A DNA stretch of 63,313 nucleotides, filler included. It is 5 parts of 5 records of this genome, joined end to end, with 100 filler letters (N's around TTAATTAATTAA, not from the genome) between each part and the next. Parts side by side here need not be neighbours in the genome. Positions count along the whole stretch, not along the records: positions 31,340 to 63,313 come from SRR20825010_3622; 4 more parts are not named here. The stretch is one strand, 5' to 3'. Under the pieces are notes generated by a model, which ran no database searches, was not told the origin of the DNA, and was given only the letters and a program-made list of their open reading frames with translations. The number at the start of each line of letters is the position of its first letter. Positions within the stretch are counted from its first letter, which is position 1. Position numbers and translations under genes: made by a program. Of this stretch, positions 1-63,313 are shown in pieces.

Positions 1-440
1 ACCATGCGATCAGTATGCGGTGTCTTGAAGACGTACGGGTTGACCGGTTCGATAATCTGGATACCTGCCGCCAAGGAAACCAACGGCACTTCCGCGTCTT
101 CGAAGACCGAAATCATCGCCAGCGTCGCGCCGGTCGTGCTGGTGCCGATCACGGCCGAAACCTCGTCGTCTTCGACCAACCGCGTGGCATAGGTCCGCGC
201 GGTATTGGCATCGGAGGCATCATCGTACAGCACTAGCTCCACCGGACGGCCAAGCAGACCACCGTCTTCATTCAGTTTTTCCACATAGTGCTTGAGCGTG
301 ATTGCCGCGGGTTCTCCCAAAAACGCCGCCGGGCCAGTCTGCGACACGACTGCGCCGATCCGCACCGGGTCAGCAGCTTGCACCCCCCCGGCGATGGTAA
401 GAGCGGCCCCGAGAGCGGCAAGTTTGACTACCTTTTTCAT
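1..440 (-). CDS. ABC transporter substrate-binding protein, LivJ/aromatic-acid family (3' end truncated by window start)
   Basis: Not in the ORF track; my translation from ATG 440 (RBS GGAGG) is MKKVVKLAALGAALTIAGGVQAADPVRIGAVVSQTGPAAFLGEP...LLGRPVELVLYDDASD...AVIGTSTTGAT. This is a signal peptide plus typical Peripla_BP_6 motifs. Confidence 0.88.
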   Translation of the reverse strand, partial: MKKVVKLAALGAALTIAGGVQAADPVRIGAVVSQTGPAAFLGEPAAITLKHYVEKLNEDGGLLGRPVELVLYDDASDANTARTYATRLVEDDEVSAVIGTSTTGATLAMISVFEDAEVPLVSLAAGIQIIEPVNPYVFKTPHTDRM

Positions 441-563
441 GTTTCCTCCACTTATTGAACTGATTTTAATTTGCGAGATGTCGGGGCCTTTAGGCAGCCC
501 TCTTTCACTTTACGTTCTGTTAGGTCTGAGACATTCTGGTGAGGCGGCATTGCCGCAACCGGC

Positions 564-1037
564 CTACACTTCCGCCGCTGCGGGGTCGCCCGATGCGGCG
601 GCCAGGTGGGTCCCCGGCACAATCTTTGAGTGACCGCGAAATTCGACAATCCTGCGACCGGATTGGTCGGTGATTGTCACATCATAAATTCCATTGCGTC
701 CATCAAGAAGGCTTTCTTTCGCAGTTGCGGTCAGCCGGTCGCCGCGAGACGCGGGGCGCAGAAACTGAACGCTGCAGAAATTTCCGACTGCGATTGAGTT
801 GCGGGTATTGCAAGCCAGCGCGAAAGCGACATCTGCCAGCGTGAACATCAGACCGCCATGCGCCATGTCGAGTCCGTTCACCATTTCATCACCGACAATC
901 ATCGACACTGCCGCCGTGCCCGGTCCCACGGAATCGCGGGTGATACCCAGCATACGGCTGGTCTTGTCCTCGGCCCAAATCACATCTGCGCAGTTCTCGG
1001 CTATCGTCTGCGGGTCGCTCGATATGGATATGTTCAA
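564..1037 (-). CDS. paaI: PaaI-family hotdog acyl-CoA thioesterase
   Basis: MVNGLDMAHGGLMFTLADVAFALACN hotdog motif, C-terminal GIYDVTIT...VEFRGHS; coupled to paaG. Confidence 0.9.
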   Translation of the reverse strand: MNISISSDPQTIAENCADVIWAEDKTSRMLGITRDSVGPGTAAVSMIVGDEMVNGLDMAHGGLMFTLADVAFALACNTRNSIAVGNFCSVQFLRPASRGDRLTATAKESLLDGRNGIYDVTITDQSGRRIVEFRGHSKIVPGTHLAAASGDPAAAEV

Positions 1038-1831
1038 GAGTTCTTTCCTTTTACTTTGAAGACCGGGGCCCGCTTTTCCAGAAAGGCGGTAACCGCCTCC
1101 TTGTTGTCTGCCGACTGACCGGCAAGACTTTGCAGATCGCGCTCGATGTCCAGCTGACGGTCAAAGGTCGTTTCCATGGCAGTATCCAAAGCCTGCTTGG
1201 TCAGCTTCAGGCCTTCGGGCGGAAGAGCGGCAAAGCGTTCGGCCATAGCCAAGGCTGCATCGCGTAATGCGGTATCATCCACCACCTGCCAGACCAGACC
1301 GAAGGTCTGCGCCTGTTCGGCAGTTATAGCGTCGCCAAGCAACGCCAGGGCCCGCGCCCGCTGGGGGCCGACCAGACGCGGAAGGGTCCATGTGCCGCCA
1401 GAATCCGGCACCAGACTGATTTTTGAGAACGATTGAACGAACTTGGCGGATCGTCCCGCCAGAACGATATCGCAGGCCAGTGCGATATTGGCACCCGCGC
1501 CTGCCGCGACGCCGTTTACAGCAGCAATGACCGGTATCGGCAGGCGTCGAATGGTGCGGACCAGACGGTTATATGTATTTTCGAGATGGACACCGAGATC
1601 GTCAATGGGGCCGTTCGGGTCAGAGGCTTCCCCGAGATCCTGCCCCGCACAGAAGCCGCGACCTGCTCCGGTCAGGACGATGCTCCGCACAGACCCGTCG
1701 GATTCGGCTGTCGCCAGTGCGTCGAACAATTCCCGGTGCATATCCACGGTGAAAGAGTTCAGCGCGTCGGGCCTGTTCAATATCACGACTAAACACGATC
1801 CGACTCTTTCGGTCAGCACCAATGAACTCAA
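1034..1831 (-). CDS. paaG: 2-(1,2-epoxy-1,2-dihydrophenyl)acetyl-CoA isomerase (crotonase family)
   Basis: LNRPDALNSF, GRGFCAGQDL, AVNGVAAGAGANIALACD and LVPDSGGTWTLPRLVG; TTG start after GGAGG; lies between paaI and paaX. Confidence 0.88.
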   Translation of the reverse strand: MSSLVLTERVGSCLVVILNRPDALNSFTVDMHRELFDALATAESDGSVRSIVLTGAGRGFCAGQDLGEASDPNGPIDDLGVHLENTYNRLVRTIRRLPIPVIAAVNGVAAGAGANIALACDIVLAGRSAKFVQSFSKISLVPDSGGTWTLPRLVGPQRARALALLGDAITAEQAQTFGLVWQVVDDTALRDAALAMAERFAALPPEGLKLTKQALDTAMETTFDRQLDIERDLQSLAGQSADNKEAVTAFLEKRAPVFKVKGKNS

Positions 1832-2072
1832 CGATTTATCCTCCCTCGCGATGGCCAGCCGACGCCCAGAACTTTTTCCGGGCCTTGGCTAGGTGTCCCA
1901 CGAACTTCATGTAACACAAATTTTAACAAAACAAACAGTTTTTCTATGTAGTTCAGATGCAAATTTGACGGCCCTTACCTGCGTGGGCATATTCAGGCGA
2001 AGGTGTGGACCGTCGGCGACGTCGGGAAATGGGTTGCAAACGATCGGAAATGGTTATGAAAAAGGGACACAT

Positions 2073-3080
2073 ATGGCGAAACCGCAAACAGAGAACAAAG
2101 GCGTAGCTGGAAGCAGCTTGTCCCACGACGCTTCCAAGGCGGCCCGAAAGAGCAAACCCGCCGTACAGACACACAGTTTCGCATCTATCCTCAATGAGGC
2201 GGCAGAACGCCGTCCGATCCGCCCGAAATCACTGATTATGACCATTTTTGGAGACAGCATCGTGCCTCTGGGCGGTGTCGTCTGGCTGGGCAGTATCGTT
2301 TCGATGACCGGGCTGTTCGGCCTTTCTGAACCGCTGGTGCGAACGTCGGCTCTGCGTCTGACCTATGATGGCTGGCTTAAGCGCGAGCAGGTCGGCAAGC
2401 GGAGCTTTTACTCCATGAACGAGGAGTTTGCGGTGGCCGATACTGCCTATCAGAGCCGTATTTATGCCTCCAGCGCCGAACTGCGGATGAACGGGTGGAC
2501 CATTCTCAAGTTGTTCAAGGAAAAGATCGATCGCAAAACTGCCTTTCGCCTGCGCCAGGAGCTGGAGCGCAACGGCTTCGGGCAGTTGGCGCCGCATGTC
2601 TTTATCCATCCCAGCATAGGTGAAACGGCGGCGCGGCATATTTCCACCGCCGGTGGAAGAAGCGCCGTTGGGCCGATTTTCTTCGCCGATTCCGCCTCGA
2701 TCGACCCACAGACGTTGCGTCATTTGGCGGACACGGCATGGGATCTTACGCCGATTCGCGAATCCTATAATGAATTCACGGATGCTTTTTGCCGGTTGCC
2801 GGATCTGCTCGCGCGAGAGGTTCCCAATATGGAGCAGTCCTTTGCCCTGAGGACGCTGATGATGCACTATTTCCGCCGCGCCGCGCTCCGGGACCCGCGT
2901 CTGCCAGCCTCGGCGCTGGACGATGATTGGCCAGGGGAGCGGGCCTATGAGCTGATGGGCGAGGTCTATCCAAAACTGTTGCCTGGGTCGGAGGCCTATC
3001 TGGAGCAGACCCTGGAGACTTTGCCAGGGCAGGTGGTTTCAAAAGATGTTCGGCTGTACCGGCGTTTTGGATCGGTCTGA
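2073..3080 (+). CDS. paaX: PaaX-family transcriptional repressor
   Basis: KSLIMTIFGD, VRTSALRL..DGWL, AWDL and YFRRAALRDPRLP...DWPG are PaaX N- and C-terminal motifs; start placed at ATG 2073. Confidence 0.9.
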   Translation: MAKPQTENKGVAGSSLSHDASKAARKSKPAVQTHSFASILNEAAERRPIRPKSLIMTIFGDSIVPLGGVVWLGSIVSMTGLFGLSEPLVRTSALRLTYDGWLKREQVGKRSFYSMNEEFAVADTAYQSRIYASSAELRMNGWTILKLFKEKIDRKTAFRLRQELERNGFGQLAPHVFIHPSIGETAARHISTAGGRSAVGPIFFADSASIDPQTLRHLADTAWDLTPIRESYNEFTDAFCRLPDLLAREVPNMEQSFALRTLMMHYFRRAALRDPRLPASALDDDWPGERAYELMGEVYPKLLPGSEAYLEQTLETLPGQVVSKDVRLYRRFGSV

Positions 3081-3314
3081 GCGTGCGCACAAAAAAAGTA
3101 CGCGTGAATCGGCGGTTGTCTCTGACGTTAGGGCGCAGTCGGGGTCCGCAACCGACCCCGACTGCACGGTTTCTTTGCGAAAATACGGCATCTGATTTCG
3201 TACGACAATAAATGTTTGTAGAATGAATTTTTTGCAGTATGTTTGGCCGATGTAAATCGGCTGCCGAGGTGGATGAGATCGGATCAGCCAAGCTCAAGGA
3301 AAAGGGGGGGAGAA

Positions 3315-4362
3315 TTGGAAAGCTCGACTATTTCGGATTTTCTGGTGAATCACAGAATCCGGCGGCCTGAACACGTCGCCTATCAATATCTACATGGAAA
3401 TGTGACCTGGGGGGAGCTTGATCGACGGATCGACGCGCTGGTGGTGGCCCTGTGGGCACGGGGAATCAGGCCAGGGGACGCAATCGCGGTCTGCGTAAAT
3501 GATGGTCCGGTGCAGGTTGAGGTTCTATTCGCGACTGCACGGATGGGGGCCATACGGGTCGGACTGAATTATCGCCATTCCAAGGGCGACATCGAAAGGC
3601 TGGTGGAGCATTCCGAGGCCAAACTGGTCATTGCAGCAGATGATTTTGTTGATCTTGTATCCGGCTGTTCGCCAGAATTCGGATTGATTATGGCCGGAGA
3701 TGGGCAGGGTAATCTAGGCGAGTACGCTGAGGCTCTCGATTTTGATGCCCCGCTGCCTGACTTTCCACGCCCGAAAGGGTCCGACATTTGTCAGATCTGT
3801 TACACGACCGGCTCGACCGGCAATCCCAAAGGGGCCATCTGGCGTCACAGTGGGGTTCTGGCGGTACTGGGTTTCTCCCAGCTTGATCTGAAGCTGAACG
3901 AAGATGATGTGTTTCTTCATTGCCTTCCGGCGGCGGGCGTACCCTCTATTCTATGTATGTGGAATGTCACACTGGGCTTTACCAATGTGATCATGCCTGC
4001 CTTCGAACCGGGGCTGGCGCTGGATTTGATCGAAAAGCACAACTGCACCAGTCTGTTGTTCATTCCCACGATGATTACCGGCGTCTGCGAGGAATACGAC
4101 AAGAAACCACGTGATGTTTCGTCGTTGCGGCGGATCTATTATGGCTCGGCGTCGACACCGCCCGCGTTGGTGCGGCGCGCCGGCGAGGTCTTCAAGGGGA
4201 TCGAACTGGAGCAGGTCTATGGCTCGACCGAAGGTGCGGGCGGCTGGTATACCAAACTGTCCCATGCCGATCACCAATGGGCGCTTGAAAACGATGAGAA
4301 CCTGTTGTCCTCATGCGGACAGCCGATGATCCATTGCCGCGTGCGCATCGTGGACGAAAACG
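3315..4362 (+). CDS. AMP-dependent acyl-CoA synthetase/ligase (truncated at contig end)
   Basis: YTTGSTGNPKG and YGSTEG adenylation motifs; probable TTG start after a G-rich RBS. Confidence 0.88.
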
Positions 4363-4462
4363 NNNNNNNNNNNNNNNNNNNNNNNNNNNNNNNNNNNNNN
4401 NNNNNNTTAATTAATTAANNNNNNNNNNNNNNNNNNNNNNNNNNNNNNNNNNNNNNNNNNNN
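4363..4462. other. Artificial contig linker (N-TTAATTAATTAA-N)
   Basis: N runs around a six-frame stop sequence; gene content and style change across it. Confidence 0.98.
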
Positions 4463-7400
4463 CTCATCAACTTCTTCGTCGCGGCTTGATCCTGTACTTC
4501 GTTCAGCCTCCGCTGCGTCATCTCCTTGCATTGAAAAAAGGAAATACTGGTATCCAGTTGAACTCGGAAAAACGTTCTCAAAGGCTCGTTCACCGATGAT
4601 CAACTTCCCCTGCAACACTGACCCCGCCAACAGACCAACGACACGAAAATGCACGTCACCGCTGCCGTAGTCGAATGCCTTGACCTCACCGAGACCACCA
4701 CGCATTTGTAAACTCCACATGGCGGTGTTTTGATCGATCACGACCGGCACCGGATCCTCGAGCGTTCCACTCGCTGAGACATTCAACAATTCCCATGTCG
4801 CCTCCGAGGTGTCCGCCTCCATGCTCGCCCAACCAAATCCGCCCAGCGAGTCTTGATCCGACAATCCGATCACCGTAGGACGCATCGCTTGATAAAGATT
4901 GTTGCAACTCGCATCGTCACCGCCCTTCATCCGAAACGGAACGACGCGAACGTCGTCTTTGGTGAATGATTCGGCATCTCGACCAAGCAACTCCGCACGC
5001 ACGTCGTCCGCACGAAGATCCTGGTGAAGCGGCTGGGCCGTTTGGCCAATCAAGTCAAAGCCGCCGGTCCCTTCTCGCGTTGGTGACAGCCGAAACACAC
5101 TGATGGACAAAATCAAAAACGCCGCCGTCGCGACCAATCCAATCGCAAGCGTGCTGCGCAGGGGACTGCGACGAGCGTTGGCCATCGCCAAAGAACTCAG
5201 CGAACCACCGCCCAGCCCCGGTGTTCGCATCGCGTGACCCGTCGTTGGTTTCTCGCCGCGAGCCGCACCCGAATCACTTCGTCTGCGAAGCGATCGGTGC
5301 ACCCAAATCAGAATGGCCACCAACGACAACATCCCGGCTCCGACGAAACCGCCTGCCGCTTGTTGACCGCCGCCCATCGCTCCCGCAATCGCGGCAACAA
5401 AGGCCAGAGCCAACAACGCGATGGCAACCCATTTCGATGCATTGCCAACACCTGGCTTCTTCGCCTTGGCACCGCCGCTCAAAGCATGTGATGAATCCAT
5501 CGTGCGACCACCAACCAACGCCGCAGGGTTCAATCGCAATAAGAAGCGCAATGTCCAGGCGGCTGTGAACATGCACACCAACCAACCCAGGATTCCTCCG
5601 AGTGCGATTGACAGTGGCGTCGCGTGAAATTGCAAAAACGGAACCGTGACCGCTCCCACCCACCATGACTTCAGCGCCCACAGCACCGCCCACGCGTACG
5701 CCACCCCACCGGCGATTCCGATCAAGGTTCCAAACGCGGCGGTCACCGCCGTTTCGCCCAAAGCCAACTTCATGACTCGGCGAGGCGTGAAGCCGACAGC
5801 CAACAAGGTGCCGAATTCACTCAGCCGTTGAATCACGCCTAATCGCAACAACAAAGCGATCAACATCATCGCGGCCAAGATTACAAAGAACGACAAGGCC
5901 AAAAACAAACCGTCAAAGGGCGTGGTGCCTTTGGATGCCGCCAACTGTTCGGCACGAATGGATCGTGGTGTCCAGCCAAGCTCACCCTGCACGCCGCGTG
6001 TGGCAGCCAAGATCTTCGCTCGCAAAGCGGGCATGTCTTTGGCCAAACTCGCATCAATCCGCAAACCAGTCGTTTGCCCAAAGCGGCTTCCAAAAATCGT
6101 CTGCCCGACGTCCAGCGGAACAAACGCTTTGGGAGTCAATCGTTGCTCGTTCCAATAAGCATCATCCTCTCGTTCGATCTTTCGGTCCAACTGAAAGGGC
6201 AAGTCCCAATCGCCAATCGAATCTTGATCGGTCACACCGGGAACATCAGGCGTCAACGCGGGGTCGTTGTAGGGTGTGATCGGCTCGTCGAAGACAGCTT
6301 CTCGGTTCCTACGGTAAGGCTTGCTGGGAATCGTCACCGGAACAATCTCGGTCACCACCGCATCAAACGACCGTTCAATTTCGCGTCCGTTTTCGACTTC
6401 CGGTTCGTAGAAGAACACTCGAACCTGATCGCCGACTGCGGCACCCAAACGGTTCGCCGTCCAATCGTTCAATACGATCGGAGTTTCACCCGAATCGGTC
6501 GTCGGCTGTTCCTGAAACGAATAGTCCAGCGGCAACGTGGGCCCGTCATCAATGGCGGACAACGTGCTGTAAGGAACCGAGTGAGATTGATCGTTGACGA
6601 TGACTTCGCCCGTTTTGGGATCGACCTTTTCAATTGCGTTAGCCAAGTAAGTCATCACCGGCGTGACGGTGCCTTCGGGCAACGCGTCCATCACCGCATT
6701 CACCGCATCGTTCTTCAGCAACAAGTTCTCGCTGGTTAGCGATACGTAGTCGATGATCGGCTCGCCACCTTTTTCGCGACCTCGCTGAATGTGTTGTAGG
6801 TTCCATCCCAGCGTTTCTAGCGACCAACTCACGTCATCCGCAGAAATTTCGCGAGCCAGGAAAATGGCATTTGCTTGCCCATCGCGATCCAACACGTCTG
6901 CGATGACGGTGCGAGATGCAAAAACCGTCTTGGGTGCCGCTTGGTTGGGGCTCAGTGAAAACCGCCCCAGTCCGGAATCAGGAACGATCGCGGCAACCTT
7001 CAGGCGAGGCAAACCTTCGCTTTGGATCTCCCGACGGCCCAGCGGACTATCGGCCGGCACAGCACCCTCGACCGGCAATCGCAAAGTGACCTGATCGCCC
7101 ACGGAAACTTTCAATTCGTCCGCGGCGGCTTGGTTCAAGACAACACTTTCTTCTCCCGGCATCGCCTCCGGTCGAATTCCAGTCACGTCCAAGTCCCAGA
7201 ACGATTCGTCGACTCCAAGCACTTGAACGCCGCCGATGCGACGCTGGCGATCCGAACCTTCGACATCCGCCTCGATACTGCCACCGGGAAACAAAATGAC
7301 CGGCGTTGCAAAGGCATCCTGCCCGGCGGTGCCCTTTGCTTTCGTTTCACCCTGACCGATCGATTCGCCTTCGATAGACAAGTCCGCCAACGGGAAAAAT

Positions 7401-7642
7401 GTACCAGGCGAAACAATCGATTCAATCTTCCCGAGACGTTCCACCGTCAGCGATCGCAAGCTGCCACGCATGGAATCGCCCACCAATAACGCCCCCGTGA
7501 TCACCGCGGTCGCGGTTGCAACCCCGAGCGCCACCGCAACCGTCACAGCTTGACGATGACGAAGCGTCGAAAGGATCAGCGAGACCAAAGAGACGGAACG
7601 AGCGCGAGATGCCATTGGTTTCCGGGGGTCGGGGGGTGTCAA
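4463..7642 (-). CDS. Large FtsX/MacB-like ABC transporter permease (C-terminus truncated)
   Basis: N-terminal ALGVATATAVITGALLVGDSMRGSLR, QRLSEFGTLLAVGF FtsX motif and two TM bundles. Confidence 0.85.
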
Positions 7643-7728
7643 CGGTCGTGACGGATGAACACGCGTCGCGGCCCAAAGTGCCTTGCGTGTTCGCTTTGCG
7701 ACGATAACACGGTGGAGTTTGATTCCGA

Positions 7729-9762
7729 GTGCGTCCCACCAAGTTTGTAGGTTTCCCTACCGTCTGTCCACGTATGCCTTTGCAACGCAGTCATTCGCCG
7801 TTCTGCGATCGCCATTGTCATGATGGCTGGGATGGTGCGTTGCAACGTTGGACTGTGGCGTTTGCACTGGCGTTCACGTCGATCGGATGCCGATCCAATC
7901 AACCGATGCCTGATCGCGTTCTCACCGCAACCAAGGTTTCCAGCGAGATCAACGTATCGAGCGAACTCAACGGGCGAACGAACCTAGCGTCGGCCGTTCG
8001 CCTGGGAACCCCGACCGCCACGCAACAAGCCGGCGTCGTGCCCCACTTTTACAATGACCGCGTCGAGCCTGCCCCCACCGGCTTTCACGATCCGTTCGGC
8101 GGCAAGCAGGACACGCGACGTCTGATCGAATTGGCCTCCGCGAAAAAAGCTGGCCAATTGGACATCCCCCCGACAACTTCGTCGGTTCCGCCGCTGGGCG
8201 TATCGCAGTCACCGGAATTCTGGGATCTGACGGAATCCGAGATGATCACGTTGGCGTTGCAAAACAGCGACGTCATCCGATCGCTCGGCGTACGAGTCCT
8301 CGAAGCACCGGCCTCTGTCACGACGGCCTACGATACCGCGATTCAAGCGACCGACCCAATGTTTGGCCCTCAGGCGGCTTTGGCGGAATTCGACAGTCAA
8401 CTCAGTGCCTCGCTGACAACCCAAAACAACGACCGCGTCTTCAACAATGCCACGCTTGGCGGACAAGTCCAAGAGCTGGTGCAAGACTACGCCCAATTTC
8501 AATCCGGATGGACGAAGCGAAACACTTGGGGCACCCAGTGGGACGTGCAATCCATCCACCAGTACGACAGCAACAATCGAGCGGGCAACTCTTTCCCAAG
8601 TTACTGGGAGACCCAACTGGAATTGGGAGTCCGTCAACCGCTGCTGCAGGGTGCCGGACGCACGTTCAATCTCATCGCGGGGCCCAATGCTCGCCCAGGA
8701 TTGAACTTCTCGAACGGAATTTGGATCGCTCGAATCAATTCGCAAATCAGCCAAGCGGATTTTGAGATTCAGTTGCGAGATTACTTCCTCGAACTCTACA
8801 CCGCATATTGGCAACTCCAACGACTCTATCATTCGTACGACAGCATTCGTCAAGCTCGAGACGTCTCGTACGAAATCTGGCAAACGGTCCTGTCAAAGAA
8901 ACAATCCGGACTGATTGGTGGCGAGGCCTACAAGGAAGCTCAAACGCGAGCCCAATACTATCGTTACCAGCGTGAGGCTGACCTTGCACTGGGCGGCAGC
9001 GAGGGCGAGACGGGAATCCGGAACGCCGAACGAACACTCCGGCGGATGATCGGTCTGCCCATCGCGGATGGCAAACTCCTGAGACCAGCCGATGGGTTCA
9101 CGACCGCACCGTTCGAATTCGCAATTGACGACAGCGTTGCACGCGGGTTCCAACACCGAACCGAACTCATGCGTCAACGTTTGCAGGTCCAGCAACAGAA
9201 CCTCCGGCTAGTCGCCGCCAAAAACTTCTTACTACCACGACTGGACATGATCGGTCGCACACGAGTGAGAGGCTTTGGAGACGACCTGACAGGCGACGGA
9301 CCACGTTTCAGCAGTGCAGCAGACGACTTCTTCTCGTTCGATCACACCGAATGGGAATTCGGCGTGGAGATGGGTGTCGCTCCATTGCGGCGACAAGCCA
9401 AAGCCGCGGTGCGAAATGCCAAGCTGCAATTGCACCGCGAACGCTCCATCCTGGAAGAACAACAACACGCGGTGACCTTTGAAATTCACGACGCGATTTC
9501 GAATAGCCAATCCAGCTTCGCCGCGTTGCAGAATTCGCTCGCCCGCGTTGAAGCGGGGCAGGACCGCCTCGCCTCTTCACGAGCTCTGTACGATGCCGGA
9601 AAAATCCAGCTGGAATTTCTGATCGACGCGACGGAAGAGCTGCTCCAATCCCAACGCCAATTGCATGTTGATCAAACGAACTACAGCTTGTCGCTGGTTC
9701 GGATTAGTCGTGCGATGGGAACGCTGCTATCCGACGTCGGCGTTCACTCTTACCACCGCTAA
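7729..9762 (+). CDS. TolC-family outer membrane efflux protein (planctomycete type; start uncertain)
   Basis: Lipobox-like FTSIGC; VRQPLLQGAG, AKNFLLPRLD and helical OEP repeats. Confidence 0.82.
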   Translation: MRPTKFVGFPTVCPRMPLQRSHSPFCDRHCHDGWDGALQRWTVAFALAFTSIGCRSNQPMPDRVLTATKVSSEINVSSELNGRTNLASAVRLGTPTATQQAGVVPHFYNDRVEPAPTGFHDPFGGKQDTRRLIELASAKKAGQLDIPPTTSSVPPLGVSQSPEFWDLTESEMITLALQNSDVIRSLGVRVLEAPASVTTAYDTAIQATDPMFGPQAALAEFDSQLSASLTTQNNDRVFNNATLGGQVQELVQDYAQFQSGWTKRNTWGTQWDVQSIHQYDSNNRAGNSFPSYWETQLELGVRQPLLQGAGRTFNLIAGPNARPGLNFSNGIWIARINSQISQADFEIQLRDYFLELYTAYWQLQRLYHSYDSIRQARDVSYEIWQTVLSKKQSGLIGGEAYKEAQTRAQYYRYQREADLALGGSEGETGIRNAERTLRRMIGLPIADGKLLRPADGFTTAPFEFAIDDSVARGFQHRTELMRQRLQVQQQNLRLVAAKNFLLPRLDMIGRTRVRGFGDDLTGDGPRFSSAADDFFSFDHTEWEFGVEMGVAPLRRQAKAAVRNAKLQLHRERSILEEQQHAVTFEIHDAISNSQSSFAALQNSLARVEAGQDRLASSRALYDAGKIQLEFLIDATEELLQSQRQLHVDQTNYSLSLVRISRAMGTLLSDVGVHSYHR

Positions 9763-9780
9763 GATCGGTCTCGGGGTTCC

Positions 9781-9945
9781 GTACGATGGCCTTCCAAGGC
9801 CGTCGAAGTGAAAACCCAATGCGTGAGCGAGGCATTCCCCAGATTCCCGCCGCGCATTTTTTGAAACTTCACTTTTGCAGTCGGTTTTGTTGGCCAACGG
9901 CCAACATCCACCCAAACGTTTTGAATTGAATTTGGCCGTTGGCCA
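9781..9945. repeat. Cluster of REP-like palindromes between convergent genes
   Basis: GTA-CGATGGCCTT-CC-AAGGCCGTCG hairpin at 9781-9805; perfect 14-bp inverted repeat TGGCCAACGGCCAA (9891-9904) / TTGGCCGTTGGCCA (9932-9945). Confidence 0.6.
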
Positions 9946-9991
9946 TTCGAATAAAAACCCAACCTCAAAACTCACGCGGCGGCTTTCCAGA

Positions 9992-10771
9992 TCAGCGAGC
10001 CGTCCAACCACCATCGACCGTCAACATGCTGCCTGTCATGTAGCTCGACGCATCGCTGGCCAGGAAAATCGCGGCTCCTTGGATCTCTTGCATCTGCCCC
10101 CAACGCTCCAGCGCGGTCGCCCCAACGATGAACCGTTTGGCCTCCTCGGTATCTGCGATGGGAACGTTCATCGGAGTCAAAAACGGACCCGGGCAGATCG
10201 CGTTGACGGTGACATTGTGTGGTGCCAACTCCAATCCCAACGCGCGTGTCATCTGCACCACCGCTCCTTTGCTGGATGCATAGGGCGTTCGGTTGGCCAA
10301 CCCGACCAAACCAAGCGTGCTGGCCAAGTTGATGATCCGGCCGGAACCGTTGTTCTTCATTACTGAACTGGCGTGTTTGCAACACAACCACATGCCGTCA
10401 ACATTGGTGCTTTGAACCTGGCGAAACTGTTCCAGCGACAACTCGTCGATGGAACCTCGCACATTGATTCCGGCACTGTTGATCAACACATCCAATCCGG
10501 ATAGTTGATCAACGCATGCTTGAACCATGTTTGCAACGTCGGCTTCCACCGTCACGTCCGCTCCAATGCCAATCGATCGAACCGGATATTCACCAGCAAT
10601 CTTTTCGGCGGCCGCGGACGTTTCTTGTCCATTGCGACTGACCAAACAGACATTCGCACCGGCGGATGCGAGCCCGGCCGCCATTGCTTCGCCCAACCCT
10701 TTCGAACCTCCCGTAATCAGAGCGGTTCGGCCGGACAAATCAAAGAGCTTCACACCGGGCCATCGAGTCAT
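9992..10771 (-). CDS. SDR family NAD(P)-dependent oxidoreductase (gluconate 5-dehydrogenase-like)
   Basis: TGGSKGLG, INSAG, YASSK and VDGGW; start placed at ATG 10771. Confidence 0.9.
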   Translation of the reverse strand: MTRWPGVKLFDLSGRTALITGGSKGLGEAMAAGLASAGANVCLVSRNGQETSAAAEKIAGEYPVRSIGIGADVTVEADVANMVQACVDQLSGLDVLINSAGINVRGSIDELSLEQFRQVQSTNVDGMWLCCKHASSVMKNNGSGRIINLASTLGLVGLANRTPYASSKGAVVQMTRALGLELAPHNVTVNAICPGPFLTPMNVPIADTEEAKRFIVGATALERWGQMQEIQGAAIFLASDASSYMTGSMLTVDGGWTAR

Positions 10772-10840
10772 ATTTGTCACCAGAGATAAAACGTGGAACG
10801 AGACCGATGCCAACTGCTCATTCAGTGACAGCACGCCGTC

Positions 10841-11200
10841 TCAAGAAATCGCGATGCGGCCGCCAATGTACCCGGCAAACAAGGCGATGAGAGAATAGAA
10901 CCCGGTCAGACCAATGACGAGCCCCAACATTGAGTCCAGCCCCATTCCCTGCAGGTAAACCACCACAGCAAATGACACTAATACCATTCCCGCGAAGACG
11001 GACGCGAGGAAGCACCAAAACAGGGTGGATAGAAACCCGAGAACCATGCCTTCCAAAGTGCCCGACGCGGCCCTGCCGGCCAGTGGTCCAATCGTTGCCG
11101 GGCAAAGAGCGACCCAAAACACCATGTGAAATCGAACCAGTGAAAAAACAACCGCAGCCCACGTCAACGCCAAGATCAAATGCACGATGCGGAACTGCAT
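10841..11200 (-). CDS. Hypothetical membrane protein
   Basis: 119 aa with about 4 hydrophobic segments; planctomycete-style MQFRI start; fits tightly between ppaC and the SDR. Confidence 0.65.
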   Translation of the reverse strand: MQFRIVHLILALTWAAVVFSLVRFHMVFWVALCPATIGPLAGRAASGTLEGMVLGFLSTLFWCFLASVFAGMVLVSFAVVVYLQGMGLDSMLGLVIGLTGFYSLIALFAGYIGGRIAIS

Positions 11201-11207
11201 GTCAGAC

Positions 11208-12863
11208 TCACGTGGGTTCAGGTGAATTTTCCAATAGGCTGCTGATCAGCGGCAACAATTGCTTTTTACGGCTGACAACGTTCTCCAATTTATACAATCG
11301 ATCTTCGAGCTGGGGGTAATTGATTTCCTCCCAGCCTTCCGGCTCGCTGCTCATCAGCAACAAGCTTCCGTTACTGGAAATATCCGTCACCAACAGGGCT
11401 GAGAACTCAAGGTTCTCTTCTTCCGACAATCGAACCAAAGCCTGGCTGAGTTCGGCTTGGCGTTCCCAGAACAGATCGAGGCCGATCTCTTCGATTTGAG
11501 AGATCGAGAATCGTCGTCCGTTCTCTTCGAACTGCTTGCAATCTTCGCGAACGACCTTGTCCGGTGTGCAGGATCGAAGTGCCGAACCGATCTCGAAGAA
11601 TTCATTGGCATACTCAGCCAACTCTACCTTGCAGTAACCCTGCAACCATTCCAGTAATTCGCGATCCACGTCGGTTGTCGTTGGCGATCGCAGATACAAC
11701 GTGTCACTGATGATTCCCGATGCCATGCAAAGCGCGATACCAGGTTCAGGCTCCAATCCTTCTTGCCGATACATGCGTGCCACCAATGTGCACGTGGACC
11801 CAACGGGATCCATGATGAACCGAATTGGTCCGGTGGATTTCAAAGAACCACCAAGCCGGTGGTGATCCAGAACCTCGACGATGTCGGAATCCTCCGCCCC
11901 TTCGACCGCTTGTCCAATTTCGTTGTGATCCACCAACACCAACTGAGGCCGAGGTGGGTGCACCATGTCCGACTTGCTCAACACGCCGATCAATTTCTGG
12001 TTGTCGACGACCGGGAACACGGTTTGAGCCGAACGATAAATCTGTTGCTTCGCCGCCGCCACAGGAAGCTTGGCGGACAACGCCAAGAAGTCTCGATTGA
12101 CGACCTCTTCGATCAACTGAGCAGCTTTGATCCGCATCGTCGTCGTGGCGGTATCGTACGGGCTGTTGATGACGGTCACGCCACGTCCCCGGGCAAGTTC
12201 CATCAAACCACTGGAGAGCTCATAGCCGCCGGTGACAACCAATCCTCGCACACCCATTTCAAGCGCCGGCAACTGGATCGTCGGCCGGTCACCGCTGACG
12301 ACCAACAACCGGTCAGCCGGGAATTGCTTCATGCGTTCGCAGAAACCACCGGCGCTCATCGCACCGACGGTCAAGATCATGTCCTCATTGAGGCTGGAAT
12401 CGACCGCGTGCTGGTACGATCCGCCCAAGACGGAAACGACTTTGTCGAGGTTGGTGCGAACTTCTCGAGATCGGTATGGATCGACGCCACCTTGGAAGAC
12501 CAGCTCCAACAAATCCAGCAGCGTGACCAATCCGATCAACTGATCGTTGTCGTCCAACACTGGAATGGACCGAAGCTCGTGCTCATCCATCCGTTCGTAA
12601 ACTTCATAGAAGACGTCCGAGGTTCGAGCGACGATGACGTCTCGATTGCAGATATCCTCCAGCTCAGGCCGGACATCCATGATGATCTTGGGTGCCGTCA
12701 GCTTGGCTTTCCGAAGTGCAAATTCGGTCCGTTCGTTCGGCGGACCACAACAGGCCGCCACCGCGTCAGGTCGAGTGGTTCGACGAAGAAAATCAGCGTA
12801 GGCCAAAGCACTGCAAATCGCATCCGTGTCCGGATTGCGGTGACCAAAAACGTGGACCGTCAT
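11208..12863 (-). CDS. ppaC: Family II Mn-dependent inorganic pyrophosphatase with CBS/DRTGG insert
   Basis: GHRNPDTDAICS, LVDHNE, VLDHH, PVGSTCT, IISDT and VSRKKQ. Confidence 0.93.
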   Translation of the reverse strand: MTVHVFGHRNPDTDAICSALAYADFLRRTTRPDAVAACCGPPNERTEFALRKAKLTAPKIIMDVRPELEDICNRDVIVARTSDVFYEVYERMDEHELRSIPVLDDNDQLIGLVTLLDLLELVFQGGVDPYRSREVRTNLDKVVSVLGGSYQHAVDSSLNEDMILTVGAMSAGGFCERMKQFPADRLLVVSGDRPTIQLPALEMGVRGLVVTGGYELSSGLMELARGRGVTVINSPYDTATTTMRIKAAQLIEEVVNRDFLALSAKLPVAAAKQQIYRSAQTVFPVVDNQKLIGVLSKSDMVHPPRPQLVLVDHNEIGQAVEGAEDSDIVEVLDHHRLGGSLKSTGPIRFIMDPVGSTCTLVARMYRQEGLEPEPGIALCMASGIISDTLYLRSPTTTDVDRELLEWLQGYCKVELAEYANEFFEIGSALRSCTPDKVVREDCKQFEENGRRFSISQIEEIGLDLFWERQAELSQALVRLSEEENLEFSALLVTDISSNGSLLLMSSEPEGWEEINYPQLEDRLYKLENVVSRKKQLLPLISSLLENSPEPT

Positions 12864-13138
12864 GAAAGCTATTCAATAACTCGATGGTGAAACGTGAGAT
12901 GCAGTGCTTCTCGCGTGGATGATCCCAAGGCAGTCGTCGTCACTGAACCGAGCCACCCGCGATTGCCCAAGTGAGCATCAGCCCACTTCAAACATGGATC
13001 GGTTTCAAATGCACGACCATTCAATCTTAGACCAAATGCCGGCACGAATTGTGCCAAAGATCTCACTCGCAATGTCACACCCAAATCGCCTTGCAACCGA
13101 TTTCATTGGCGACGCATTGTCGCACGCCACGTCCGCAT

Positions 13139-13702
13139 TCAATCGATTTGCGCTGCGCGATCGGTGAACAACGTTTCCAACGTCTTCAAAATGGTGACTG
13201 GTTCACTCATTCGACCGGTACCTTTGACGCGGCAACTGAGCCAACCGTCCTCGGGTCCGACCAGATGGCAACCATCCTCCTGAAGCGTTTGCACGTTTCG
13301 CTGAACCGCCACGTGGTTCCACATCGGATCGCTCATCGCGGGTGCCAGCAAAACCGGACTGGTGTTCTGCAGATACAACGTGCTGATCAGATCCGACGCC
13401 ATTCCCTGAGCGAACTGAGCCAGCAGATTCGCGGTCGCGGGTGCCACGACCATCGCGTCAATTTCGCGAGTCAGCTCGATGTGGCTGCCCAGCGGAAATC
13501 TCGCATCAAAGACTTCATGAACGACCGGACGGCCCGAAAGCGCCGCCAAGGTCGCATCACCGATGAATTCGGTGGCCGCTCGGGATGTGACCACCTGAAC
13601 TTGATGGCCAGCCTGTGCCAATTTGCTGCACAGGTCGGCCGCTTTGTACGCGGCGATTCCACCACCAATCGCCAACAGAATCCGCCGCGTCTTGGGTTCC
13701 AT
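13139..13702 (-). CDS. coaC: Phosphopantothenoylcysteine decarboxylase (stand-alone CoaC flavoprotein)
   Basis: GGIAAYKA, HIEL, APATAN, APAM and LSCRVKGTGRMSEP; lies downstream of rpoZ. Confidence 0.88.
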   Translation of the reverse strand: MEPKTRRILLAIGGGIAAYKAADLCSKLAQAGHQVQVVTSRAATEFIGDATLAALSGRPVVHEVFDARFPLGSHIELTREIDAMVVAPATANLLAQFAQGMASDLISTLYLQNTSPVLLAPAMSDPMWNHVAVQRNVQTLQEDGCHLVGPEDGWLSCRVKGTGRMSEPVTILKTLETLFTDRAAQID

Positions 13703-13974
13703 TACAGGTCCGAAGGATCCAGTTCAGGAGCTTCGCTAGCGGCAACAATGGCATCGAGGTCGTCGACCGTTTCGATCTCGTTTTCCATGTTCAGGAAGAT
13801 CTTGTCCTGGACAATCTCTTGCAACACGATCGACATTTTGTCGTGCGTGTCCACGCTGACCAACGCTCGGCTGCCCTGGTTGAGCTGGACGAGACGTTTC
13901 TGGATCAAGGTGCTGAGTTTGAAACGGCCACCGATCTTGTTGACGATTTCTTCTTCTTTCAGTTCTTCGAGCAC
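13702..13974 (-). CDS. rpoZ: RNA polymerase omega subunit
   Basis: (M)[29 protein letters not shown] start at 13974; gmk-rpoZ-coaC synteny. Confidence 0.88.
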
Positions 13975-14588
13975 GGCGTCGTTTTCCTTTGATCCAGTAA
14001 GATCTGGCAAATTTCGGTGACAGCGTTGTCGACCGATTCATTGATGATTTCGTATTGATAACGGCTCAAGCATTGCATCTCAGCCGCGGCGGTTTCGAGT
14101 CGAGCAGTCAGAGAAGATTCTGATTCGGTGCCACGGTTTCGCAACCGTCGTTCCAACTCTTCCATGCTGCCGGGATGCACAAAGATCGTCACGGGGCGGT
14201 AGTGAGGGTCATCCAGGACCGCCATCGCGCCTTGCACATCAATCTCTAAAATTACCCATTTCCCGGCATTCAGGCCAGTGGCAACTTGGTCCTTTAGTGT
14301 GCCATACCACTGTCCCATGCTGAAAACTTGCTTGCATTCGACAAAGTCGTTCAGCTTTCGGCGGCGTTCGAATTCCTCGTGGGACAGGAAAAAGTAGTCC
14401 TGCCCGTGGATTTCGCCCGGACGAGGCTCGCGAGTCGTGGCGGAAACGCTGAGTTGCAACGGCAAGTCGCAACGTTTCATCAATTGCTTCACAACCGTCG
14501 ACTTTCCCGCACCGCTGGGCCCAGAAATGATGACCAGACGGCCGGGATGGGCAGTCTCGTCGGCGGATGAGTAAGAAGGATCGTTCAT
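13959..14588 (-). CDS. gmk: Guanylate kinase
   Basis: [25 protein letters not shown] and LEIDVQGA. Confidence 0.95.
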
Positions 14589-14597
14589 ATTCGACGG

Positions 14598-15626
14598 TTA
14601 CTCCAGATTCTGAACGAGTTCACGCATGCGTTCGATCGCGCACTTGATCTCCACCACGTGCTCGGCAATTTCCGCGTCGCCGGCTTTGCTGCCGATGGTG
14701 TTGGTTTCGCGATTGAGCTCCTGAATGATGAAATCAAGCTTTCGCCCGACCGCTTCCCCGCGACTGCCCGATTCGCTGGAGGCCGTCTCCGCCGAGTCGC
14801 CAGCCAAAACGCCTCTCATCAGTCCCAAATGACTTCCCAACCGCGTTAGTTCTTCGCTGATGTCGGATCGGTCCGCGAAAAGCTGGACTTCTCGGATCAA
14901 ATCCACTGGGTCGCCCGCCGACAACCCGTTCTCAGACAATGCTTTTTCGATGCGTTCTCGCAAACGCTCTTGGTATCGAGCGACAACCTGAGGACTGCGT
15001 TTGGCGATTTCCTCGCAGCGAGCCTGAATCAGCGTCATGTCTTGCTCGATCGATTCGGCCATCGCGATGGCTTCATCCGATCGCATCTGCTTGAACCGAT
15101 CCAGTGCCGATTCAATGCTTTCCTGAACCAGTGACCACTTGGCCGCCAAAGCCTGCTCATCGGACGATCGGTTTTGCGATCCGGCCGAAGGCGATTCCAG
15201 CACACCTGGCATCTGCATCAGGTGAGCCAAATCAATGTTGGTTGAGGTGACGGCATCACCCATCGCCAAAGAATCAGCGACTTGCGCCAGTTGTTCGGCG
15301 TACGAACGCACCACATCGGCATTGATGCGAGGCAGATCAGCTCCGGGTGGCGGCGTGAACCGAACCTGCACCGTGACGCTACCACGATGCAAATGCTGAC
15401 GGACCAATGCCTCCATTTTGGGCTCAAACTCCGAAACCGAATCACTGGTACGGAGAATGATCTTCAACCCACGATTGTTGACCGAGCGAATCTCAGTGAC
15501 GACCGAACCGGCGGCAGTGGAGGTTTCGCCCCGGCCCTGGCCGGTCATGCTGCGCAGCGAAGGGTAGGGCGACCCGCCGTGCGGTGAAGAGGAATTTACT
15601 TGCGTGCGAAGAGACGCCTGCGTCAC
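14598..15626 (-). CDS. yicC: YicC/YloC family endoribonuclease
   Basis: [44 protein letters not shown] and REQVQN-like end. Confidence 0.93.
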
Positions 15627-16186
15627 GGAGTTTCCTCATCCGAAGTGGTTTCAGCTTCGGTCGTTTCAGCCGCTTCTGGTTCAGCTTCTTCGGCCGATTC
15701 AGCTGCATCGGAATCACCCGAGGACAACGAACCAAATGAATCAATGGCGGCGTCCAGATCGCTGGCTTCATCGCGATCAGCCCCCGTCGGAACAACCAAT
15801 CCGCTGGTGATGTCTTCGACGTCATCGCCAGGTCCCGACTGAATTTGCGAATCACTGGTGTCGGCGACGGCTGGAGTGTGAGCTCCCAATTGATACATGG
15901 CGAACGCACAAACCAATGCCCACACGGCGGCGGTGCCGACGGTGATGGCGGTGAATGTGTCACCGGCCTTGCTGCCAAACGCGGACTGACCACCGGGTCC
16001 CCCCAGGGCTCCAGTCAATCCACCGCCTTTGCCGCGTTGGATCAAGATCAGCAAGATCAAGAACACCGACAAAAACGCCATCAACCAACCCAGCACGACG
16101 CTCATGAACGAGGCCAAGGGCAGGGCGGGAATCAGTTGATTGACCAACGACGCGGGTTGGAGCAAAGAATCGAAAGCGACACTCAC
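15623..16186 (-). CDS. secG: Preprotein translocase subunit SecG with long acidic tail (start uncertain)
   Basis: [30 protein letters not shown]; directly after tpiA. Confidence 0.9.
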
Positions 16187-16238
16187 GGCGAACAGTCCGT
16201 TGAAATGGAAAGGTTGTGGGAACGAATACGAAGTCAGA

Positions 16239-17003
16239 TCAGGCGGAGGGAGCCGCTTTGATGATTCCAGCGAAATCATCCACTTTCAAGCTTGCCCCGC
16301 CGACGAGAGCCCCGTCGATATTAGGTTGGGACAACAATTCTTCTGCGTTGCCCGGTTTCACACTGCCACCGTACTGAATTCGGATTTGTTCGGCGACTTC
16401 GGTCGAGAACATTTTTCCCAAAAGCTCACGAATGAAGGCGTGAACCGCTTCAGCTTGCTCTTTGCTAGCAGTTTTGCCAGTCCCGATCGCCCAGACGGGC
16501 TCGTAGGCGATGACAATATTCGCGGCGCGAGCTTCGTCCAAACCTTCCAGCGACCCGCGAATTTGCGTTTCGATGACCGATTCGGTGTCGTCCGCTTCGC
16601 GTTGTTCGAGGGTTTCGCCCACGCAAACGATCGGAACCAAGTTGCCAGCCAACGCGGCGTGCAGCTTTTTCGCGACACAAGCGTCCGTTTCGCCCATCAA
16701 TTGGCGACGTTCGCTGTGCCCCAGAATCACAAAACGGCAACCGACATCGGTCAACATCGACGCGTTGACTTCACCGGTGAAGGCACCGTCTTCGGCGGCG
16801 TACAGGTTTTGTGCACCCAATTCCACGGGAGTCCCAACGACGGCGTCCGCCACGCCACTCAGGTAAACCGACGGGGGGCACAAAACGACTTCGACAGCGG
16901 GCGACTTGCCAACCGCGTCGACAATGCCTTTGGCAAGCGACGCGCCGGACTCGGCACGCATGTTCATTTTCCAGTTACCAGCAATCAGAATGCGACGACT
17001 CAC
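16239..17003 (-). CDS. tpiA: Triosephosphate isomerase
   Basis: [29 protein letters not shown] and LVGGASL. Confidence 0.97.
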
Positions 17004-18067
17004 GCGAGGGCCTCGGTTGGCGGGGTGTGTTTAGTGGTTGAGTTCGGAAGAGGTGAGATCGTTTTGCCCAGTAGTTCAGCCATCGCGGCCATCTTCTGAA
17101 CGATCTCGTTGTATTGTTCGGGCAACAAGGCTTGAGCCCCGTCGCTCTTGGCTTCTTCGGGACAATCATGGACTTCGATGTGCACGCCATCCGCACCCGC
17201 GGCCAATCCGGCCAACGCACACGGCGGAATCAAATCCGGACGGCCCGTCGCGTGCGACGGATCAACAATGATCGGCAAATGCGTCAAACCTTGGACAGCC
17301 GGCACAGCAGCGACGTCGTAAAGGTTCCGAGTCGATGGATCGAAACTCTTGATGCCGCGTTCGCAGAGCACCACGTCAGGGTTGCCTTGTGAGAGCACGT
17401 ACTCGGCGCTCATCAGCAAGTCTTGGATCGTCGCCGCCATCCCGCGTTTGAGCAGGACGGGGCGTTTGGTTTTGCCGACCTCGGTCAGCAACACAAAGTT
17501 CTGCATGTTGCGAGCACCGACCTGCAGCATGTCGGAATACTCCGCCACCAACTCCACATTTCGCGGGTCGGTGATCTCGGTCACAACCGGCACACCAAAC
17601 GCATCGCCGACTTCCCGCAGAATCTTCAGGCCGGCTTCGCCTAAACCTTGAAACGCGTAGGGGCTGGTTCGCGGCTTGTAAGCTCCACCGCGAAACAGGT
17701 TGGCTCCCGATTTCACGACGCTCTCGCCGATCCGCATCATCCGGTCGCGATCTTCGACGCTGCACGGCCCAGCGATCATGGCCAGGTTGCCTCCACCGAT
17801 CTTCACACCCGACACGTCGATGACGCTGGATTCAGGGTGAGCTTCTCGGGAGGCCAATTTGTAAGGGGGCAAAACGGGAACGACTTGTTGCACGCCGGGA
17901 ATCGATTGAAGCTGTTGTTCGGTGGTGAGACTCTCGTCACCAATCATGCCGATGATCGTGCGAAACGTCCCGCGGCTGAGGTGCGTCTGGAACCCCATCG
18001 ACTCGACCTTTTGGAGCACATGGTCGATCTGATCGTCGGTCGCGCCGTTTTTCAGAATCAATATCAC
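17000..18067 (-). CDS. aroF: DAHP synthase, type I-beta with N-terminal ACT-like domain
   Basis: [32 protein letters not shown] and DPSHATG. Confidence 0.94.
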
Positions 18068-18374
18068 GTCAGAATCCGCGAAATGGCCGGTGGGTGGGAA
18101 AGCAGACTGCTAAAAGAGACCGCACACCATAGCAGTCGACCCGCTAAATCGTCGAGAGGAGCTGTTTTCTGAGAGATGAGGGGACTGGGAAACCTGACAA
18201 TGGCGAAGATTGAAATAGCCAAGTAGGCCGTACCGGAGCAACGCGGAGTTACGGCAACCCTGAATCTTCCCCAATCTTTTTTTGCCATCCTCCTAAGAAA
18301 TCCGCCCCCCACTCGTTGAGTACACGGAGGCGACACGATTCGCCTCCCTTTTCTTCCTCTCGCAATGAACCGCC

Positions 18375-18956
18375 ATGAGTCAACCGGCCTCCACCTCCGC
18401 GGCCGAGGACCTCGTCGATCCAGAAGCGTCTGAACCGGATTCGTCCGGACAAGATTCTTCTGGGACTCGGAATACCGAGTGGATCGCCGAGGTCGTCGAC
18501 CAGTTCCAGCGTCCTTTGTTGGCCTACGCCACTGGGATGCTGGCGGATCGCACCGCCGCCCAAGACGCCGTGCAAGAAACGTTTTTGCAATTGTGTCGCA
18601 AACGGCCGGACGATTTGGTCGACCGCTTGGCGCCCTGGTTGTTCACCGTCTGCCGCTCACGAGTGATTGACATGCAACGCAAACGATCCCCTGACCGACT
18701 GGATCCTGACGCTGTCGCCGTCATCGATCCCGCCCCGCGCCCCGACGCGGTGGCCCAAGACCACGAGGCCCACGAGCAAATCGCGGCTTCGATTGAAACG
18801 CTGTCGCCCCGACAACGCGAAGTCATCCAGCTTCGAATGCAGGCTGGACTGAGTTACCGAGAAATCGCTGACGTCACCGGCATGACCGTCAGCAACGTCG
18901 GCTTTCATCTTCATCAAGCCGTCAAGTCGCTTCGCGATGGCCTGGCCGTCACCTGA
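18375..18956 (+). CDS. ECF RNA polymerase sigma-70 factor
   Basis: AQDAVQETF and WLFTVCR (region 2); LSPRQREVIQL..GLSYREIA (region 4). Confidence 0.92.
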   Translation: MSQPASTSAAEDLVDPEASEPDSSGQDSSGTRNTEWIAEVVDQFQRPLLAYATGMLADRTAAQDAVQETFLQLCRKRPDDLVDRLAPWLFTVCRSRVIDMQRKRSPDRLDPDAVAVIDPAPRPDAVAQDHEAHEQIAASIETLSPRQREVIQLRMQAGLSYREIADVTGMTVSNVGFHLHQAVKSLRDGLAVT

Positions 18957-19005
18957 AGCCTGACCACTTCTTCCAATTCATTCTTCCGTCATCGGATCAT
19001 CGATC

Positions 19006-21615
19006 ATGTCCAATTCATCCACTTCTCCTCCGTGGGACGACCCTCGCGTCACGGCATTCGTCCTGGGCGAGCTGCCTGAAAACGAAGCCGCTCAATTCAC
19101 CGAAGAGATGAACGCCAACCCGGAACTCGCCACCGCTGTCGAGGAAGCTCGCGCGGTCACCGAGCAAGTCGAGTCATTCTTCCACTCCGCCGCGGTCCCA
19201 CCATTGGAATCCAACCGCGTCGAAAGCATCGTTCGCGAAAGCGAAACGGTTCCACCAGAAAAAGACAAAGCTGCCGCGGGATCTGCGGCTGGCACCGCCT
19301 GGTTCCAATCCCGATGGGTCCAATTTGCGGTCGCAGCAAGCATTGTTGGCATCCTGGCTGGTCTTTCGATTCCTGCTGTTCAGACCGCTCGCGAAACGGC
19401 ATCTCACCAACGCCCTGCCGTTGGAATGATCGCCGCCGATCAATCGGGTCCCGAACCCACTGAGTCGCAAACCTTCGAAGAAGAGATGCCACTCGAAGAT
19501 GCCGAAATGGTTTACCAACCTCTCGGTGGATCGTCTGCCAAATCACTGCCCGCAGAAAAGAAAGCCAAGGGCGAGTCGTTCGGCTTGCAGTCAGCCAGCC
19601 GTCGCTCAGGAATATCGCCTGCCGCCGAAGCCTCCAATGAATCTCTATCGGCTCTTGAGAGCAGACGTCTGCTTGGGCAAGAAATGGAGGTTGCGCAAGT
19701 GGAGTTCTTCGCAAACGGTTCCGCAGCGTCGTCCACCGCTCAGCCTGCCCCAGCAACAACCAGCCCGAACAGCTCCGTCGAAATGGACGGCATGATGGGC
19801 GGCATGGACATGGGCATGGGCACGGCCGACAAGGGAATGATGGGCGGAGGAATGGGCGGTATGCCAGCGGGCGAGATGCTTCGTCTTGAACTGGATAGCC
19901 AGCTCGCTACCTCCACGGACAGCGAACCCTCAGCTGGCAAACCAGTGGTGGGCGACTTTGCAGTGGCTCCCGTTCCGGAACAGCTTGGGCGTCAGCAATT
20001 TGACTTCCGTGCTTCGCGTGAAAGAATGGCTAAGAGCCAGCTCCTTGAGACGAATCGCCTTGCTCCGGCTCCCGAAATACGTGTCATCCCCATCCTGCCA
20101 GCCACGCTCGACGGCGAAGGCCAGGGGCCTGGCATGTCCGGTGACAAGTTCGATCCCATCAAAGAAAACGAATTTCGACGCGTGACCGAGCATCCGCTCA
20201 GCACGTTTTCCATCGATGTTGATACAGCCAGCTACGCGAAAGTCCGCAGCTACCTGCAACGAGGGCAACTACCCCGTCCCGACTCGGTCCGCATCGAAGA
20301 ACTGATCAACTACTTCGACTACCAGTACACGCCCCCATCGGCTGAAGATCCCGTTCCGTTCTCTTCCGCAATGGCGGTCGCCTCCTGCCCATGGAATGAA
20401 AACAATCGGTTGGTGCGAGTTGGCATCCAAGCCAAAGACATCGACCTCAAAGAACGCCCGCGTTGCAACTTGGTGTTCTTGATCGACACCAGCGGATCGA
20501 TGAAGCGTCCCAATAAACTGCCGTTGGTCATCGAAGGCATGAAGGTGCTGCTCGACCAACTGAAAAACAGAGATCGTGTGGCGATCGTGGTCTACGCGGG
20601 CTCTTCGGGATTGGTGCTGGACTCGACCCCGGTCAAGCAAAAGAAGAAGATCATTCGCGCCCTGTCAGCTCTCTCGGCCGGTGGCAGCACCAACGGTGGT
20701 GCCGGTTTGCAACTCGCTTACCAAACCGCCCGAGAAAACTTCATCGAGGACGGCGTGAACCGAGTCATCCTGTGCAGCGATGGCGACTTCAATGTCGGAA
20801 TGACGGGCACCGATCAATTGGTTGCCGAAGCGACTCGCCAATCCAAATCGGGCACCGAGTTGACCGTGCTGGGTTTCGGAATGGGTAACCACAACGACGC
20901 CATGATGGAACGCATCTCCAACTCCGGCGCAGGCAACTACGCTTTCGTCGACACCATCGCCGAAGCCAAAAAGGTCCTCGCGGATCAGGTCGCCGGAACG
21001 CTGTTCACGGTCGCCAAAGACGTGAAGATCCAAATCGAGTTCAATCCCGCGGTCGTCTCGGCCTACCGATTGATTGGTTACGAAAACCGGGTCTTGGCAA
21101 AGGAAGACTTCAACGACGACAAGGTCGACGCTGGTGAAATTGGAGCCGGGCACCGCGTGACGGCTCTGTACGAGATCGCTCCGGTCGGCAAGCTTCCCGA
21201 TTCCATTGCACCCGATGTCGATCCACTGAAGTATCAACCCAGTGGCGAGGAAAATCCCGATTCTCAGGAGGCAAACGAACCTCGAGTTCCCAAGGACTCT
21301 GACGAGTCAGCGACAAAGGAAATTCTGACGCTGAAGATGCGTCACAAACCACCACAAGGCGACGTCAGCGAGAAGCTCGCATTTCCGCTGGTCAACGAGA
21401 GCGTGTCTTTCGAGAAAGCCGACACGGACTTCCAATTCGCTGCCGCAGTCGCCGGTTTCGGGATGCAACTTCGCAACAGCACCCACGCGGGAACATGGAC
21501 GATGGACGATGTGATCGCCACCGCGACGAATGCCAAGGGCGATGACGAACACGGCCTCCGAGCCGAGTTCCTGGAACTGGCACGAACAGCGGAACGATTG
21601 ATCGTCAACGACTGA
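19006..21615 (+). CDS. Putative anti-sigma factor fused to a YfbK-type von Willebrand A domain
   Basis: N-terminal TAFVLGEL anti-sigma-like helices, one TM segment, STFSIDVDTASY, MIDAS DTSGS, YRLIGYENR and DAGEIGAGH. Confidence 0.88.
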   Translation: MSNSSTSPPWDDPRVTAFVLGELPENEAAQFTEEMNANPELATAVEEARAVTEQVESFFHSAAVPPLESNRVESIVRESETVPPEKDKAAAGSAAGTAWFQSRWVQFAVAASIVGILAGLSIPAVQTARETASHQRPAVGMIAADQSGPEPTESQTFEEEMPLEDAEMVYQPLGGSSAKSLPAEKKAKGESFGLQSASRRSGISPAAEASNESLSALESRRLLGQEMEVAQVEFFANGSAASSTAQPAPATTSPNSSVEMDGMMGGMDMGMGTADKGMMGGGMGGMPAGEMLRLELDSQLATSTDSEPSAGKPVVGDFAVAPVPEQLGRQQFDFRASRERMAKSQLLETNRLAPAPEIRVIPILPATLDGEGQGPGMSGDKFDPIKENEFRRVTEHPLSTFSIDVDTASYAKVRSYLQRGQLPRPDSVRIEELINYFDYQYTPPSAEDPVPFSSAMAVASCPWNENNRLVRVGIQAKDIDLKERPRCNLVFLIDTSGSMKRPNKLPLVIEGMKVLLDQLKNRDRVAIVVYAGSSGLVLDSTPVKQKKKIIRALSALSAGGSTNGGAGLQLAYQTARENFIEDGVNRVILCSDGDFNVGMTGTDQLVAEATRQSKSGTELTVLGFGMGNHNDAMMERISNSGAGNYAFVDTIAEAKKVLADQVAGTLFTVAKDVKIQIEFNPAVVSAYRLIGYENRVLAKEDFNDDKVDAGEIGAGHRVTALYEIAPVGKLPDSIAPDVDPLKYQPSGEENPDSQEANEPRVPKDSDESATKEILTLKMRHKPPQGDVSEKLAFPLVNESVSFEKADTDFQFAAAVAGFGMQLRNSTHAGTWTMDDVIATATNAKGDDEHGLRAEFLELARTAERLIVND

Positions 21616-21637
21616 TCACTCGCCTGCACCATCAACT

Positions 21638-21661
21638 GTAGCTCGGTGGTCCCCCACCGAG
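21638..21661 (+). repeat. REP-like element (GTAG + palindrome) at contig end
   Basis: GTAG-CTCGGTGG-TCCC-CCACCGAG; the contig breaks immediately after it. Confidence 0.65.
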
Positions 21662-21662
21662 A

Positions 21663-21762
21663 NNNNNNNNNNNNNNNNNNNNNNNNNNNNNNNNNNNNNN
21701 NNNNNNTTAATTAATTAANNNNNNNNNNNNNNNNNNNNNNNNNNNNNNNNNNNNNNNNNNNN
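21663..21762. other. Artificial contig linker
   Basis: N-TTAATTAATTAA-N. Confidence 0.98.
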
Positions 21763-22155
21763 CTGGACATCAACACTTTGCTTCAGGGTGAGGAAATCGC
21801 GCCGCCGCCCGACAGCACATGGGAATTGGTGGTGGCAGAAGTTCTCAACAATATCGTCGAGCATGCCTATCAGGACCGCGCCGGGGGGGACATCCTGCTC
21901 AGGCTACGTTTCGGCCATGAACGTCTGACTGTCGAGTTCACCGATTTCGGTCTGCCGATGCCCAGCGGCGTGGCGCCCGATGGCGCACTCGCCAATGTGG
22001 ACGTGCCCGTAGAGGAATTGCCCGAGGGCGGCTTTGGCTGGTTTCTGATCCGGTCGCTCAGCGAAGACCTGACCTATTGCCACGACGGCGGGCGCAATCT
22101 GCTGACGCTGGCGATATCGCTGGCGCCCAAGGGGGCGCACGGCACGTCATCCTGA
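21763..22155 (+). CDS. RsbW/SpoIIAB-type anti-sigma Ser/Thr kinase (5' truncated)
   Basis: ELVVAEVLNNIVEHAY, DFG and LPEGGFGWFLIRSL (HATPase_c_2). Confidence 0.88.
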   Translation: MDINTLLQGEEIAPPPDSTWELVVAEVLNNIVEHAYQDRAGGDILLRLRFGHERLTVEFTDFGLPMPSGVAPDGALANVDVPVEELPEGGFGWFLIRSLSEDLTYCHDGGRNLLTLAISLAPKGAHGTSS

Positions 22156-22250
22156 CAAGCCGCCAGGTACCTAAAACCCTGAATCGATTGTCGCTGAATG
22201 GCCTACTCCGCGCCTCAATGTCGCCCGCATTCCCGGTCAGAAACGGTCTT

Positions 22251-22317
22251 GTAGCTGCATATAGCTTCACTCGGCACCGTGCGTTTTCAGCCCCCACCCA
22301 GTGCACGGTGCCGAGGC
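22251..22317 (+). ncRNA. Candidate structured sRNA/repeat unit, copy 1
   Basis: Perfect 13-bp stem (22270-22282/22303-22315) around loop GTTTTCAGCCCCCACCCAGT; 58/67 identical to copy 2 with compensatory stem changes. Confidence 0.6.
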
Positions 22318-22441
22318 TACTTTCCCCGAACATCGCTCTGGACATCTGCACGAAACGCACCTGTTCGAACCGCGCAGATCCGCCACGATATGACCCGTAG
22401 CACACCACATTTCCGCCCCTTTCGAGTCGCACTAAAGAGGG

Positions 22442-22508
22442 GTAGCTGCATATGGCTTCCCTCGACGTCGCGCGTTTTCAGCCCCCACCCAGTGCGCGGC
22501 GTCGAGGC
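22442..22508 (+). ncRNA. Candidate structured sRNA/repeat unit, copy 2
   Basis: 14-bp stem (22460-22473/22494-22507, one U-G pair) with the same 20-nt loop; starts 191 nt after copy 1. Confidence 0.6.
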
Positions 22509-22585
22509 CTTTGCCCCTCCCCTCAGATTGACCTTACCTGAAGCGCTTCTATGCTCGACCGGAAATTGAGGGAGCACGACAGCGC

Positions 22586-24163
22586 ATGCGCGATTTTCAC
22601 AAACCCGGCCGATCGGCGGTCTTTGCCCTGAACGGACTGTGCGCCACGTCCCATCCGTTGGCCGCGCAGGCGGCGGTCGAAATCCTGCAACGGGGCGGCA
22701 ACGCCATGGATGCGGCGCTGGCCGGGGCCACGATTTTGGGGCTGGCGGAACCAGCGATGACCGGGCTGGGCGGGGATTGTTTTGCGCTGGTCTCTCCGGC
22801 GGGGGGCGACGAGGTGATCGCCGTGAACGGATCAGGACGTGCACCGATGGCCGCCAGCGCCGAGGCGTTGCGGGCGGCGGGGCATGACACCGTGCCCCCC
22901 ACCAGCGCCTTTGCCGTAACGATCCCCGGCGCGGTCGATGCGTTCTGCACCATGTCGGACACATGGGGACGGCTGGGCCTGTCCGATTGTCTCGCCCCGG
23001 CGATCCGCTACATGGACGAGGGCGTGCCGGTGGCGCCGCGCGTGGCGTTTGACTGGATGGAAAGCTCTGCCCAGCTTCAGGGAGATGCCCGCAGGCATTT
23101 TCTGAACGACGGGGCTGTACCGCGCGTCGGCGACATTTTTCGGCTGCCGGGCAATGCCGAGGTACTGCGCCGGATCGCGACACAGGGCCGCGACGGGTTC
23201 TACTCTGGCGAGGTGGCCGAGGACATGTGTGCCGCGCTCAACGCTGGCGGCGGGGCACATACGCTGGACGATTTCGCAGCGACGGCCTGCACCATCGGTG
23301 CGCCGCTGTCGGGGGGGTACAAGGGACGCGAACTGTTGGAGACGCCGCCCAATGGGCAAGGCGTGACGGCGCATCTGATGCTGAACATCCTGTCGCATTT
23401 CGATTTGGCGGCGATGGCGCCCTTTGGGGCGGATCGGGTGCATATCGAGGCGGAGGCGGCCAAGCTGGCCTATGACGCGCGCAATCGGTTCCTTGCCGAT
23501 GCGGATCATATGACCCGGCTGGATCACCTGCAAAGCCCTGAGACGGCGGCGCGGCTGGCGGCGTTGATTGATCCCAAACGGGCGATGGCAGCGGCTGCGC
23601 CACTGACCGAAGAGGTTCACCGTGAGACGATCTATATCACCGTCGTGGATCGCGACCGGATGGTGGTGTCGTTGATCTATTCGGTGTTCAACAGCTTTGG
23701 CTCGGGGATTGCGTCGGACAAGTTTGGCATCCTGTTTCAGAACCGTGGCGCGGGCTTTACCCTGCAAGAGGGGCATCCGAACGAGATGGGTGGCGGCAAG
23801 CGGCCGATGCATACGATCATCCCGGCGATCTTGATGGAAAAGGGGCGCGTGGCCATGCCCTTTGGAGTCATGGGCGGGCAGTACCAACCCAATGGGCACG
23901 CGCGGGTGCTGACCAATATGATCGATTTCGGGATGGACCCGCAGGCGGCATTGGATGCGCCGCGGAGTTTTGCCGAGAAGGGCAAGCTGATGCTGGAGCG
24001 GGGCTTTGATGAGGCGGTCGTGGCCGAACTGGCCGAGAGGGGCCATGAGATCGAGGTGCCCGGCGCGCCGATCGGGGGCGCTCAGGCGATCAAAATCCAT
24101 GAGAACGGCGTGCTTGAAGGGGCCTCGGACCCGCGCAAGGATGGCTGTGCCATCGGGTATTGA
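22586..24163 (+). CDS. ggt: Gamma-glutamyltransferase family protein
   Basis: ATSHPLA, GGNAMDAA, ET nucleophile (HRETIYITVVD), FQNRG, KRPMHTIIP, GVMGG and ASDPRKDG. Confidence 0.93.
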   Translation: MRDFHKPGRSAVFALNGLCATSHPLAAQAAVEILQRGGNAMDAALAGATILGLAEPAMTGLGGDCFALVSPAGGDEVIAVNGSGRAPMAASAEALRAAGHDTVPPTSAFAVTIPGAVDAFCTMSDTWGRLGLSDCLAPAIRYMDEGVPVAPRVAFDWMESSAQLQGDARRHFLNDGAVPRVGDIFRLPGNAEVLRRIATQGRDGFYSGEVAEDMCAALNAGGGAHTLDDFAATACTIGAPLSGGYKGRELLETPPNGQGVTAHLMLNILSHFDLAAMAPFGADRVHIEAEAAKLAYDARNRFLADADHMTRLDHLQSPETAARLAALIDPKRAMAAAAPLTEEVHRETIYITVVDRDRMVVSLIYSVFNSFGSGIASDKFGILFQNRGAGFTLQEGHPNEMGGGKRPMHTIIPAILMEKGRVAMPFGVMGGQYQPNGHARVLTNMIDFGMDPQAALDAPRSFAEKGKLMLERGFDEAVVAELAERGHEIEVPGAPIGGAQAIKIHENGVLEGASDPRKDGCAIGY

Positions 24164-24263
24164 GGGGCGGGCATTGAGGCGGTTGTCCACGCGTGGACAG
24201 CCTGCAGCCTGTGTAAGATCAATGGCTTACAGAGGCGTTTTTACGTTTCGTTAGGGTTCGGAG

Positions 24264-24284
24264 GCCCCGGACCGCGTCCGGGGC
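24264..24284. terminator. GC-rich hairpin between convergent ggt and gshA (terminator or REP-like)
   Basis: GCCCCGGAC-CGC-GTCCGGGGC perfect 9-bp stem; no clear U-tract. Confidence 0.45.
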
Positions 24285-24305
24285 GGGTCTGTGTGCGCTG
24301 TCAGG

Positions 24306-24908
24306 TCAGTAGGAATACTGGCCGTAGATCTTGCTGAGGTCGCCGTTCCAGTCGCCGTTGTAATGGTCAAGCAACTCATCAGAGGGCACCTTGCCGGTCT
24401 CCACGCTTTCCTTGAGCGCGTTCAGGAAGTGGGTCTCATCCGGCACTAGGCCCCCTGCCCCCGGACGGGCGCGGGCGACAAGGCCGGCCTCACAGATGTC
24501 CAGCAGTTCGCGCGCCAGATCATGCATCTTTATCGACCCCACCTGCGCCTGAAGCCCGTCGCGGGTGGCCGCAAGGCGCAACGCCTCGCGGGTGTCCGCG
24601 TCCCAGCCCTTGGCCAGATCCCACGCGGCATCCAGCGCGGTCTGGTCGTACATCAGGCCCACCCAGAACGCGGGCAGCGCGCAAAGCCGCCGCCACGGGC
24701 CGCCATCCGCGCCGCGCATTTCGATGTATTTTTTCATCCGGGCGTCGGGAAAGGCGGTGGTCAGGTGATCGGCCCAGTCGGACAGCGTTGGCGTTTCGCC
24801 GGGCAGCGCGGGCAGTTTTCCTGCCATGAAATCGCGGAAGGACATGCCCAGCGCATCGACGTAAACGCCGTCGCGGTAGACAAAATACATCGGCACATCG
24901 AGCGCGTA
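24306..24908 (-). CDS. gshA: Glutamate--cysteine ligase, alphaproteobacterial type (5' truncated)
   Basis: PMYFVYR, WADHLTTAFPDARMKKYIEMRGADGGPW and LPAFWVGL. Confidence 0.93.
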   Translation of the reverse strand, partial: YALDVPMYFVYRDGVYVDALGMSFRDFMAGKLPALPGETPTLSDWADHLTTAFPDARMKKYIEMRGADGGPWRRLCALPAFWVGLMYDQTALDAAWDLAKGWDADTREALRLAATRDGLQAQVGSIKMHDLARELLDICEAGLVARARPGAGGLVPDETHFLNALKESVETGKVPSDELLDHYNGDWNGDLSKIYGQYSY

Positions 24909-25008
24909 NNNNNNNNNNNNNNNNNNNNNNNNNNNNNNNNNNNNNNNNNNNNTTAATTAATTAANNNNNNNNNNNNNNNNNNNNNNNNNNNNNNNNNNNN
25001 NNNNNNNN
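24909..25008. other. Artificial contig linker
   Basis: N-TTAATTAATTAA-N. Confidence 0.98.
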
Positions 25009-26145
25009 GCCGTAATGCAGGAAGCCGCCGGGCGCGAAGCGGTTGCGCAGCCTGCGGATCAGCTTGTCGGCGGCTTCGCGTTTTTGCGGGCCGACGGCGG
25101 CGGTGTTCCACTCCTCGCTCTCGAAATCGTCGATCGAGACGAAGGTCGGCTCGCCCCCCATGGTCAGCCGGACATCGCCGGCCTTGAGCTTGGTATCGAT
25201 ATCGTGGCCGAGCGCGTCAAGTGCGGCCCAGGATTCCTCGTTGAACGGCTTGGTGATGCGCGGATGCTCCGCCATGCGGTCGACGTGCATGTCGAAGGCA
25301 AAATCGACCTCGGCATAGCTGGCCAGACCCGAAATCGGCGCGGCATTGCGGTAATGCGGCGTGGCGGCCAGCGGAATGTGGCTCTCGCCGGTCAGCAGGC
25401 CCGAGGTCGGATCAAGGCCGATCCAGCCGGCGCCGGGCAGGTAAACCTCGGCCCAGGCATGCAGATCGGTGAAATCGTGATCGGTGCCCGGAGGTCCGTC
25501 AAGCGCCACCAGATCCGGCTTGAGCTGGATCAGGTAGCCCGAGACGAACCGGGCGGCGAGGCCAAGATGCCTGAGCGCCTGAACCAGAAGCCAGCTGGTG
25601 TCGCGGCACGATCCCTTCCCGTTCTGGAAGGTTTCCTCGGGCGTCTGCACGCCCGGCTCCATGCGGATGACGTAGCCGATCTCGTTGGCCAGACGTGCAT
25701 TGAGGCCGACGACAAAATCCACCGTCCCGGTTTCATCACGCAGGATGGTATCGAGAAACGCCTGCAGCCGCGGACCGGCGGGCTCGGGCGTCTGGTAGAT
25801 GACGAGATCGGGGGCGATGTCTTCGGGGTAAGCGAATGGCCATTTCTCCGCCGATTCCTCGACAAAGAAATCGAAGGGATTGTAGACGGTCATGTCGGCG
25901 ACCAGATCCACCTCGATCTTCAGTTCCATCACCGGATCGGGAAACACATAGCGTGCCAGCCAGTTGCCGTAGGGGTCCTGCTGGTAATTGACGAAGTGCT
26001 GTTTCGGGCTGACCTTGAGCGAGTGCGATACAACCCGTGTGCGGCTGTGCGGCGCCGGCCTGAGCCGGATGACCTGTGGCCCAAGGGTGACCGGGCGGTC
26101 GTATTTGTAATGGGTCAGGTGATGGACACGTGCCAGAATCGCCAT
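25009..26145 (-). CDS. Transglutaminase-family protein (Bact_transglu_N + core + DUF2126 start; 3' truncated)
   Basis: IRLRPAPH; Cys-His-Asp triad in GSCRD, DLHAW and [16 protein letters not shown]. Confidence 0.9.
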
Positions 26146-26307
26146 GAGAGATATCCGTTGATCGGGCGGCCTTGCGGCGCCCGGCAGCATGCATGGCCCA
26201 TGCGGTCATGTCCACAGCCGATGATGCGGTGCACACACAATCGGCGCCCGATTGTTCGTCGGCCGCAGCTATCCGGCAGGTGGCATTGCGACTGGCCGGA
26301 GAACACG

Positions 26308-26341
26308 AAAAGGGACGCCCCGGCGTGAGCCGACGCGTCCC
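26308..26341 (-). terminator. Probable rho-independent terminator of cheW
   Basis: GGGACGC..CGGC-GTGA-GCCG..GCGTCCC stem, followed by TTTT on the minus strand. Confidence 0.55.
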
Positions 26342-26392
26342 GTCATTCAAGAACAGAACACCCAAGGGCCGAATCGACTGGCCCGATCGGGA

Positions 26393-26860
26393 TCAGGCGG
26401 CGAGTTCGCCTTCTTCATCCAGCAGGGAATCAAGATCAAGATGAGAGATCATCTGCTTGTCCTTGGCGATGATCGACGTGGTCATCCGCTGCACTTCGGT
26501 GGCGCCCACTTCAGGCACCGACTGGATTTCGTCTTCGGTGACGGTGACCATGTCGGAAACATTGTCGACCAGCAGGCCGACGAGCTGACCGCGGATGCTG
26601 GCGACGATGATCGCGGACCGCTCGGTCGGATCAATGGCTTCGAGGCCAAGCCGCAGCGCCATGTCGATCACCGGGATAACCGTTCCGCGCAGGTTGATGA
26701 CACCCAGAACATGCTTCGGTGCATGAGCCAGCGGTGTTGCGGGCGCCCAGCCGCGGATTTCCCTGACCGACATGATGTTCACGCTGAACACCTGCTCGCC
26801 GAGGAAAAACGAAATAATTTCAAGACCTGAAGTCTTATTGCCGGTTTGAGTCTCGTTCAT
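26393..26860 (-). CDS. cheW: Chemotaxis coupling protein CheW (orphan)
   Basis: VREIRGW, VLGVINLRGTVIPVID and GLLVDNVSD. Confidence 0.93.
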   Translation of the reverse strand: MNETQTGNKTSGLEIISFFLGEQVFSVNIMSVREIRGWAPATPLAHAPKHVLGVINLRGTVIPVIDMALRLGLEAIDPTERSAIIVASIRGQLVGLLVDNVSDMVTVTEDEIQSVPEVGATEVQRMTTSIIAKDKQMISHLDLDSLLDEEGELAA

Positions 26861-27163
26861 CCTGTCCTCGCGTCAAGTTGGCCTTCCCGCGACCGGACGT
26901 AGCAACGTCTTCAGTCTTCGAGACCGGCCGAACCGGTTAAATAGTTTGGAAAGCGGCACCTTCGACGGGAAGGCATGTGCCGTTCGCGGACCCAGGCCGC
27001 GGAGGGAAACGCATCATGCCTGGGGCAAAGCCCCTTCCCATATTCGACTTTAAACATGCTTTCGTTAAGAATATGGAAACAGGTCACCACAGTAAACCAC
27101 CTGGTACTGTTCTTTGCTTTCATATTGCCGAGTTCATGAAAACATCATGAAAGGACTTGCGCT

Positions 27164-27763
27164 TCAACCCGGCTGACTACAGGTGCGAAACTCGGCGAGA
27201 AACACTTCCCGCTGCGACCTGGGCAGGGACGCAAGGAAGTCGGCGCGCCGGGTCGTTTCGACATAGGCTGCATCGGGTCTGGTCTTGACGAATGTGCGGA
27301 AGGGTAGCCTGGTGAGCAGCGGAGCCGTGGTGCAGCCGCCGCGGAGGCTGACCGAGAAGCTGCCCTGCCCCGCAAGCCCCTCTGACCTGTAGCGGAGGAT
27401 CCGCGCCTGCACATCCTTCATGCGAATGGCGTCGAGACGGGACAGCCGACCGACATAGATCCGCTCGCCCTCCACCGGCAATGGCGTTCCGGCGACCTCG
27501 GTGGAGTCCGACAGTTCCAGAAGGAACATTTCATTGACCCTCGGGGCCGGCTCGCCCCGGACCAGGTAGGACATCGCAATCATCGCGTCGCCATCGACAA
27601 GGCGAATGCTATCCGGCACGCCGAGGCCAGCGCCAAGCTCCGCGGGATTCATTTGCAGGGGATCAAAACCGGCCATTTCGACCAGGCCGCGAGGGGTGAC
27701 GGACAGGCAGCCGGAAAGCAGCACACCAAGCGGGACGAAAAGACGGGAACGGATTCGCAGCAT
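27164..27763 (-). CDS. Hypothetical lipoprotein
   Basis: Lipobox LLSGC and an AAGGA RBS; divergent from the DUF2975 gene. Confidence 0.7.
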   Translation of the reverse strand: MLRIRSRLFVPLGVLLSGCLSVTPRGLVEMAGFDPLQMNPAELGAGLGVPDSIRLVDGDAMIAMSYLVRGEPAPRVNEMFLLELSDSTEVAGTPLPVEGERIYVGRLSRLDAIRMKDVQARILRYRSEGLAGQGSFSVSLRGGCTTAPLLTRLPFRTFVKTRPDAAYVETTRRADFLASLPRSQREVFLAEFRTCSQPG

Positions 27764-27780
27764 TTCGTTTTTCCTTGATT

Positions 27781-27801
27781 AATTATTGTTATGCGATAAT
27801 T
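27781..27801. promoter_or_regulatory. Probable operator in the divergent promoter
   Basis: AATTATTG-TTATG-CGATAATT near-perfect inverted repeat in the only AT-rich gap, next to an XRE regulator operon. Confidence 0.5.
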
Positions 27802-27836
27802 TATGGCCCTCATAGTTTATTTTTTGGGAGACTGCA

Positions 27837-28382
27837 ATGGAGTATTCGATGTCAACCAAGGTGATCCGAACAAGCCAGCGACTGGCGGTGCTGCTGCACG
27901 CGGTGGTGGCTCTGGCAATCGTGCTGGGCATTGCAATGCTGGCGGGTTCGCTGCTGGCGCCCGAGCTTTGGAAGGGCTGGATTCGCAGTATGTATCCGCA
28001 GATTGCCGATGTGTCGGACTGGCAGGTGTTCCTGCTCGCCCTGCTTGCGACGACGCAACTGGGCTTGACCACAATGGCCTTGTGGTGGCTGGCACGGATG
28101 TTCGCCAGCGTTTCCGGTGAAGAGCCCCTGAGCATCGAGGCCGCAACGCATATGCGGCGCGCCAGCCGCTGGCTGCTTGCCGCTACCATCTACGCGATGG
28201 CGGCGCAGATCCCCGCGAGCCTTATTGCCAGCCTGAACCAGCCGGAAGGGGCCCGCTTCATCGCACTTGCGTTGAGCACGAGCCACGCCAGCGGGGTGCT
28301 GGCTTCCCTGGTGCTTTATGCGGTGGCGAGCATCCAGGAACTCGCCGCACAGGTGCGCGACGACAACCGGCAGATCGTGTGA
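27837..28382 (+). CDS. DUF2975-like membrane protein
   Basis: Four TM segments and C-terminal AAQVRDDNRQIV; GTGA overlap with the HTH gene. Confidence 0.8.
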   Translation: MEYSMSTKVIRTSQRLAVLLHAVVALAIVLGIAMLAGSLLAPELWKGWIRSMYPQIADVSDWQVFLLALLATTQLGLTTMALWWLARMFASVSGEEPLSIEAATHMRRASRWLLAATIYAMAAQIPASLIASLNQPEGARFIALALSTSHASGVLASLVLYAVASIQELAAQVRDDNRQIV

Positions 28383-28384
28383 CC

Positions 28385-28594
28385 ATGGCCATCATCGTCC
28401 GCCTCGACGTCATGCTCGCACTCAGGAAGATGCGGTCCAAGGAACTGGCCGCCCGGATCGGCATCACCGAGCAGAACCTGTCCCTGCTGAAATCCGGCAA
28501 GGTCAAGGGCATCCGGTTCGAGACGCTGGAACGGATCTGCGCGGAGCTCGATTGCCAGCCCGGCGACCTGTTGTCGTTCGAGCCCGACCCCTAG
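28385..28594 (+). CDS. Cro/C1 (XRE, YozG-like) HTH transcriptional regulator
   Basis: MAIIVRLDVMLA...ELAARIGITEQNLSLLKSGKVKGIRFETL...CQPGDLL. Confidence 0.92.
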   Translation: MAIIVRLDVMLALRKMRSKELAARIGITEQNLSLLKSGKVKGIRFETLERICAELDCQPGDLLSFEPDP

Positions 28595-28603
28595 CCTTTA
28601 GGC

Positions 28604-30745
28604 CTAGCCCTTGGGCTTGCGCTTCAACCCGCCCTTGCCAGCATCGGATGCGGTGCCGGACCTGGCGGCATCGGCGGGCGGGCCCTTGCGGTGCGGCTTG
28701 GCCGGTTTGGCGGCCGCCTTGAAATCGGGCTTGTCGCGTTTGGGCTTCTTGTCCTTGGCGAAGGCAGGCCTGGCCTCGCCTACATCCGACCTTGCAGCCT
28801 TGCCGGGTTTCGCAGCCTTTGCCCTGGGCTTGTCGAAGTCAGGCTTTGGCGCCGGCGGCACGTCGTCATAGGGCCAGACGCCGGGCGTCGCATTTGCCGG
28901 AATGTCATCGCGAGCCGCCGGCTTGCGGTCGGCATAGGCATTGTCGCGGGGCGGACGGTCGTCGCGCTTCTTGCCACCGGTGAACGGACGCTTCTTGGCG
29001 TAATCGGGCTTCGGCTTCTCCCGGCGGCCCTCATCGGATGGCCAGTCTGTCCTGGCCTCGCGGGCCGGCGCCGATGCAAACTCATCGCGCGCTCTGGTTG
29101 GCCGCGGCGAGCGGGCAGGCATCTCGGGAACGCCGTCGAGGCGGGTGACCGTGACGTTCTTCTCGATCCGGCCCGTCGGACCGATTGCGGCCTGGAACCT
29201 GTTGGCGGCGGCGCCCGAGATTTCGACATGGGTTTCAAGATCGTGGATCTTGATCGAACCGATGTCTGTCTTGGTGATGTCGCCTGCGCGGCAGATCATC
29301 GGCAGAAGCCAGCGCGGCTCGGCCGACTGCTTGCGCCCGAGCGAGAGTGAGAACCAGACCGCGTCCTTGATCGGCGTGTGTTCCCCGCGTGGCGCGCGCT
29401 CGGCATAGGTTCCGCCGGGGGCCGCGACAGGCCCGGCGTCATTGAGTTCCTCGGGCGCCGAGCGACCGGCACGATGCATGCGTACCAGCGCGGCGGCGAC
29501 CTTGTCGGGGCCATGCCGTTCCAGCAAAGCGGCGACCATCGCCCTTTCATCGTCACCAATATCGGCTTCAAAGGAAGGGTCCCCCATCAGGCGCTCGTCG
29601 TCGCGGGCGAGAATTTCATCAGCCGATGGCGGGCGGGCCCAGGTGGCGGTAATACGCGCGTCGGCCAGCAGGCGTTCGGTGCGGCGTCGGGCGTTGTAGG
29701 GAACGATGAGAGCCGAAACGCCTTTCCGCCCGGCGCGCCCGGTGCGACCGGAGCGATGCAGCAAGCCTTCCTGGTTCTTCGGCAGATCGGCGTGAATGAC
29801 CAGTTCGAGGTCGGGCAGATCAAGCCCGCGGGCCGCGACATCGGTTGCGACGCAGACCTTGGCCCTGCCATCGCGCAGGGCCTGAAGAGCATGGGTGCGC
29901 TCGTTCTGGCTCAATTCGCCCGACAGCGCCACAACCGAAAAACCGCGGTTGGAAAAACGCGCGGTCAGATGATTGACGGTGGCGCGGGTCCCGCAGAACA
30001 CGATGGCATTCTTGGCGTCATAGTAGCGCAGGACATTGATGACGGCGTTCTCGCGGTCATTAGGAGCCACGGAGAGCGCCCGGTATTCAATATCGAGGTG
30101 TTGCTTCTGCTCGCCGGCGGTGGACACGCGAACCGCCTTGTTCTGGTAACGCTTCGCCAGGTTGGCGATGCCTGTCGGCACGGTTGCCGAGAACATCAAT
30201 GTGCGGCGCTGGTCGGGTGCGGCGTCGAGGATAAATTGGAGATCGTCGCGGAAACCGAGATCGAGCATTTCATCGGCTTCGTCGAGCACGACGGCGCGCA
30301 TCGCCGAGAGATCAAGCGAGCCGCGATCAATGTGGTCGCGCAAACGGCCTGGCGTTCCGACAACGATATGGCAGCCGCGCTTCAGGTTCTGACGCTCGGT
30401 ACTCATGTTCATGCCGCCGACACAGGTGGCGATGCGTGCACCGGCCTCGCCATAGAGCCAGGACAGTTCGCGCTCGACCTGCAGCGCCAGTTCGCGCGTC
30501 GGCGCGATGCAAAGGGCCATGGGCGCATCGGCGCGCGGCAGTGTTTCTTCATCGCCCATCAGCGTCGGCGCAAGCGATATGCCGAAGGCCACGGTCTTGC
30601 CCGAACCGGTCTGGGCCGAGACAAGGAGGTCGGCATCGCGCAACTCGGGCGCAAGCACTGCCTCCTGGACCGGAGTGAGCTTTTCATAGCCGCGTTTTGC
30701 CAGAGCCCGGGCTATCGCCGGCTGGATGGTCGCAAGGTCTGTCAT
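28604..30745 (-). CDS. DEAD-box RNA helicase with DbpA RNA-binding domain and basic tail (DeaD/CsdA-like)
   Basis: AQTGSGKT, PTRELA, TPGR, DEAD, SAT, ARGLD and HRSGRTGRAG; start placed at ATG 30745. Confidence 0.94.
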   Translation of the reverse strand: MTDLATIQPAIARALAKRGYEKLTPVQEAVLAPELRDADLLVSAQTGSGKTVAFGISLAPTLMGDEETLPRADAPMALCIAPTRELALQVERELSWLYGEAGARIATCVGGMNMSTERQNLKRGCHIVVGTPGRLRDHIDRGSLDLSAMRAVVLDEADEMLDLGFRDDLQFILDAAPDQRRTLMFSATVPTGIANLAKRYQNKAVRVSTAGEQKQHLDIEYRALSVAPNDRENAVINVLRYYDAKNAIVFCGTRATVNHLTARFSNRGFSVVALSGELSQNERTHALQALRDGRAKVCVATDVAARGLDLPDLELVIHADLPKNQEGLLHRSGRTGRAGRKGVSALIVPYNARRRTERLLADARITATWARPPSADEILARDDERLMGDPSFEADIGDDERAMVAALLERHGPDKVAAALVRMHRAGRSAPEELNDAGPVAAPGGTYAERAPRGEHTPIKDAVWFSLSLGRKQSAEPRWLLPMICRAGDITKTDIGSIKIHDLETHVEISGAAANRFQAAIGPTGRIEKNVTVTRLDGVPEMPARSPRPTRARDEFASAPAREARTDWPSDEGRREKPKPDYAKKRPFTGGKKRDDRPPRDNAYADRKPAARDDIPANATPGVWPYDDVPPAPKPDFDKPRAKAAKPGKAARSDVGEARPAFAKDKKPKRDKPDFKAAAKPAKPHRKGPPADAARSGTASDAGKGGLKRKPKG

Positions 30746-30912
30746 GTCGGATCTTTCGGACTTCGTGTTTGGGCCCACTCAAGCGGGCGCCGTGCGCGGG
30801 TGTTCATCCGGCCACGGCTTTGTGGTTCTCATAAAGCACATTGAAGCAAGAAGAAACGGGGCCAAGCAAGAAAGTTGCTTTAGCGTAAATTCCTTTAAGG
30901 ATGGCTTTCCGT

Positions 30913-31239
30913 CTACCCGGCTTTACCGGCGACCGACTGCGGTCTGAGGAAAAACACCGCCAGGGCCGTCAGGCCAAATGCAAACACCGGGTAGAAAAGA
31001 GCCTGGTGGAGCGAGTCGATATAAGTCGAGTAACTGCCCCCCGGCCCGCTTGCCGGCGCCAGGTGGCCGAAAAACAATTGGCCCGTGATCGCAACGCCCA
31101 GAGCGCCGCCGACCTGCTGGAAGGATTGCACGCCGCCCGAGGCAGATCCGGCATCACGGTCCGGGACATTGGCAAGCGCCAGTTGAAACAACGGCGATAC
31201 CGCCGTGCCGAGGCCAAGCCCGGCGATGAGGAACGGCGG
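30913..31239 (-). CDS. MFS transporter C-terminus (DHA2-like; 5' truncated)
   Basis: LANVPDRDAGSASGGVQSFQQVGGALGVA. Confidence 0.82.
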   Translation of the reverse strand, partial: PPFLIAGLGLGTAVSPLFQLALANVPDRDAGSASGGVQSFQQVGGALGVAITGQLFFGHLAPASGPGGSYSTYIDSLHQALFYPVFAFGLTALAVFFLRPQSVAGKAG

Positions 31240-31339
31240 NNNNNNNNNNNNNNNNNNNNNNNNNNNNNNNNNNNNNNNNNNNNTTAATTAATTAANNNNN
31301 NNNNNNNNNNNNNNNNNNNNNNNNNNNNNNNNNNNNNNN
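31240..31339. other. Artificial contig linker
   Basis: N-TTAATTAATTAA-N. Confidence 0.98.
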
Positions 31340-31465
31340 GGCATGATCGTGCTGCCGATCATGTGCTACAACCAGATTCAGGTCATTGTGGGAGCCATGC
31401 TGGCTCAGGCGTATCGCCGCAGGATTGAGGCCGCGTCAGCCGCCGCCCCCCATACCACTGAATAA
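31340..31465 (+). CDS. C-terminus of a bile acid:sodium symporter-like (YfeH/SBF-like) protein
   Basis: My translation GMIVLPIMCYNQIQVIVGAMLAQAYRRR resembles the YfeH-type C-terminal LPLM..HQIQL motif. Confidence 0.6.
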   Translation, partial: GMIVLPIMCYNQIQVIVGAMLAQAYRRRIEAASAAAPHTTE

Positions 31466-32122
31466 GGTAGCCAATACAGCCAGGCCGACGATCCAGCCGA
31501 TGACCGCTGGCCAGAAGTTAACCATCTGGGGCGGCAGTTCTTCCTGCGGCTCTTGATCCCCCGCTGACTTTTCCGCCTCCATGTCGTCCTCGTCAGCGTC
31601 GTGGGCATGTGCATCCCGCAAGCTATACCAGTCGAACCACCCCGCCAGAAACTGCACAACCGGCGCCGGGAAGCTGCCGTTTTCCGCCATCGGCCGAACC
31701 TGGGGTTCCAGCGCGTCGGCAATTTCCTTGCGAACATGAGGCTGATCTGCAGGAGGCTCTCCAAGAATGGCTTTCCAGATCTGCGCGTCCTTGCTGCGAC
31801 TTGAATCATTCAGCAAGGCTCGGACCTGGATAACCACCTCTCGTACCACCTGTCGTTCCGAGGCATCCAACTCCTGGTCCTCCTGCCTCACTGCCGCAGG
31901 GGTCTCAGCAACCTGAGGCCGCCTTTCATTACCGGCATCGGATGGACTGTTGTCCGTTTGCGGTTCCCCGCCCGTTGCTTCCTTGAAAGCCCGCCGCAGT
32001 CGTTCAAGCTCCTCACCGGAGGCGAACTTTTCCTGCCGCTCATAAGCCGCCCGGATACGGGCATGATCACCGGTGGGCTCGATACCCAATACTTCCCAAC
32101 AATTCATAGAGTTGTAACTCAT
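31436..32122 (-). CDS. J-domain-like membrane-anchored protein
   Basis: CWEVLGIEPT..IRAAY..LRRAFKEA J-like N-terminus without HPD; C-terminal TM segment. Confidence 0.75.
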   Translation of the reverse strand: MSYNSMNCWEVLGIEPTGDHARIRAAYERQEKFASGEELERLRRAFKEATGGEPQTDNSPSDAGNERRPQVAETPAAVRQEDQELDASERQVVREVVIQVRALLNDSSRSKDAQIWKAILGEPPADQPHVRKEIADALEPQVRPMAENGSFPAPVVQFLAGWFDWYSLRDAHAHDADEDDMEAEKSAGDQEPQEELPPQMVNFWPAVIGWIVGLAVLATLFSGMGGGG

Positions 32123-32236
32123 TCATCAGACTTTCATTAAATTTTAGAGAGACAAATGTAATCTGGTCACCTAGGATATGAAAAAAGCGTTCATCATAAA
32201 AAAATCCCACACTCGGCAAAGTATAAAACGACACTC

Positions 32237-34429
32237 ATGTCCGTTACGACCTATCTCATTAAAATTCCGGGGCTTGTTCGTCCTGACACCTATCGCAATC
32301 GCCTGATGTCGGTGTTTGCGGGCACGTTCATCGCCGTTGTTCCGGTGGTAGCGGCGGTGGCGGAGGAAAGCAACGAACAAACCTTCGAGCTGGCAGCGCT
32401 TGGCGATTCACCGGAAGCCTTTGAAATGGATTCCAGAATTCCAGAGGTGCTGACCACAACCCGCCTCAGGCAACCGAAGTCACGTGTGCCCGGCACGACC
32501 ACCATCATCACCGGAGAAATGATCCGGGATCTCGGCATCATGAACCTGGTAGAGGTGTTTCGCCTGGTTCCTGGCATGACCGTCGCCGAAGTCGGGAGCA
32601 ACAACCCGGTAACCAGTTACCACGGCACTGTACATTATGAGCAGCGTCGATTGCAGGTTCAGGTTGATGGCCGTACGTCATACCGCCCTAACCTGTCCGA
32701 CATGGACTGGAATACCATGCCAGTACCGCTGGAACTGATAGAACGAATTGAGGTCAGCCGCGGCCCGAACAGCGCCGCGTATGGTATCAATGCCTTCCTC
32801 GGAACCATCAACATCATAACCCGCGCGCCTGAGGATACGGCTGGTGTTGAAGCTCGCGCTATTACAGGTTCCAGAGGCTATAAGCGGGTGTTTGGTTCTG
32901 CCGGTAATGCCTCTGGCGACTACAACTGGCGCCTGGCCTACGAGAAGCGTAAATCGGACGGCTTTGATGAGCAGGAAGACGATGACATCTACTACCCTTT
33001 TCATGATGGCTATGACATCAACACCTTTAACTACGACAGCAGTTTGTTCCTGAACAGCCAATACAGTTTGGACCTGCGCGGTGGTGTGGTGGATGGCGTT
33101 AACGAGGAGGACCAGATCAAGAACGGCAAGCTCGGCGCCGATGACCATCCTGATATCATCGTCGACGACTACTATCTGCAAACCCGCCTGAACGTGACGA
33201 CCTCCGAAAGCCATTTCTATCATGTACAGGCCAGCTTCCAGAACTATGATCGACGGCAGCGCTGGAGCATATGCATTCCCGGGGATACTTTTGACAATAT
33301 TCTTCAGGGAAACAGCTTTGATCTCGAGTCCTGTACGGCCAACGAAGTAGACCCTTTCAGGGCATACCTGAATGAAGACATCGAGGAATCCCGCCTGGAG
33401 TTCGAAATTCAGGATACCCTGTTGTTCAGTCGGGACCTGAAGCTGGTATCGGGTCTTGGTTATCGTAAGGATACCTATCGGTCTGAAACCTATTTCAATG
33501 GCCGCGGCAACAACTACCAGTCACAGGTTTTTGCGAATCTTGAGTACACACCTCTACGCTGGCTTACCCTGAATGCCGGCGGCAACTGGGAAAAAACCAC
33601 CACCACGGATGAAGGCTACTTTTCACCAAGGGTGGCTGCCAACTTCATCCTGGCTAACAACCACACGCTCCGATTTGTTTACTCCGAGGCGGTACGCACA
33701 CCAGATGCATTCGAACAGAACCCGGACTGGTCCTATCGCCCCAGGAATGTTCAGCCACCATACGCCTTTCTTGAAGGGCAACGATTCCTGGTCGAAAATC
33801 TGGTCGACCCAGCCACGTCGACGTATGGCAAAACACTTGAAGAAGAGCGCATAACCTCTCGGGAAATAAGCTATTTTGGCCAGTATTATCTGGATAGTTC
33901 CACCTTGTCACTGGAAGTTCGCTATTTCAACGACAAGCTTCGGGACATGATCAGCGGTATCATCAACGAAGAAGACTGGACCATCGACAACAATGTCGCG
34001 CTCGATCAGAAAGGCTTTGAGGTAGAGGCGTCACTGGACTTTCCCGGTACAAAACTGAGGATGAGCTATGCTTATCTGGATCAGGATGGCCGCTATACCG
34101 GCGCCAATGATCGCGATGCCGGCGACAAACAATACGCCATTGACCTGTTGGGGCGGTTGTCGGTCAGGCATTCAGGAAGTTTTGCGTGGATACAGGATCT
34201 GCCTTTCAACCTGACCTCGTCAGCGGCGTTCTATTTTGCGGATGAGTTCCGGCGCTCACATTTCGAACGTCTGGACCTGAGGCTGGCAAGGCACATTTTC
34301 AAAACCGGCTACAGCTATGAGTTTGCCGTTACCATGCAGCACTACCTGGACCGCGACGTGGATCTGAGTCCAGATAACGTCATCAAGGACCATAACCAGT
34401 TCTTCGCTGAAGTCGGCGTAAGATTCTAA
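32237..34429 (+). CDS. TonB-dependent outer membrane receptor
   Basis: Plug motifs LVPGM, VDGR and IERIEVSRGPNSAAYG; terminal Phe (VGVRF). Confidence 0.92.
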   Translation: MSVTTYLIKIPGLVRPDTYRNRLMSVFAGTFIAVVPVVAAVAEESNEQTFELAALGDSPEAFEMDSRIPEVLTTTRLRQPKSRVPGTTTIITGEMIRDLGIMNLVEVFRLVPGMTVAEVGSNNPVTSYHGTVHYEQRRLQVQVDGRTSYRPNLSDMDWNTMPVPLELIERIEVSRGPNSAAYGINAFLGTINIITRAPEDTAGVEARAITGSRGYKRVFGSAGNASGDYNWRLAYEKRKSDGFDEQEDDDIYYPFHDGYDINTFNYDSSLFLNSQYSLDLRGGVVDGVNEEDQIKNGKLGADDHPDIIVDDYYLQTRLNVTTSESHFYHVQASFQNYDRRQRWSICIPGDTFDNILQGNSFDLESCTANEVDPFRAYLNEDIEESRLEFEIQDTLLFSRDLKLVSGLGYRKDTYRSETYFNGRGNNYQSQVFANLEYTPLRWLTLNAGGNWEKTTTTDEGYFSPRVAANFILANNHTLRFVYSEAVRTPDAFEQNPDWSYRPRNVQPPYAFLEGQRFLVENLVDPATSTYGKTLEEERITSREISYFGQYYLDSSTLSLEVRYFNDKLRDMISGIINEEDWTIDNNVALDQKGFEVEASLDFPGTKLRMSYAYLDQDGRYTGANDRDAGDKQYAIDLLGRLSVRHSGSFAWIQDLPFNLTSSAAFYFADEFRRSHFERLDLRLARHIFKTGYSYEFAVTMQHYLDRDVDLSPDNVIKDHNQFFAEVGVRF

Positions 34430-34464
34430 AGGCACCACACGGACGATACCCGACCCTGGACGGT

Positions 34465-35451
34465 ATGAAACCAACGTACAACACCAAAGTGGGGAATAAA
34501 TCAGGCGGCCATGCCAGTCGGTGCGTCCTGGCCAGTGCCGTACTGTTCCTGCTTTTCGTGTTGTCCATGCCTTTGCAGCCTGTTTACGCGCAATCCTCTT
34601 CGGGGGCCCAGGTGTACCTGGCCGGTTCCGAGAACTCCGCACTGAATCGCCGCATGCTCTCCCTTCTTAAGGAGGCCCTGGGCAGTGGCATCAACATTCG
34701 CTCCTTCAATAGCGGTCAGGCGTCTCAGGACAAAACCACACCCGTTATTACGCTCGGACCAGAAGCCTTTACCCGAGTCCGGCAAGGGAATCGTGACGTA
34801 CCCATCCTGGCTCTGCTTGTGGATCAATCATTTATCAAAGGTTATGCAGAGCGCTCTGAAGGTTCGGTTTCTGGCATATTGTACAATCCCCCTTTAATCA
34901 GGCAGGCCGTCGCTGGACAGGAAATCCTGCCTCATGCCACCCGGGTGGCGATGCTTGCCCGCCCCGAGACCGTCGAAATCTACGAATCCCTGGTTGAAAA
35001 ACTTCCAGCTTACGGGCTCCAGGCACGAGTATTTGTCGTCAGTTCCGACAACGACCTGATACCAACGCTCATTCACGCGCTGAACTACGGCGACTTTATT
35101 CTGGCCGCACCGGACAGTGGTATATACAACCCCCGAACCATCAAGCACATCTTGTTGACGGCCTATCGTCGTAACCGGATTGTCATCGGCCCGAGTCAGG
35201 CTTATGTCAAAGCGGGATCGCTGGCGTCTACCTATACCCCTTTAACCGAGATTGCCAAACTGGCAGCGAATTACATAGAACAATACCGCCGCGATGGTCA
35301 GTTCCCCCCGCCCGCCTATCCCGATGTCTTCAGGATTGAGCTCAACGACCAGGTTGCGCGTTCCCTGAACATTCCGCTGCCCGACCGTCAGGAGATCATC
35401 AACTCTATTAGCGAGCGGTTAGCCGGTTCTGAGGAGGCGTCTGATGAGTAA
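34465..35451 (+). CDS. Periplasmic ABC-type substrate-binding-like protein
   Basis: Signal peptide; IYNPRTIKHILLTAYR, YVKAGSLAS and NDQVARSLNI; overlaps the kinase start. Confidence 0.8.
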   Translation: MKPTYNTKVGNKSGGHASRCVLASAVLFLLFVLSMPLQPVYAQSSSGAQVYLAGSENSALNRRMLSLLKEALGSGINIRSFNSGQASQDKTTPVITLGPEAFTRVRQGNRDVPILALLVDQSFIKGYAERSEGSVSGILYNPPLIRQAVAGQEILPHATRVAMLARPETVEIYESLVEKLPAYGLQARVFVVSSDNDLIPTLIHALNYGDFILAAPDSGIYNPRTIKHILLTAYRRNRIVIGPSQAYVKAGSLASTYTPLTEIAKLAANYIEQYRRDGQFPPPAYPDVFRIELNDQVARSLNIPLPDRQEIINSISERLAGSEEASDE

Positions 35452-37387
35452 GCGTATGGGCAGGCCAGTCTCCCTCACGCGGAAGCTTCTGCTACTGGGT
35501 GCCGCACCAGCGATCGTCATGTTTATCGTATTGATGGTGTTCTTTACGTCTGCTCGGCTTGATGACGCCCGCAAGGATCTGGCTGACAGCAGTCAGATGC
35601 TGGCTGACAGCCTGGCGCCGGCGGTTGAATACGCCGTCGTTTCGGGGAACACGGCGTCCCTGGAACAGATACTGTCGCAATCGCTACGGCGCAGCCGCGC
35701 CCAATGGATACGCGTCTCCAACGTGGTGGGCGAAGAGGTTGGCTTTGTGTCCACGGACGACCCGGGCAATATCAGTGCCGAGGAGACCTTCGACGTCTTC
35801 GAATCTGAGATACTGCAGCAACCGCTCGATCTGGGGGAGGATCGCCAGACCGAATGGTTTGAGCCCAACTACGGATTCGGGTCAGGAGCGCTTCGCGTCG
35901 GTACTGTTCAGGTGGGCGTCAACAAAGCCCAACTCGCAGCACGCCGGCAGGATATACTCTGGACATCACTGGCGGTTGGATTTTCACTGCTGCTGTTTAC
36001 GCTACTAATCGTCAAACACTCGCTGAACAGTATCGTCTCACCGATCCATGGCCTGTCCCGCCGAGTTGCAAAACTGACCAATCGGGAATACGAGGAAGTT
36101 GAGGTCGGCCTTGCCGGCGCCACCCGCGAAACCCGGGAACTGGAGGAAAGCCTCAATGCTCTCTCCAGGCATCTGAGGAACCTTAAGGCATCCCGGGACG
36201 AAACCCTGGCTTCTTCTGAAAAAGCCCGGGAACGCGCGGAGATGGCGAATCGAGCCAAATCCGAATTTCTTGCCACCATGAGCCATGAGTTACGCACACC
36301 GCTCAATGGTGTTCTGGGAATGATCGAACTCGTGACCGATGAGGCCCTGAGTGCTCGGCAAAAGGACTATCTCCAGACGGCGCGGCAGTCCACTGAGGAC
36401 TTGCTGACGGTCATCAATGACATCCTGGACTATTCCCATATTGACCGGGGTACGCTGGAACTGGATAACCGCGAGTTTGACCTGAAAGAACTCATCACCA
36501 ACTGCACCGCCAGCTACCGTCATGTCGCCGAGCAGCAAGGTTTGGCGCTGTCCACCAAGTTTATCGGAGACTGGCCGGATCGCCTGCTTGTGCTGGGAGA
36601 CTCACCACGCCTGCGCCAGATCCTGGCGGGTCTTATCGATAATGCCATCAAATTCACTGGCGACGGCTTCATCAAAGTACAGGCTAACTTTTTCTCTGTT
36701 GAGGATAACTGCCTGGTGCTCAACTGCACCGTCAGCGATTCCGGCTGTGGCATTCCTGTCGAACGGATTCACGACATCTTTAACTCATTTGAGCAACTCG
36801 ATACGGGTGATTCACGCAGTTATGGTGGAACCGGCATGGGGCTTTCGCTGGTCCAGAGACTGGTTGAGCTGATGGGCGGTCACGTCAAAGTCGAGACCGA
36901 CATTGGGAAAGGGTCGCAGTTCCGCTTCGAGCTGCCCTTTGAATTGGCAAACCGGGTCGATCATGTTGAGGCCGCAGATCAGGGCCCCATCAAAACCGGA
37001 GGCGAGCAAGCCCGTGCTCTTGTGGTGGAGGACAACATGGTGAACCAAAGGGTCGCCACTGCCCTGCTCCGGCGGCTGGGCTTTGAGACAGACGCTGCAG
37101 CCAATGGTGAGGAGGCACTGGAACTGGTTCGAACCAATCACTCTGGCTACGACGTTATCCTGATGGATTGCCAGATGCCGGTGATGGACGGCTATGAAAC
37201 CACCCGCTGCATCCGGGAATGGGAAAAGAGCAACGGCCAGGGCGGAACTCCCATTATCGCACTGACAGCGGACGCCCTTCCGGGAACCGAGACCAGCTGT
37301 CGAGAGGCAGGCATGAACGATTACCTCGCCAAGCCGGTGAGAAAAGAAAACCTGAGAACGGTACTCAGCCGCTGGATACGGGTGTAA
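35444..37387 (+). CDS. Hybrid sensor histidine kinase/response regulator
   Basis: Two TM segments, HAMP-like linker, SHELRTPLNG, NAIKFT, GGTGMGL and receiver LMDCQMP. Confidence 0.94.
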   Translation: MSKRMGRPVSLTRKLLLLGAAPAIVMFIVLMVFFTSARLDDARKDLADSSQMLADSLAPAVEYAVVSGNTASLEQILSQSLRRSRAQWIRVSNVVGEEVGFVSTDDPGNISAEETFDVFESEILQQPLDLGEDRQTEWFEPNYGFGSGALRVGTVQVGVNKAQLAARRQDILWTSLAVGFSLLLFTLLIVKHSLNSIVSPIHGLSRRVAKLTNREYEEVEVGLAGATRETRELEESLNALSRHLRNLKASRDETLASSEKARERAEMANRAKSEFLATMSHELRTPLNGVLGMIELVTDEALSARQKDYLQTARQSTEDLLTVINDILDYSHIDRGTLELDNREFDLKELITNCTASYRHVAEQQGLALSTKFIGDWPDRLLVLGDSPRLRQILAGLIDNAIKFTGDGFIKVQANFFSVEDNCLVLNCTVSDSGCGIPVERIHDIFNSFEQLDTGDSRSYGGTGMGLSLVQRLVELMGGHVKVETDIGKGSQFRFELPFELANRVDHVEAADQGPIKTGGEQARALVVEDNMVNQRVATALLRRLGFETDAAANGEEALELVRTNHSGYDVILMDCQMPVMDGYETTRCIREWEKSNGQGGTPIIALTADALPGTETSCREAGMNDYLAKPVRKENLRTVLSRWIRV

Positions 37388-37406
37388 CCAGCGGCTTAAA
37401 GCAAGA

Positions 37407-38768
37407 TTACGCGACGGGCTCGCGCATGGTGACGAACTCTTCAGCGGAGGTCGGATGAATACCAATCGTGCTGTCGAACTGCGCTTTGGTCGCACCAGCT
37501 TTCAGGGCAACCGCTATCCCCTGGGTTATTTCTCCGGCATCGGGCCCAACCATGTGAGCACCCAGCACCCGGTCAGTGTCAGCGTCCACCACCAGTTTCA
37601 TCAGTGACCGCTCATCCCGCCCACTCAAGGTATGTTTCATCGGTTTAAACTCCGACCGGTAGATACGGAGCTTATGCCCGGCTTCCCTCGCCTCTGCTTC
37701 CGTCAGGCCGACCGTTCCGATATTGGGCTGGCAGAAGACCGCCGTAGGAATGCAGGTATAGTCCATCTCGCCCTGGCCGTCTCCGAACAGTCGGCGGGAC
37801 AGTACCATGCCTTGGGCAAGCGCCACCGGCGTCAGTTGCGGGGTGCCGATAACATCGCCAAGAGCTGTAATCGAGGGTACGGCGGACTGAAAGTGATCGT
37901 CCACAACCACATGGCCCGAGGCACTGAGCTGAACCCCAAGCGCCTCAAGTCCCAGGCCGTCCACCAACGCACGGCGCCCGGTCGCCGCCATCACAAGACC
38001 GGTATTCAGCCGGGAGCCATCGGTCAGGTTGACGTTGTAGTGAGTGTCCTCGCTCTCGATGGATTCGATATTGACGCCAAAGCGCAGGTCCACGCCCTTT
38101 TTCCGCATTTCCTGAGCGGTAAACTCACGAACGTCGTCATCGAAGCCCCGAAGGAACAGATCACCGCGATAGAGAAGTGTTGTCTCGACGCCAAGCCCGG
38201 CAAGAATACCGGCAAACTCCACCGCTATGTAGCCACCGCCCCAGACCACTGCCTGCCTCGGCAGTTGCGGCAGATAGAACATCTCGTTCGAGGTAAGAAC
38301 ACATTCCTTGCCTGGCACATCCGGGACCACGGGCCAACTGCCGGTGGCAATAGTGATATGCTTCGCGGTATAGGACCGCTCTCCCACTACCACCGTGTGA
38401 GCATCGGTCAGTGTCGCGGTGCCTTCGATAACCGTAACGCCGGCATTGGCAAGCATGCGCCCATAGATACCGTTAAGACGTTCGATTTCGGCGTTTTTGT
38501 TGGCAACCAGCCTGGTCCAGTCAAAACTGACCTGATCTCCTGGCACGTTCCAGCCATAGCCCGCAGCGTCCTCGATGTCTTCACCCGCGTGAGAACCATA
38601 GACAAACAGTTTCTTGGGGACGCAGCCAACATTCACACAGGTTCCACCAAGATAGCGCGATTCCACCACAGCCACACGAGCGCCCTTGGCCGCGGACATG
38701 CGTGCCAGCCTGACACCACCGGAACCGGCACCCACAACAATAAGATCAAAATCCTGTCTGTCAGACAC
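37407..38768 (-). CDS. gor: Glutathione-disulfide reductase
   Basis: [27 protein letters not shown] and [10 protein letters not shown]; probable GTG start at 38768. Confidence 0.95.
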
Positions 38769-38801
38769 AGCGTCTCCTGTCTTTTTCGACAATCTGTTCG
38801 T

Positions 38802-39470
38802 TCAACCGGAGACCGCCGCCTGTTCGTCGGGGCGGACCTCACGGAATAGTATGTGATCCTCAAAGCTTCCCAGGCGAATGGTGCCAAGGCTCCGGAACCC
38901 TTCGGACTCGTAGAACGGAAGGTAGCGGCTGTTGCCTGTATCCAGGACAAGCCCGCTTCCCCGAGGATTTTCCGCACAGAGCTTCTCAACCGTGGATAAC
39001 AGCAGTCGCCCATACCCCTTGTTCTGATAGTTCGGATTCACTCCCATCAATGGCAACTGGTGAGCCAGAGGCTGGGGTAGCATTTCCCGAATTTTCTCAT
39101 GGTAATCCAGGTAACGACGGGTAGAGGCAAACCCGGCTGTCAGAACCATGCGAATGCGCCAGCTAAGCTGCTCCGCGAGGTTCAGCCGGAGCTCCGGCTC
39201 GCCAATGAAGGCAACGGCAACAAGTGTATCGTTCACCAGCACACCCACCGCATCCTGATTCAGACCAAAATAGAGATCAATCAGTTCCCGCACCGTGGCC
39301 CGCACGCGCTGCTGATAGCCAGGCCGACGATGATCAAACAGGTACTGGAACGTCGGTTCATCCCGATACGCATGGACTAATATGGAAATCGCCTCATTTC
39401 GGGCACTTCCATCGAGTCGAACAATGACTGGCTCCTGGCTATTCTTGTTCTGTGTGCCGTCACTCATCAC
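38802..39470 (-). CDS. GNAT family N-acetyltransferase
   Basis: GVNPNYQNKGYGRLL and FYESEGF. Confidence 0.88.
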   Translation of the reverse strand: MMSDGTQNKNSQEPVIVRLDGSARNEAISILVHAYRDEPTFQYLFDHRRPGYQQRVRATVRELIDLYFGLNQDAVGVLVNDTLVAVAFIGEPELRLNLAEQLSWRIRMVLTAGFASTRRYLDYHEKIREMLPQPLAHQLPLMGVNPNYQNKGYGRLLLSTVEKLCAENPRGSGLVLDTGNSRYLPFYESEGFRSLGTIRLGSFEDHILFREVRPDEQAAVSG

Positions 39471-39489
39471 ATGTTCTCCAGTATCTGCC

Positions 39490-40020
39490 TCAAATCGTTA
39501 ACGTCAGACGTACGGATACGATCCCTGGATCGTTCTGTCGGTCCATGGACGCTTGATCTATCTGAACACCGTGGCTAGTGTTCAGACGTTCCAACCAGTT
39601 GGCCACCTCGGTGAACGGTGCACCCTCGAGCCAGACGCGAATGGCGTTCTCACCACTGGGCTCGAAGCGCTGAAGCGAAAGGCCTGATTCGCTGGCACTG
39701 CGCGTCACCAGCGCCATAAGTGCTCTACCGTCTACCGGCGTATCAGAACCTGCGCCCCCCGAAGACGAGTTGGCACTGGACAGACGCTCCAATGACTGAC
39801 GATTAGCCTCAAGCCACGCCAAGAGTTCAGTGGCACGCTCCCTAGACTCGACAGCTTCGTTGTGAAAACCCGTGGCAGGGCGCCAGACTCCGAAGTAGAG
39901 AATGCCGAGGAGAACGGCCACCGCAAGAACAGACAGAGCCTGCTGGTCCCTGCGAGGCAACTGGTCATACTGGGCGATGAGCTTTCCGACGGCTGGCTGC
40001 TCCTTGATCCTGTTTAACAT
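39490..40020 (-). CDS. gspM: Type II secretion protein M
   Basis: N-terminal TM after LPRRDQ; last gene of the gsp operon. Confidence 0.88.
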   Translation of the reverse strand: MLNRIKEQPAVGKLIAQYDQLPRRDQQALSVLAVAVLLGILYFGVWRPATGFHNEAVESRERATELLAWLEANRQSLERLSSANSSSGGAGSDTPVDGRALMALVTRSASESGLSLQRFEPSGENAIRVWLEGAPFTEVANWLERLNTSHGVQIDQASMDRQNDPGIVSVRLTLTI

Positions 40021-40024
40021 GCCA

Positions 40025-41329
40025 TTATCCTCCGGAAACCGTCAGACGCCCGCGGGCGCCATTGGATTCATTAACCACCGAGCCGATCTTCGCTTCCAAT
40101 CCGCGACTGGTCAGGCCATTTCTCAGGGTGCTGAGCTTGTCATAGCTGTCTGCACGCACATCGACCACAAGTTCCCCGCGATTCTGGCTGTAGTTCACCG
40201 AATTGAAGGTGACAGCGCGTGAATCGGGAATCTTCGAGTACTGTTCACCCGTGTACTTCATCAACGTGAGAAAACCGGCGTTTGGCCCTTCCGCCTGAAG
40301 TTGACGCAACTGTCCCTCAACAACCCGGCGCACGTTACCGGAATGGGTCCTGGCGTCTCCCGGGAAAGCCTCACGATAAACTGCCATCGCCTGCTCCTGG
40401 ATATCATCGGCTTGCTGCTGGTAGTAGAATCCCATGCCGACTTCCACGCCAATCTGGATCACAAACCATACGCAGGCCACGGCAACCAGCGGTTTCCATG
40501 CGCCCAGCGCACTCGATTTGCCCGTGCGGATGCTGTAGGCCCCCTGGCACAGGTTGATCGGTTGGCAAAGGTGATGATGGTGGGAGTGTGCCAGCAGTTC
40601 CAGTGGCATCAGTTCCAGCGTTTCCTCGCGAACTACCAGGCGCCCTGACGATTTCAGCTCGCTCAGGTCCGCCTGCTGGTGCTCAAATTCCTGCTCAGTG
40701 CCGTAAACGGTCACCGGCACCTCGGCGACCACCTCATCAGACGGTGGAAGCGCCAGCGTCTGCGCAAACATCGCGAGATTTCGCGCATGAACACTGAGCC
40801 ACTCCCCCTGATCACTGGAAAGCATGGCGGAATCGCCATCCAAGCACACCGACCAGCCGCCTTCAGTCAACGGCAGCAAGCTTGAATCCGGGTAGATCGC
40901 ATCCAGCTTAAGATGATTCCAACCACTGAACATCACCACCCATTCGGCCATTTGCCCGTGGTCTATGGCCGCCACCCGAAAACCTTTCTCCGTGCGGTTA
41001 CCCAGGGCCAGATGAACACTTTCGATGTCCTGGGCAACCTGCTCCTCAACCGCGTAAGGGAGCGCCTGATGAACAAATCGCGTTTGTTTGGCGGGAATGT
41101 CCGCTACGCAGAAGAGCGCCTCGTCGCCGGGAATGAGACCCACCAACAGCACATTCTCAAGATCGTTCTGGGTCAGAGTCTGCTCGATGGTGTCTCGTGA
41201 ATCCGCGGTTCCCCGGGCCTGGGCATCTCCACTGGCATCCACCAGCACCCAATTGTACAACTGGGCTTCCGGGTTGGCGTCGAGGTCCGCGAACGGTGGC
41301 CGTGGCCTGACGTAGAGGCGATATGACAT
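40025..41329 (-). CDS. gspL: Type II secretion protein L
   Basis: ALPYAVEEQVAQDIESVH, INLCQG and one TM segment. Confidence 0.9.
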   Translation of the reverse strand: MSYRLYVRPRPPFADLDANPEAQLYNWVLVDASGDAQARGTADSRDTIEQTLTQNDLENVLLVGLIPGDEALFCVADIPAKQTRFVHQALPYAVEEQVAQDIESVHLALGNRTEKGFRVAAIDHGQMAEWVVMFSGWNHLKLDAIYPDSSLLPLTEGGWSVCLDGDSAMLSSDQGEWLSVHARNLAMFAQTLALPPSDEVVAEVPVTVYGTEQEFEHQQADLSELKSSGRLVVREETLELMPLELLAHSHHHHLCQPINLCQGAYSIRTGKSSALGAWKPLVAVACVWFVIQIGVEVGMGFYYQQQADDIQEQAMAVYREAFPGDARTHSGNVRRVVEGQLRQLQAEGPNAGFLTLMKYTGEQYSKIPDSRAVTFNSVNYSQNRGELVVDVRADSYDKLSTLRNGLTSRGLEAKIGSVVNESNGARGRLTVSGG

Positions 41330-41406
41330 TCTGAACAGTTTCCTTTTTCGAAACCCTCTGGGGGTTATCGGTTCTTTTTGTAACGGTTTTCCGGCTCCGG
41401 ACTTCC

Positions 41407-42420
41407 CTATTCCCCGGAGATCGTGAACGGTTCCTTGGTAATACGATTCTTTTGCCCGGTGTCACGAGACACGGTTTGCATCTCGCCTTCCGGGCTTCGA
41501 TAAACCGTGCTGACCAGGTTGGCAACCCGGTTATCGTAGGTAATCCGCGATACTACTTCAAAAAAACGGGTTTGCAGACCGAGGCCCGTGGGTTTCATCC
41601 CCCTCCCCGCAAATTCATCTATTGCCAGGAAGTCCTGTACATTCTCGAAGCGCTCTTCCGTACGTCTTTCCAGAATAGCGTCTGCCTGAGCCTGTGTCAG
41701 TTCCTCATGGAGAGACCTGAGCACTGGTGCCGTAGCGGTGTTGACGTTGATGCCCAACCCCGTCACCGGTAACGCCGTTACGTGTGGTCTCAGTGCCCGA
41801 TAAGCTTCCTCGGTCATACCATCAATCATGCGAAGCTCGGAAACATCAACAAAGGGTTGATTGCCGGCCCGGTAGGCCGGATCCGCAGAAAGGTACTGAC
41901 CGTCCTCGGCCCCATACGCGCTGACGGTCTGGTCGTTCGGGTCGATCCAATCCACCAGCGCATCGACATTGACCGTGGTGATTTCGAGCACCTGGAGCAA
42001 ACGGGCGATTCGATCACGAACAATGGGGTCGACCTGCCCGTTGGCGCTTACCAGGTCGTTGAGGTTGATCCTGCCACCGAGATCATCAATTTGGACCTCG
42101 GCCACGCCATTGTCGTCCAGCGGGAGGATGGCGGCATTCTTTGCCCAGAACTCGTCCAGGCTGTCGACCATGAGGTTGTTCTCCTTGTCGTCCTCAAAGT
42201 CGCGCACCAGAATCTGGCGGGCAAAGGCTTCCGCACCCAGGGCTACGCTGTGCCCCTGCTGCTGGGCAAGGTAGTGGCTGGCTCGGAATACCCGCACGCT
42301 CTGCTGCTGGGTCATGCCTGTTGCCAGCATGACCACCAGCGCCATGGCGAGGAGCACCATGATCAGTGCAACGCCACTCTGGCGACCACCGTGCCTACCA
42401 ATGCATGGATGTTTAGCCAC
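41407..42420 (-). CDS. gspK: Type II secretion minor pseudopilin K
   Basis: QSG-VALIMVL, INLNDL, ALVDWID and INVNTA. Confidence 0.92.
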   Translation of the reverse strand: MAKHPCIGRHGGRQSGVALIMVLLAMALVVMLATGMTQQQSVRVFRASHYLAQQQGHSVALGAEAFARQILVRDFEDDKENNLMVDSLDEFWAKNAAILPLDDNGVAEVQIDDLGGRINLNDLVSANGQVDPIVRDRIARLLQVLEITTVNVDALVDWIDPNDQTVSAYGAEDGQYLSADPAYRAGNQPFVDVSELRMIDGMTEEAYRALRPHVTALPVTGLGINVNTATAPVLRSLHEELTQAQADAILERRTEERFENVQDFLAIDEFAGRGMKPTGLGLQTRFFEVVSRITYDNRVANLVSTVYRSPEGEMQTVSRDTGQKNRITKEPFTISGE

Positions 42421-43213
42421 CCGTCACTCCTGTCCCCGATGAGTCCTGGCCAGGGTTTGGGTTTGGATTCTGATCCTGATCCTGTTGTTGATCATCGTCC
42501 TGATCGTCTGCGGCATCGTTGACGCTATTCACCACACCCTGGGCAACGTCGTTGTCAAAATCAGGAAGCGTGAAGGTTCTTACCAGCTCTCCAAAACGTT
42601 CATGCTCAATGGTGACCTCGATACCCAGCGGTAAGGGAATGTCGGGGCGCGTACCTGGTGTCATATTGGCCATACTCTCTTCATCAGGCCATTCATCCCG
42701 CCAGTTTCGCTGATCATCGAGAAAACGAACCGTGAACTCAGTGACGTTCGAGAGGAGAAGAAGGTCCTGGCTGTTGTCTTCCTGCCCCCTGTCGACGGTT
42801 ACCCAGTACCGCCGGCGCAATTCATCCCCGGTGTATTCCCAGCCCACCCGCTGCAGACTGCTGCGGCGAGTGCCCAGTGGGTTGCGCCAGCCCTGGCGGG
42901 TGAGAATCAATGAAAACTCTTCTTCACGGCTGGTCAGAGCAGGACGGAAATCGCCGTAAATGTCACGGGCGGACCGGTTCACCACCTGGGTAATGTCCCG
43001 CTCCAGCAAGAGCATGGTGCGTTGAATATTATCAAACTGTTCCGCGACTTCGTTGACCCGGTCCCTGGACGAGACCACATTGCCCAACACCTGCCATACC
43101 CCTAGGCCGATAACAGCGGTGATGGTAACCGCGATCAGCACTTCCATCAGGGTAAAGCCAGCTTGGGCGGAGGGGCGCGACCTGTGTTGAGCAATGATCA
43201 TGGGGGCCGACAT
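42413..43213 (-). CDS. gspJ: Type II secretion minor pseudopilin J
   Basis: G-FTLMEVL, LERDITQ and GWRNP. Confidence 0.92.
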   Translation of the reverse strand: MSAPMIIAQHRSRPSAQAGFTLMEVLIAVTITAVIGLGVWQVLGNVVSSRDRVNEVAEQFDNIQRTMLLLERDITQVVNRSARDIYGDFRPALTSREEEFSLILTRQGWRNPLGTRRSSLQRVGWEYTGDELRRRYWVTVDRGQEDNSQDLLLLSNVTEFTVRFLDDQRNWRDEWPDEESMANMTPGTRPDIPLPLGIEVTIEHERFGELVRTFTLPDFDNDVAQGVVNSVNDAADDQDDDQQQDQDQNPNPNPGQDSSGTGVTGG

Positions 43214-43587
43214 CAGTTCTCACCAATAAACGCAGACAGCGTGTGGATCGGGGCGGGCTCAGGTCTGTTGCCGCGATACTGAGCCACGGTGACCTCAACA
43301 CGGAGAATGGACGGGTCTTCGGTGGCAAGGACAGCAGTGGTTACCTGCCATTGATAGGAGCCGTATTCGATGTCTTCCGAGTTCTCTGAAATAGAGGGCA
43401 GGTTTTCCTGAAGCCGGATTTCGTTGATGCGATTGTCCGCCACCCAGCCAGCCAGTGTTTTGTCCCGAATCCGCTCATAGCTGGAAATATACTGACTACC
43501 CACCTCAGCGGCTGCGGTGGCAATCAGGCCGAAAACCAGCAGAGCCACCAGGACCTCAATCAGTGTGAAACCGCGCTGGCCCTTCAT
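43213..43587 (-). CDS. gspI: Type II secretion minor pseudopilin I
   Basis: G-FTLIEVLVAL and AGWVADN; ATGA overlap with gspH. Confidence 0.92.
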   Translation of the reverse strand: MKGQRGFTLIEVLVALLVFGLIATAAAEVGSQYISSYERIRDKTLAGWVADNRINEIRLQENLPSISENSEDIEYGSYQWQVTTAVLATEDPSILRVEVTVAQYRGNRPEPAPIHTLSAFIGEN

Positions 43588-44117
43588 TCTTCCTCGACCT
43601 CCTCGCTTCCGGGATGGCGCCATTCCAAGGGAGAAACGCCATCAGACGCAATGGTATGCATCCGGGAATCGTCGCGGCCAACAAGGAACTCAATCTCAAA
43701 GGGCGTGGTTTCACCGCTGGAGAAAAACACCACATCCGGCCTCAGTTCATCTTCGTCAGACGCCAGGCGTGGGGTATCGCTTTCGATGTATTCAGTCACC
43801 GTGATCCATTCCGGAAAACTCCGTGTCCGGAACATCCGCTCGGCTGGCTGTTTCCATTCGCCACTCAACTCTTCCCAGGCGACGAAACGATAGCTGTCTT
43901 CCTCGAGGATTAGGCCCAGCTCAGTATTGTTCAGTATCGCCTGCTCCGAGGCGGTCTGCATCAGCAGGTAGAGCTCGCGTACTTCATTTTCCATCTCGCG
44001 ATCACGCGAGCTACCACCCATCGACATAACCGCAAGCGCCGCGAGCAGCCCAACCACCACCAGGACAACGAGTATTTCGATCAGTGTGAAGCCCGACTGT
44101 CGCGTCCTAGAGAGCAC
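43584..44117 (-). CDS. gspH: Type II secretion minor pseudopilin H
   Basis: G-FTLIEILVV and FSSGETTPF. Confidence 0.9.
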   Translation of the reverse strand: MLSRTRQSGFTLIEILVVLVVVGLLAALAVMSMGGSSRDREMENEVRELYLLMQTASEQAILNNTELGLILEEDSYRFVAWEELSGEWKQPAERMFRTRSFPEWITVTEYIESDTPRLASDEDELRPDVVFFSSGETTPFEIEFLVGRDDSRMHTIASDGVSPLEWRHPGSEEVEEE

Positions 44118-44119
44118 TA

Positions 44120-44572
44120 TCAGTCCCTGACCTTCCATACGCTGATATCGGCGTTATCACCGTCACCGCCCTCTCGGCCATCGGCACCGTACGAGTAGAG
44201 ATCATAAGGGCCTTCCGTGCCTGGGTTTACATACTGGTATGGCGCACCCCAGGGATCTTCGGGAACGCTGTTCAGGTACCCTTCCGGATTCCAGTTCCGA
44301 GGCTCGGGGCTGCCACTGGGCTTGGACACCAGTGCCTCAAGGCCCTGCTGGGTTGACGGGTAATGGCTGTTATCAAGGCGGTAGAGGTCCAACGCGTTAG
44401 CGATGTTGCTCATCTGGGTTTCGGCGACGGTCACGCGGGCCTGGTCACTTCGCCCCATGATGTTGGGAGCCACAATGGCTACCAGCAAGCCCAGAATAAC
44501 CATGACCACCATGATTTCGATCAGGGTAAAACCCCGTTGTGCCATTTGATGTTTCATTGTTTCGCTCTTCAT
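44120..44572 (-). CDS. gspG: Type II secretion major pseudopilin G
   Basis: G-FTLIEIMVV, YRLDN..YPSTQQGL, DPWG and GADG. Confidence 0.95.
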   Translation of the reverse strand: MKSETMKHQMAQRGFTLIEIMVVMVILGLLVAIVAPNIMGRSDQARVTVAETQMSNIANALDLYRLDNSHYPSTQQGLEALVSKPSGSPEPRNWNPEGYLNSVPEDPWGAPYQYVNPGTEGPYDLYSYGADGREGGDGDNADISVWKVRD

Positions 44573-44621
44573 CTGTCCCTATCTCTGGGTTTGGAAATGG
44601 GGTTGGCCTGCCGGTCCTGGC

Positions 44622-45833
44622 CTAACCAACCAGGTTGCTCATATTCAGGATCGGAAGCATGATTGCCAGCACGATAATCAACACAACCACGCCCATCAGC
44701 AGCAGCATCATCGGCTCGAACAGGCCCACGATGGCGGCAATCTTGGATTGCAGGGTGTTCTCCTGCATCGTCGCAGTCCGCTCCAGCATGCTGTCCAGCT
44801 CGCCGCTGGCTTCACCGCTGGCGATCATGTGCAGCATCATCGGTGGGAAGTACCCCGTCTGGTCCAGCGAGCGATGAAGGGAACCGCCTTCACTCACCTT
44901 TCTTGCTGCATCCCGCAGCTCCTGACGCAGGTGGTCATTTGAGAGCACCTCACCGGCAATACGCATGGCTTCCACCAACGGTACACCGCTAGTGGTCAGA
45001 ATGCTCAGTGTACTGGCATAGCGTGCGGTGTTGACACCGCGAACCATGCCTGAAAACAGCGGCATGTTCAGCAGGCTTTTATGGAAGCGGAGCCGGAACG
45101 AGGGTTTCTTCAATGACCACCGGAAAACAACCAGTGCCATAATGATCAGTATCAGCAGATAGATACCGTAGTTGCCCAGAAAATCAGAGACTGCCAGCAT
45201 GGCGGCCGTCAGCGCCGGAAGCTCCTGCCCCTGCTTTACAAACACCTCGATGATGTCCGGCACAACATAGGTCAACAGGAACACCACAATGGCAATGGCC
45301 ACAACGCTGAGAATGATTGGGTAAATGGCCGCCAACTGGATTTTCTGACGGGCCTCCTGCCGGGCCTCGGTATAGTCCGCCAGCCGGTTGAGCACCAAAT
45401 CCAGGTGCCCGGCGTGTTCACCCGCAGCCACGGTGGAGCGATAGAGCCGTGGAAATGCCCGTGGGAATTCACCCAGGCTGTCCGCCAGGCTGTACCCCTC
45501 CATGACCTTGGCGCGTATGGCAATCAGCATGCTGCGAATACGAGGCTTGGAAGACTGCTGGGCGGCCGCCGAAAGCGCCTGTTCAATGGGGATGCCGGAC
45601 TGGATAAGCGTCGCCAACTGGCGGGTCACCAGAGCCAGGTCCGCCGTTGCCAGGCTGCCCCGGCTGCTCAGTGGGTTGCTCCGCGCCTGTTTCTCCGAGG
45701 CCGGCTCCACCGCCAGGGGTGTCAGGCCCCGTTCCCGTAATTGCTGGCGAACCGCCCTTGGTGCATCGGCCTCGACAACGCCCTGTTTCTGTTTGCCGCG
45801 ACTGTCGAGTGCCTTGTAATCGAATGCTGGCAT
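44622..45833 (-). CDS. gspF: Type II secretion inner membrane platform protein F
   Basis: TRQLATL, AGEHAGHL, YP motif, SGEASGEL and FEP. Confidence 0.95.
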   Translation of the reverse strand: MPAFDYKALDSRGKQKQGVVEADAPRAVRQQLRERGLTPLAVEPASEKQARSNPLSSRGSLATADLALVTRQLATLIQSGIPIEQALSAAAQQSSKPRIRSMLIAIRAKVMEGYSLADSLGEFPRAFPRLYRSTVAAGEHAGHLDLVLNRLADYTEARQEARQKIQLAAIYPIILSVVAIAIVVFLLTYVVPDIIEVFVKQGQELPALTAAMLAVSDFLGNYGIYLLILIIMALVVFRWSLKKPSFRLRFHKSLLNMPLFSGMVRGVNTARYASTLSILTTSGVPLVEAMRIAGEVLSNDHLRQELRDAARKVSEGGSLHRSLDQTGYFPPMMLHMIASGEASGELDSMLERTATMQENTLQSKIAAIVGLFEPMMLLLMGVVVLIIVLAIMLPILNMSNLVG

Positions 45834-45837
45834 GGAG

Positions 45838-47346
45838 TTACCTGCTCCGGTGGGTCACGCGAAGGACCTCTTCAACCGTGGTCACCCCATCCAGGATTTT
45901 CTGGACGCCATCGGCATGGATGCTCGGGCCATGAAGTCTGGCTTCGTGTTCGAGATCCAGCTCCCCTGCCCGCTTATGGATCAATGAGCTGATCTCCTCG
46001 TTGACCTCAACGACTTCGTAGATACCAATACGGCCCCGATACCCCAACTGGTTGCAGTGTTCGCAGCCCTTGGCGCGATGAATCGTCGGCGGATTGGCCG
46101 GGTCCTGCTGCAGGAATTCGCAATGCTCTTCGCTCGGTGTGTAGGGTTCACAACAGTCCTTGCAGAGCACGCGCACCAATCGCTGGGCCACGATGCCCAC
46201 CAGACTGGAAGAAATCAGGAACGGCTCAATGCCCATGTCCATCAAGCGGGTAATCGCACCCACGGCGGTGTTGGTGTGGAGAGTCGACAACACCAGGTGC
46301 CCGGTCAAACTGGCCTGAACAGCGATTTCCGCCGTTTCCAGGTCACGGATTTCACCGATCATGACCACATCCGGGTCCTGACGCAGAATGGCCCGGAGCC
46401 CACGGGCGAAGGTCATATCCACCTTGGTGTTGACCTGGGTCTGGCCGATACCAGGCAGGTTGTACTCGATCGGGTCCTCAACGGTCAGTATGTTCCGGCT
46501 GCGATCATTGATTTCCTGCAGCGACGCATACAATGTTGTGGATTTACCGGAACCGGTGGGACCGGTTACCAGCAGGATGCCATAGGGCCGATAGATCAGC
46601 CGGCGCAGTATTTTAAGATCGCCGCCCGCCATACCAAGGGATTCCAGGCGAATGCTCCCGGCCTGTTTGTCCAAAAGACGCAATACCACCCGTTCACCGC
46701 TGGATGACGGCATGGTGGACACACGAATGTCGACTTCACGTCCGGCAACCCGCAGGGCGATACGACCATCCTGTGGCACCCGTTTCTCCGCGATGTCCAG
46801 CTTGGCCATAACCTTGATCCGCGACACCAGCAAGGGCGCCAGCGCTCGCTTGGGCTGTACCACTTCCCGCAGAACACCATCCACCCGGAAGCGAACTACA
46901 AGTCGTGTTTCGTAGGTTTCAATATGAACATCAGAGGCGCTGGTTTTGACCGCCTCGGTAAGAATGGCGTTGATAAGCCGAATGATCGGGGCGTCGTCTT
47001 CCTGCTCCAGCAGATCTTCGGTTTCGGGCACCGAATCCGCCAGCGACGCCAGGTCCATATCATCGCCAATACCTTCCACCATCTGCATGGCTTCGGCGGA
47101 ATCATTCTGGTAGGCGGCGTTCAGCGCGGCGTCGAACCGGGCCGGATCAATGGGAGAAAACCTTGCACGCCCCCCGCTGATGCGGTTGGCTTCCGCCAAC
47201 GCTGAGTGACCCGCCCCGGGTCGTACCAGGATTACAGGGTCGCCATCGTCGTCACGGGTCAGAATCACACCGTTGCGTTTGGCGAACGTGAAAGGTAGAC
47301 GGCCCAGCGGAGCATCCTGCGGCTGAAGTTCTGTGTCTGTGTCCAC
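45838..47346 (-). CDS. gspE: Type II secretion ATPase E
   Basis: GPTGSGKST, VEDPIE, LRQDPDVVMIGEIRD and CxxC/CxxC. Confidence 0.96.
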   Translation of the reverse strand: MDTDTELQPQDAPLGRLPFTFAKRNGVILTRDDDGDPVILVRPGAGHSALAEANRISGGRARFSPIDPARFDAALNAAYQNDSAEAMQMVEGIGDDMDLASLADSVPETEDLLEQEDDAPIIRLINAILTEAVKTSASDVHIETYETRLVVRFRVDGVLREVVQPKRALAPLLVSRIKVMAKLDIAEKRVPQDGRIALRVAGREVDIRVSTMPSSSGERVVLRLLDKQAGSIRLESLGMAGGDLKILRRLIYRPYGILLVTGPTGSGKSTTLYASLQEINDRSRNILTVEDPIEYNLPGIGQTQVNTKVDMTFARGLRAILRQDPDVVMIGEIRDLETAEIAVQASLTGHLVLSTLHTNTAVGAITRLMDMGIEPFLISSSLVGIVAQRLVRVLCKDCCEPYTPSEEHCEFLQQDPANPPTIHRAKGCEHCNQLGYRGRIGIYEVVEVNEEISSLIHKRAGELDLEHEARLHGPSIHADGVQKILDGVTTVEEVLRVTHRSR

Positions 47347-47540
47347 GGTCGTCCTCGTTTTGTTGCCGGGGCGGGAAGAAAAAAGTTCCGGAATCCCTTT
47401 CTATTCAATTAATTCAGAAAGGCTACCATAGGATATGGAACCGCTGAATAACTCTATACACTATACTGCCAATAAATCGTTGCAGTCTGATAACCTGTGA
47501 GCCTTTTGCCGGCCCACACCTGCTCTTTTCGGGACATTCA

Positions 47541-48203
47541 ATGCTTTTTACCAGTTCAAGGTTACCACTGATACTCACCATCGTCGCAGGCATCGCCATG
47601 ATCACTGTGACAGCGTGGCAGGGCGTTCGTTTCTGGCAGAATGAAACCAGTGCCGGCGACACCACTTCCACTGCTGACATGACAATGGCGGAAACCGACA
47701 CCCGGAAGGTGCCAGAGGTAAACCTGGCCTCTTTTGCCTTGTTTGGAGAACCCGGTAAAGAGGCGCCCCAAACGGAACCCGATACTGAAAACCTGCCGGA
47801 AACCAATCTGCGGCTGTTTCTTCGCGGTGTGCTGGCCGCCTCGGGCGACTTTCCTGGTAGCGCGTTGATTGAAGACGACAAGCGAAACACCGAAGCCTAT
47901 CTGGTGGGTGATGAGTTGCCTGGCAATGCGACCCTTCGTTCTGTTCGCCCCAATCGCATCATCATTGAACGCAGCGGCAAACTCGAGAACCTCTATTTTC
48001 CCGAAGATGAAGACAGAACGGGGCTCTCCATGGCTTCCACGCAAACCTCCAACGAGCAGGAGGAACCCAGTGGCACGCAAATTCGTCCAACTGGTGTGGA
48101 CAGACGATCTACCTCCACCACCACAGACACCAGCGACCAACGCCGCGAGGAAATCCGGCAGCGCCTGGAACAACTTCGCGAACGCCTGAGAACCAACAAC
48201 TGA
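47541..48203 (+). CDS. gspC: Type II secretion protein C (XcpP type, C-terminal coiled coil, no PDZ)
   Basis: TM segment, LFG, LPETNLRLFLRGV HR domain and RREEIRQRLEQLRERL; divergent from gspE. Confidence 0.88.
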   Translation: MLFTSSRLPLILTIVAGIAMITVTAWQGVRFWQNETSAGDTTSTADMTMAETDTRKVPEVNLASFALFGEPGKEAPQTEPDTENLPETNLRLFLRGVLAASGDFPGSALIEDDKRNTEAYLVGDELPGNATLRSVRPNRIIIERSGKLENLYFPEDEDRTGLSMASTQTSNEQEEPSGTQIRPTGVDRRSTSTTTDTSDQRREEIRQRLEQLRERLRTNN

Positions 48204-48211
48204 GGACAGCC

Positions 48212-48874
48212 ATGGAGACGGCCGCATCGAATCCTCGCCGCAGCGGCTCCCTGCTTTCCATGCTACTCATGGTCATCACGTTAACGGTGGCCGCCTTCGA
48301 ACTCAGCGAACGACTCATGACCTACGTGCGTTCGGAATTCGGCCAGGAGGCCCACGACCGGCTGGAAACCTGGCAAAACCTTCACGATATGGCTTCCCGG
48401 GCAGCGATCGACCGCCAGCTCCGGCTCGTGAATTCCTTCTTTAACCGGGTCCGGTTTGTCAGCGACATTGCCCATTGGGGCGAGGAAGACTACTGGGCGA
48501 CGCCTGTTGAACTGCTGACCACCAATGGCGGAGATTGCGAGGACTTCTCCATCGCAAAATACCTCACCCTTAAATCCATGGGCGTTCCCGACGAGCAACT
48601 ACGCATTGTCTACGTCAAGGCGCTGGAGCTGAACCAGGCACACATGGTATTGGCGTGGTATCCAGAGCCCGACGCTGATCCATTGATCCTCGACAACCTT
48701 ATCAACGAGATCAAACCCGCGTCCCAGAGGCAGGACCTGGAACCGGTCTACAGTTTTAACGGTGACGGTCTGTGGCTGAACCGTTCCAGTGGTGACTCCG
48801 AACGAATCGGGGAAGCAAGAAAACTGGAGCACTGGCAAAGCCTGAATGATCGCATGGTGGACAGCCTTCGCTAG
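48212..48874 (+). CDS. lapG: LapG-like periplasmic transglutaminase-like cysteine peptidase
   Basis: DYWATP, GDCEDFSIAKY, QAHMVL, ILDN and PVYSFN. Confidence 0.85.
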   Translation: METAASNPRRSGSLLSMLLMVITLTVAAFELSERLMTYVRSEFGQEAHDRLETWQNLHDMASRAAIDRQLRLVNSFFNRVRFVSDIAHWGEEDYWATPVELLTTNGGDCEDFSIAKYLTLKSMGVPDEQLRIVYVKALELNQAHMVLAWYPEPDADPLILDNLINEIKPASQRQDLEPVYSFNGDGLWLNRSSGDSERIGEARKLEHWQSLNDRMVDSLR

Positions 48875-48883
48875 ACTCGCCGC

Positions 48884-48948
48884 TGTCGGCATAAGACACA
48901 AGACTTGTCGCCAGGCGACACTGCGTTAACAGTACCCGGCGGTACAAT
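48884..48948 (+). promoter_or_regulatory. Tandem TGTC-N7-GACA sites and TACAAT -10 upstream of the FAD-oxidoreductase operon
   Basis: TGTCggcataaGACA (48884-48898) and TGTCgccaggcGACA (48906-48920), starts 22 bp apart; TACAAT at 48943-48948. Confidence 0.55.
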
Positions 48949-49001
48949 CTGCCCCACGAGTAATCAGACGTACACACATTTACCAACGAGGAACGGCCAA
49001 C

Positions 49002-50597
49002 ATGCGACGCTGGAACGGCTGGGGAGATGACCAGTTCAATCTTGAATTACCCAAAGAGGGGCAGCGGTTTCTGGACGAGCGCGTAGGGAGTGCCGTTCCA
49101 CTGGCGGATGTATCTCTGGATCAGGTTTGTGCCCAGGTGCCAGACAGTAAGCTGCCGCCAAACCCGGCCTGTATCGACGCGGCCGAAGATCGGGTGCGTC
49201 ACGCCCGCGGGCAAAGCCTCGCCGACTGGCTCGCCATGCGCAGCGGCGACTTTGGCGTATTTCCCGATGGTGTTGCCTATCCGGAGTCGTCCCTGGATGT
49301 TCAGGCTCTGCTTCAGTATGCCGAAGAGAACGATGTTGCCCTCATCCCCTATGGCGGCGGCACCAGCGTGGCAGGCCACATCAACCCCGTGGACGGTGAC
49401 CAGCCAGTGCTGACCGTTGATATGGGGCGGATGAATCGCCTGATAGACCTGGACAGGGAAAGCCAGATCGCCACCTTTGGGGCTGGCACCCCGGGCCCCT
49501 TGGTGGAGTCACAGTTACGGGCGCTGGGTTATACCCTGGGGCACTTTCCGCAGTCTTTCGAACTGTCCACCATTGGCGGCTGGGTCGCCAGCCGATCCAG
49601 TGGTCAGCAATCACTCCGTTACGGCCGTATCGAGCAGTTGTTTGCCGGGGGCCGCATCGAAACCCTGAAAGGTACGCTGGACATCCCCACGATTCCCGCC
49701 TCCAGTGCCGGCCCGGACATCCGCGAGATGATCCTGGGCTCCGAGGGTAGGATCGGCCTTATCACAGAAGTGAAAGTGCGCGTCACGCCACTGCCTGCCC
49801 ATGAAAGCTTCCATGTCATGTTCTTCCCGTCGTGGGACAAGGCTCGAACAGCCTGTCGCAAGCTGGTGCAGAACCGCACCCAGCTCTCGATGCTTCGCCT
49901 GAGCAACGCCACCGAAACTGAAACCCAGCTCGCCCTTGCGGGACACCCCGGGATGATTGGCCTGCTGGAGTCCTATCTGGGCCTGCGGGGCGCCAAAGAC
50001 GGCAAATGCATGATGACGTTTGGCCTCACAGGCAGCACACGCCAATGCCGGAACGCCCTCAAGGAAACCCGGGAACTCTGCCGGGAGTTTGGTGGGATCT
50101 ACACCGGTAAAAAACTGGGCGACAAATGGGCCGCCAAACGCTTCACCATGCCCTACCTACGAGAAGCCCTCTGGAAACTCGGGTACGCCGTCGACACCCT
50201 GGAAACCGCCACCGACTGGGACAACGTCGACAAACTCTTAATCCAGATTGAAGAAAACCTCCGTAACCAACTGAATGAAAAGAAAGAGCTGGTTCATGTT
50301 TTCACCCATCTTTCGCATTTCTATACCCAGGGCTGCAGCCTCTACACCACCTATGTGTTCCGGGTGGCCGACAGCTACGAGGAAACCCTGGCGCGCTGGA
50401 AAACCCTGAAAACCAGCACGTCGGACATTATCGTTAACAACCGGGGCACCATTAGCCATCAACATGGCGTTGGCAAGGATCATGCGCCCTTCCTGCCCGT
50501 CGAAAAAGGCGAGCTGGGCATGCTGGCCATCGGATCTCTTTGCCAGACATTCGATCCCGCCGGCTTGATGAATCCACAAACACTGGTTCAGAAGTAA
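49002..50597 (+). CDS. FAD-binding oxidoreductase, alkyl-dihydroxyacetonephosphate synthase-like
   Basis: MRRWNGWG, PYGGGTSV, GHFPQSFELST, GSEG and SHQHGVG. Confidence 0.88.
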   Translation: MRRWNGWGDDQFNLELPKEGQRFLDERVGSAVPLADVSLDQVCAQVPDSKLPPNPACIDAAEDRVRHARGQSLADWLAMRSGDFGVFPDGVAYPESSLDVQALLQYAEENDVALIPYGGGTSVAGHINPVDGDQPVLTVDMGRMNRLIDLDRESQIATFGAGTPGPLVESQLRALGYTLGHFPQSFELSTIGGWVASRSSGQQSLRYGRIEQLFAGGRIETLKGTLDIPTIPASSAGPDIREMILGSEGRIGLITEVKVRVTPLPAHESFHVMFFPSWDKARTACRKLVQNRTQLSMLRLSNATETETQLALAGHPGMIGLLESYLGLRGAKDGKCMMTFGLTGSTRQCRNALKETRELCREFGGIYTGKKLGDKWAAKRFTMPYLREALWKLGYAVDTLETATDWDNVDKLLIQIEENLRNQLNEKKELVHVFTHLSHFYTQGCSLYTTYVFRVADSYEETLARWKTLKTSTSDIIVNNRGTISHQHGVGKDHAPFLPVEKGELGMLAIGSLCQTFDPAGLMNPQTLVQK

Positions 50598-52225
50598 TGC
50601 CTCTAACGCGCGAACAAAAGCTTGACCAGCTGGCCCGTGGCGACGCCGCCTTCGATGTGGTTGTGGTCGGCGGGGGCATCACCGGAGCGGGCATCGCTCG
50701 CGAAGCCGCCGGCAGCGGCTTGAGCACCTTACTGGTGGAGCAACGGGACTTCTCCTGGGGGACCTCCAGCCGTTCTTCGAAAATGATCCACGGTGGTCTG
50801 CGCTACCTCGGCAGCGGGCACTTTCGCCTGACACGGGACGCGGTGCGGGAACGGGAGCGCCTGCTGGCAGAGGCGCCGGGGCTAATCGACCCCCTGCGCT
50901 TCATAATGCCTCACTACCAGAAACAGTTCCCCGGCCCTAAGCTGTTCCAGCTGCTGCTGCGTCTGTACGACCGACTTGCGGGCAAGCCGTCCAGGCAGCG
51001 ACTCAGCCCGGCAGACACATTGCAGTGGGTGCCGGGCCTCTCCACCAGCCATCTGACCGGTGCCAGCGGCTTCACCGATGCCGTTACCGACGATGCGCGT
51101 CTGGTGCAACGTGTACTCGAAGAAGCCGAGGCCGATGGTGCGATCTGCCTGAACTATATGCAGGCGCAGGCAGTTCTCCGCAACAGTGAGACCAACGCCG
51201 TCACAGGCGTTCACCTTCTGGACACCAGCGCGGATTCCCAAACGCCGGAAATGACCGTCAACACCCCACTGGTTATTAACGCCACGGGTGCCTGGGCGGG
51301 CCAGTTGAAGCAGACCGATAGTAGTGACACCCGAATACGTCCCCTGAGGGGAAGCCACCTGGTTGTTCCCTATTCGCGGCTTCCGGTGTCCTGCTCGGTG
51401 TCGCTGTTTCATCCGGAGGACCATCGGCCTGTATTTGCCTTCCCATGGCAAGGCACGACGGTGCTGGGGACCACGGACCTCGACCACACAGAGTCGCTGT
51501 CCCGTGAGCCGGCCATCAATCGGGAGGAGCTGGACTACCTGCTGCAGATCTCCTCAAGGCTGTTTCCCGCCAGTGCCATCACCGAGCGCGACGTGATCGC
51601 AACCTGGGCGGGAGTGCGCCCTGTCGTCACCCAATCACCCGTGCTTAATCAATCAAAGGGAACGCGAAAACCCTCAAAGGAGAATCGGGAACATGTGATT
51701 TGGTCCGACAATGGCCTGATCAGCGTCGCCGGTGGCAAGTTAACCACCTTCCGGTTGATTGCCCGGGAAGTACTCGAACGGGGGCAAATGCCGGGTTTTC
51801 ACCTCAGAAACAATGCGCTGCCGGTATTTGCATCGCCCCCGGACCTCGAACGTCCTGACGCCATCAACCATCAGAACTGGCATCGTTTGCAGGGCTTCTA
51901 CGGCCCTGCTCTGCCAGAGGTCCTGCGTGCCGGCACTCATGAAACCGTTGCCGGCACCGACACCCTGTGGGCGGAGTTGGCCTGGGCGGCCGCCAATACC
52001 GGCGTGATCCACTTGGATGACCTGATGTTGCGCCGTACCCGGCTCGGGCTGGTGCTTCCAGAAGGCGGTGAAGACCTGCTCCCGGACATACGTTGCCTGT
52101 GCAAGCCCATCCTGGCCTGGGACGACACCACCTGGGAACGGGAAGAGGCACGTTATCTGGAGCTCTGGCGATCTTGCTACTCGCTTCCGGCCACATTTCC
52201 GGCCAAACAAGAGGCCACTGGATGA
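50597..52225 (+). CDS. FAD-dependent glycerol-3-phosphate dehydrogenase/oxidase family protein
   Basis: GGGITGAG, GTSSRSSKMIHGGLRYL, GTTD, GVRP and GGKLTT; TAATG coupling to the upstream gene. Confidence 0.9.
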   Translation: MPLTREQKLDQLARGDAAFDVVVVGGGITGAGIAREAAGSGLSTLLVEQRDFSWGTSSRSSKMIHGGLRYLGSGHFRLTRDAVRERERLLAEAPGLIDPLRFIMPHYQKQFPGPKLFQLLLRLYDRLAGKPSRQRLSPADTLQWVPGLSTSHLTGASGFTDAVTDDARLVQRVLEEAEADGAICLNYMQAQAVLRNSETNAVTGVHLLDTSADSQTPEMTVNTPLVINATGAWAGQLKQTDSSDTRIRPLRGSHLVVPYSRLPVSCSVSLFHPEDHRPVFAFPWQGTTVLGTTDLDHTESLSREPAINREELDYLLQISSRLFPASAITERDVIATWAGVRPVVTQSPVLNQSKGTRKPSKENREHVIWSDNGLISVAGGKLTTFRLIAREVLERGQMPGFHLRNNALPVFASPPDLERPDAINHQNWHRLQGFYGPALPEVLRAGTHETVAGTDTLWAELAWAAANTGVIHLDDLMLRRTRLGLVLPEGGEDLLPDIRCLCKPILAWDDTTWEREEARYLELWRSCYSLPATFPAKQEATG

Positions 52226-53784
52226 ACACGACCGAACCGCTCATCCTGGCTATCGACAACGGCACCCAGAGCGTGCGGGCCCTGCTGTTCGACACTCAGG
52301 GCAATCTCGTTGGCAAGGGCAAACAGGAGATTGAACCCTACTTCTCCGAGCAGCCGGGCTGGGCGGAACAACATCCGGAGTATTTTTGGGAAAACCTCGG
52401 TAAAGCGTGCCAACTGCTCTGGAAAAACACCGATGCCTTGCCGGCGCAAGTGGCCGGGGTAACGCTGACCACCCAGCGTGGCACCGTTGTAAATCTGGAC
52501 GAACATGGCAAGCCACTCCGGCCAGCCATCATCTGGCTCGACCAACGTCACGCCCGTGTTGAAGGGCCTGTGCCCGGTTTATGGGGCTGGTTGTTCAAAC
52601 TGCTTCGTCTGGAATCCACCGTTGACCGCTTCCGAGAAAAAACCCAGGCCAACTGGATTGCCCAGAACCAACCCGAGATCTGGGCGGCCACCCGGCATTA
52701 CCTGCTGCTGTCGGGCTACCTGAACTACCGTCTGACAGGCCAGTTCAGAGACTCTGTGGGCAGCCAGGTGGGGTATATCCCGTTCGACTACAAACGCCAC
52801 CAGTGGGCCGGCCAACGTGATTTCAAGTGGCTCACCATGCCCGTTCGCCGTGAGATGTTGCCGGAGCTGGTTAAGCCCGGCGATAAGATCGGCAACCTCA
52901 CCGAAGACGCGGCCAGGCACCTTGGCCTGCCGGCGCCACTGCCAGTGATTGCTGCGGCATCGGACAAGGCCTGCGAAATACTCGGCTCCGGTGGCCTGAC
53001 ACCAGATGTCGGCTGCATGAGCTACGGCACTACCGCTACCATCAACACCACCAGCAAGCGTTACCTGGAACCGGTTCGCATGATGCCGCCCTATCCCTCC
53101 GCCCTGCCCGGTCACTATTCCACCGAGGTGATGATCTACCGGGGCTTCTGGATGGTGAGCTGGTTCAAGCGCGAATTCGGTCTGCGGGAACGGAAACTGG
53201 CGGAGCAGAAAGGCGTGGAGCCGGAAGTCCTGTTTGATGAACTGGTTCGGGCCGTTCCCGCCGGTTCGATGGGGTTGATGCTGCAACCCTACTGGTCACC
53301 CGGGGTTCGCCAGCCGGGGCCGGAAGCCAAGGGCTCCATTATCGGGTTTGGCGACGTCCACACCCGCTCCCACATCTACCGAGCCATACTGGAAGGCTTG
53401 GCCTACGCCCTGCGCGAAGGCAAGGAGCGGATCGAGAAACGCAGTGGCGTCCCTATCCGTAGGCTGAGAGTCGCCGGGGGCGGTTCTCAGAGCGATGCTG
53501 CCATGCAACTGACCGCCGATGTTTTCGGACTGCCCGCAGAACGGCCTCATACCTACGAAACGTCCGGTCTTGGCGCAGCCATCGACGCCGCTGTTGGTCT
53601 GGGGCTTCATCCGGATTTCGAGACGGCGGTGAACGCGATGACCCGAGTGGGCGATGTCTTCCATCCGCAGGCCGACACCCAGAAACTCTACGAGAGCCTG
53701 TATCGTGAGGTGTACCTGAAGATGTACCCCCAGCTTCAGCCGCTGTACCGAAAAATCCGCGATATTACCGGGTATCCCAATTAG
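52222..53784 (+). CDS. FGGY-family carbohydrate kinase
   Basis: AIDNGTQS, WAEQ, IIWLD, RAILEG and GGGSQS; ATGA overlap. Confidence 0.9.
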   Translation: MNTTEPLILAIDNGTQSVRALLFDTQGNLVGKGKQEIEPYFSEQPGWAEQHPEYFWENLGKACQLLWKNTDALPAQVAGVTLTTQRGTVVNLDEHGKPLRPAIIWLDQRHARVEGPVPGLWGWLFKLLRLESTVDRFREKTQANWIAQNQPEIWAATRHYLLLSGYLNYRLTGQFRDSVGSQVGYIPFDYKRHQWAGQRDFKWLTMPVRREMLPELVKPGDKIGNLTEDAARHLGLPAPLPVIAAASDKACEILGSGGLTPDVGCMSYGTTATINTTSKRYLEPVRMMPPYPSALPGHYSTEVMIYRGFWMVSWFKREFGLRERKLAEQKGVEPEVLFDELVRAVPAGSMGLMLQPYWSPGVRQPGPEAKGSIIGFGDVHTRSHIYRAILEGLAYALREGKERIEKRSGVPIRRLRVAGGGSQSDAAMQLTADVFGLPAERPHTYETSGLGAAIDAAVGLGLHPDFETAVNAMTRVGDVFHPQADTQKLYESLYREVYLKMYPQLQPLYRKIRDITGYPN

Positions 53785-53893
53785 CGCGAGAAACCGAACA
53801 ATCTCTTGAATTTAGCCGTCACTCCGGTAAAACTCTGGATCAGTCACAACAACAATCACTCGGTTCCACCCCCAGAGCACAAAGGCAAGCCCG

Positions 53894-54736
53894 ATGTCGG
53901 CCTTAGACTACCTCGTACCCTATGACTTCTCGCCGCTCACCATATTGAGTTTCGTGCTCGTTCTGGCGTTATACGGGTACGGCCTGGTCAGGATGCCTGC
54001 TGACGACCGGCCCGGAAGCGGTCGGATACTGGTGTTTGTGGTGGGCGTTATGCTTTGCTACGGCGTGATGCAGACCCGTTTCGATTACTACTCCCAGTAC
54101 ATGTTCTTTGTTCACCGGGGCCAGCATCTGATACTGCACCACCTTGGGCCGATCCTGATTGCCCTGTCTAACCCCCTTCCGGTGATGCGTTTCCTCTACA
54201 GCCTGATCAATCCCGGCGTACGGCGAGCGCTAATACCGCTGGGGTGGATTTACCGTTTTCTCCAGCACCCGGCGATTGCCTCATTCCTGTTTGTGGGGCT
54301 GATCTACTTCTGGCTGTGGCCGCCAATCCACTTCGACGCCATGCTCAGCCGGGATCTGTACTGGATCATGAACTGGAGCATGCTACTGGACGGTATGCTG
54401 TTCTGGTGGTTGATCTTTGACCCACGTTCACCCGTCATCAGCGACGCTCTGGGCTACGGCAAACGCATCCTTCTTCTGGCCCTGGTTGCCATCCCCCAGA
54501 TGATTCTGGGCGCCACCATCGTGTTCTCAAGGGGCATGGTGTACGACGTGTACGAAGTCTGCGGTCGTGCCTGGCCAATGCCGCCAGAAACGGACCAGTT
54601 GCTGGGCGGATTGCTGACCTGGATTCCCCCGGCGATGATGAGCATTCTCGGCATTCTGATTATCCTTCGACGTGCCATGCGTGAAGATGGCAAGGTGTCG
54701 CCCTATAACGAAAAGCTGAAGGCCAGCCATTCATGA
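53894..54736 (+). CDS. Cytochrome c oxidase assembly factor (Caa3 CtaG-type)
   Basis: FFVHRGQHLILHH, multiple TM segments and DQLLGGLLTWIP. Confidence 0.82.
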   Translation: MSALDYLVPYDFSPLTILSFVLVLALYGYGLVRMPADDRPGSGRILVFVVGVMLCYGVMQTRFDYYSQYMFFVHRGQHLILHHLGPILIALSNPLPVMRFLYSLINPGVRRALIPLGWIYRFLQHPAIASFLFVGLIYFWLWPPIHFDAMLSRDLYWIMNWSMLLDGMLFWWLIFDPRSPVISDALGYGKRILLLALVAIPQMILGATIVFSRGMVYDVYEVCGRAWPMPPETDQLLGGLLTWIPPAMMSILGILIILRRAMREDGKVSPYNEKLKASHS

Positions 54737-55350
54737 AAAACCGGTTCCTACCCTGCAGTCATAAAGCGATCTCTACCATGGCACTTTTGGCGTCCCTGGT
54801 GATGCTCGGTGGGTGCTTTGGCGACGATGAAAACTGGAATGGCAAAGACATCAGCGGCCTGATGCCGGAACTTGCCTTCGAGCTGACTGGCACCTCCGGC
54901 GACACGGTGACGGCCGAGCAAACCGACGGCAATATCCGGCTGCTTTTCTTCGGCTTCACCTCCTGCCCTGATATCTGCCCCGCCACACTCCAGAAGTTGT
55001 CCAGAGCGGTGAAAGATTTACCGGAAGCGTTGCGGACGGACACGCAGATTGTCTTTGTCAGCGTGGACCCGCAACGGGACACCCCAGAACGCATCGACAG
55101 CTACGTAAGCTTTTTCAGCGACCGGGCCATCGGCCTGACCGGCGAGGAACCGGCGCTCAGGGAACTCAGTAAGCGTTACCGCACCACCTTTGGTTACGAC
55201 GAGCCAGATGCGGAAGGCAACTACAACGTCTCGCACAGCGGTGCCGTGTATGTGTTCGATCGCGAAGGCAAGGCTCGCCTGTTGATCCGTCCAGAGCTGA
55301 GTGTGGAGGATATCCGTACGGATTTGGTGGCGTTGGCTGAGGAAAGCTAA
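54733..55350 (+). CDS. SCO1/SenC copper chaperone lipoprotein
   Basis: Lipobox LGGC, FTSCPDIC, VDPQRD and SHS. Confidence 0.92.
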   Translation: MKNRFLPCSHKAISTMALLASLVMLGGCFGDDENWNGKDISGLMPELAFELTGTSGDTVTAEQTDGNIRLLFFGFTSCPDICPATLQKLSRAVKDLPEALRTDTQIVFVSVDPQRDTPERIDSYVSFFSDRAIGLTGEEPALRELSKRYRTTFGYDEPDAEGNYNVSHSGAVYVFDREGKARLLIRPELSVEDIRTDLVALAEES

Positions 55351-55362
55351 CGCAACACCAGA

Positions 55363-56586
55363 TCACGAGACTATGCCGCGCTCCCTTAGGCTCTCTATTT
55401 CGCCAGAAGAGAGGCCAACAATAGTCTCAAGGACTTGTTTTGACTGTTCCCCCAACAGCGGAGGCGCCGTCCTGTAACTTACCGGTGTCAGCTTCAGCCT
55501 GATCGGATTGCCAACCGTCGGGACATCGCCCAGCGATGGATGTTGAACAGACTGTTTCATTCCCCGCGCAAGAACCTGTGGATCCTCAAATACCTGATCC
55601 AGGGTGTTAACCGGCCCACAGGGCACCCCTGAACGCTCCAGAATCTGCACCCATTCCTGGGTTGACCGCATCACCGTGGCCTGCCGCAGCCTGGGAATCA
55701 ATTCCTTTCGATTCGCCACGCGAGCCCGATTTGTCGCAAAACGCTCATCGCTCGCCCACTCCGGATGCCCGAGCACATCGCACAAGCGGGAGAACTGCTC
55801 ATCGTTACCGACCGTTAGCACCATGTTGCCGTCTGCGGTAGGGAAATCCTGATAAGGGACGATATTGGGATGGGCATTACCCATCCGCCCTGGCGCCTTG
55901 CCCGTAGTCAGGTAATTCATGGCCTGATTCGCCAGACAGGCTACCTGCACATCCAGCAGCGCCGCCTCCACATACTGCCCCTCTCCCGTACGGTCACGGT
56001 GACTGAGCGCAGCGAGCACACCAATGGTGGCATACAGCCCGGTCATGATGTCTGTCAGTGCTACACCGACCTTCATTGGCCCGGCGCCGGGCTCGCCGTC
56101 CGGTTGCCCGGTGATGCTCATAAGCCCGCCCATGGCCTGGATCAGGAAATCATATCCGGGCCGATTCGCGTAAGGGCCATCCTGGCCAAATCCGGTGATC
56201 GAGCAGTAGATGAGTTTGGGGTTGATACGTTTCAGGCTGTCGTAATCCAGGCCATAACGTTTGAGGCCCCCGACCTTGAAGTTTTCAAGGATGACGTCCG
56301 ACTCTGCGACCAGTTTTCGGATCAGTTCCTGCCCTTCGGGATGGGCGATATCGACCGCAAGGGACTGCTTGTTTCGATTGGCGGTCAGGAAGTAGGCAGA
56401 GAGATCTGCATTACCATCAGCCCCCTGCAGATATGGTGGCCCCCAGGAGCGGGTGTCGTCCCCGGATTTTGGGCGCTCAATTTTGATAACCTCTGCGCCG
56501 AGATCCCCAAGGATCTGCCCTGCCCAGGGACCAGCCAGCACTCTGGAGAGATCCAGGACACGCAAGTGAGATAGGGCACCAGTCAT
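55363..56586 (-). CDS. CaiB/BaiF class III CoA transferase
   Basis: LDLSRVLAGP, GDDTR, NRNK, ENF and GYD. Confidence 0.93.
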   Translation of the reverse strand: MTGALSHLRVLDLSRVLAGPWAGQILGDLGAEVIKIERPKSGDDTRSWGPPYLQGADGNADLSAYFLTANRNKQSLAVDIAHPEGQELIRKLVAESDVILENFKVGGLKRYGLDYDSLKRINPKLIYCSITGFGQDGPYANRPGYDFLIQAMGGLMSITGQPDGEPGAGPMKVGVALTDIMTGLYATIGVLAALSHRDRTGEGQYVEAALLDVQVACLANQAMNYLTTGKAPGRMGNAHPNIVPYQDFPTADGNMVLTVGNDEQFSRLCDVLGHPEWASDERFATNRARVANRKELIPRLRQATVMRSTQEWVQILERSGVPCGPVNTLDQVFEDPQVLARGMKQSVQHPSLGDVPTVGNPIRLKLTPVSYRTAPPLLGEQSKQVLETIVGLSSGEIESLRERGIVS

Positions 56587-56617
56587 TTAATTCTCCTTTA
56601 CTCAATCAATTTAGCTC

Positions 56618-57244
56618 CTATCCCCCCTCATACTCCCGGACCAGTGCCTCCAGAAAATAGAGACCAGCGGAGCTCAAAAAGCAGCGATCAGCTCCGGCGC
56701 GAAACAGCAGATTGCGTTTATCCAGATAATCCAGGGCTTCCGGCACCCCTTTTTCAAAGCGTGCCGCCCTGAGAATCTCCTGATACTCCTCATCGCCCGC
56801 CAACGCCGCCAGGTCCTGCTCATTCAATCCGGCATCGGGCCGGCCAAGGTATTCGAGGTCTCGACCGCTGCGCGCGAAATAACGCCCGATCAGCAGCAAG
56901 ATCACCTGCACCCGGAAGGCGTTCTCATCGTGCTCTTCGTTCTCTTCGTCACTGCTTTCCTTGAGAAAGAAAAACGCGCCGCGTTCGTTAAACACCAGCT
57001 CGCTGCCCAAGTGCTCGTAGAATGTCCGGAAATGGGACAGGTGGTTGTACAGCAAGTTGTAGAGCGGATTCGCCCGCAGCTCGGAGCGGTTGCTGTCCCA
57101 CACATCCCGCACAATCACCCGGCCGGCCTGAAATTCCCGGTAGATCGCGGCGCTGTGGGCCGGCAGGATCTGCTCGAAGCTGCTCGAACTTTGGGACTGG
57201 TCCGGGGATTCGGTGGTGTCTATCGCGTCAGAGAATTTAGGCAT
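56618..57244 (-). CDS. mksE: MksE/JetB-like KITE subunit
   Basis: About 208 aa with tandem winged-helix-like character (FYEHLGSELVFN..FFFL; LDYLDKRNLLF); 8-bp overlap with the upstream gene; assignment rests on operon context. Confidence 0.72.
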   Translation of the reverse strand: MPKFSDAIDTTESPDQSQSSSSFEQILPAHSAAIYREFQAGRVIVRDVWDSNRSELRANPLYNLLYNHLSHFRTFYEHLGSELVFNERGAFFFLKESSDEENEEHDENAFRVQVILLLIGRYFARSGRDLEYLGRPDAGLNEQDLAALAGDEEYQEILRAARFEKGVPEALDYLDKRNLLFRAGADRCFLSSAGLYFLEALVREYEGG

Positions 57245-58637
57245 GGTGTTGCTCCAGGCGGCGCTTTCGGTAGACAAACTGTTCGCTGTCGGATGACTGG
57301 TCCAGGATTCGGAAACGGTTGGTGGTCACCACTTGCAGTCCCTCCGGTGGCGAATTGACCAGCCGGTTCAGGGCTGCCAATAAGTCCGGAAAGCGATAAC
57401 CGGGGATAAAACCGTCCAGGCGGCCGTGCAGCTCCCGCACAAGGTCCGTGGTGGGGCGCAGTTCGAGGGTTTCCAGCCATTGATACAGCTGGTTGATACG
57501 CTGAACATCAATCCGGGTATGGCGGCCGCTGCCGTCCACGGCTGCCAGAACCGGTGCCTCGGCTTTGCGACGAAGATCGTTCAGGCGCAAGTCCAGCTCG
57601 CTGAACAACAACTGGTAGTAGCTGGACGATTCACCGAAAGCGTAATGCTTCGGGCGCTGCTGGGCCCGCAGGCCAACAAGGAAACCGGTGCTGCGGGCAA
57701 AATCCCCGCCTTCCAGCCATTTCCGTTTCAGGCTGAGGGTCTCGGTTTCGCCCTTGAGTTCCCGCAGTTTGCCGTAGAAATGCTCCATGGCGTTGTACTG
57801 AACCATGCCCTGGCGGGTCTTGCGCAGGAAGTGCTCCACTTCCTGGGCCACCGCCTGAATGGGTTTGTACAAAGCGTTGAGGCTGATGGAGGAGCGGAAC
57901 AACTGGTCCGCCAGGCTCTGGTCGTCGTGGGTTTCCAGCAGCCGGACGATGGCTTCCAGGGTCTCGAAAAGGTTACTGCCGTCGGGCAGTCGCGTATCCG
58001 GATTCAGGAACACCAGGGTCGGTTTGATGTGGCGCTCGTACAGGGTCACGATCTGCTCGAACAGGTTCTGGCGGAACTCCAGGTATTTCTCCGGCGCCCG
58101 GCTAGCGTCGCCGGACAGGTCCGCAAGTTGCGCACTGATCGTCTGCATGCGCAGCACATTCTGGCGCAACAATCCGATGAGCTGACTGACCCGCTCGTTC
58201 AGATCGTCCCGCAGTTCGGTGTAGTCCGGGTCCGCATCGCTGAAGCTGCTGGTTTCCAGGCGATTACGCACATCGCGCAAGGTCACCAGATGTCCTCTGA
58301 GCCTGGCATCGGTCAGTTCCTGATACAGCGAGGCGTTGCAGGCCCGCATCAAGTTGATCAGGGCATCCTGGAACACCAGTCGCCGCTCACCCTCGGCCTT
58401 GATGATGTCAATCACCAGGCCGCTGCGGAACAGGTTGTCAGTGTTCAGCGCCAGCCGCACCCGATCCCGGTCGGCCTTGCCGAGGGTTTGGGTGTAGTCC
58501 ATCACCTCGGCCACCAGGTCGCTCTCGCGAATATACCGGGCCTCGTTCCGATCCATCCGCTCAATCATCCGGAACAGAATCTTCGGGTGCTCGAACAACA
58601 GCCGGGTGGTGTCCAAGGTGCTGAAGCGCTTACTCAT
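57237..58637 (-). CDS. mksF: MksF/JetA-like kleisin subunit
   Basis: About 466 aa, helical, with N-terminal wHTH-like region (NLFRSGLVID); coupled between the SMC and KITE genes. Assigned by size and context. Confidence 0.65.
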   Translation of the reverse strand: MSKRFSTLDTTRLLFEHPKILFRMIERMDRNEARYIRESDLVAEVMDYTQTLGKADRDRVRLALNTDNLFRSGLVIDIIKAEGERRLVFQDALINLMRACNASLYQELTDARLRGHLVTLRDVRNRLETSSFSDADPDYTELRDDLNERVSQLIGLLRQNVLRMQTISAQLADLSGDASRAPEKYLEFRQNLFEQIVTLYERHIKPTLVFLNPDTRLPDGSNLFETLEAIVRLLETHDDQSLADQLFRSSISLNALYKPIQAVAQEVEHFLRKTRQGMVQYNAMEHFYGKLRELKGETETLSLKRKWLEGGDFARSTGFLVGLRAQQRPKHYAFGESSSYYQLLFSELDLRLNDLRRKAEAPVLAAVDGSGRHTRIDVQRINQLYQWLETLELRPTTDLVRELHGRLDGFIPGYRFPDLLAALNRLVNSPPEGLQVVTTNRFRILDQSSDSEQFVYRKRRLEQHHA

Positions 58638-61569
58638 CCGCCGGCTCCAGCAGGCTGTTCTGGGTCTGGTCACCCCAGTGGCTGAGCGATTCGCCGTTGG
58701 TGAACCCCTCGGCCCCGCCCCAGAACACCAGGGTGCGCTGCGGGCTGTAAGGCCTTGCCGTGCGCATCTGCCCTACTTCCAGGTGCCGGCCAATCAGATA
58801 AATCACTTCCGCACTGGCACTGTGGGTGGCGGCTGAGAACAGATTGAAGCCCTGGTTGCGCAACCGTTCCAGCAGCGAAGGCATCTGGCTAATGTCCACA
58901 CTGGCCAGCTCGTCCAGCACCATGGGGAACGACAGCTGCACGCCGGGATACAGCACCCGTTTCAGCAGCCGGTACACCAGTTCCAGATTGATCAGCGCTG
59001 TGGTGGAGGTAGACTGGCCCTTCTTGTCCAGGTTCGCGGCGTTCTCCTTGCGGGTGCGGTAGGAAATGCCGGTGATCACCCGGTCCATGGTCAGCCGCTT
59101 GCTGCCGCCCTCCCCGAAAAAGTCCGCCACAAAAACCCGCAAACGATCATAGAACGCATCGGACTGCAGCTGGTTGCCATAAGGGTCGATGTTATTGGCT
59201 TCTTCCACCAGATTGCGGAATTTCGGATCGGTGTGAATATCCACCCGGATTTCCACCAGATCGTTGATGCGAACGCCGTCCAGTTCCCGGTTAAGCTGTG
59301 CCTCGAAACGGGCAATGTGCTCGTGGTTGGATTTTAGGGCCTGGCGGTAGCTGGCCACGGTTTCGTTGTGAATACCGACCTGCTGTTCGAGCACATTCCA
59401 GCGCTCGGCCATGCCGGCAAACAGGTCCGACAGGCTCTTGAAGGTCTCACGGATAACCGATGACGCCGGGCCGTCTTTCTGCAACTCACCTTCGGCATCG
59501 TCATGGATGCCCAGATACACGAACTGACGAAGGTGATCGAGGATGTTGCGGCGGCGCTCTTCCAGGTCGTCCAGTTGGGTTTGCAGATCGTCAAACGCCG
59601 CAACGGACACCTTTTCCATGTCCAGCGGCTGCTCCGCTTCCACGGTCTTCAGATGCGGGAAACGATGCTCCACGGTGCCCACGCTGCGGCTGAGGCCAGC
59701 CAGTTCCCGTTCCCGCTCTTCGATACGTTCCTTCTCGGCCCTGGCTTTGGCGGCCTTCTGCTGCACCGCATCCTGCTTTTCCTGCTCCAGCCGCACCTGT
59801 TCTTCCAGCTTGGCCAACTGTTCTTCCGCCGCCTGCTTTTCCTCGGTGGCGTCCCGCAGGGTGGTCGCGGCCGCCGGGTAACGGCTCAGGGTATCCAGGT
59901 CTTTCTCGATGGAACGGATTTCTTTCTCCGTGCGCTCGATCAGCCGGGGCCGGTCATGTTCCTGGTTGGCGGTGTCCGCCAATTCCGAGCGCTCCTTTTC
60001 AAGGCCGTGTAGCTCGCCCTCAATATGCTGGCGTTGCTCGGTGAAGTTGGTTTGGCGAGCCGGCTGGGCCGGGTATTCGGCGTCGAACCAGTCGAAGCCC
60101 TTGTCATTGGGCACAAACAGCCGGGCAAAGGCTTCGATGGCGGCCTTGCTGTCGGCATCCAGATCCTGCCCGGGGCTGGCCATCACCAGACGGGCATCCA
60201 CCGCCCGAAGTGGCGCGGCGGTGGCTTCATCCAACTGGTTCTGTAGTTGCCATTGCTGCTTGCTCTCGCGCTCCTTCAGGGCATCCAGCTTCCGGGTCAG
60301 ATCCTGCTTCTGCCGCTGTAACTGCTCCAGCCGGATTTCTGCCTGGGCGGCGCTCTTCAAGGCGGCCAAGTGCCCTTTTTTGCTCTCGAGTTCCTCCTTC
60401 TGGATGTCCTCGATTTCCTGCAGGGTCATCTCGCCGTACTGGGACACCAGAAGGTCACCGTCTTTCTGGCTTTGCTCGGCCTGCTTGATGCGACGGTCGG
60501 CGGAACGGATCTCGCCTTTGAGGCCACTCTCCTCCTGCTCCAGTTTTTTCAGGGCCTGCAGCACATGGCGCAGGGTGTCATTCTGTTCATTGAACATGGC
60601 CACGGCAGCTGTGCGCTTCGCGGCAATGTCCTGCAAGGCATTCGTCACGCCATCCCGGAAAGCGGCGAAGTCATGCTGGCTGCTGAGCAGGGTCTGGTAG
60701 GCCTGGTAATCCCGGTACAGTTTCTCGAACCGCGAGCGCTCTTTTTCGATCCGGTTCAGTTGGGTCTGCTGCTGTTTCAACTGATCGTGGCGATTGAGGA
60801 ACTCGTCGATGTTGAAATCAAAGGCATCATCGGCAAACTTCTTGTCCGCCTCTATGATGCTGGCCACCGCATTGGCCATGGCCTGGTCATCGGCCTTCAT
60901 CTCGAACAACAGCAGGATCAGCGTACGCAACGACTGCACCCGCCGCTCGTCGGACTCACCCAGCGGCAGCACGGAATAGCGCACGGCATCCGCGTTCATC
61001 AGCTCGCTGCTGTAGAGCATAGATTTCAATTTAGCCGGGTCATTCACCAGCCGGGTCTCTTTGGAGAGCTTCTTCAGGGTTTCCGACAACCGGCTGAACG
61101 ACAGCTCCGGCACCGCCTTGCCAATGCCATCCTCACCCTCACCGTTCCAGAACAGAGACCGCAATTGATCATAGCTGACCGGCACAAAGGCGCGACCGTA
61201 GCTAAGCTGGCTGGCGCTGTCCCGGTACAGAATCTGGCAATGCACCCCGGCCGGGTTCTCAGCCTCCATGATCAGGAAACTGAAATGGCTGGGGAAATAA
61301 TGCTGGTAGCTTTCTTCATTGCTGTAAAAGCTGCCGGCACTGGCGTTGCGGAAAGCAAACTTCTTGCGACTGTTCTTGAAGTTGTTTTCTGGCAACAGAA
61401 ACAGGCGCAGGGAGTTCAGCAGACTGGACTTGCCCAGATTGCCCGGGCCCAGAATCAGCCCGTGGTTGTCCACCGGAATTTCCACGTAACAGAAGCCCGC
61501 CGAGTCCACCAACACCAATCGGCGGATGCCAAAATTGAAATTGCCCGGGCTCCCCTGGGAGTCACTCAT
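58630..61569 (-). CDS. mksB: SMC-like ATPase (MksB/JetC type)
   Basis: Walker A GPGNLGKSS, long coiled coils, degenerate signature GQSTST, Walker B MVLDELASVD and H-loop AATH. Confidence 0.88.
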   Translation of the reverse strand: MSDSQGSPGNFNFGIRRLVLVDSAGFCYVEIPVDNHGLILGPGNLGKSSLLNSLRLFLLPENNFKNSRKKFAFRNASAGSFYSNEESYQHYFPSHFSFLIMEAENPAGVHCQILYRDSASQLSYGRAFVPVSYDQLRSLFWNGEGEDGIGKAVPELSFSRLSETLKKLSKETRLVNDPAKLKSMLYSSELMNADAVRYSVLPLGESDERRVQSLRTLILLLFEMKADDQAMANAVASIIEADKKFADDAFDFNIDEFLNRHDQLKQQQTQLNRIEKERSRFEKLYRDYQAYQTLLSSQHDFAAFRDGVTNALQDIAAKRTAAVAMFNEQNDTLRHVLQALKKLEQEESGLKGEIRSADRRIKQAEQSQKDGDLLVSQYGEMTLQEIEDIQKEELESKKGHLAALKSAAQAEIRLEQLQRQKQDLTRKLDALKERESKQQWQLQNQLDEATAAPLRAVDARLVMASPGQDLDADSKAAIEAFARLFVPNDKGFDWFDAEYPAQPARQTNFTEQRQHIEGELHGLEKERSELADTANQEHDRPRLIERTEKEIRSIEKDLDTLSRYPAAATTLRDATEEKQAAEEQLAKLEEQVRLEQEKQDAVQQKAAKARAEKERIEERERELAGLSRSVGTVEHRFPHLKTVEAEQPLDMEKVSVAAFDDLQTQLDDLEERRRNILDHLRQFVYLGIHDDAEGELQKDGPASSVIRETFKSLSDLFAGMAERWNVLEQQVGIHNETVASYRQALKSNHEHIARFEAQLNRELDGVRINDLVEIRVDIHTDPKFRNLVEEANNIDPYGNQLQSDAFYDRLRVFVADFFGEGGSKRLTMDRVITGISYRTRKENAANLDKKGQSTSTTALINLELVYRLLKRVLYPGVQLSFPMVLDELASVDISQMPSLLERLRNQGFNLFSAATHSASAEVIYLIGRHLEVGQMRTARPYSPQRTLVFWGGAEGFTNGESLSHWGDQTQNSLLEPADE

Positions 61570-62344
61570 CCAGAATCATCTCCTGTTCCATAAATTTGCC
61601 GGTGGCCCGGAACGCCTCTGCCAGCGAGACGAACCCAAGCCCCTCCGCCAGCGCGATGGCTTTTGTAAATCGCTCGGTGCTGTCCGGTGTCTTGCAGAAA
61701 CGGCCCTGCCAGGGCTGCCAGTCGCTGGGCTGCACAAACCTGGCTTTGTTACCCAAAGCGGCAGCCATCCTCGAGAACATCTGCAGGCCACCCGCATCAT
61801 AATCGAATGCGCAGAATACGTCTTTGTAGCCGGTCAACCAATCAAGGATCGCGGCCCGGGTAATCCTGTTGCCGCCACCCAACACCACGTCACACTGAGG
61901 CAGCTCCAGACGCCTGCCCAGAGCATCACCGGCAAAGCTCAACATGTCTCGATATTGGTAGAAATTGCGTTCGTTCTCAACGATCAGAACAGAGCTTGCG
62001 CGGTGAAAACCGCTATCAACGGAATCGTTACCGACAACCACCACATCCGGCCGGCTGGAAGCCAAGGCATGGTGGTAAACGAGAAGGAAACTGACCTCGG
62101 TGCCATGGCGGTGAGAGTCGCCCTTTTTCGCGGCGTCTACTCTGCTTACTGGAGCCTCGGCAACGCGCTGTAGCTCCGCAAAAGCGGCTTCATCCAGGAC
62201 CGTGACCATCCAGCGATTGGCCTGGACTTTCTCCGTGGCAAACAGCTGTCTGTGGAGGCGGCGGAACTGTTCCGGAAGCTTCTTTAGAAAGGCTTCATAG
62301 TTGATTGGCTGGCCTTGTAGGATTTTCTCGAGGTAGTCGTTCAA
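61562..62344 (-). CDS. mksG: Toprim-domain nuclease-like protein (MksG/JetD type)
   Basis: Toprim Glu in VLIVENERNF and DxD in AFDYDAGG; GDSH motif; TTG start at 62344 after GGAG; overlaps the SMC start. Confidence 0.72.
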   Translation of the reverse strand: MNDYLEKILQGQPINYEAFLKKLPEQFRRLHRQLFATEKVQANRWMVTVLDEAAFAELQRVAEAPVSRVDAAKKGDSHRHGTEVSFLLVYHHALASSRPDVVVVGNDSVDSGFHRASSVLIVENERNFYQYRDMLSFAGDALGRRLELPQCDVVLGGGNRITRAAILDWLTGYKDVFCAFDYDAGGLQMFSRMAAALGNKARFVQPSDWQPWQGRFCKTPDSTERFTKAIALAEGLGFVSLAEAFRATGKFMEQEMILDE

Positions 62345-62446
62345 GATCGCTCCATGGGCTGGATCATGGTGTCTTTGTTTACAGGGTTGGCTTCGAGCAT
62401 GCAATAAGGCACGTTAACTGACTAGAATCCTAACGCGAGTACTGTG

Positions 62447-63265
62447 ATGAAGAAACTAGCCCTGATAACCGGTGCCAGCGCCGGCATTGGCCATGAGGCC
62501 TGCGCCCTCTTTGCCCGCAACGGCTATAGGGTTATCGCCCTGTCCCGACAGCCGAGTGGTGTTGAGTCCGCCGCTCTGGAGATGGCACTGGATCTTGAGT
62601 CCTTTGACCAGATTGAGGGTCTTGCGGGCGCGTTGGATAGCGAAATCGCAAGTGCCGAGCGGGTTATTCTGGTTAACAATTCCGGATACGGACAATTCGG
62701 GGCGCTGCGGGATCTGTCCGAATCCATGTGGCAAAAGCAGTTCAGCACCCACGTATTCGGCCCGATCAAGCTGGCTGCTGTTTGCCTGAGGCTCTGCGAA
62801 CAACACGGGATCCCCTTGCGGGTCATCGCAGTCAGCTCCGTTTTATCCATTGTGCCCCAGCAAATGAAAGGCGCCTACTGTGCCGCGAAGTCCGCTATGA
62901 ACGCGGCGCACGACAGTTTCTGGTTTGATGAACAGGGCAGCAAAAGCCTGGAAAGTGTCTCGCTGGTGCTTCCTGGGCCCGTGGCGACCCGGTTCAGAGA
63001 ACATGCCCTGGCCGCTTTGCAGCCCTTGCTTGGACGGGCAAGCGCGACGCACCAGGAAAAGTACAAAGCAATGGAAGCAGCGCTTGCGCCAGGCGCCAGA
63101 ATCAAGCCGTTTACAGCCAGTGCGTTGGATGTTGCCGAAAAGATTTACCAGGCTGCGGAAGTGGGACGTCCCAAGCCAAGGTATCTGGTTACGCCTCAGA
63201 CTTACATTGCTGCGTTTGTCACGCGGTTTATGCCGCACTCTGTCCAGCGGAGAATTCTGGGGTAG
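62447..63265 (+). CDS. SDR family oxidoreductase
   Basis: TGASAGIG, NNSGYG, YCAAK and PGPV. Confidence 0.9.
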   Translation: MKKLALITGASAGIGHEACALFARNGYRVIALSRQPSGVESAALEMALDLESFDQIEGLAGALDSEIASAERVILVNNSGYGQFGALRDLSESMWQKQFSTHVFGPIKLAAVCLRLCEQHGIPLRVIAVSSVLSIVPQQMKGAYCAAKSAMNAAHDSFWFDEQGSKSLESVSLVLPGPVATRFREHALAALQPLLGRASATHQEKYKAMEAALAPGARIKPFTASALDVAEKIYQAAEVGRPKPRYLVTPQTYIAAFVTRFMPHSVQRRILG

Positions 63266-63280
63266 TTGAATCTAAGGTAG

Positions 63281-63313
<33 letters not shown>

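What the first reader, a model, noticed from the sequence alone, without database searches (positions are those of the whole stretch)
56618..62344. Four-gene Wadjet/MksBEFG-like SMC system with permuted order Toprim-SMC-kleisin-KITE
Seen: four co-directional genes, each overlapping the next by exactly 8 bp (ATGAGTGA, ATGAGTAA, ATGCCTAA). They encode a Toprim protein (E and DxD motifs), a 979-aa SMC-like ATPase, a ~466-aa helical protein and a ~208-aa protein. Known: Wadjet (jetABCD/mksFEBG) and mukFEB place kleisin and KITE before the SMC, and Wadjet cleaves circular plasmid DNA through its Toprim subunit. Inference: this is a distinct D-C-A-B subtype of an anti-plasmid SMC defence system. The tight coupling indicates the order is established rather than a recent scramble. 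The kleisin and KITE identities come from context only.
Basis: partly seen in the sequence, partly recalled or inferred. Interest (0 to 1): 0.8.

Follow-up and report, generated by a model that had tools for sequence, protein, structure and literature searches.

The report
Reordered Wadjet-like SMC operon in Marinobacter
This is a very divergent relative of the Wadjet/MksBEFG plasmid-defence SMC machines with its four genes in an unusual order, carried by many Marinobacter species, several of which have lost the nuclease gene but kept the DNA-motor genes.

Summary
Four minus-strand genes (61562-62344, 58630-61569, 57237-58637, 56618-57244) overlap by 8 bp each.

All four subunit identities now have evidence:
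- g1 is a 260-aa Topo VI-A/MksG/JetD-like Toprim protein.
- g2 is a MukB/Mks-like split ABC ATPase.
- g3 has a MukF/JetA kleisin fold.
- g4 is a Pfam MksE KITE.

The order G-B-F-E is kept in 80 of 80 related loci. It is also kept in relatives of about 30% identity on Photobacterium and Methylophaga plasmids, where it lies beside CRISPR, toxin-antitoxin, WYL and PIN genes. A published catalogue of Wadjet-group operons lists FEBG, GFEB, FEB and BEF but not this order or this family.

The anti-plasmid function is untested. In Marinobacter the operon lies among housekeeping genes. The nuclease gene was lost at least 7 times while g2-g4 stayed intact. A nuclease-independent, condensin-like role is therefore a serious rival.

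Verdict: new variant of a known kind, of moderate interest.

The parts
61562..62344 (-). g1: 260-aa MksG/JetD-like protein. [quoted passage not shown] The start codon is TTG.
   Evidence: Pfam JetD_C PF09983 scores 25.7 bits against a cut-off of 22, over residues 134-277. The AF2 model has pLDDT 89.4. Foldseek PDB hits: Topo VI-A 9o0g_A at 2.2e-4, 'Nuclease from C. glutamicum' 8b7f_A at 5.4e-4, JetD 7til_A at 7.7e-3. Some sources name homologues 'Wadjet anti-phage system protein JetD domain-containing protein' or 'DUF2220 family protein'.
61970..61978 (-). g1 Toprim acidic motif E123-N124-E125.
   Evidence: Invariant in 16 of 16 aligned sequences. Coordinates were read.
61796..61804 (-). g1 Toprim DxD motif D181-Y182-D183.
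   Evidence: Invariant in 16 of 16 aligned sequences. Coordinates were read.
58630..61569 (-). g2: 979-aa SMC-like split ABC ATPase of the MukB/MksB/JetC kind.
   Evidence: The heads (1-300 and 735-979) are conserved. The middle is less conserved and rich in charged residues, with a P/G-rich centre at 451-510. The ATPase motifs are invariant. The nearest Atlas clusters carry MukB PF04310, DUF3584 PF12128 and the Mks ATPase family PF28007. hhalign gives a weak match to the MukB N-terminus, E 0.004. No structure was predicted.
61423..61449 (-). g2 Walker A, GPGNLGKSS (residues 41-49).
   Evidence: G41, G43, N44, L45, G46, K47, S48 and S49 are invariant in 17 of 17 sequences.
58909..59016 (-). 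g2 C-terminal head motifs: signature-like QSTSTT (852-857) through Walker B PMVLDE (882-887).
   Evidence: Q852-T857, D886 and E887 are invariant in 17 of 17 sequences.
57237..58637 (-). g3: 466-aa kleisin of the MukF/JetA kind. It has an N-terminal winged helix (1-100), a helical bundle (107-300), a disordered linker (about 301-340) and a C-terminal winged helix (374-463).
   Evidence: The AF2 model has pLDDT 77. The first 13 listed Foldseek PDB hits are all MukBEF/MukEF/JetABC entries, the best being 9gm7_C at E 7.6e-5. Atlas neighbours are MukF (0.96) and JetA PF18982 (0.95). There is no Pfam, PADLOC or NCBIfam family match.
56618..57244 (-). g4: 208-aa KITE subunit of the MksE/JetB kind.
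   Evidence: Pfam MksE PF21980 at E 1.4e-23, 84.5 bits against a cut-off of 27. PADLOC JetB1 at 3.2e-5. hhalign to E. coli MukE gives E 5e-4, probability 31%, over a shared FFYLR motif.
61562..61569 (-). 8-bp overlap ATGAGTGA between g1 and g2.
   Evidence: Read. An 8-bp overlap is present in 45 of 56 loci.
58630..58637 (-). 8-bp overlap ATGAGTAA between g2 and g3.
   Evidence: Read. An 8-bp overlap is present in 68 of 72 loci.
57237..57244 (-). 8-bp overlap ATGCCTAA between g3 and g4.
   Evidence: Read. An 8-bp overlap is present in 61 of 75 loci.

Best explanation
The operon encodes a four-subunit SMC complex of the Wadjet/Mks group, from a deeply divergent lineage with the gene order G-B-F-E (jetD-C-A-B).

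**Inferred mechanism, by analogy with JetABCD and MukBEF**
- g2 dimerises through its central segment.
- A g4 dimer sits on the middle of g3.
- ATP turnover drives DNA loop extrusion.
- g1, a cut-down Topo VI-A/MksG/JetD-type Toprim enzyme, is the nuclease that cuts DNA once a small circular molecule has been fully extruded.
- The conserved 8-bp overlaps probably couple the translation of the four subunits.

**History**
The ancestral setting is mobile DNA defence, as still seen on the Photobacterium and Methylophaga plasmids. The Marinobacter lineage carries the operon as a long-resident chromosomal gene set. There the motor core g2-g3-g4 is under stronger constraint than the nuclease.

**Shown here:** the subunit identities at fold or family level, the conserved motifs, the conserved order and overlaps, the distribution, and the nuclease losses.
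**Inferred:** complex assembly, loop extrusion, and plasmid cleavage.
For: **Subunit identities**
- g4 matches Pfam MksE at E 1.4e-23. The g4 orthologues on both plasmids also match it, at 4e-16 and 6e-10.
- g1 scores above the JetD_C gathering cut-off. Its model, pLDDT 89.4, matches Topo VI-A, C. glutamicum nuclease 8b7f, JetD 7til and Spo11 8urq. ENE and DYD are invariant.
- The g3 model shows the layout winged helix, helical bundle, linker, winged helix. Its first 13 listed Foldseek PDB hits are all MukBEF, MukEF or JetABC entries. Atlas neighbours are MukF and JetA.
- g2 has a full invariant ABC motif set, a split-head layout, and MukB, DUF3584 and Mks-ATPase Atlas neighbours.

**Order and constraint**
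- The order is conserved in 80 of 80 loci and in two plasmid relatives. There, profiles of A1-A4 hit the cognate ORFs at 6e-13, 1e-30, 6e-95 and 7e-22, E-values valid only within that small set, and tblastn gives 28-37% identity.
- The plasmid copies sit in defence-type surroundings: Cas3 and Csy1; or WYL, RelE/ParE, HigA, an integrase and a PIN-TPR-GreABC protein.
- All four genes are under purifying selection. dN/dS against the window is 0.13-0.21 for g1 (4 of 6 comparisons; 2 had saturated dS), 0.05-0.14 for g2, 0.03-0.12 for g3 and 0.04-0.14 for g4.
Against: - There is no functional test of any kind.
- Sequence-level links to solved or curated Wadjet, Muk or Mks proteins are weak or absent.
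  - Searches of PDB sequences with single proteins and with profiles gave nothing relevant.
  - PADLOC gives only weak JetD, JetC and JetB hits and none for g3.
  - NCBIfam condensinMksE scores 22 bits against a cut-off of 400.
  - hhalign of the g3 family against E. coli MukF found nothing.
- Foldseek support for g3 is modest. One hit has E <= 0.001, and TM-scores are 0.12-0.28. This is as expected for a flexible multi-domain model, but it is not strong.
- g2 was not modelled. No complex prediction could be run.
- g1 has 260 aa, against 365-368 resolved residues in JetD and MksG chains. Pfam gave no match to its N-terminal part. Whether g1 can be gated like JetD is therefore open.
- In Marinobacter the surroundings are housekeeping genes. 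g1 is missing or broken in 13 of 70 rows. This argues that defence is not the whole function there.
Confidence: 0.6

Rival explanations
1. In Marinobacter the complex is mainly a resident chromosome-organising condensin, like P. aeruginosa MksBEF or MukBEF. The Toprim subunit is a dispensable leftover or accessory, and plasmid restriction is not the selected function.
For: - The operon is present in at least 69 species-level genomes, almost all Marinobacter.
- Its neighbours in the window are metabolic and housekeeping genes. None of the 17 ORFs scanned has a PADLOC hit.
- g1 is absent or broken in 13 of 70 rows. The tree needs 9 changes, at least 7 of them forced by well-supported branches, and all basal rows have g1.
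- 9 of the 13 keep g1 remnants or a frameshifted g1 next to an intact g2.
- g2 and g3 have the lowest dN/dS.
- Marinobacter sp. F3R08 has a canonical FEBG Wadjet at 695224-702251 and this family's g2-g4 without g1 at about 886-903 kb of the same contig.
- Passages seen in PMC10586767 and PMC7617805 say that MksBEF and MukBEF probably arose from Wadjet by loss of the nuclease.
Against: - g1 is intact in 57 of 70 rows, with invariant catalytic motifs and dN/dS of 0.13-0.21. It is therefore maintained by selection in most species.
- The immediate flanks differ widely between species. No flank ORF family is shared by more than 22 of 69 loci. This is unlike a fixed core locus.
- The plasmid relatives sit in defence-type surroundings.
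- Whether Marinobacter also has Smc-ScpAB could not be checked with these tools.
Confidence: 0.3
2. It is an SMC-like defence or repair system of another kind, for example Lamassu-like or SbcC/Rad50-like with a Toprim effector. On this reading g3 and g4 are not a true kleisin-KITE pair.
For: - The best PADLOC hit of g2 is LmuB, E 5.7e-7.
- NCBIfam gives weak Rad50, SMC and SbcC hits.
- g3 has no family-level sequence match.
Against: - The LmuB, Rad50 and SbcC matches cover only the coiled-coil middle of g2, residues about 476-760, and not the heads.
- g4 passes the Pfam MksE cut-off by a wide margin.
- The g3 fold hits are MukF and JetA only among the top ranks.
- No LmuA-like or LmuC-like or Mre11-like gene lies in the operon.
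Confidence: 0.05

Closest known systems
Wadjet type I (JetABCD, also called MksFEBG or EptABCD)
   Same: [quoted passage not shown] Relatives lie in defence-type surroundings on plasmids.
   Different: - The gene order here is G-B-F-E. The catalogue of PMC7617805 lists FEBG (1218 word hits), GFEB (310), FEB (186) and BEF (2), counted over two copies of the table, and none for GBFE or BFE.
- No JetA or JetC family-level sequence match was found.
- g1 has only 260 aa, and Pfam gave no match to its N-terminal part.
- g2 has 979 aa, against the 1111-aa MksB of C. glutamicum (passage seen in PMC10123090).
- In Marinobacter the operon is chromosomal and genus-wide.
MksBEF of Pseudomonas aeruginosa (a condensin without a nuclease)
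   Same: Both are Muk-like SMC complexes in a gammaproteobacterium that is not expected to rely on them alone. The 13 Marinobacter rows without g1 are effectively B-F-E operons. g4 is in Pfam MksE. The Atlas neighbours of g2 carry the Mks ATPase family PF28007.
   Different: - The P. aeruginosa operon is mksFEB (passages seen in bioRxiv 10.1101/2020.05.18.101659).
- g4 scores 22 bits against the NCBIfam condensinMksE cut-off of 400.
- Most members here still carry a Toprim gene.
MukBEF of E. coli
   Same: The g3 model's best PDB match is a chain of a MukBEF entry, and MukF(1-287) is also hit. Weak profile matches link g4 to MukE and the g2 N-terminus to MukB.
   Different: - No Pfam MukB, MukF or MukE match was found.
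- hhalign of g3 against MukF found nothing.
- MukB has 1486 aa against 979 here.
- The Muk order is mukFEB, and Muk has no nuclease.
Topoisomerase VI subunit A / Spo11
   Same: The best fold matches of g1 have a winged-helix (CAP-like) domain plus Toprim. These are 9o0g_A at 2.2e-4, 1d3y, 2zbk, 2q2e, and Spo11 8urq_A at 2.7e-2.
   Different: - g1 is shorter.
- It has no B-subunit partner gene.
- It sits in an SMC operon.
- Whether any tyrosine acts catalytically was not tested. Y16 is nearly invariant, and Y90, Y173 and Y182 are invariant.

Membership tests
Wadjet / JetABCD (MksBEFG) | SMC-like ABC ATPase (JetC/MksB) with a split head, a long coiled coil and a hinge. | tested here: inconclusive
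   The ABC motifs are invariant. The split-head layout has a P/G-rich centre. Atlas neighbours are MukB, DUF3584 and Mks ATPase clusters. However, there is no Pfam DUF3584 or MukB hit. The PADLOC JetC hits (best 1.8e-6) cover only coiled-coil parts. No structure was predicted.
Wadjet / JetABCD (MksBEFG) | Kleisin JetA/MksF with N-terminal and C-terminal winged-helix domains. | tested here: met
   The criterion is met at fold level only. The first 13 listed Foldseek hits are MukBEF, MukEF or JetABC entries. Atlas gives MukF 0.96 and JetA 0.95. There is no JetA family sequence match.
Wadjet / JetABCD (MksBEFG) | KITE subunit JetB/MksE. | tested here: met
   Pfam MksE PF21980 at E 1.4e-23, 84.5 bits against a cut-off of 27. 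DUF4194 reaches only 16.6 bits against a cut-off of 32.7.
Wadjet / JetABCD (MksBEFG) | JetD/MksG nuclease with an N-terminal DUF3322/CAP part plus a C-terminal Toprim (DUF2220/JetD_C). | tested here: inconclusive
   The C-terminal part is met: JetD_C at 25.7 bits against a cut-off of 22, ENE and DYD invariant, and fold hits to MksG and JetD. For the N-terminal part, Pfam gave no match. g1 has 260 aa with a short winged-helix domain, against target lengths of 365-368 for JetD and MksG chains.
Wadjet / JetABCD (MksBEFG) | Operon order jetA-B-C-D (FEBG), or D first followed by A-B-C (GFEB). | tested here: not met
   The order here is D-C-A-B. The words GBFE and BFE do not occur in Data S1 of PMC7617805.
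Wadjet / JetABCD (MksBEFG) | Restriction of circular plasmids that depends on the ATPase and the Toprim. | not testable with these tools
   This needs an experiment.
MksBEF condensin (P. aeruginosa type, NCBIfam equivalogs) | The score reaches the equivalog cut-off for the Mks subunits. | tested here: not met
   g4 scores 22.1 bits against a cut-off of 400 for NF040858. g2 and g3 match no Mks model.
MukBEF | Pfam MukB, MukF and MukE domains, in the order mukFEB. | tested here: not met
   No such Pfam hits were found. hhalign gives nothing for MukF, E 5e-4 for MukE and E 0.004 for MukB, the last two at low probability.
Lamassu | LmuB together with an LmuA effector, with or without LmuC. | tested here: not met
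   The PADLOC LmuB hit, E 5.7e-7, is confined to g2 residues 476-758. No LmuA or LmuC match was found for g1, g3 or g4.

The most novel reading that the evidence does not exclude
This family may be a natural series of intermediates in the conversion of a plasmid-defence SMC machine into a chromosomal condensin. It began as a mobile Wadjet-like system, still seen in defence-type neighbourhoods on plasmids. It settled in the Marinobacter chromosome, and its motor core acquired a nuclease-independent housekeeping role. The Toprim subunit then became expendable and was lost at least seven separate times. If so, closely related species with and without g1 offer matched pairs for asking what an SMC defence motor does on the host chromosome and how self-cleavage is avoided.
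Probability: 0.3. Interest if true: 0.75.

Novelty: new variant of a known kind. Interest (0 to 1): 0.55.

Why it matters
- **Evolution of Muk and Mks.** Reviews propose that MukBEF and MksBEF descend from Wadjet through loss of the nuclease (passages seen in PMC10586767, and PMC7617805). Few lineages show that step in progress. This lineage has nuclease-bearing and nuclease-free members among close relatives.
- **Detection gap.** The family shows that the Wadjet group is wider than current detection profiles. PADLOC models and a six-round profile survey did not pick it up. Estimates of how common these systems are, and of their gene-order rules, are therefore incomplete.
- **Minimal nuclease.** The 260-aa g1 may define the smallest Toprim nuclease module that an SMC motor can control.

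Tried and rejected
**Sequence comparisons with known proteins that gave nothing useful**
- Searches of PDB sequences with each single protein and with family profiles A2, A3 and A4 gave no relevant match.
- hhalign of the g3 family against E. coli MukF gave nothing.
- None of the 26 distant g3 representatives scanned (of 126 found) has a Pfam family at its cut-off.

**Predicted complex of g3 with two copies of g4**
- No result exists, so nothing can be said about binding.

**Idea: the conserved N-terminal F-[DE]-x-[IV]-L-P motif of g4 is the docking site for g1**
- This was suggested by the JetB IFDR motif described in PMC10586767.
- The motif is retained in 13 of 13 loci without g1, so the comparison gives no support for the idea.

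**Signals and collections that gave nothing**
- The promoter and terminator scan of 55200-62700 found nothing above the shuffled expectation.
- The window holds no Rfam family and no tRNA.
- The phage collection has no relative of g2.
- The viral fold library gave only generic Toprim primases for g1.

**Not available**
- Petrushenko 2011 (PMC3179180) and Rybenkov 2014 (PMC4119464) are not held.
- The 2020 ABC-ATPase classification paper was not found in the library.
- Doron 2018 was not read.
- Only the best 80 of 113 related genome loci were kept, so the more distant chromosomal relatives were not seen.
Full report
**1. Observation**

The region holds four co-directional genes on the minus strand.

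| Gene | Coordinates | Length |
|---|---|---|
| g1 | 61562-62344 | 260 aa |
| g2 | 58630-61569 | 979 aa |
| g3 | 57237-58637 | 466 aa |
| g4 | 56618-57244 | 208 aa |

- The g1 start is a TTG at 62344. A longer frame opens at 62404. However, relatives start at the position of 62344, with ATG in the more distant ones, and most database homologues are 260 aa.
- The overlaps are conserved. By a heuristic choice of start codon, an 8-bp overlap occurs in 45 of 56 loci (g1/g2), 68 of 72 (g2/g3) and 61 of 75 (g3/g4).

**2. What the four proteins are**

*g4 (KITE)*
- It matches Pfam MksE PF21980 at E 1.4e-23, 84.5 bits against a cut-off of 27. It matches DUF4194 only weakly.
- PADLOC JetB1 scores 3.2e-5.
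- NCBIfam condensinMksE scores 22 bits against a cut-off of 400.
- g4 is therefore a KITE of the MksE/JetB kind, but not the P. aeruginosa equivalog.

*g1 (Toprim)*
- It passes the Pfam JetD_C gathering score, 25.7 against 22, over residues 134-277.
- In an alignment of 16 sequences at 46-88% identity, the motifs ENExNF (123-128), DYDxGGL (181-187) and FMEQE (251-255) are invariant.
- An AlphaFold2 model built from that alignment has mean pLDDT 89.4. It shows a small helix-plus-hairpin domain followed by an alpha/beta domain.
- Four Foldseek PDB hits have E <= 0.001: three Topo VI-A chains (9o0g_A 2.2e-4, 9o8p_A, 9o0g_C) and 'Nuclease from C. glutamicum' 8b7f_A (5.4e-4).
- Further hits are other Topo VI-A entries (1d3y, 2zbk, 2q2e), P. 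aeruginosa JetD 7til_A (7.7e-3) and Spo11 8urq_A (2.7e-2).
- The viral fold library gave only generic Toprim primases.
- g1 is thus a shortened MksG/JetD/Topo VI-A-like protein. Some public records already name homologues 'JetD domain-containing' or 'DUF2220 family'; others say hypothetical.

*g3 (kleisin)*
- It has no Pfam, PADLOC or NCBIfam family and no PDB sequence match. All named homologues are 'hypothetical protein', apart from one JGI entry labelled 'predicted nuclease with TOPRIM domain'.
- A profile of 28 family members found only 126 representatives (E <= 1e-3) among 1.84 billion.
- Of 26 distant representatives scanned, none carries a Pfam family at its cut-off.
- The AlphaFold2 model (pLDDT 77, pTM 0.40) has four parts: an N-terminal winged helix (1-100), a helical bundle (107-300), a low-confidence linker (315-337), and a C-terminal three-helix plus hairpin domain (374-463).
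- The first 13 listed Foldseek PDB hits are all from MukBEF or MukEF entries (9gm7_C 7.6e-5, 7nz2_C1, 9gmb, 9gm9, 3euh, 3rpu) or JetABC entries (8as8_E, 9qe0_E, 8q72_E, 8dk2_A). MukF(1-287) 1t98_A follows at rank 16.
- Only one of these hits has E <= 0.001, and TM-scores are low (0.12-0.28). The tool does not name the chains. The target lengths (287-498) fit MukF and JetA, not MukE and JetB.
- Independent language-model neighbours are MukF clusters (0.96) and a JetA cluster (0.95).
- I take g3 to be a kleisin of the MukF/JetA kind.

*g2 (SMC-like ATPase)*
- Across 17 of 17 sequences these motifs are invariant: Walker A (G41-S49), a signature-like QSTSTT (852-857), Walker B (D886-E887), D892 and H916.
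- The two ends (1-300 and 735-979) are conserved. The middle is less conserved and rich in E, K, R, Q, L and A, with a P/G-rich centre at 451-510.
- The nearest Atlas clusters are 'chromosome segregation ATPase'. They carry MukB N-terminal PF04310 (41% of members), DUF3584 PF12128, or PF28007 (12-33% of members).
- hhalign against E. coli MukB aligns only the N-terminal Walker A region (E 0.004, probability 8%).
- The PADLOC and NCBIfam hits (LmuB, JetC, Rad50, SMC, SbcC) fall in the coiled-coil middle and say little.

**3. Relatives and gene order**

- A scan of one genome per species found 113 relatives of g3. The best 80 were kept. Almost all are Marinobacter; a few are titled Oleiphilaceae, Halomonadaceae, Ketobacteraceae, Aquisalimonadaceae or just Pseudomonadota.
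- In all 80 loci, the genes present lie in the order g1-g2-g3-g4 on one strand.
- tblastn against 72,556 plasmids found two records.
  - *Photobacterium damselae*, a 598-kb non-mobilizable plasmid. It has g1, g2, two inserted small genes, g3 and g4, next to Cas3 and Csy1. Identity to the window proteins is 28-37%.
  - *Methylophaga thalassica*, a 320-kb plasmid. It has g1-g2-g3-g4 in a row. The operon is flanked by a WYL protein, RelE/ParE and HigA genes, an integrase and a 1366-aa PIN-TPR-GreABC-type protein. Profiles of the four Marinobacter families each hit the cognate ORF.
- Further distant g3 relatives come from Nitrincola, Pontibacterium and Amphritea, all unnamed. Closer ones come from Pistricoccus, Allohahella and Corallincola.
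- The phage collection has no relative of g2.
- The order is therefore an old, fixed property of a small family of marine Gammaproteobacteria.

**4. Comparison with catalogued orders**

- Passages seen in PMC10123090 and bioRxiv 10.1101/2020.05.18.101659 give mksFEBG and mksFEB.
- Data S1 of PMC7617805 lists Wadjet-group operons found by six rounds of profile search (method passage).
- Over the csv and xlsx copies, its OperonStructure column holds these word counts: FEBG 1218, GFEB 310, FEB 186 and BEF 2. It holds none for GBFE, BFE, EFB or GBEF. Halved, that is about 609, 155, 93 and 1 operons.
- The only two Marinobacter rows are canonical FEBG operons.
- One of them, in Marinobacter sp. F3R08, lies at 695224-702251 of contig JAHKPI010000025.1. 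The same contig carries this family's g2-g4 in locus L019, at 885936-903327.
- Nitrincola, Methylophaga, Amphritea, Photobacterium damselae, Allohahella and Pistricoccus do not occur in the file.
- The stored file may have been cut. I searched it and did not read it whole.
- Two literature searches for this arrangement found nothing.

**5. Setting in Marinobacter**

- The window's other ORFs are housekeeping or metabolic. They include a type II secretion cluster, guanylate kinase, YicC, DAHP synthase, an FGGY kinase, CtaG, SCO1, a family III CoA-transferase and an SDR.
- None of the 17 window ORFs scanned has a PADLOC hit. These are the 9 nearest neighbours plus 8 further ORFs without a Pfam family.
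- No integrase or transposase domain was seen.
- The immediate flanks are not fixed across species.
  - The CoA-transferase gene next to g4 is adjacent in none of the 80 loci.
  - No flank ORF family within 4 kb is shared by more than 22 of 69 loci. That count includes some spurious antisense ORFs.

**6. Loss of the Toprim gene**

- Seventy rows (69 loci plus the window) have full-length g2 and at least 900 bases upstream. Eleven of the 80 loci were dropped as too short or with g2 incomplete: L003, L020, L021, L025, L037, L042, L048, L052, L062, L068 and L077.
- Of the 70 rows, 57 have a full g1 and 13 do not.
- On a quick maximum-likelihood tree of g2 plus g3, the label needs 9 changes, at least 7 of them forced by well-supported branches. 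All basal rows have g1, and so do both plasmid relatives. The changes are therefore losses.
- Nine of the 13 keep traces of g1. L075 has a frameshifted g1. L006, L010, L015, L040, L041, L043, L045 and L079 keep fragments abutting g2. Four have no trace: L019, L057, L059 and L067.
- Seven of the 13 were examined for what now lies upstream of g2. The genes there are unrelated: chemoreceptors, a cytochrome b561, LpxR and a metallo-beta-lactamase-fold protein.
- g2-g4 remain full-length in these loci.
- dN/dS against the window:

| Gene | dN/dS | Note |
|---|---|---|
| g1 | 0.13-0.21 | 4 of 6 pairs; 2 had saturated dS |
| g2 | 0.05-0.14 | |
| g3 | 0.03-0.12 | |
| g4 | 0.04-0.14 | |

**7. Interpretation**

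- The identity of the system as a four-subunit complex of the Wadjet/Mks group is well supported.
- The mechanism is inferred from JetABCD and MukBEF: an SMC dimer bridged by a kleisin that carries a KITE dimer, ATP-driven loop extrusion, and Toprim cleavage of fully extruded small circles. It is not shown here.
- The plasmid relatives in defence-type neighbourhoods fit a defence origin.
- Several findings point to a nuclease-independent role of the core, as in MksBEF and MukBEF:
  - the wide presence across Marinobacter;
  - the housekeeping surroundings;
  - the coexistence with a canonical Wadjet;
  - the repeated loss of g1 with retention of a strongly constrained core.
- Even so, g1 is kept intact and constrained in 57 of 70 rows. 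I therefore rate the defence reading, with possibly an added chromosomal role, at 0.6. I rate a mainly condensin role in Marinobacter at 0.3.

**8. What stayed open**

- No complex prediction could be run; the calls are listed under Tried and rejected.
- g2 was not modelled.
- The 33 more distant genome loci were not kept.
- Several key papers were not held.
- Whether Marinobacter carries Smc-ScpAB, and how many Marinobacter species lack the operon, could not be determined.

**9. Verdict**

- This is a new variant of a known kind.
- It is an uncatalogued, deeply divergent Wadjet-group lineage with the order Toprim-SMC-kleisin-KITE and a minimal JetD-like nuclease.
- Its pattern of nuclease loss makes it a useful system for studying the link between defence and condensin functions.
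- Interest: 0.55.

Noticed in passing
L081:7216-7990 (Photobacterium damselae plasmid NZ_CP090497.1): Two small co-directional genes are inserted between the SMC and kleisin genes of the distant G-B-F-E operon. One is a 113-aa DUF5406 protein. The other has 147 aa and no family. Their role is unknown. They could be accessory subunits, regulators or an insertion.
   Followed up: partly
L082:5233-6060 and L082:11911-16011 (Methylophaga thalassica plasmid NZ_CP143310.1): A divergent WYL-domain gene lies directly upstream of the distant operon. A 1366-aa protein with HTH_upst_double_PIN and PIN-TPR-GreABC domains lies directly downstream. Toxin-antitoxin genes (RelE/ParE, HigA) and an integrase are nearby.
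   Followed up: partly
window 56618-57244 (g4 N-terminus, residues 1-30): The N-terminal tail of g4 varies in length between species, by about 25 residues. It always ends in an F-[DE]-x-[IV]-L-P motif with F23 and P28 invariant. The motif is kept even where g1 is lost. Its partner is unknown.
   Followed up: partly
window 55363-56586: A family III CoA-transferase gene starts 32 bases after the g4 stop on the same strand, so it may be co-transcribed here. It is adjacent to the operon in none of the 80 related loci.
   Followed up: partly
window 25015-28382: Four ORFs of 437, 192, 199 and 181 aa have no Pfam or PADLOC family. They lie within a stretch of raised G+C, 0.59-0.66 over 22-30 kb, against about 0.55-0.58 over much of the rest of the window.
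   Followed up: no
window 24306-24896: A 196-aa ORF matches only positions 207-290 of the 291-position GCS2 glutamate-cysteine ligase profile. It may be a truncated gene or a wrongly chosen start.
   Followed up: no
window 39490-47346: A complete-looking type II secretion gene cluster (GspE, F, G, H, I, J, K, L, M) lies on the minus strand.
   Followed up: no
Atlas outputs; P0386: Pfam 38.1 family names appear swapped relative to the literature. PF28007 'MksF' sits on ATPase clusters of about 980 aa. PF28010 'MksB' sits on a 413-aa cluster resembling the kleisin. These families are not in the local Pfam copy, so g2 and g3 could not be scored against them.
   Followed up: no
L019 and contig JAHKPI010000025.1 (Marinobacter sp. 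F3R08): One genome carries both a canonical FEBG Wadjet (695224-702251, from Data S1 of PMC7617805) and this family's g2-g4 without g1 (within 885936-903327) on the same contig.
   Followed up: partly
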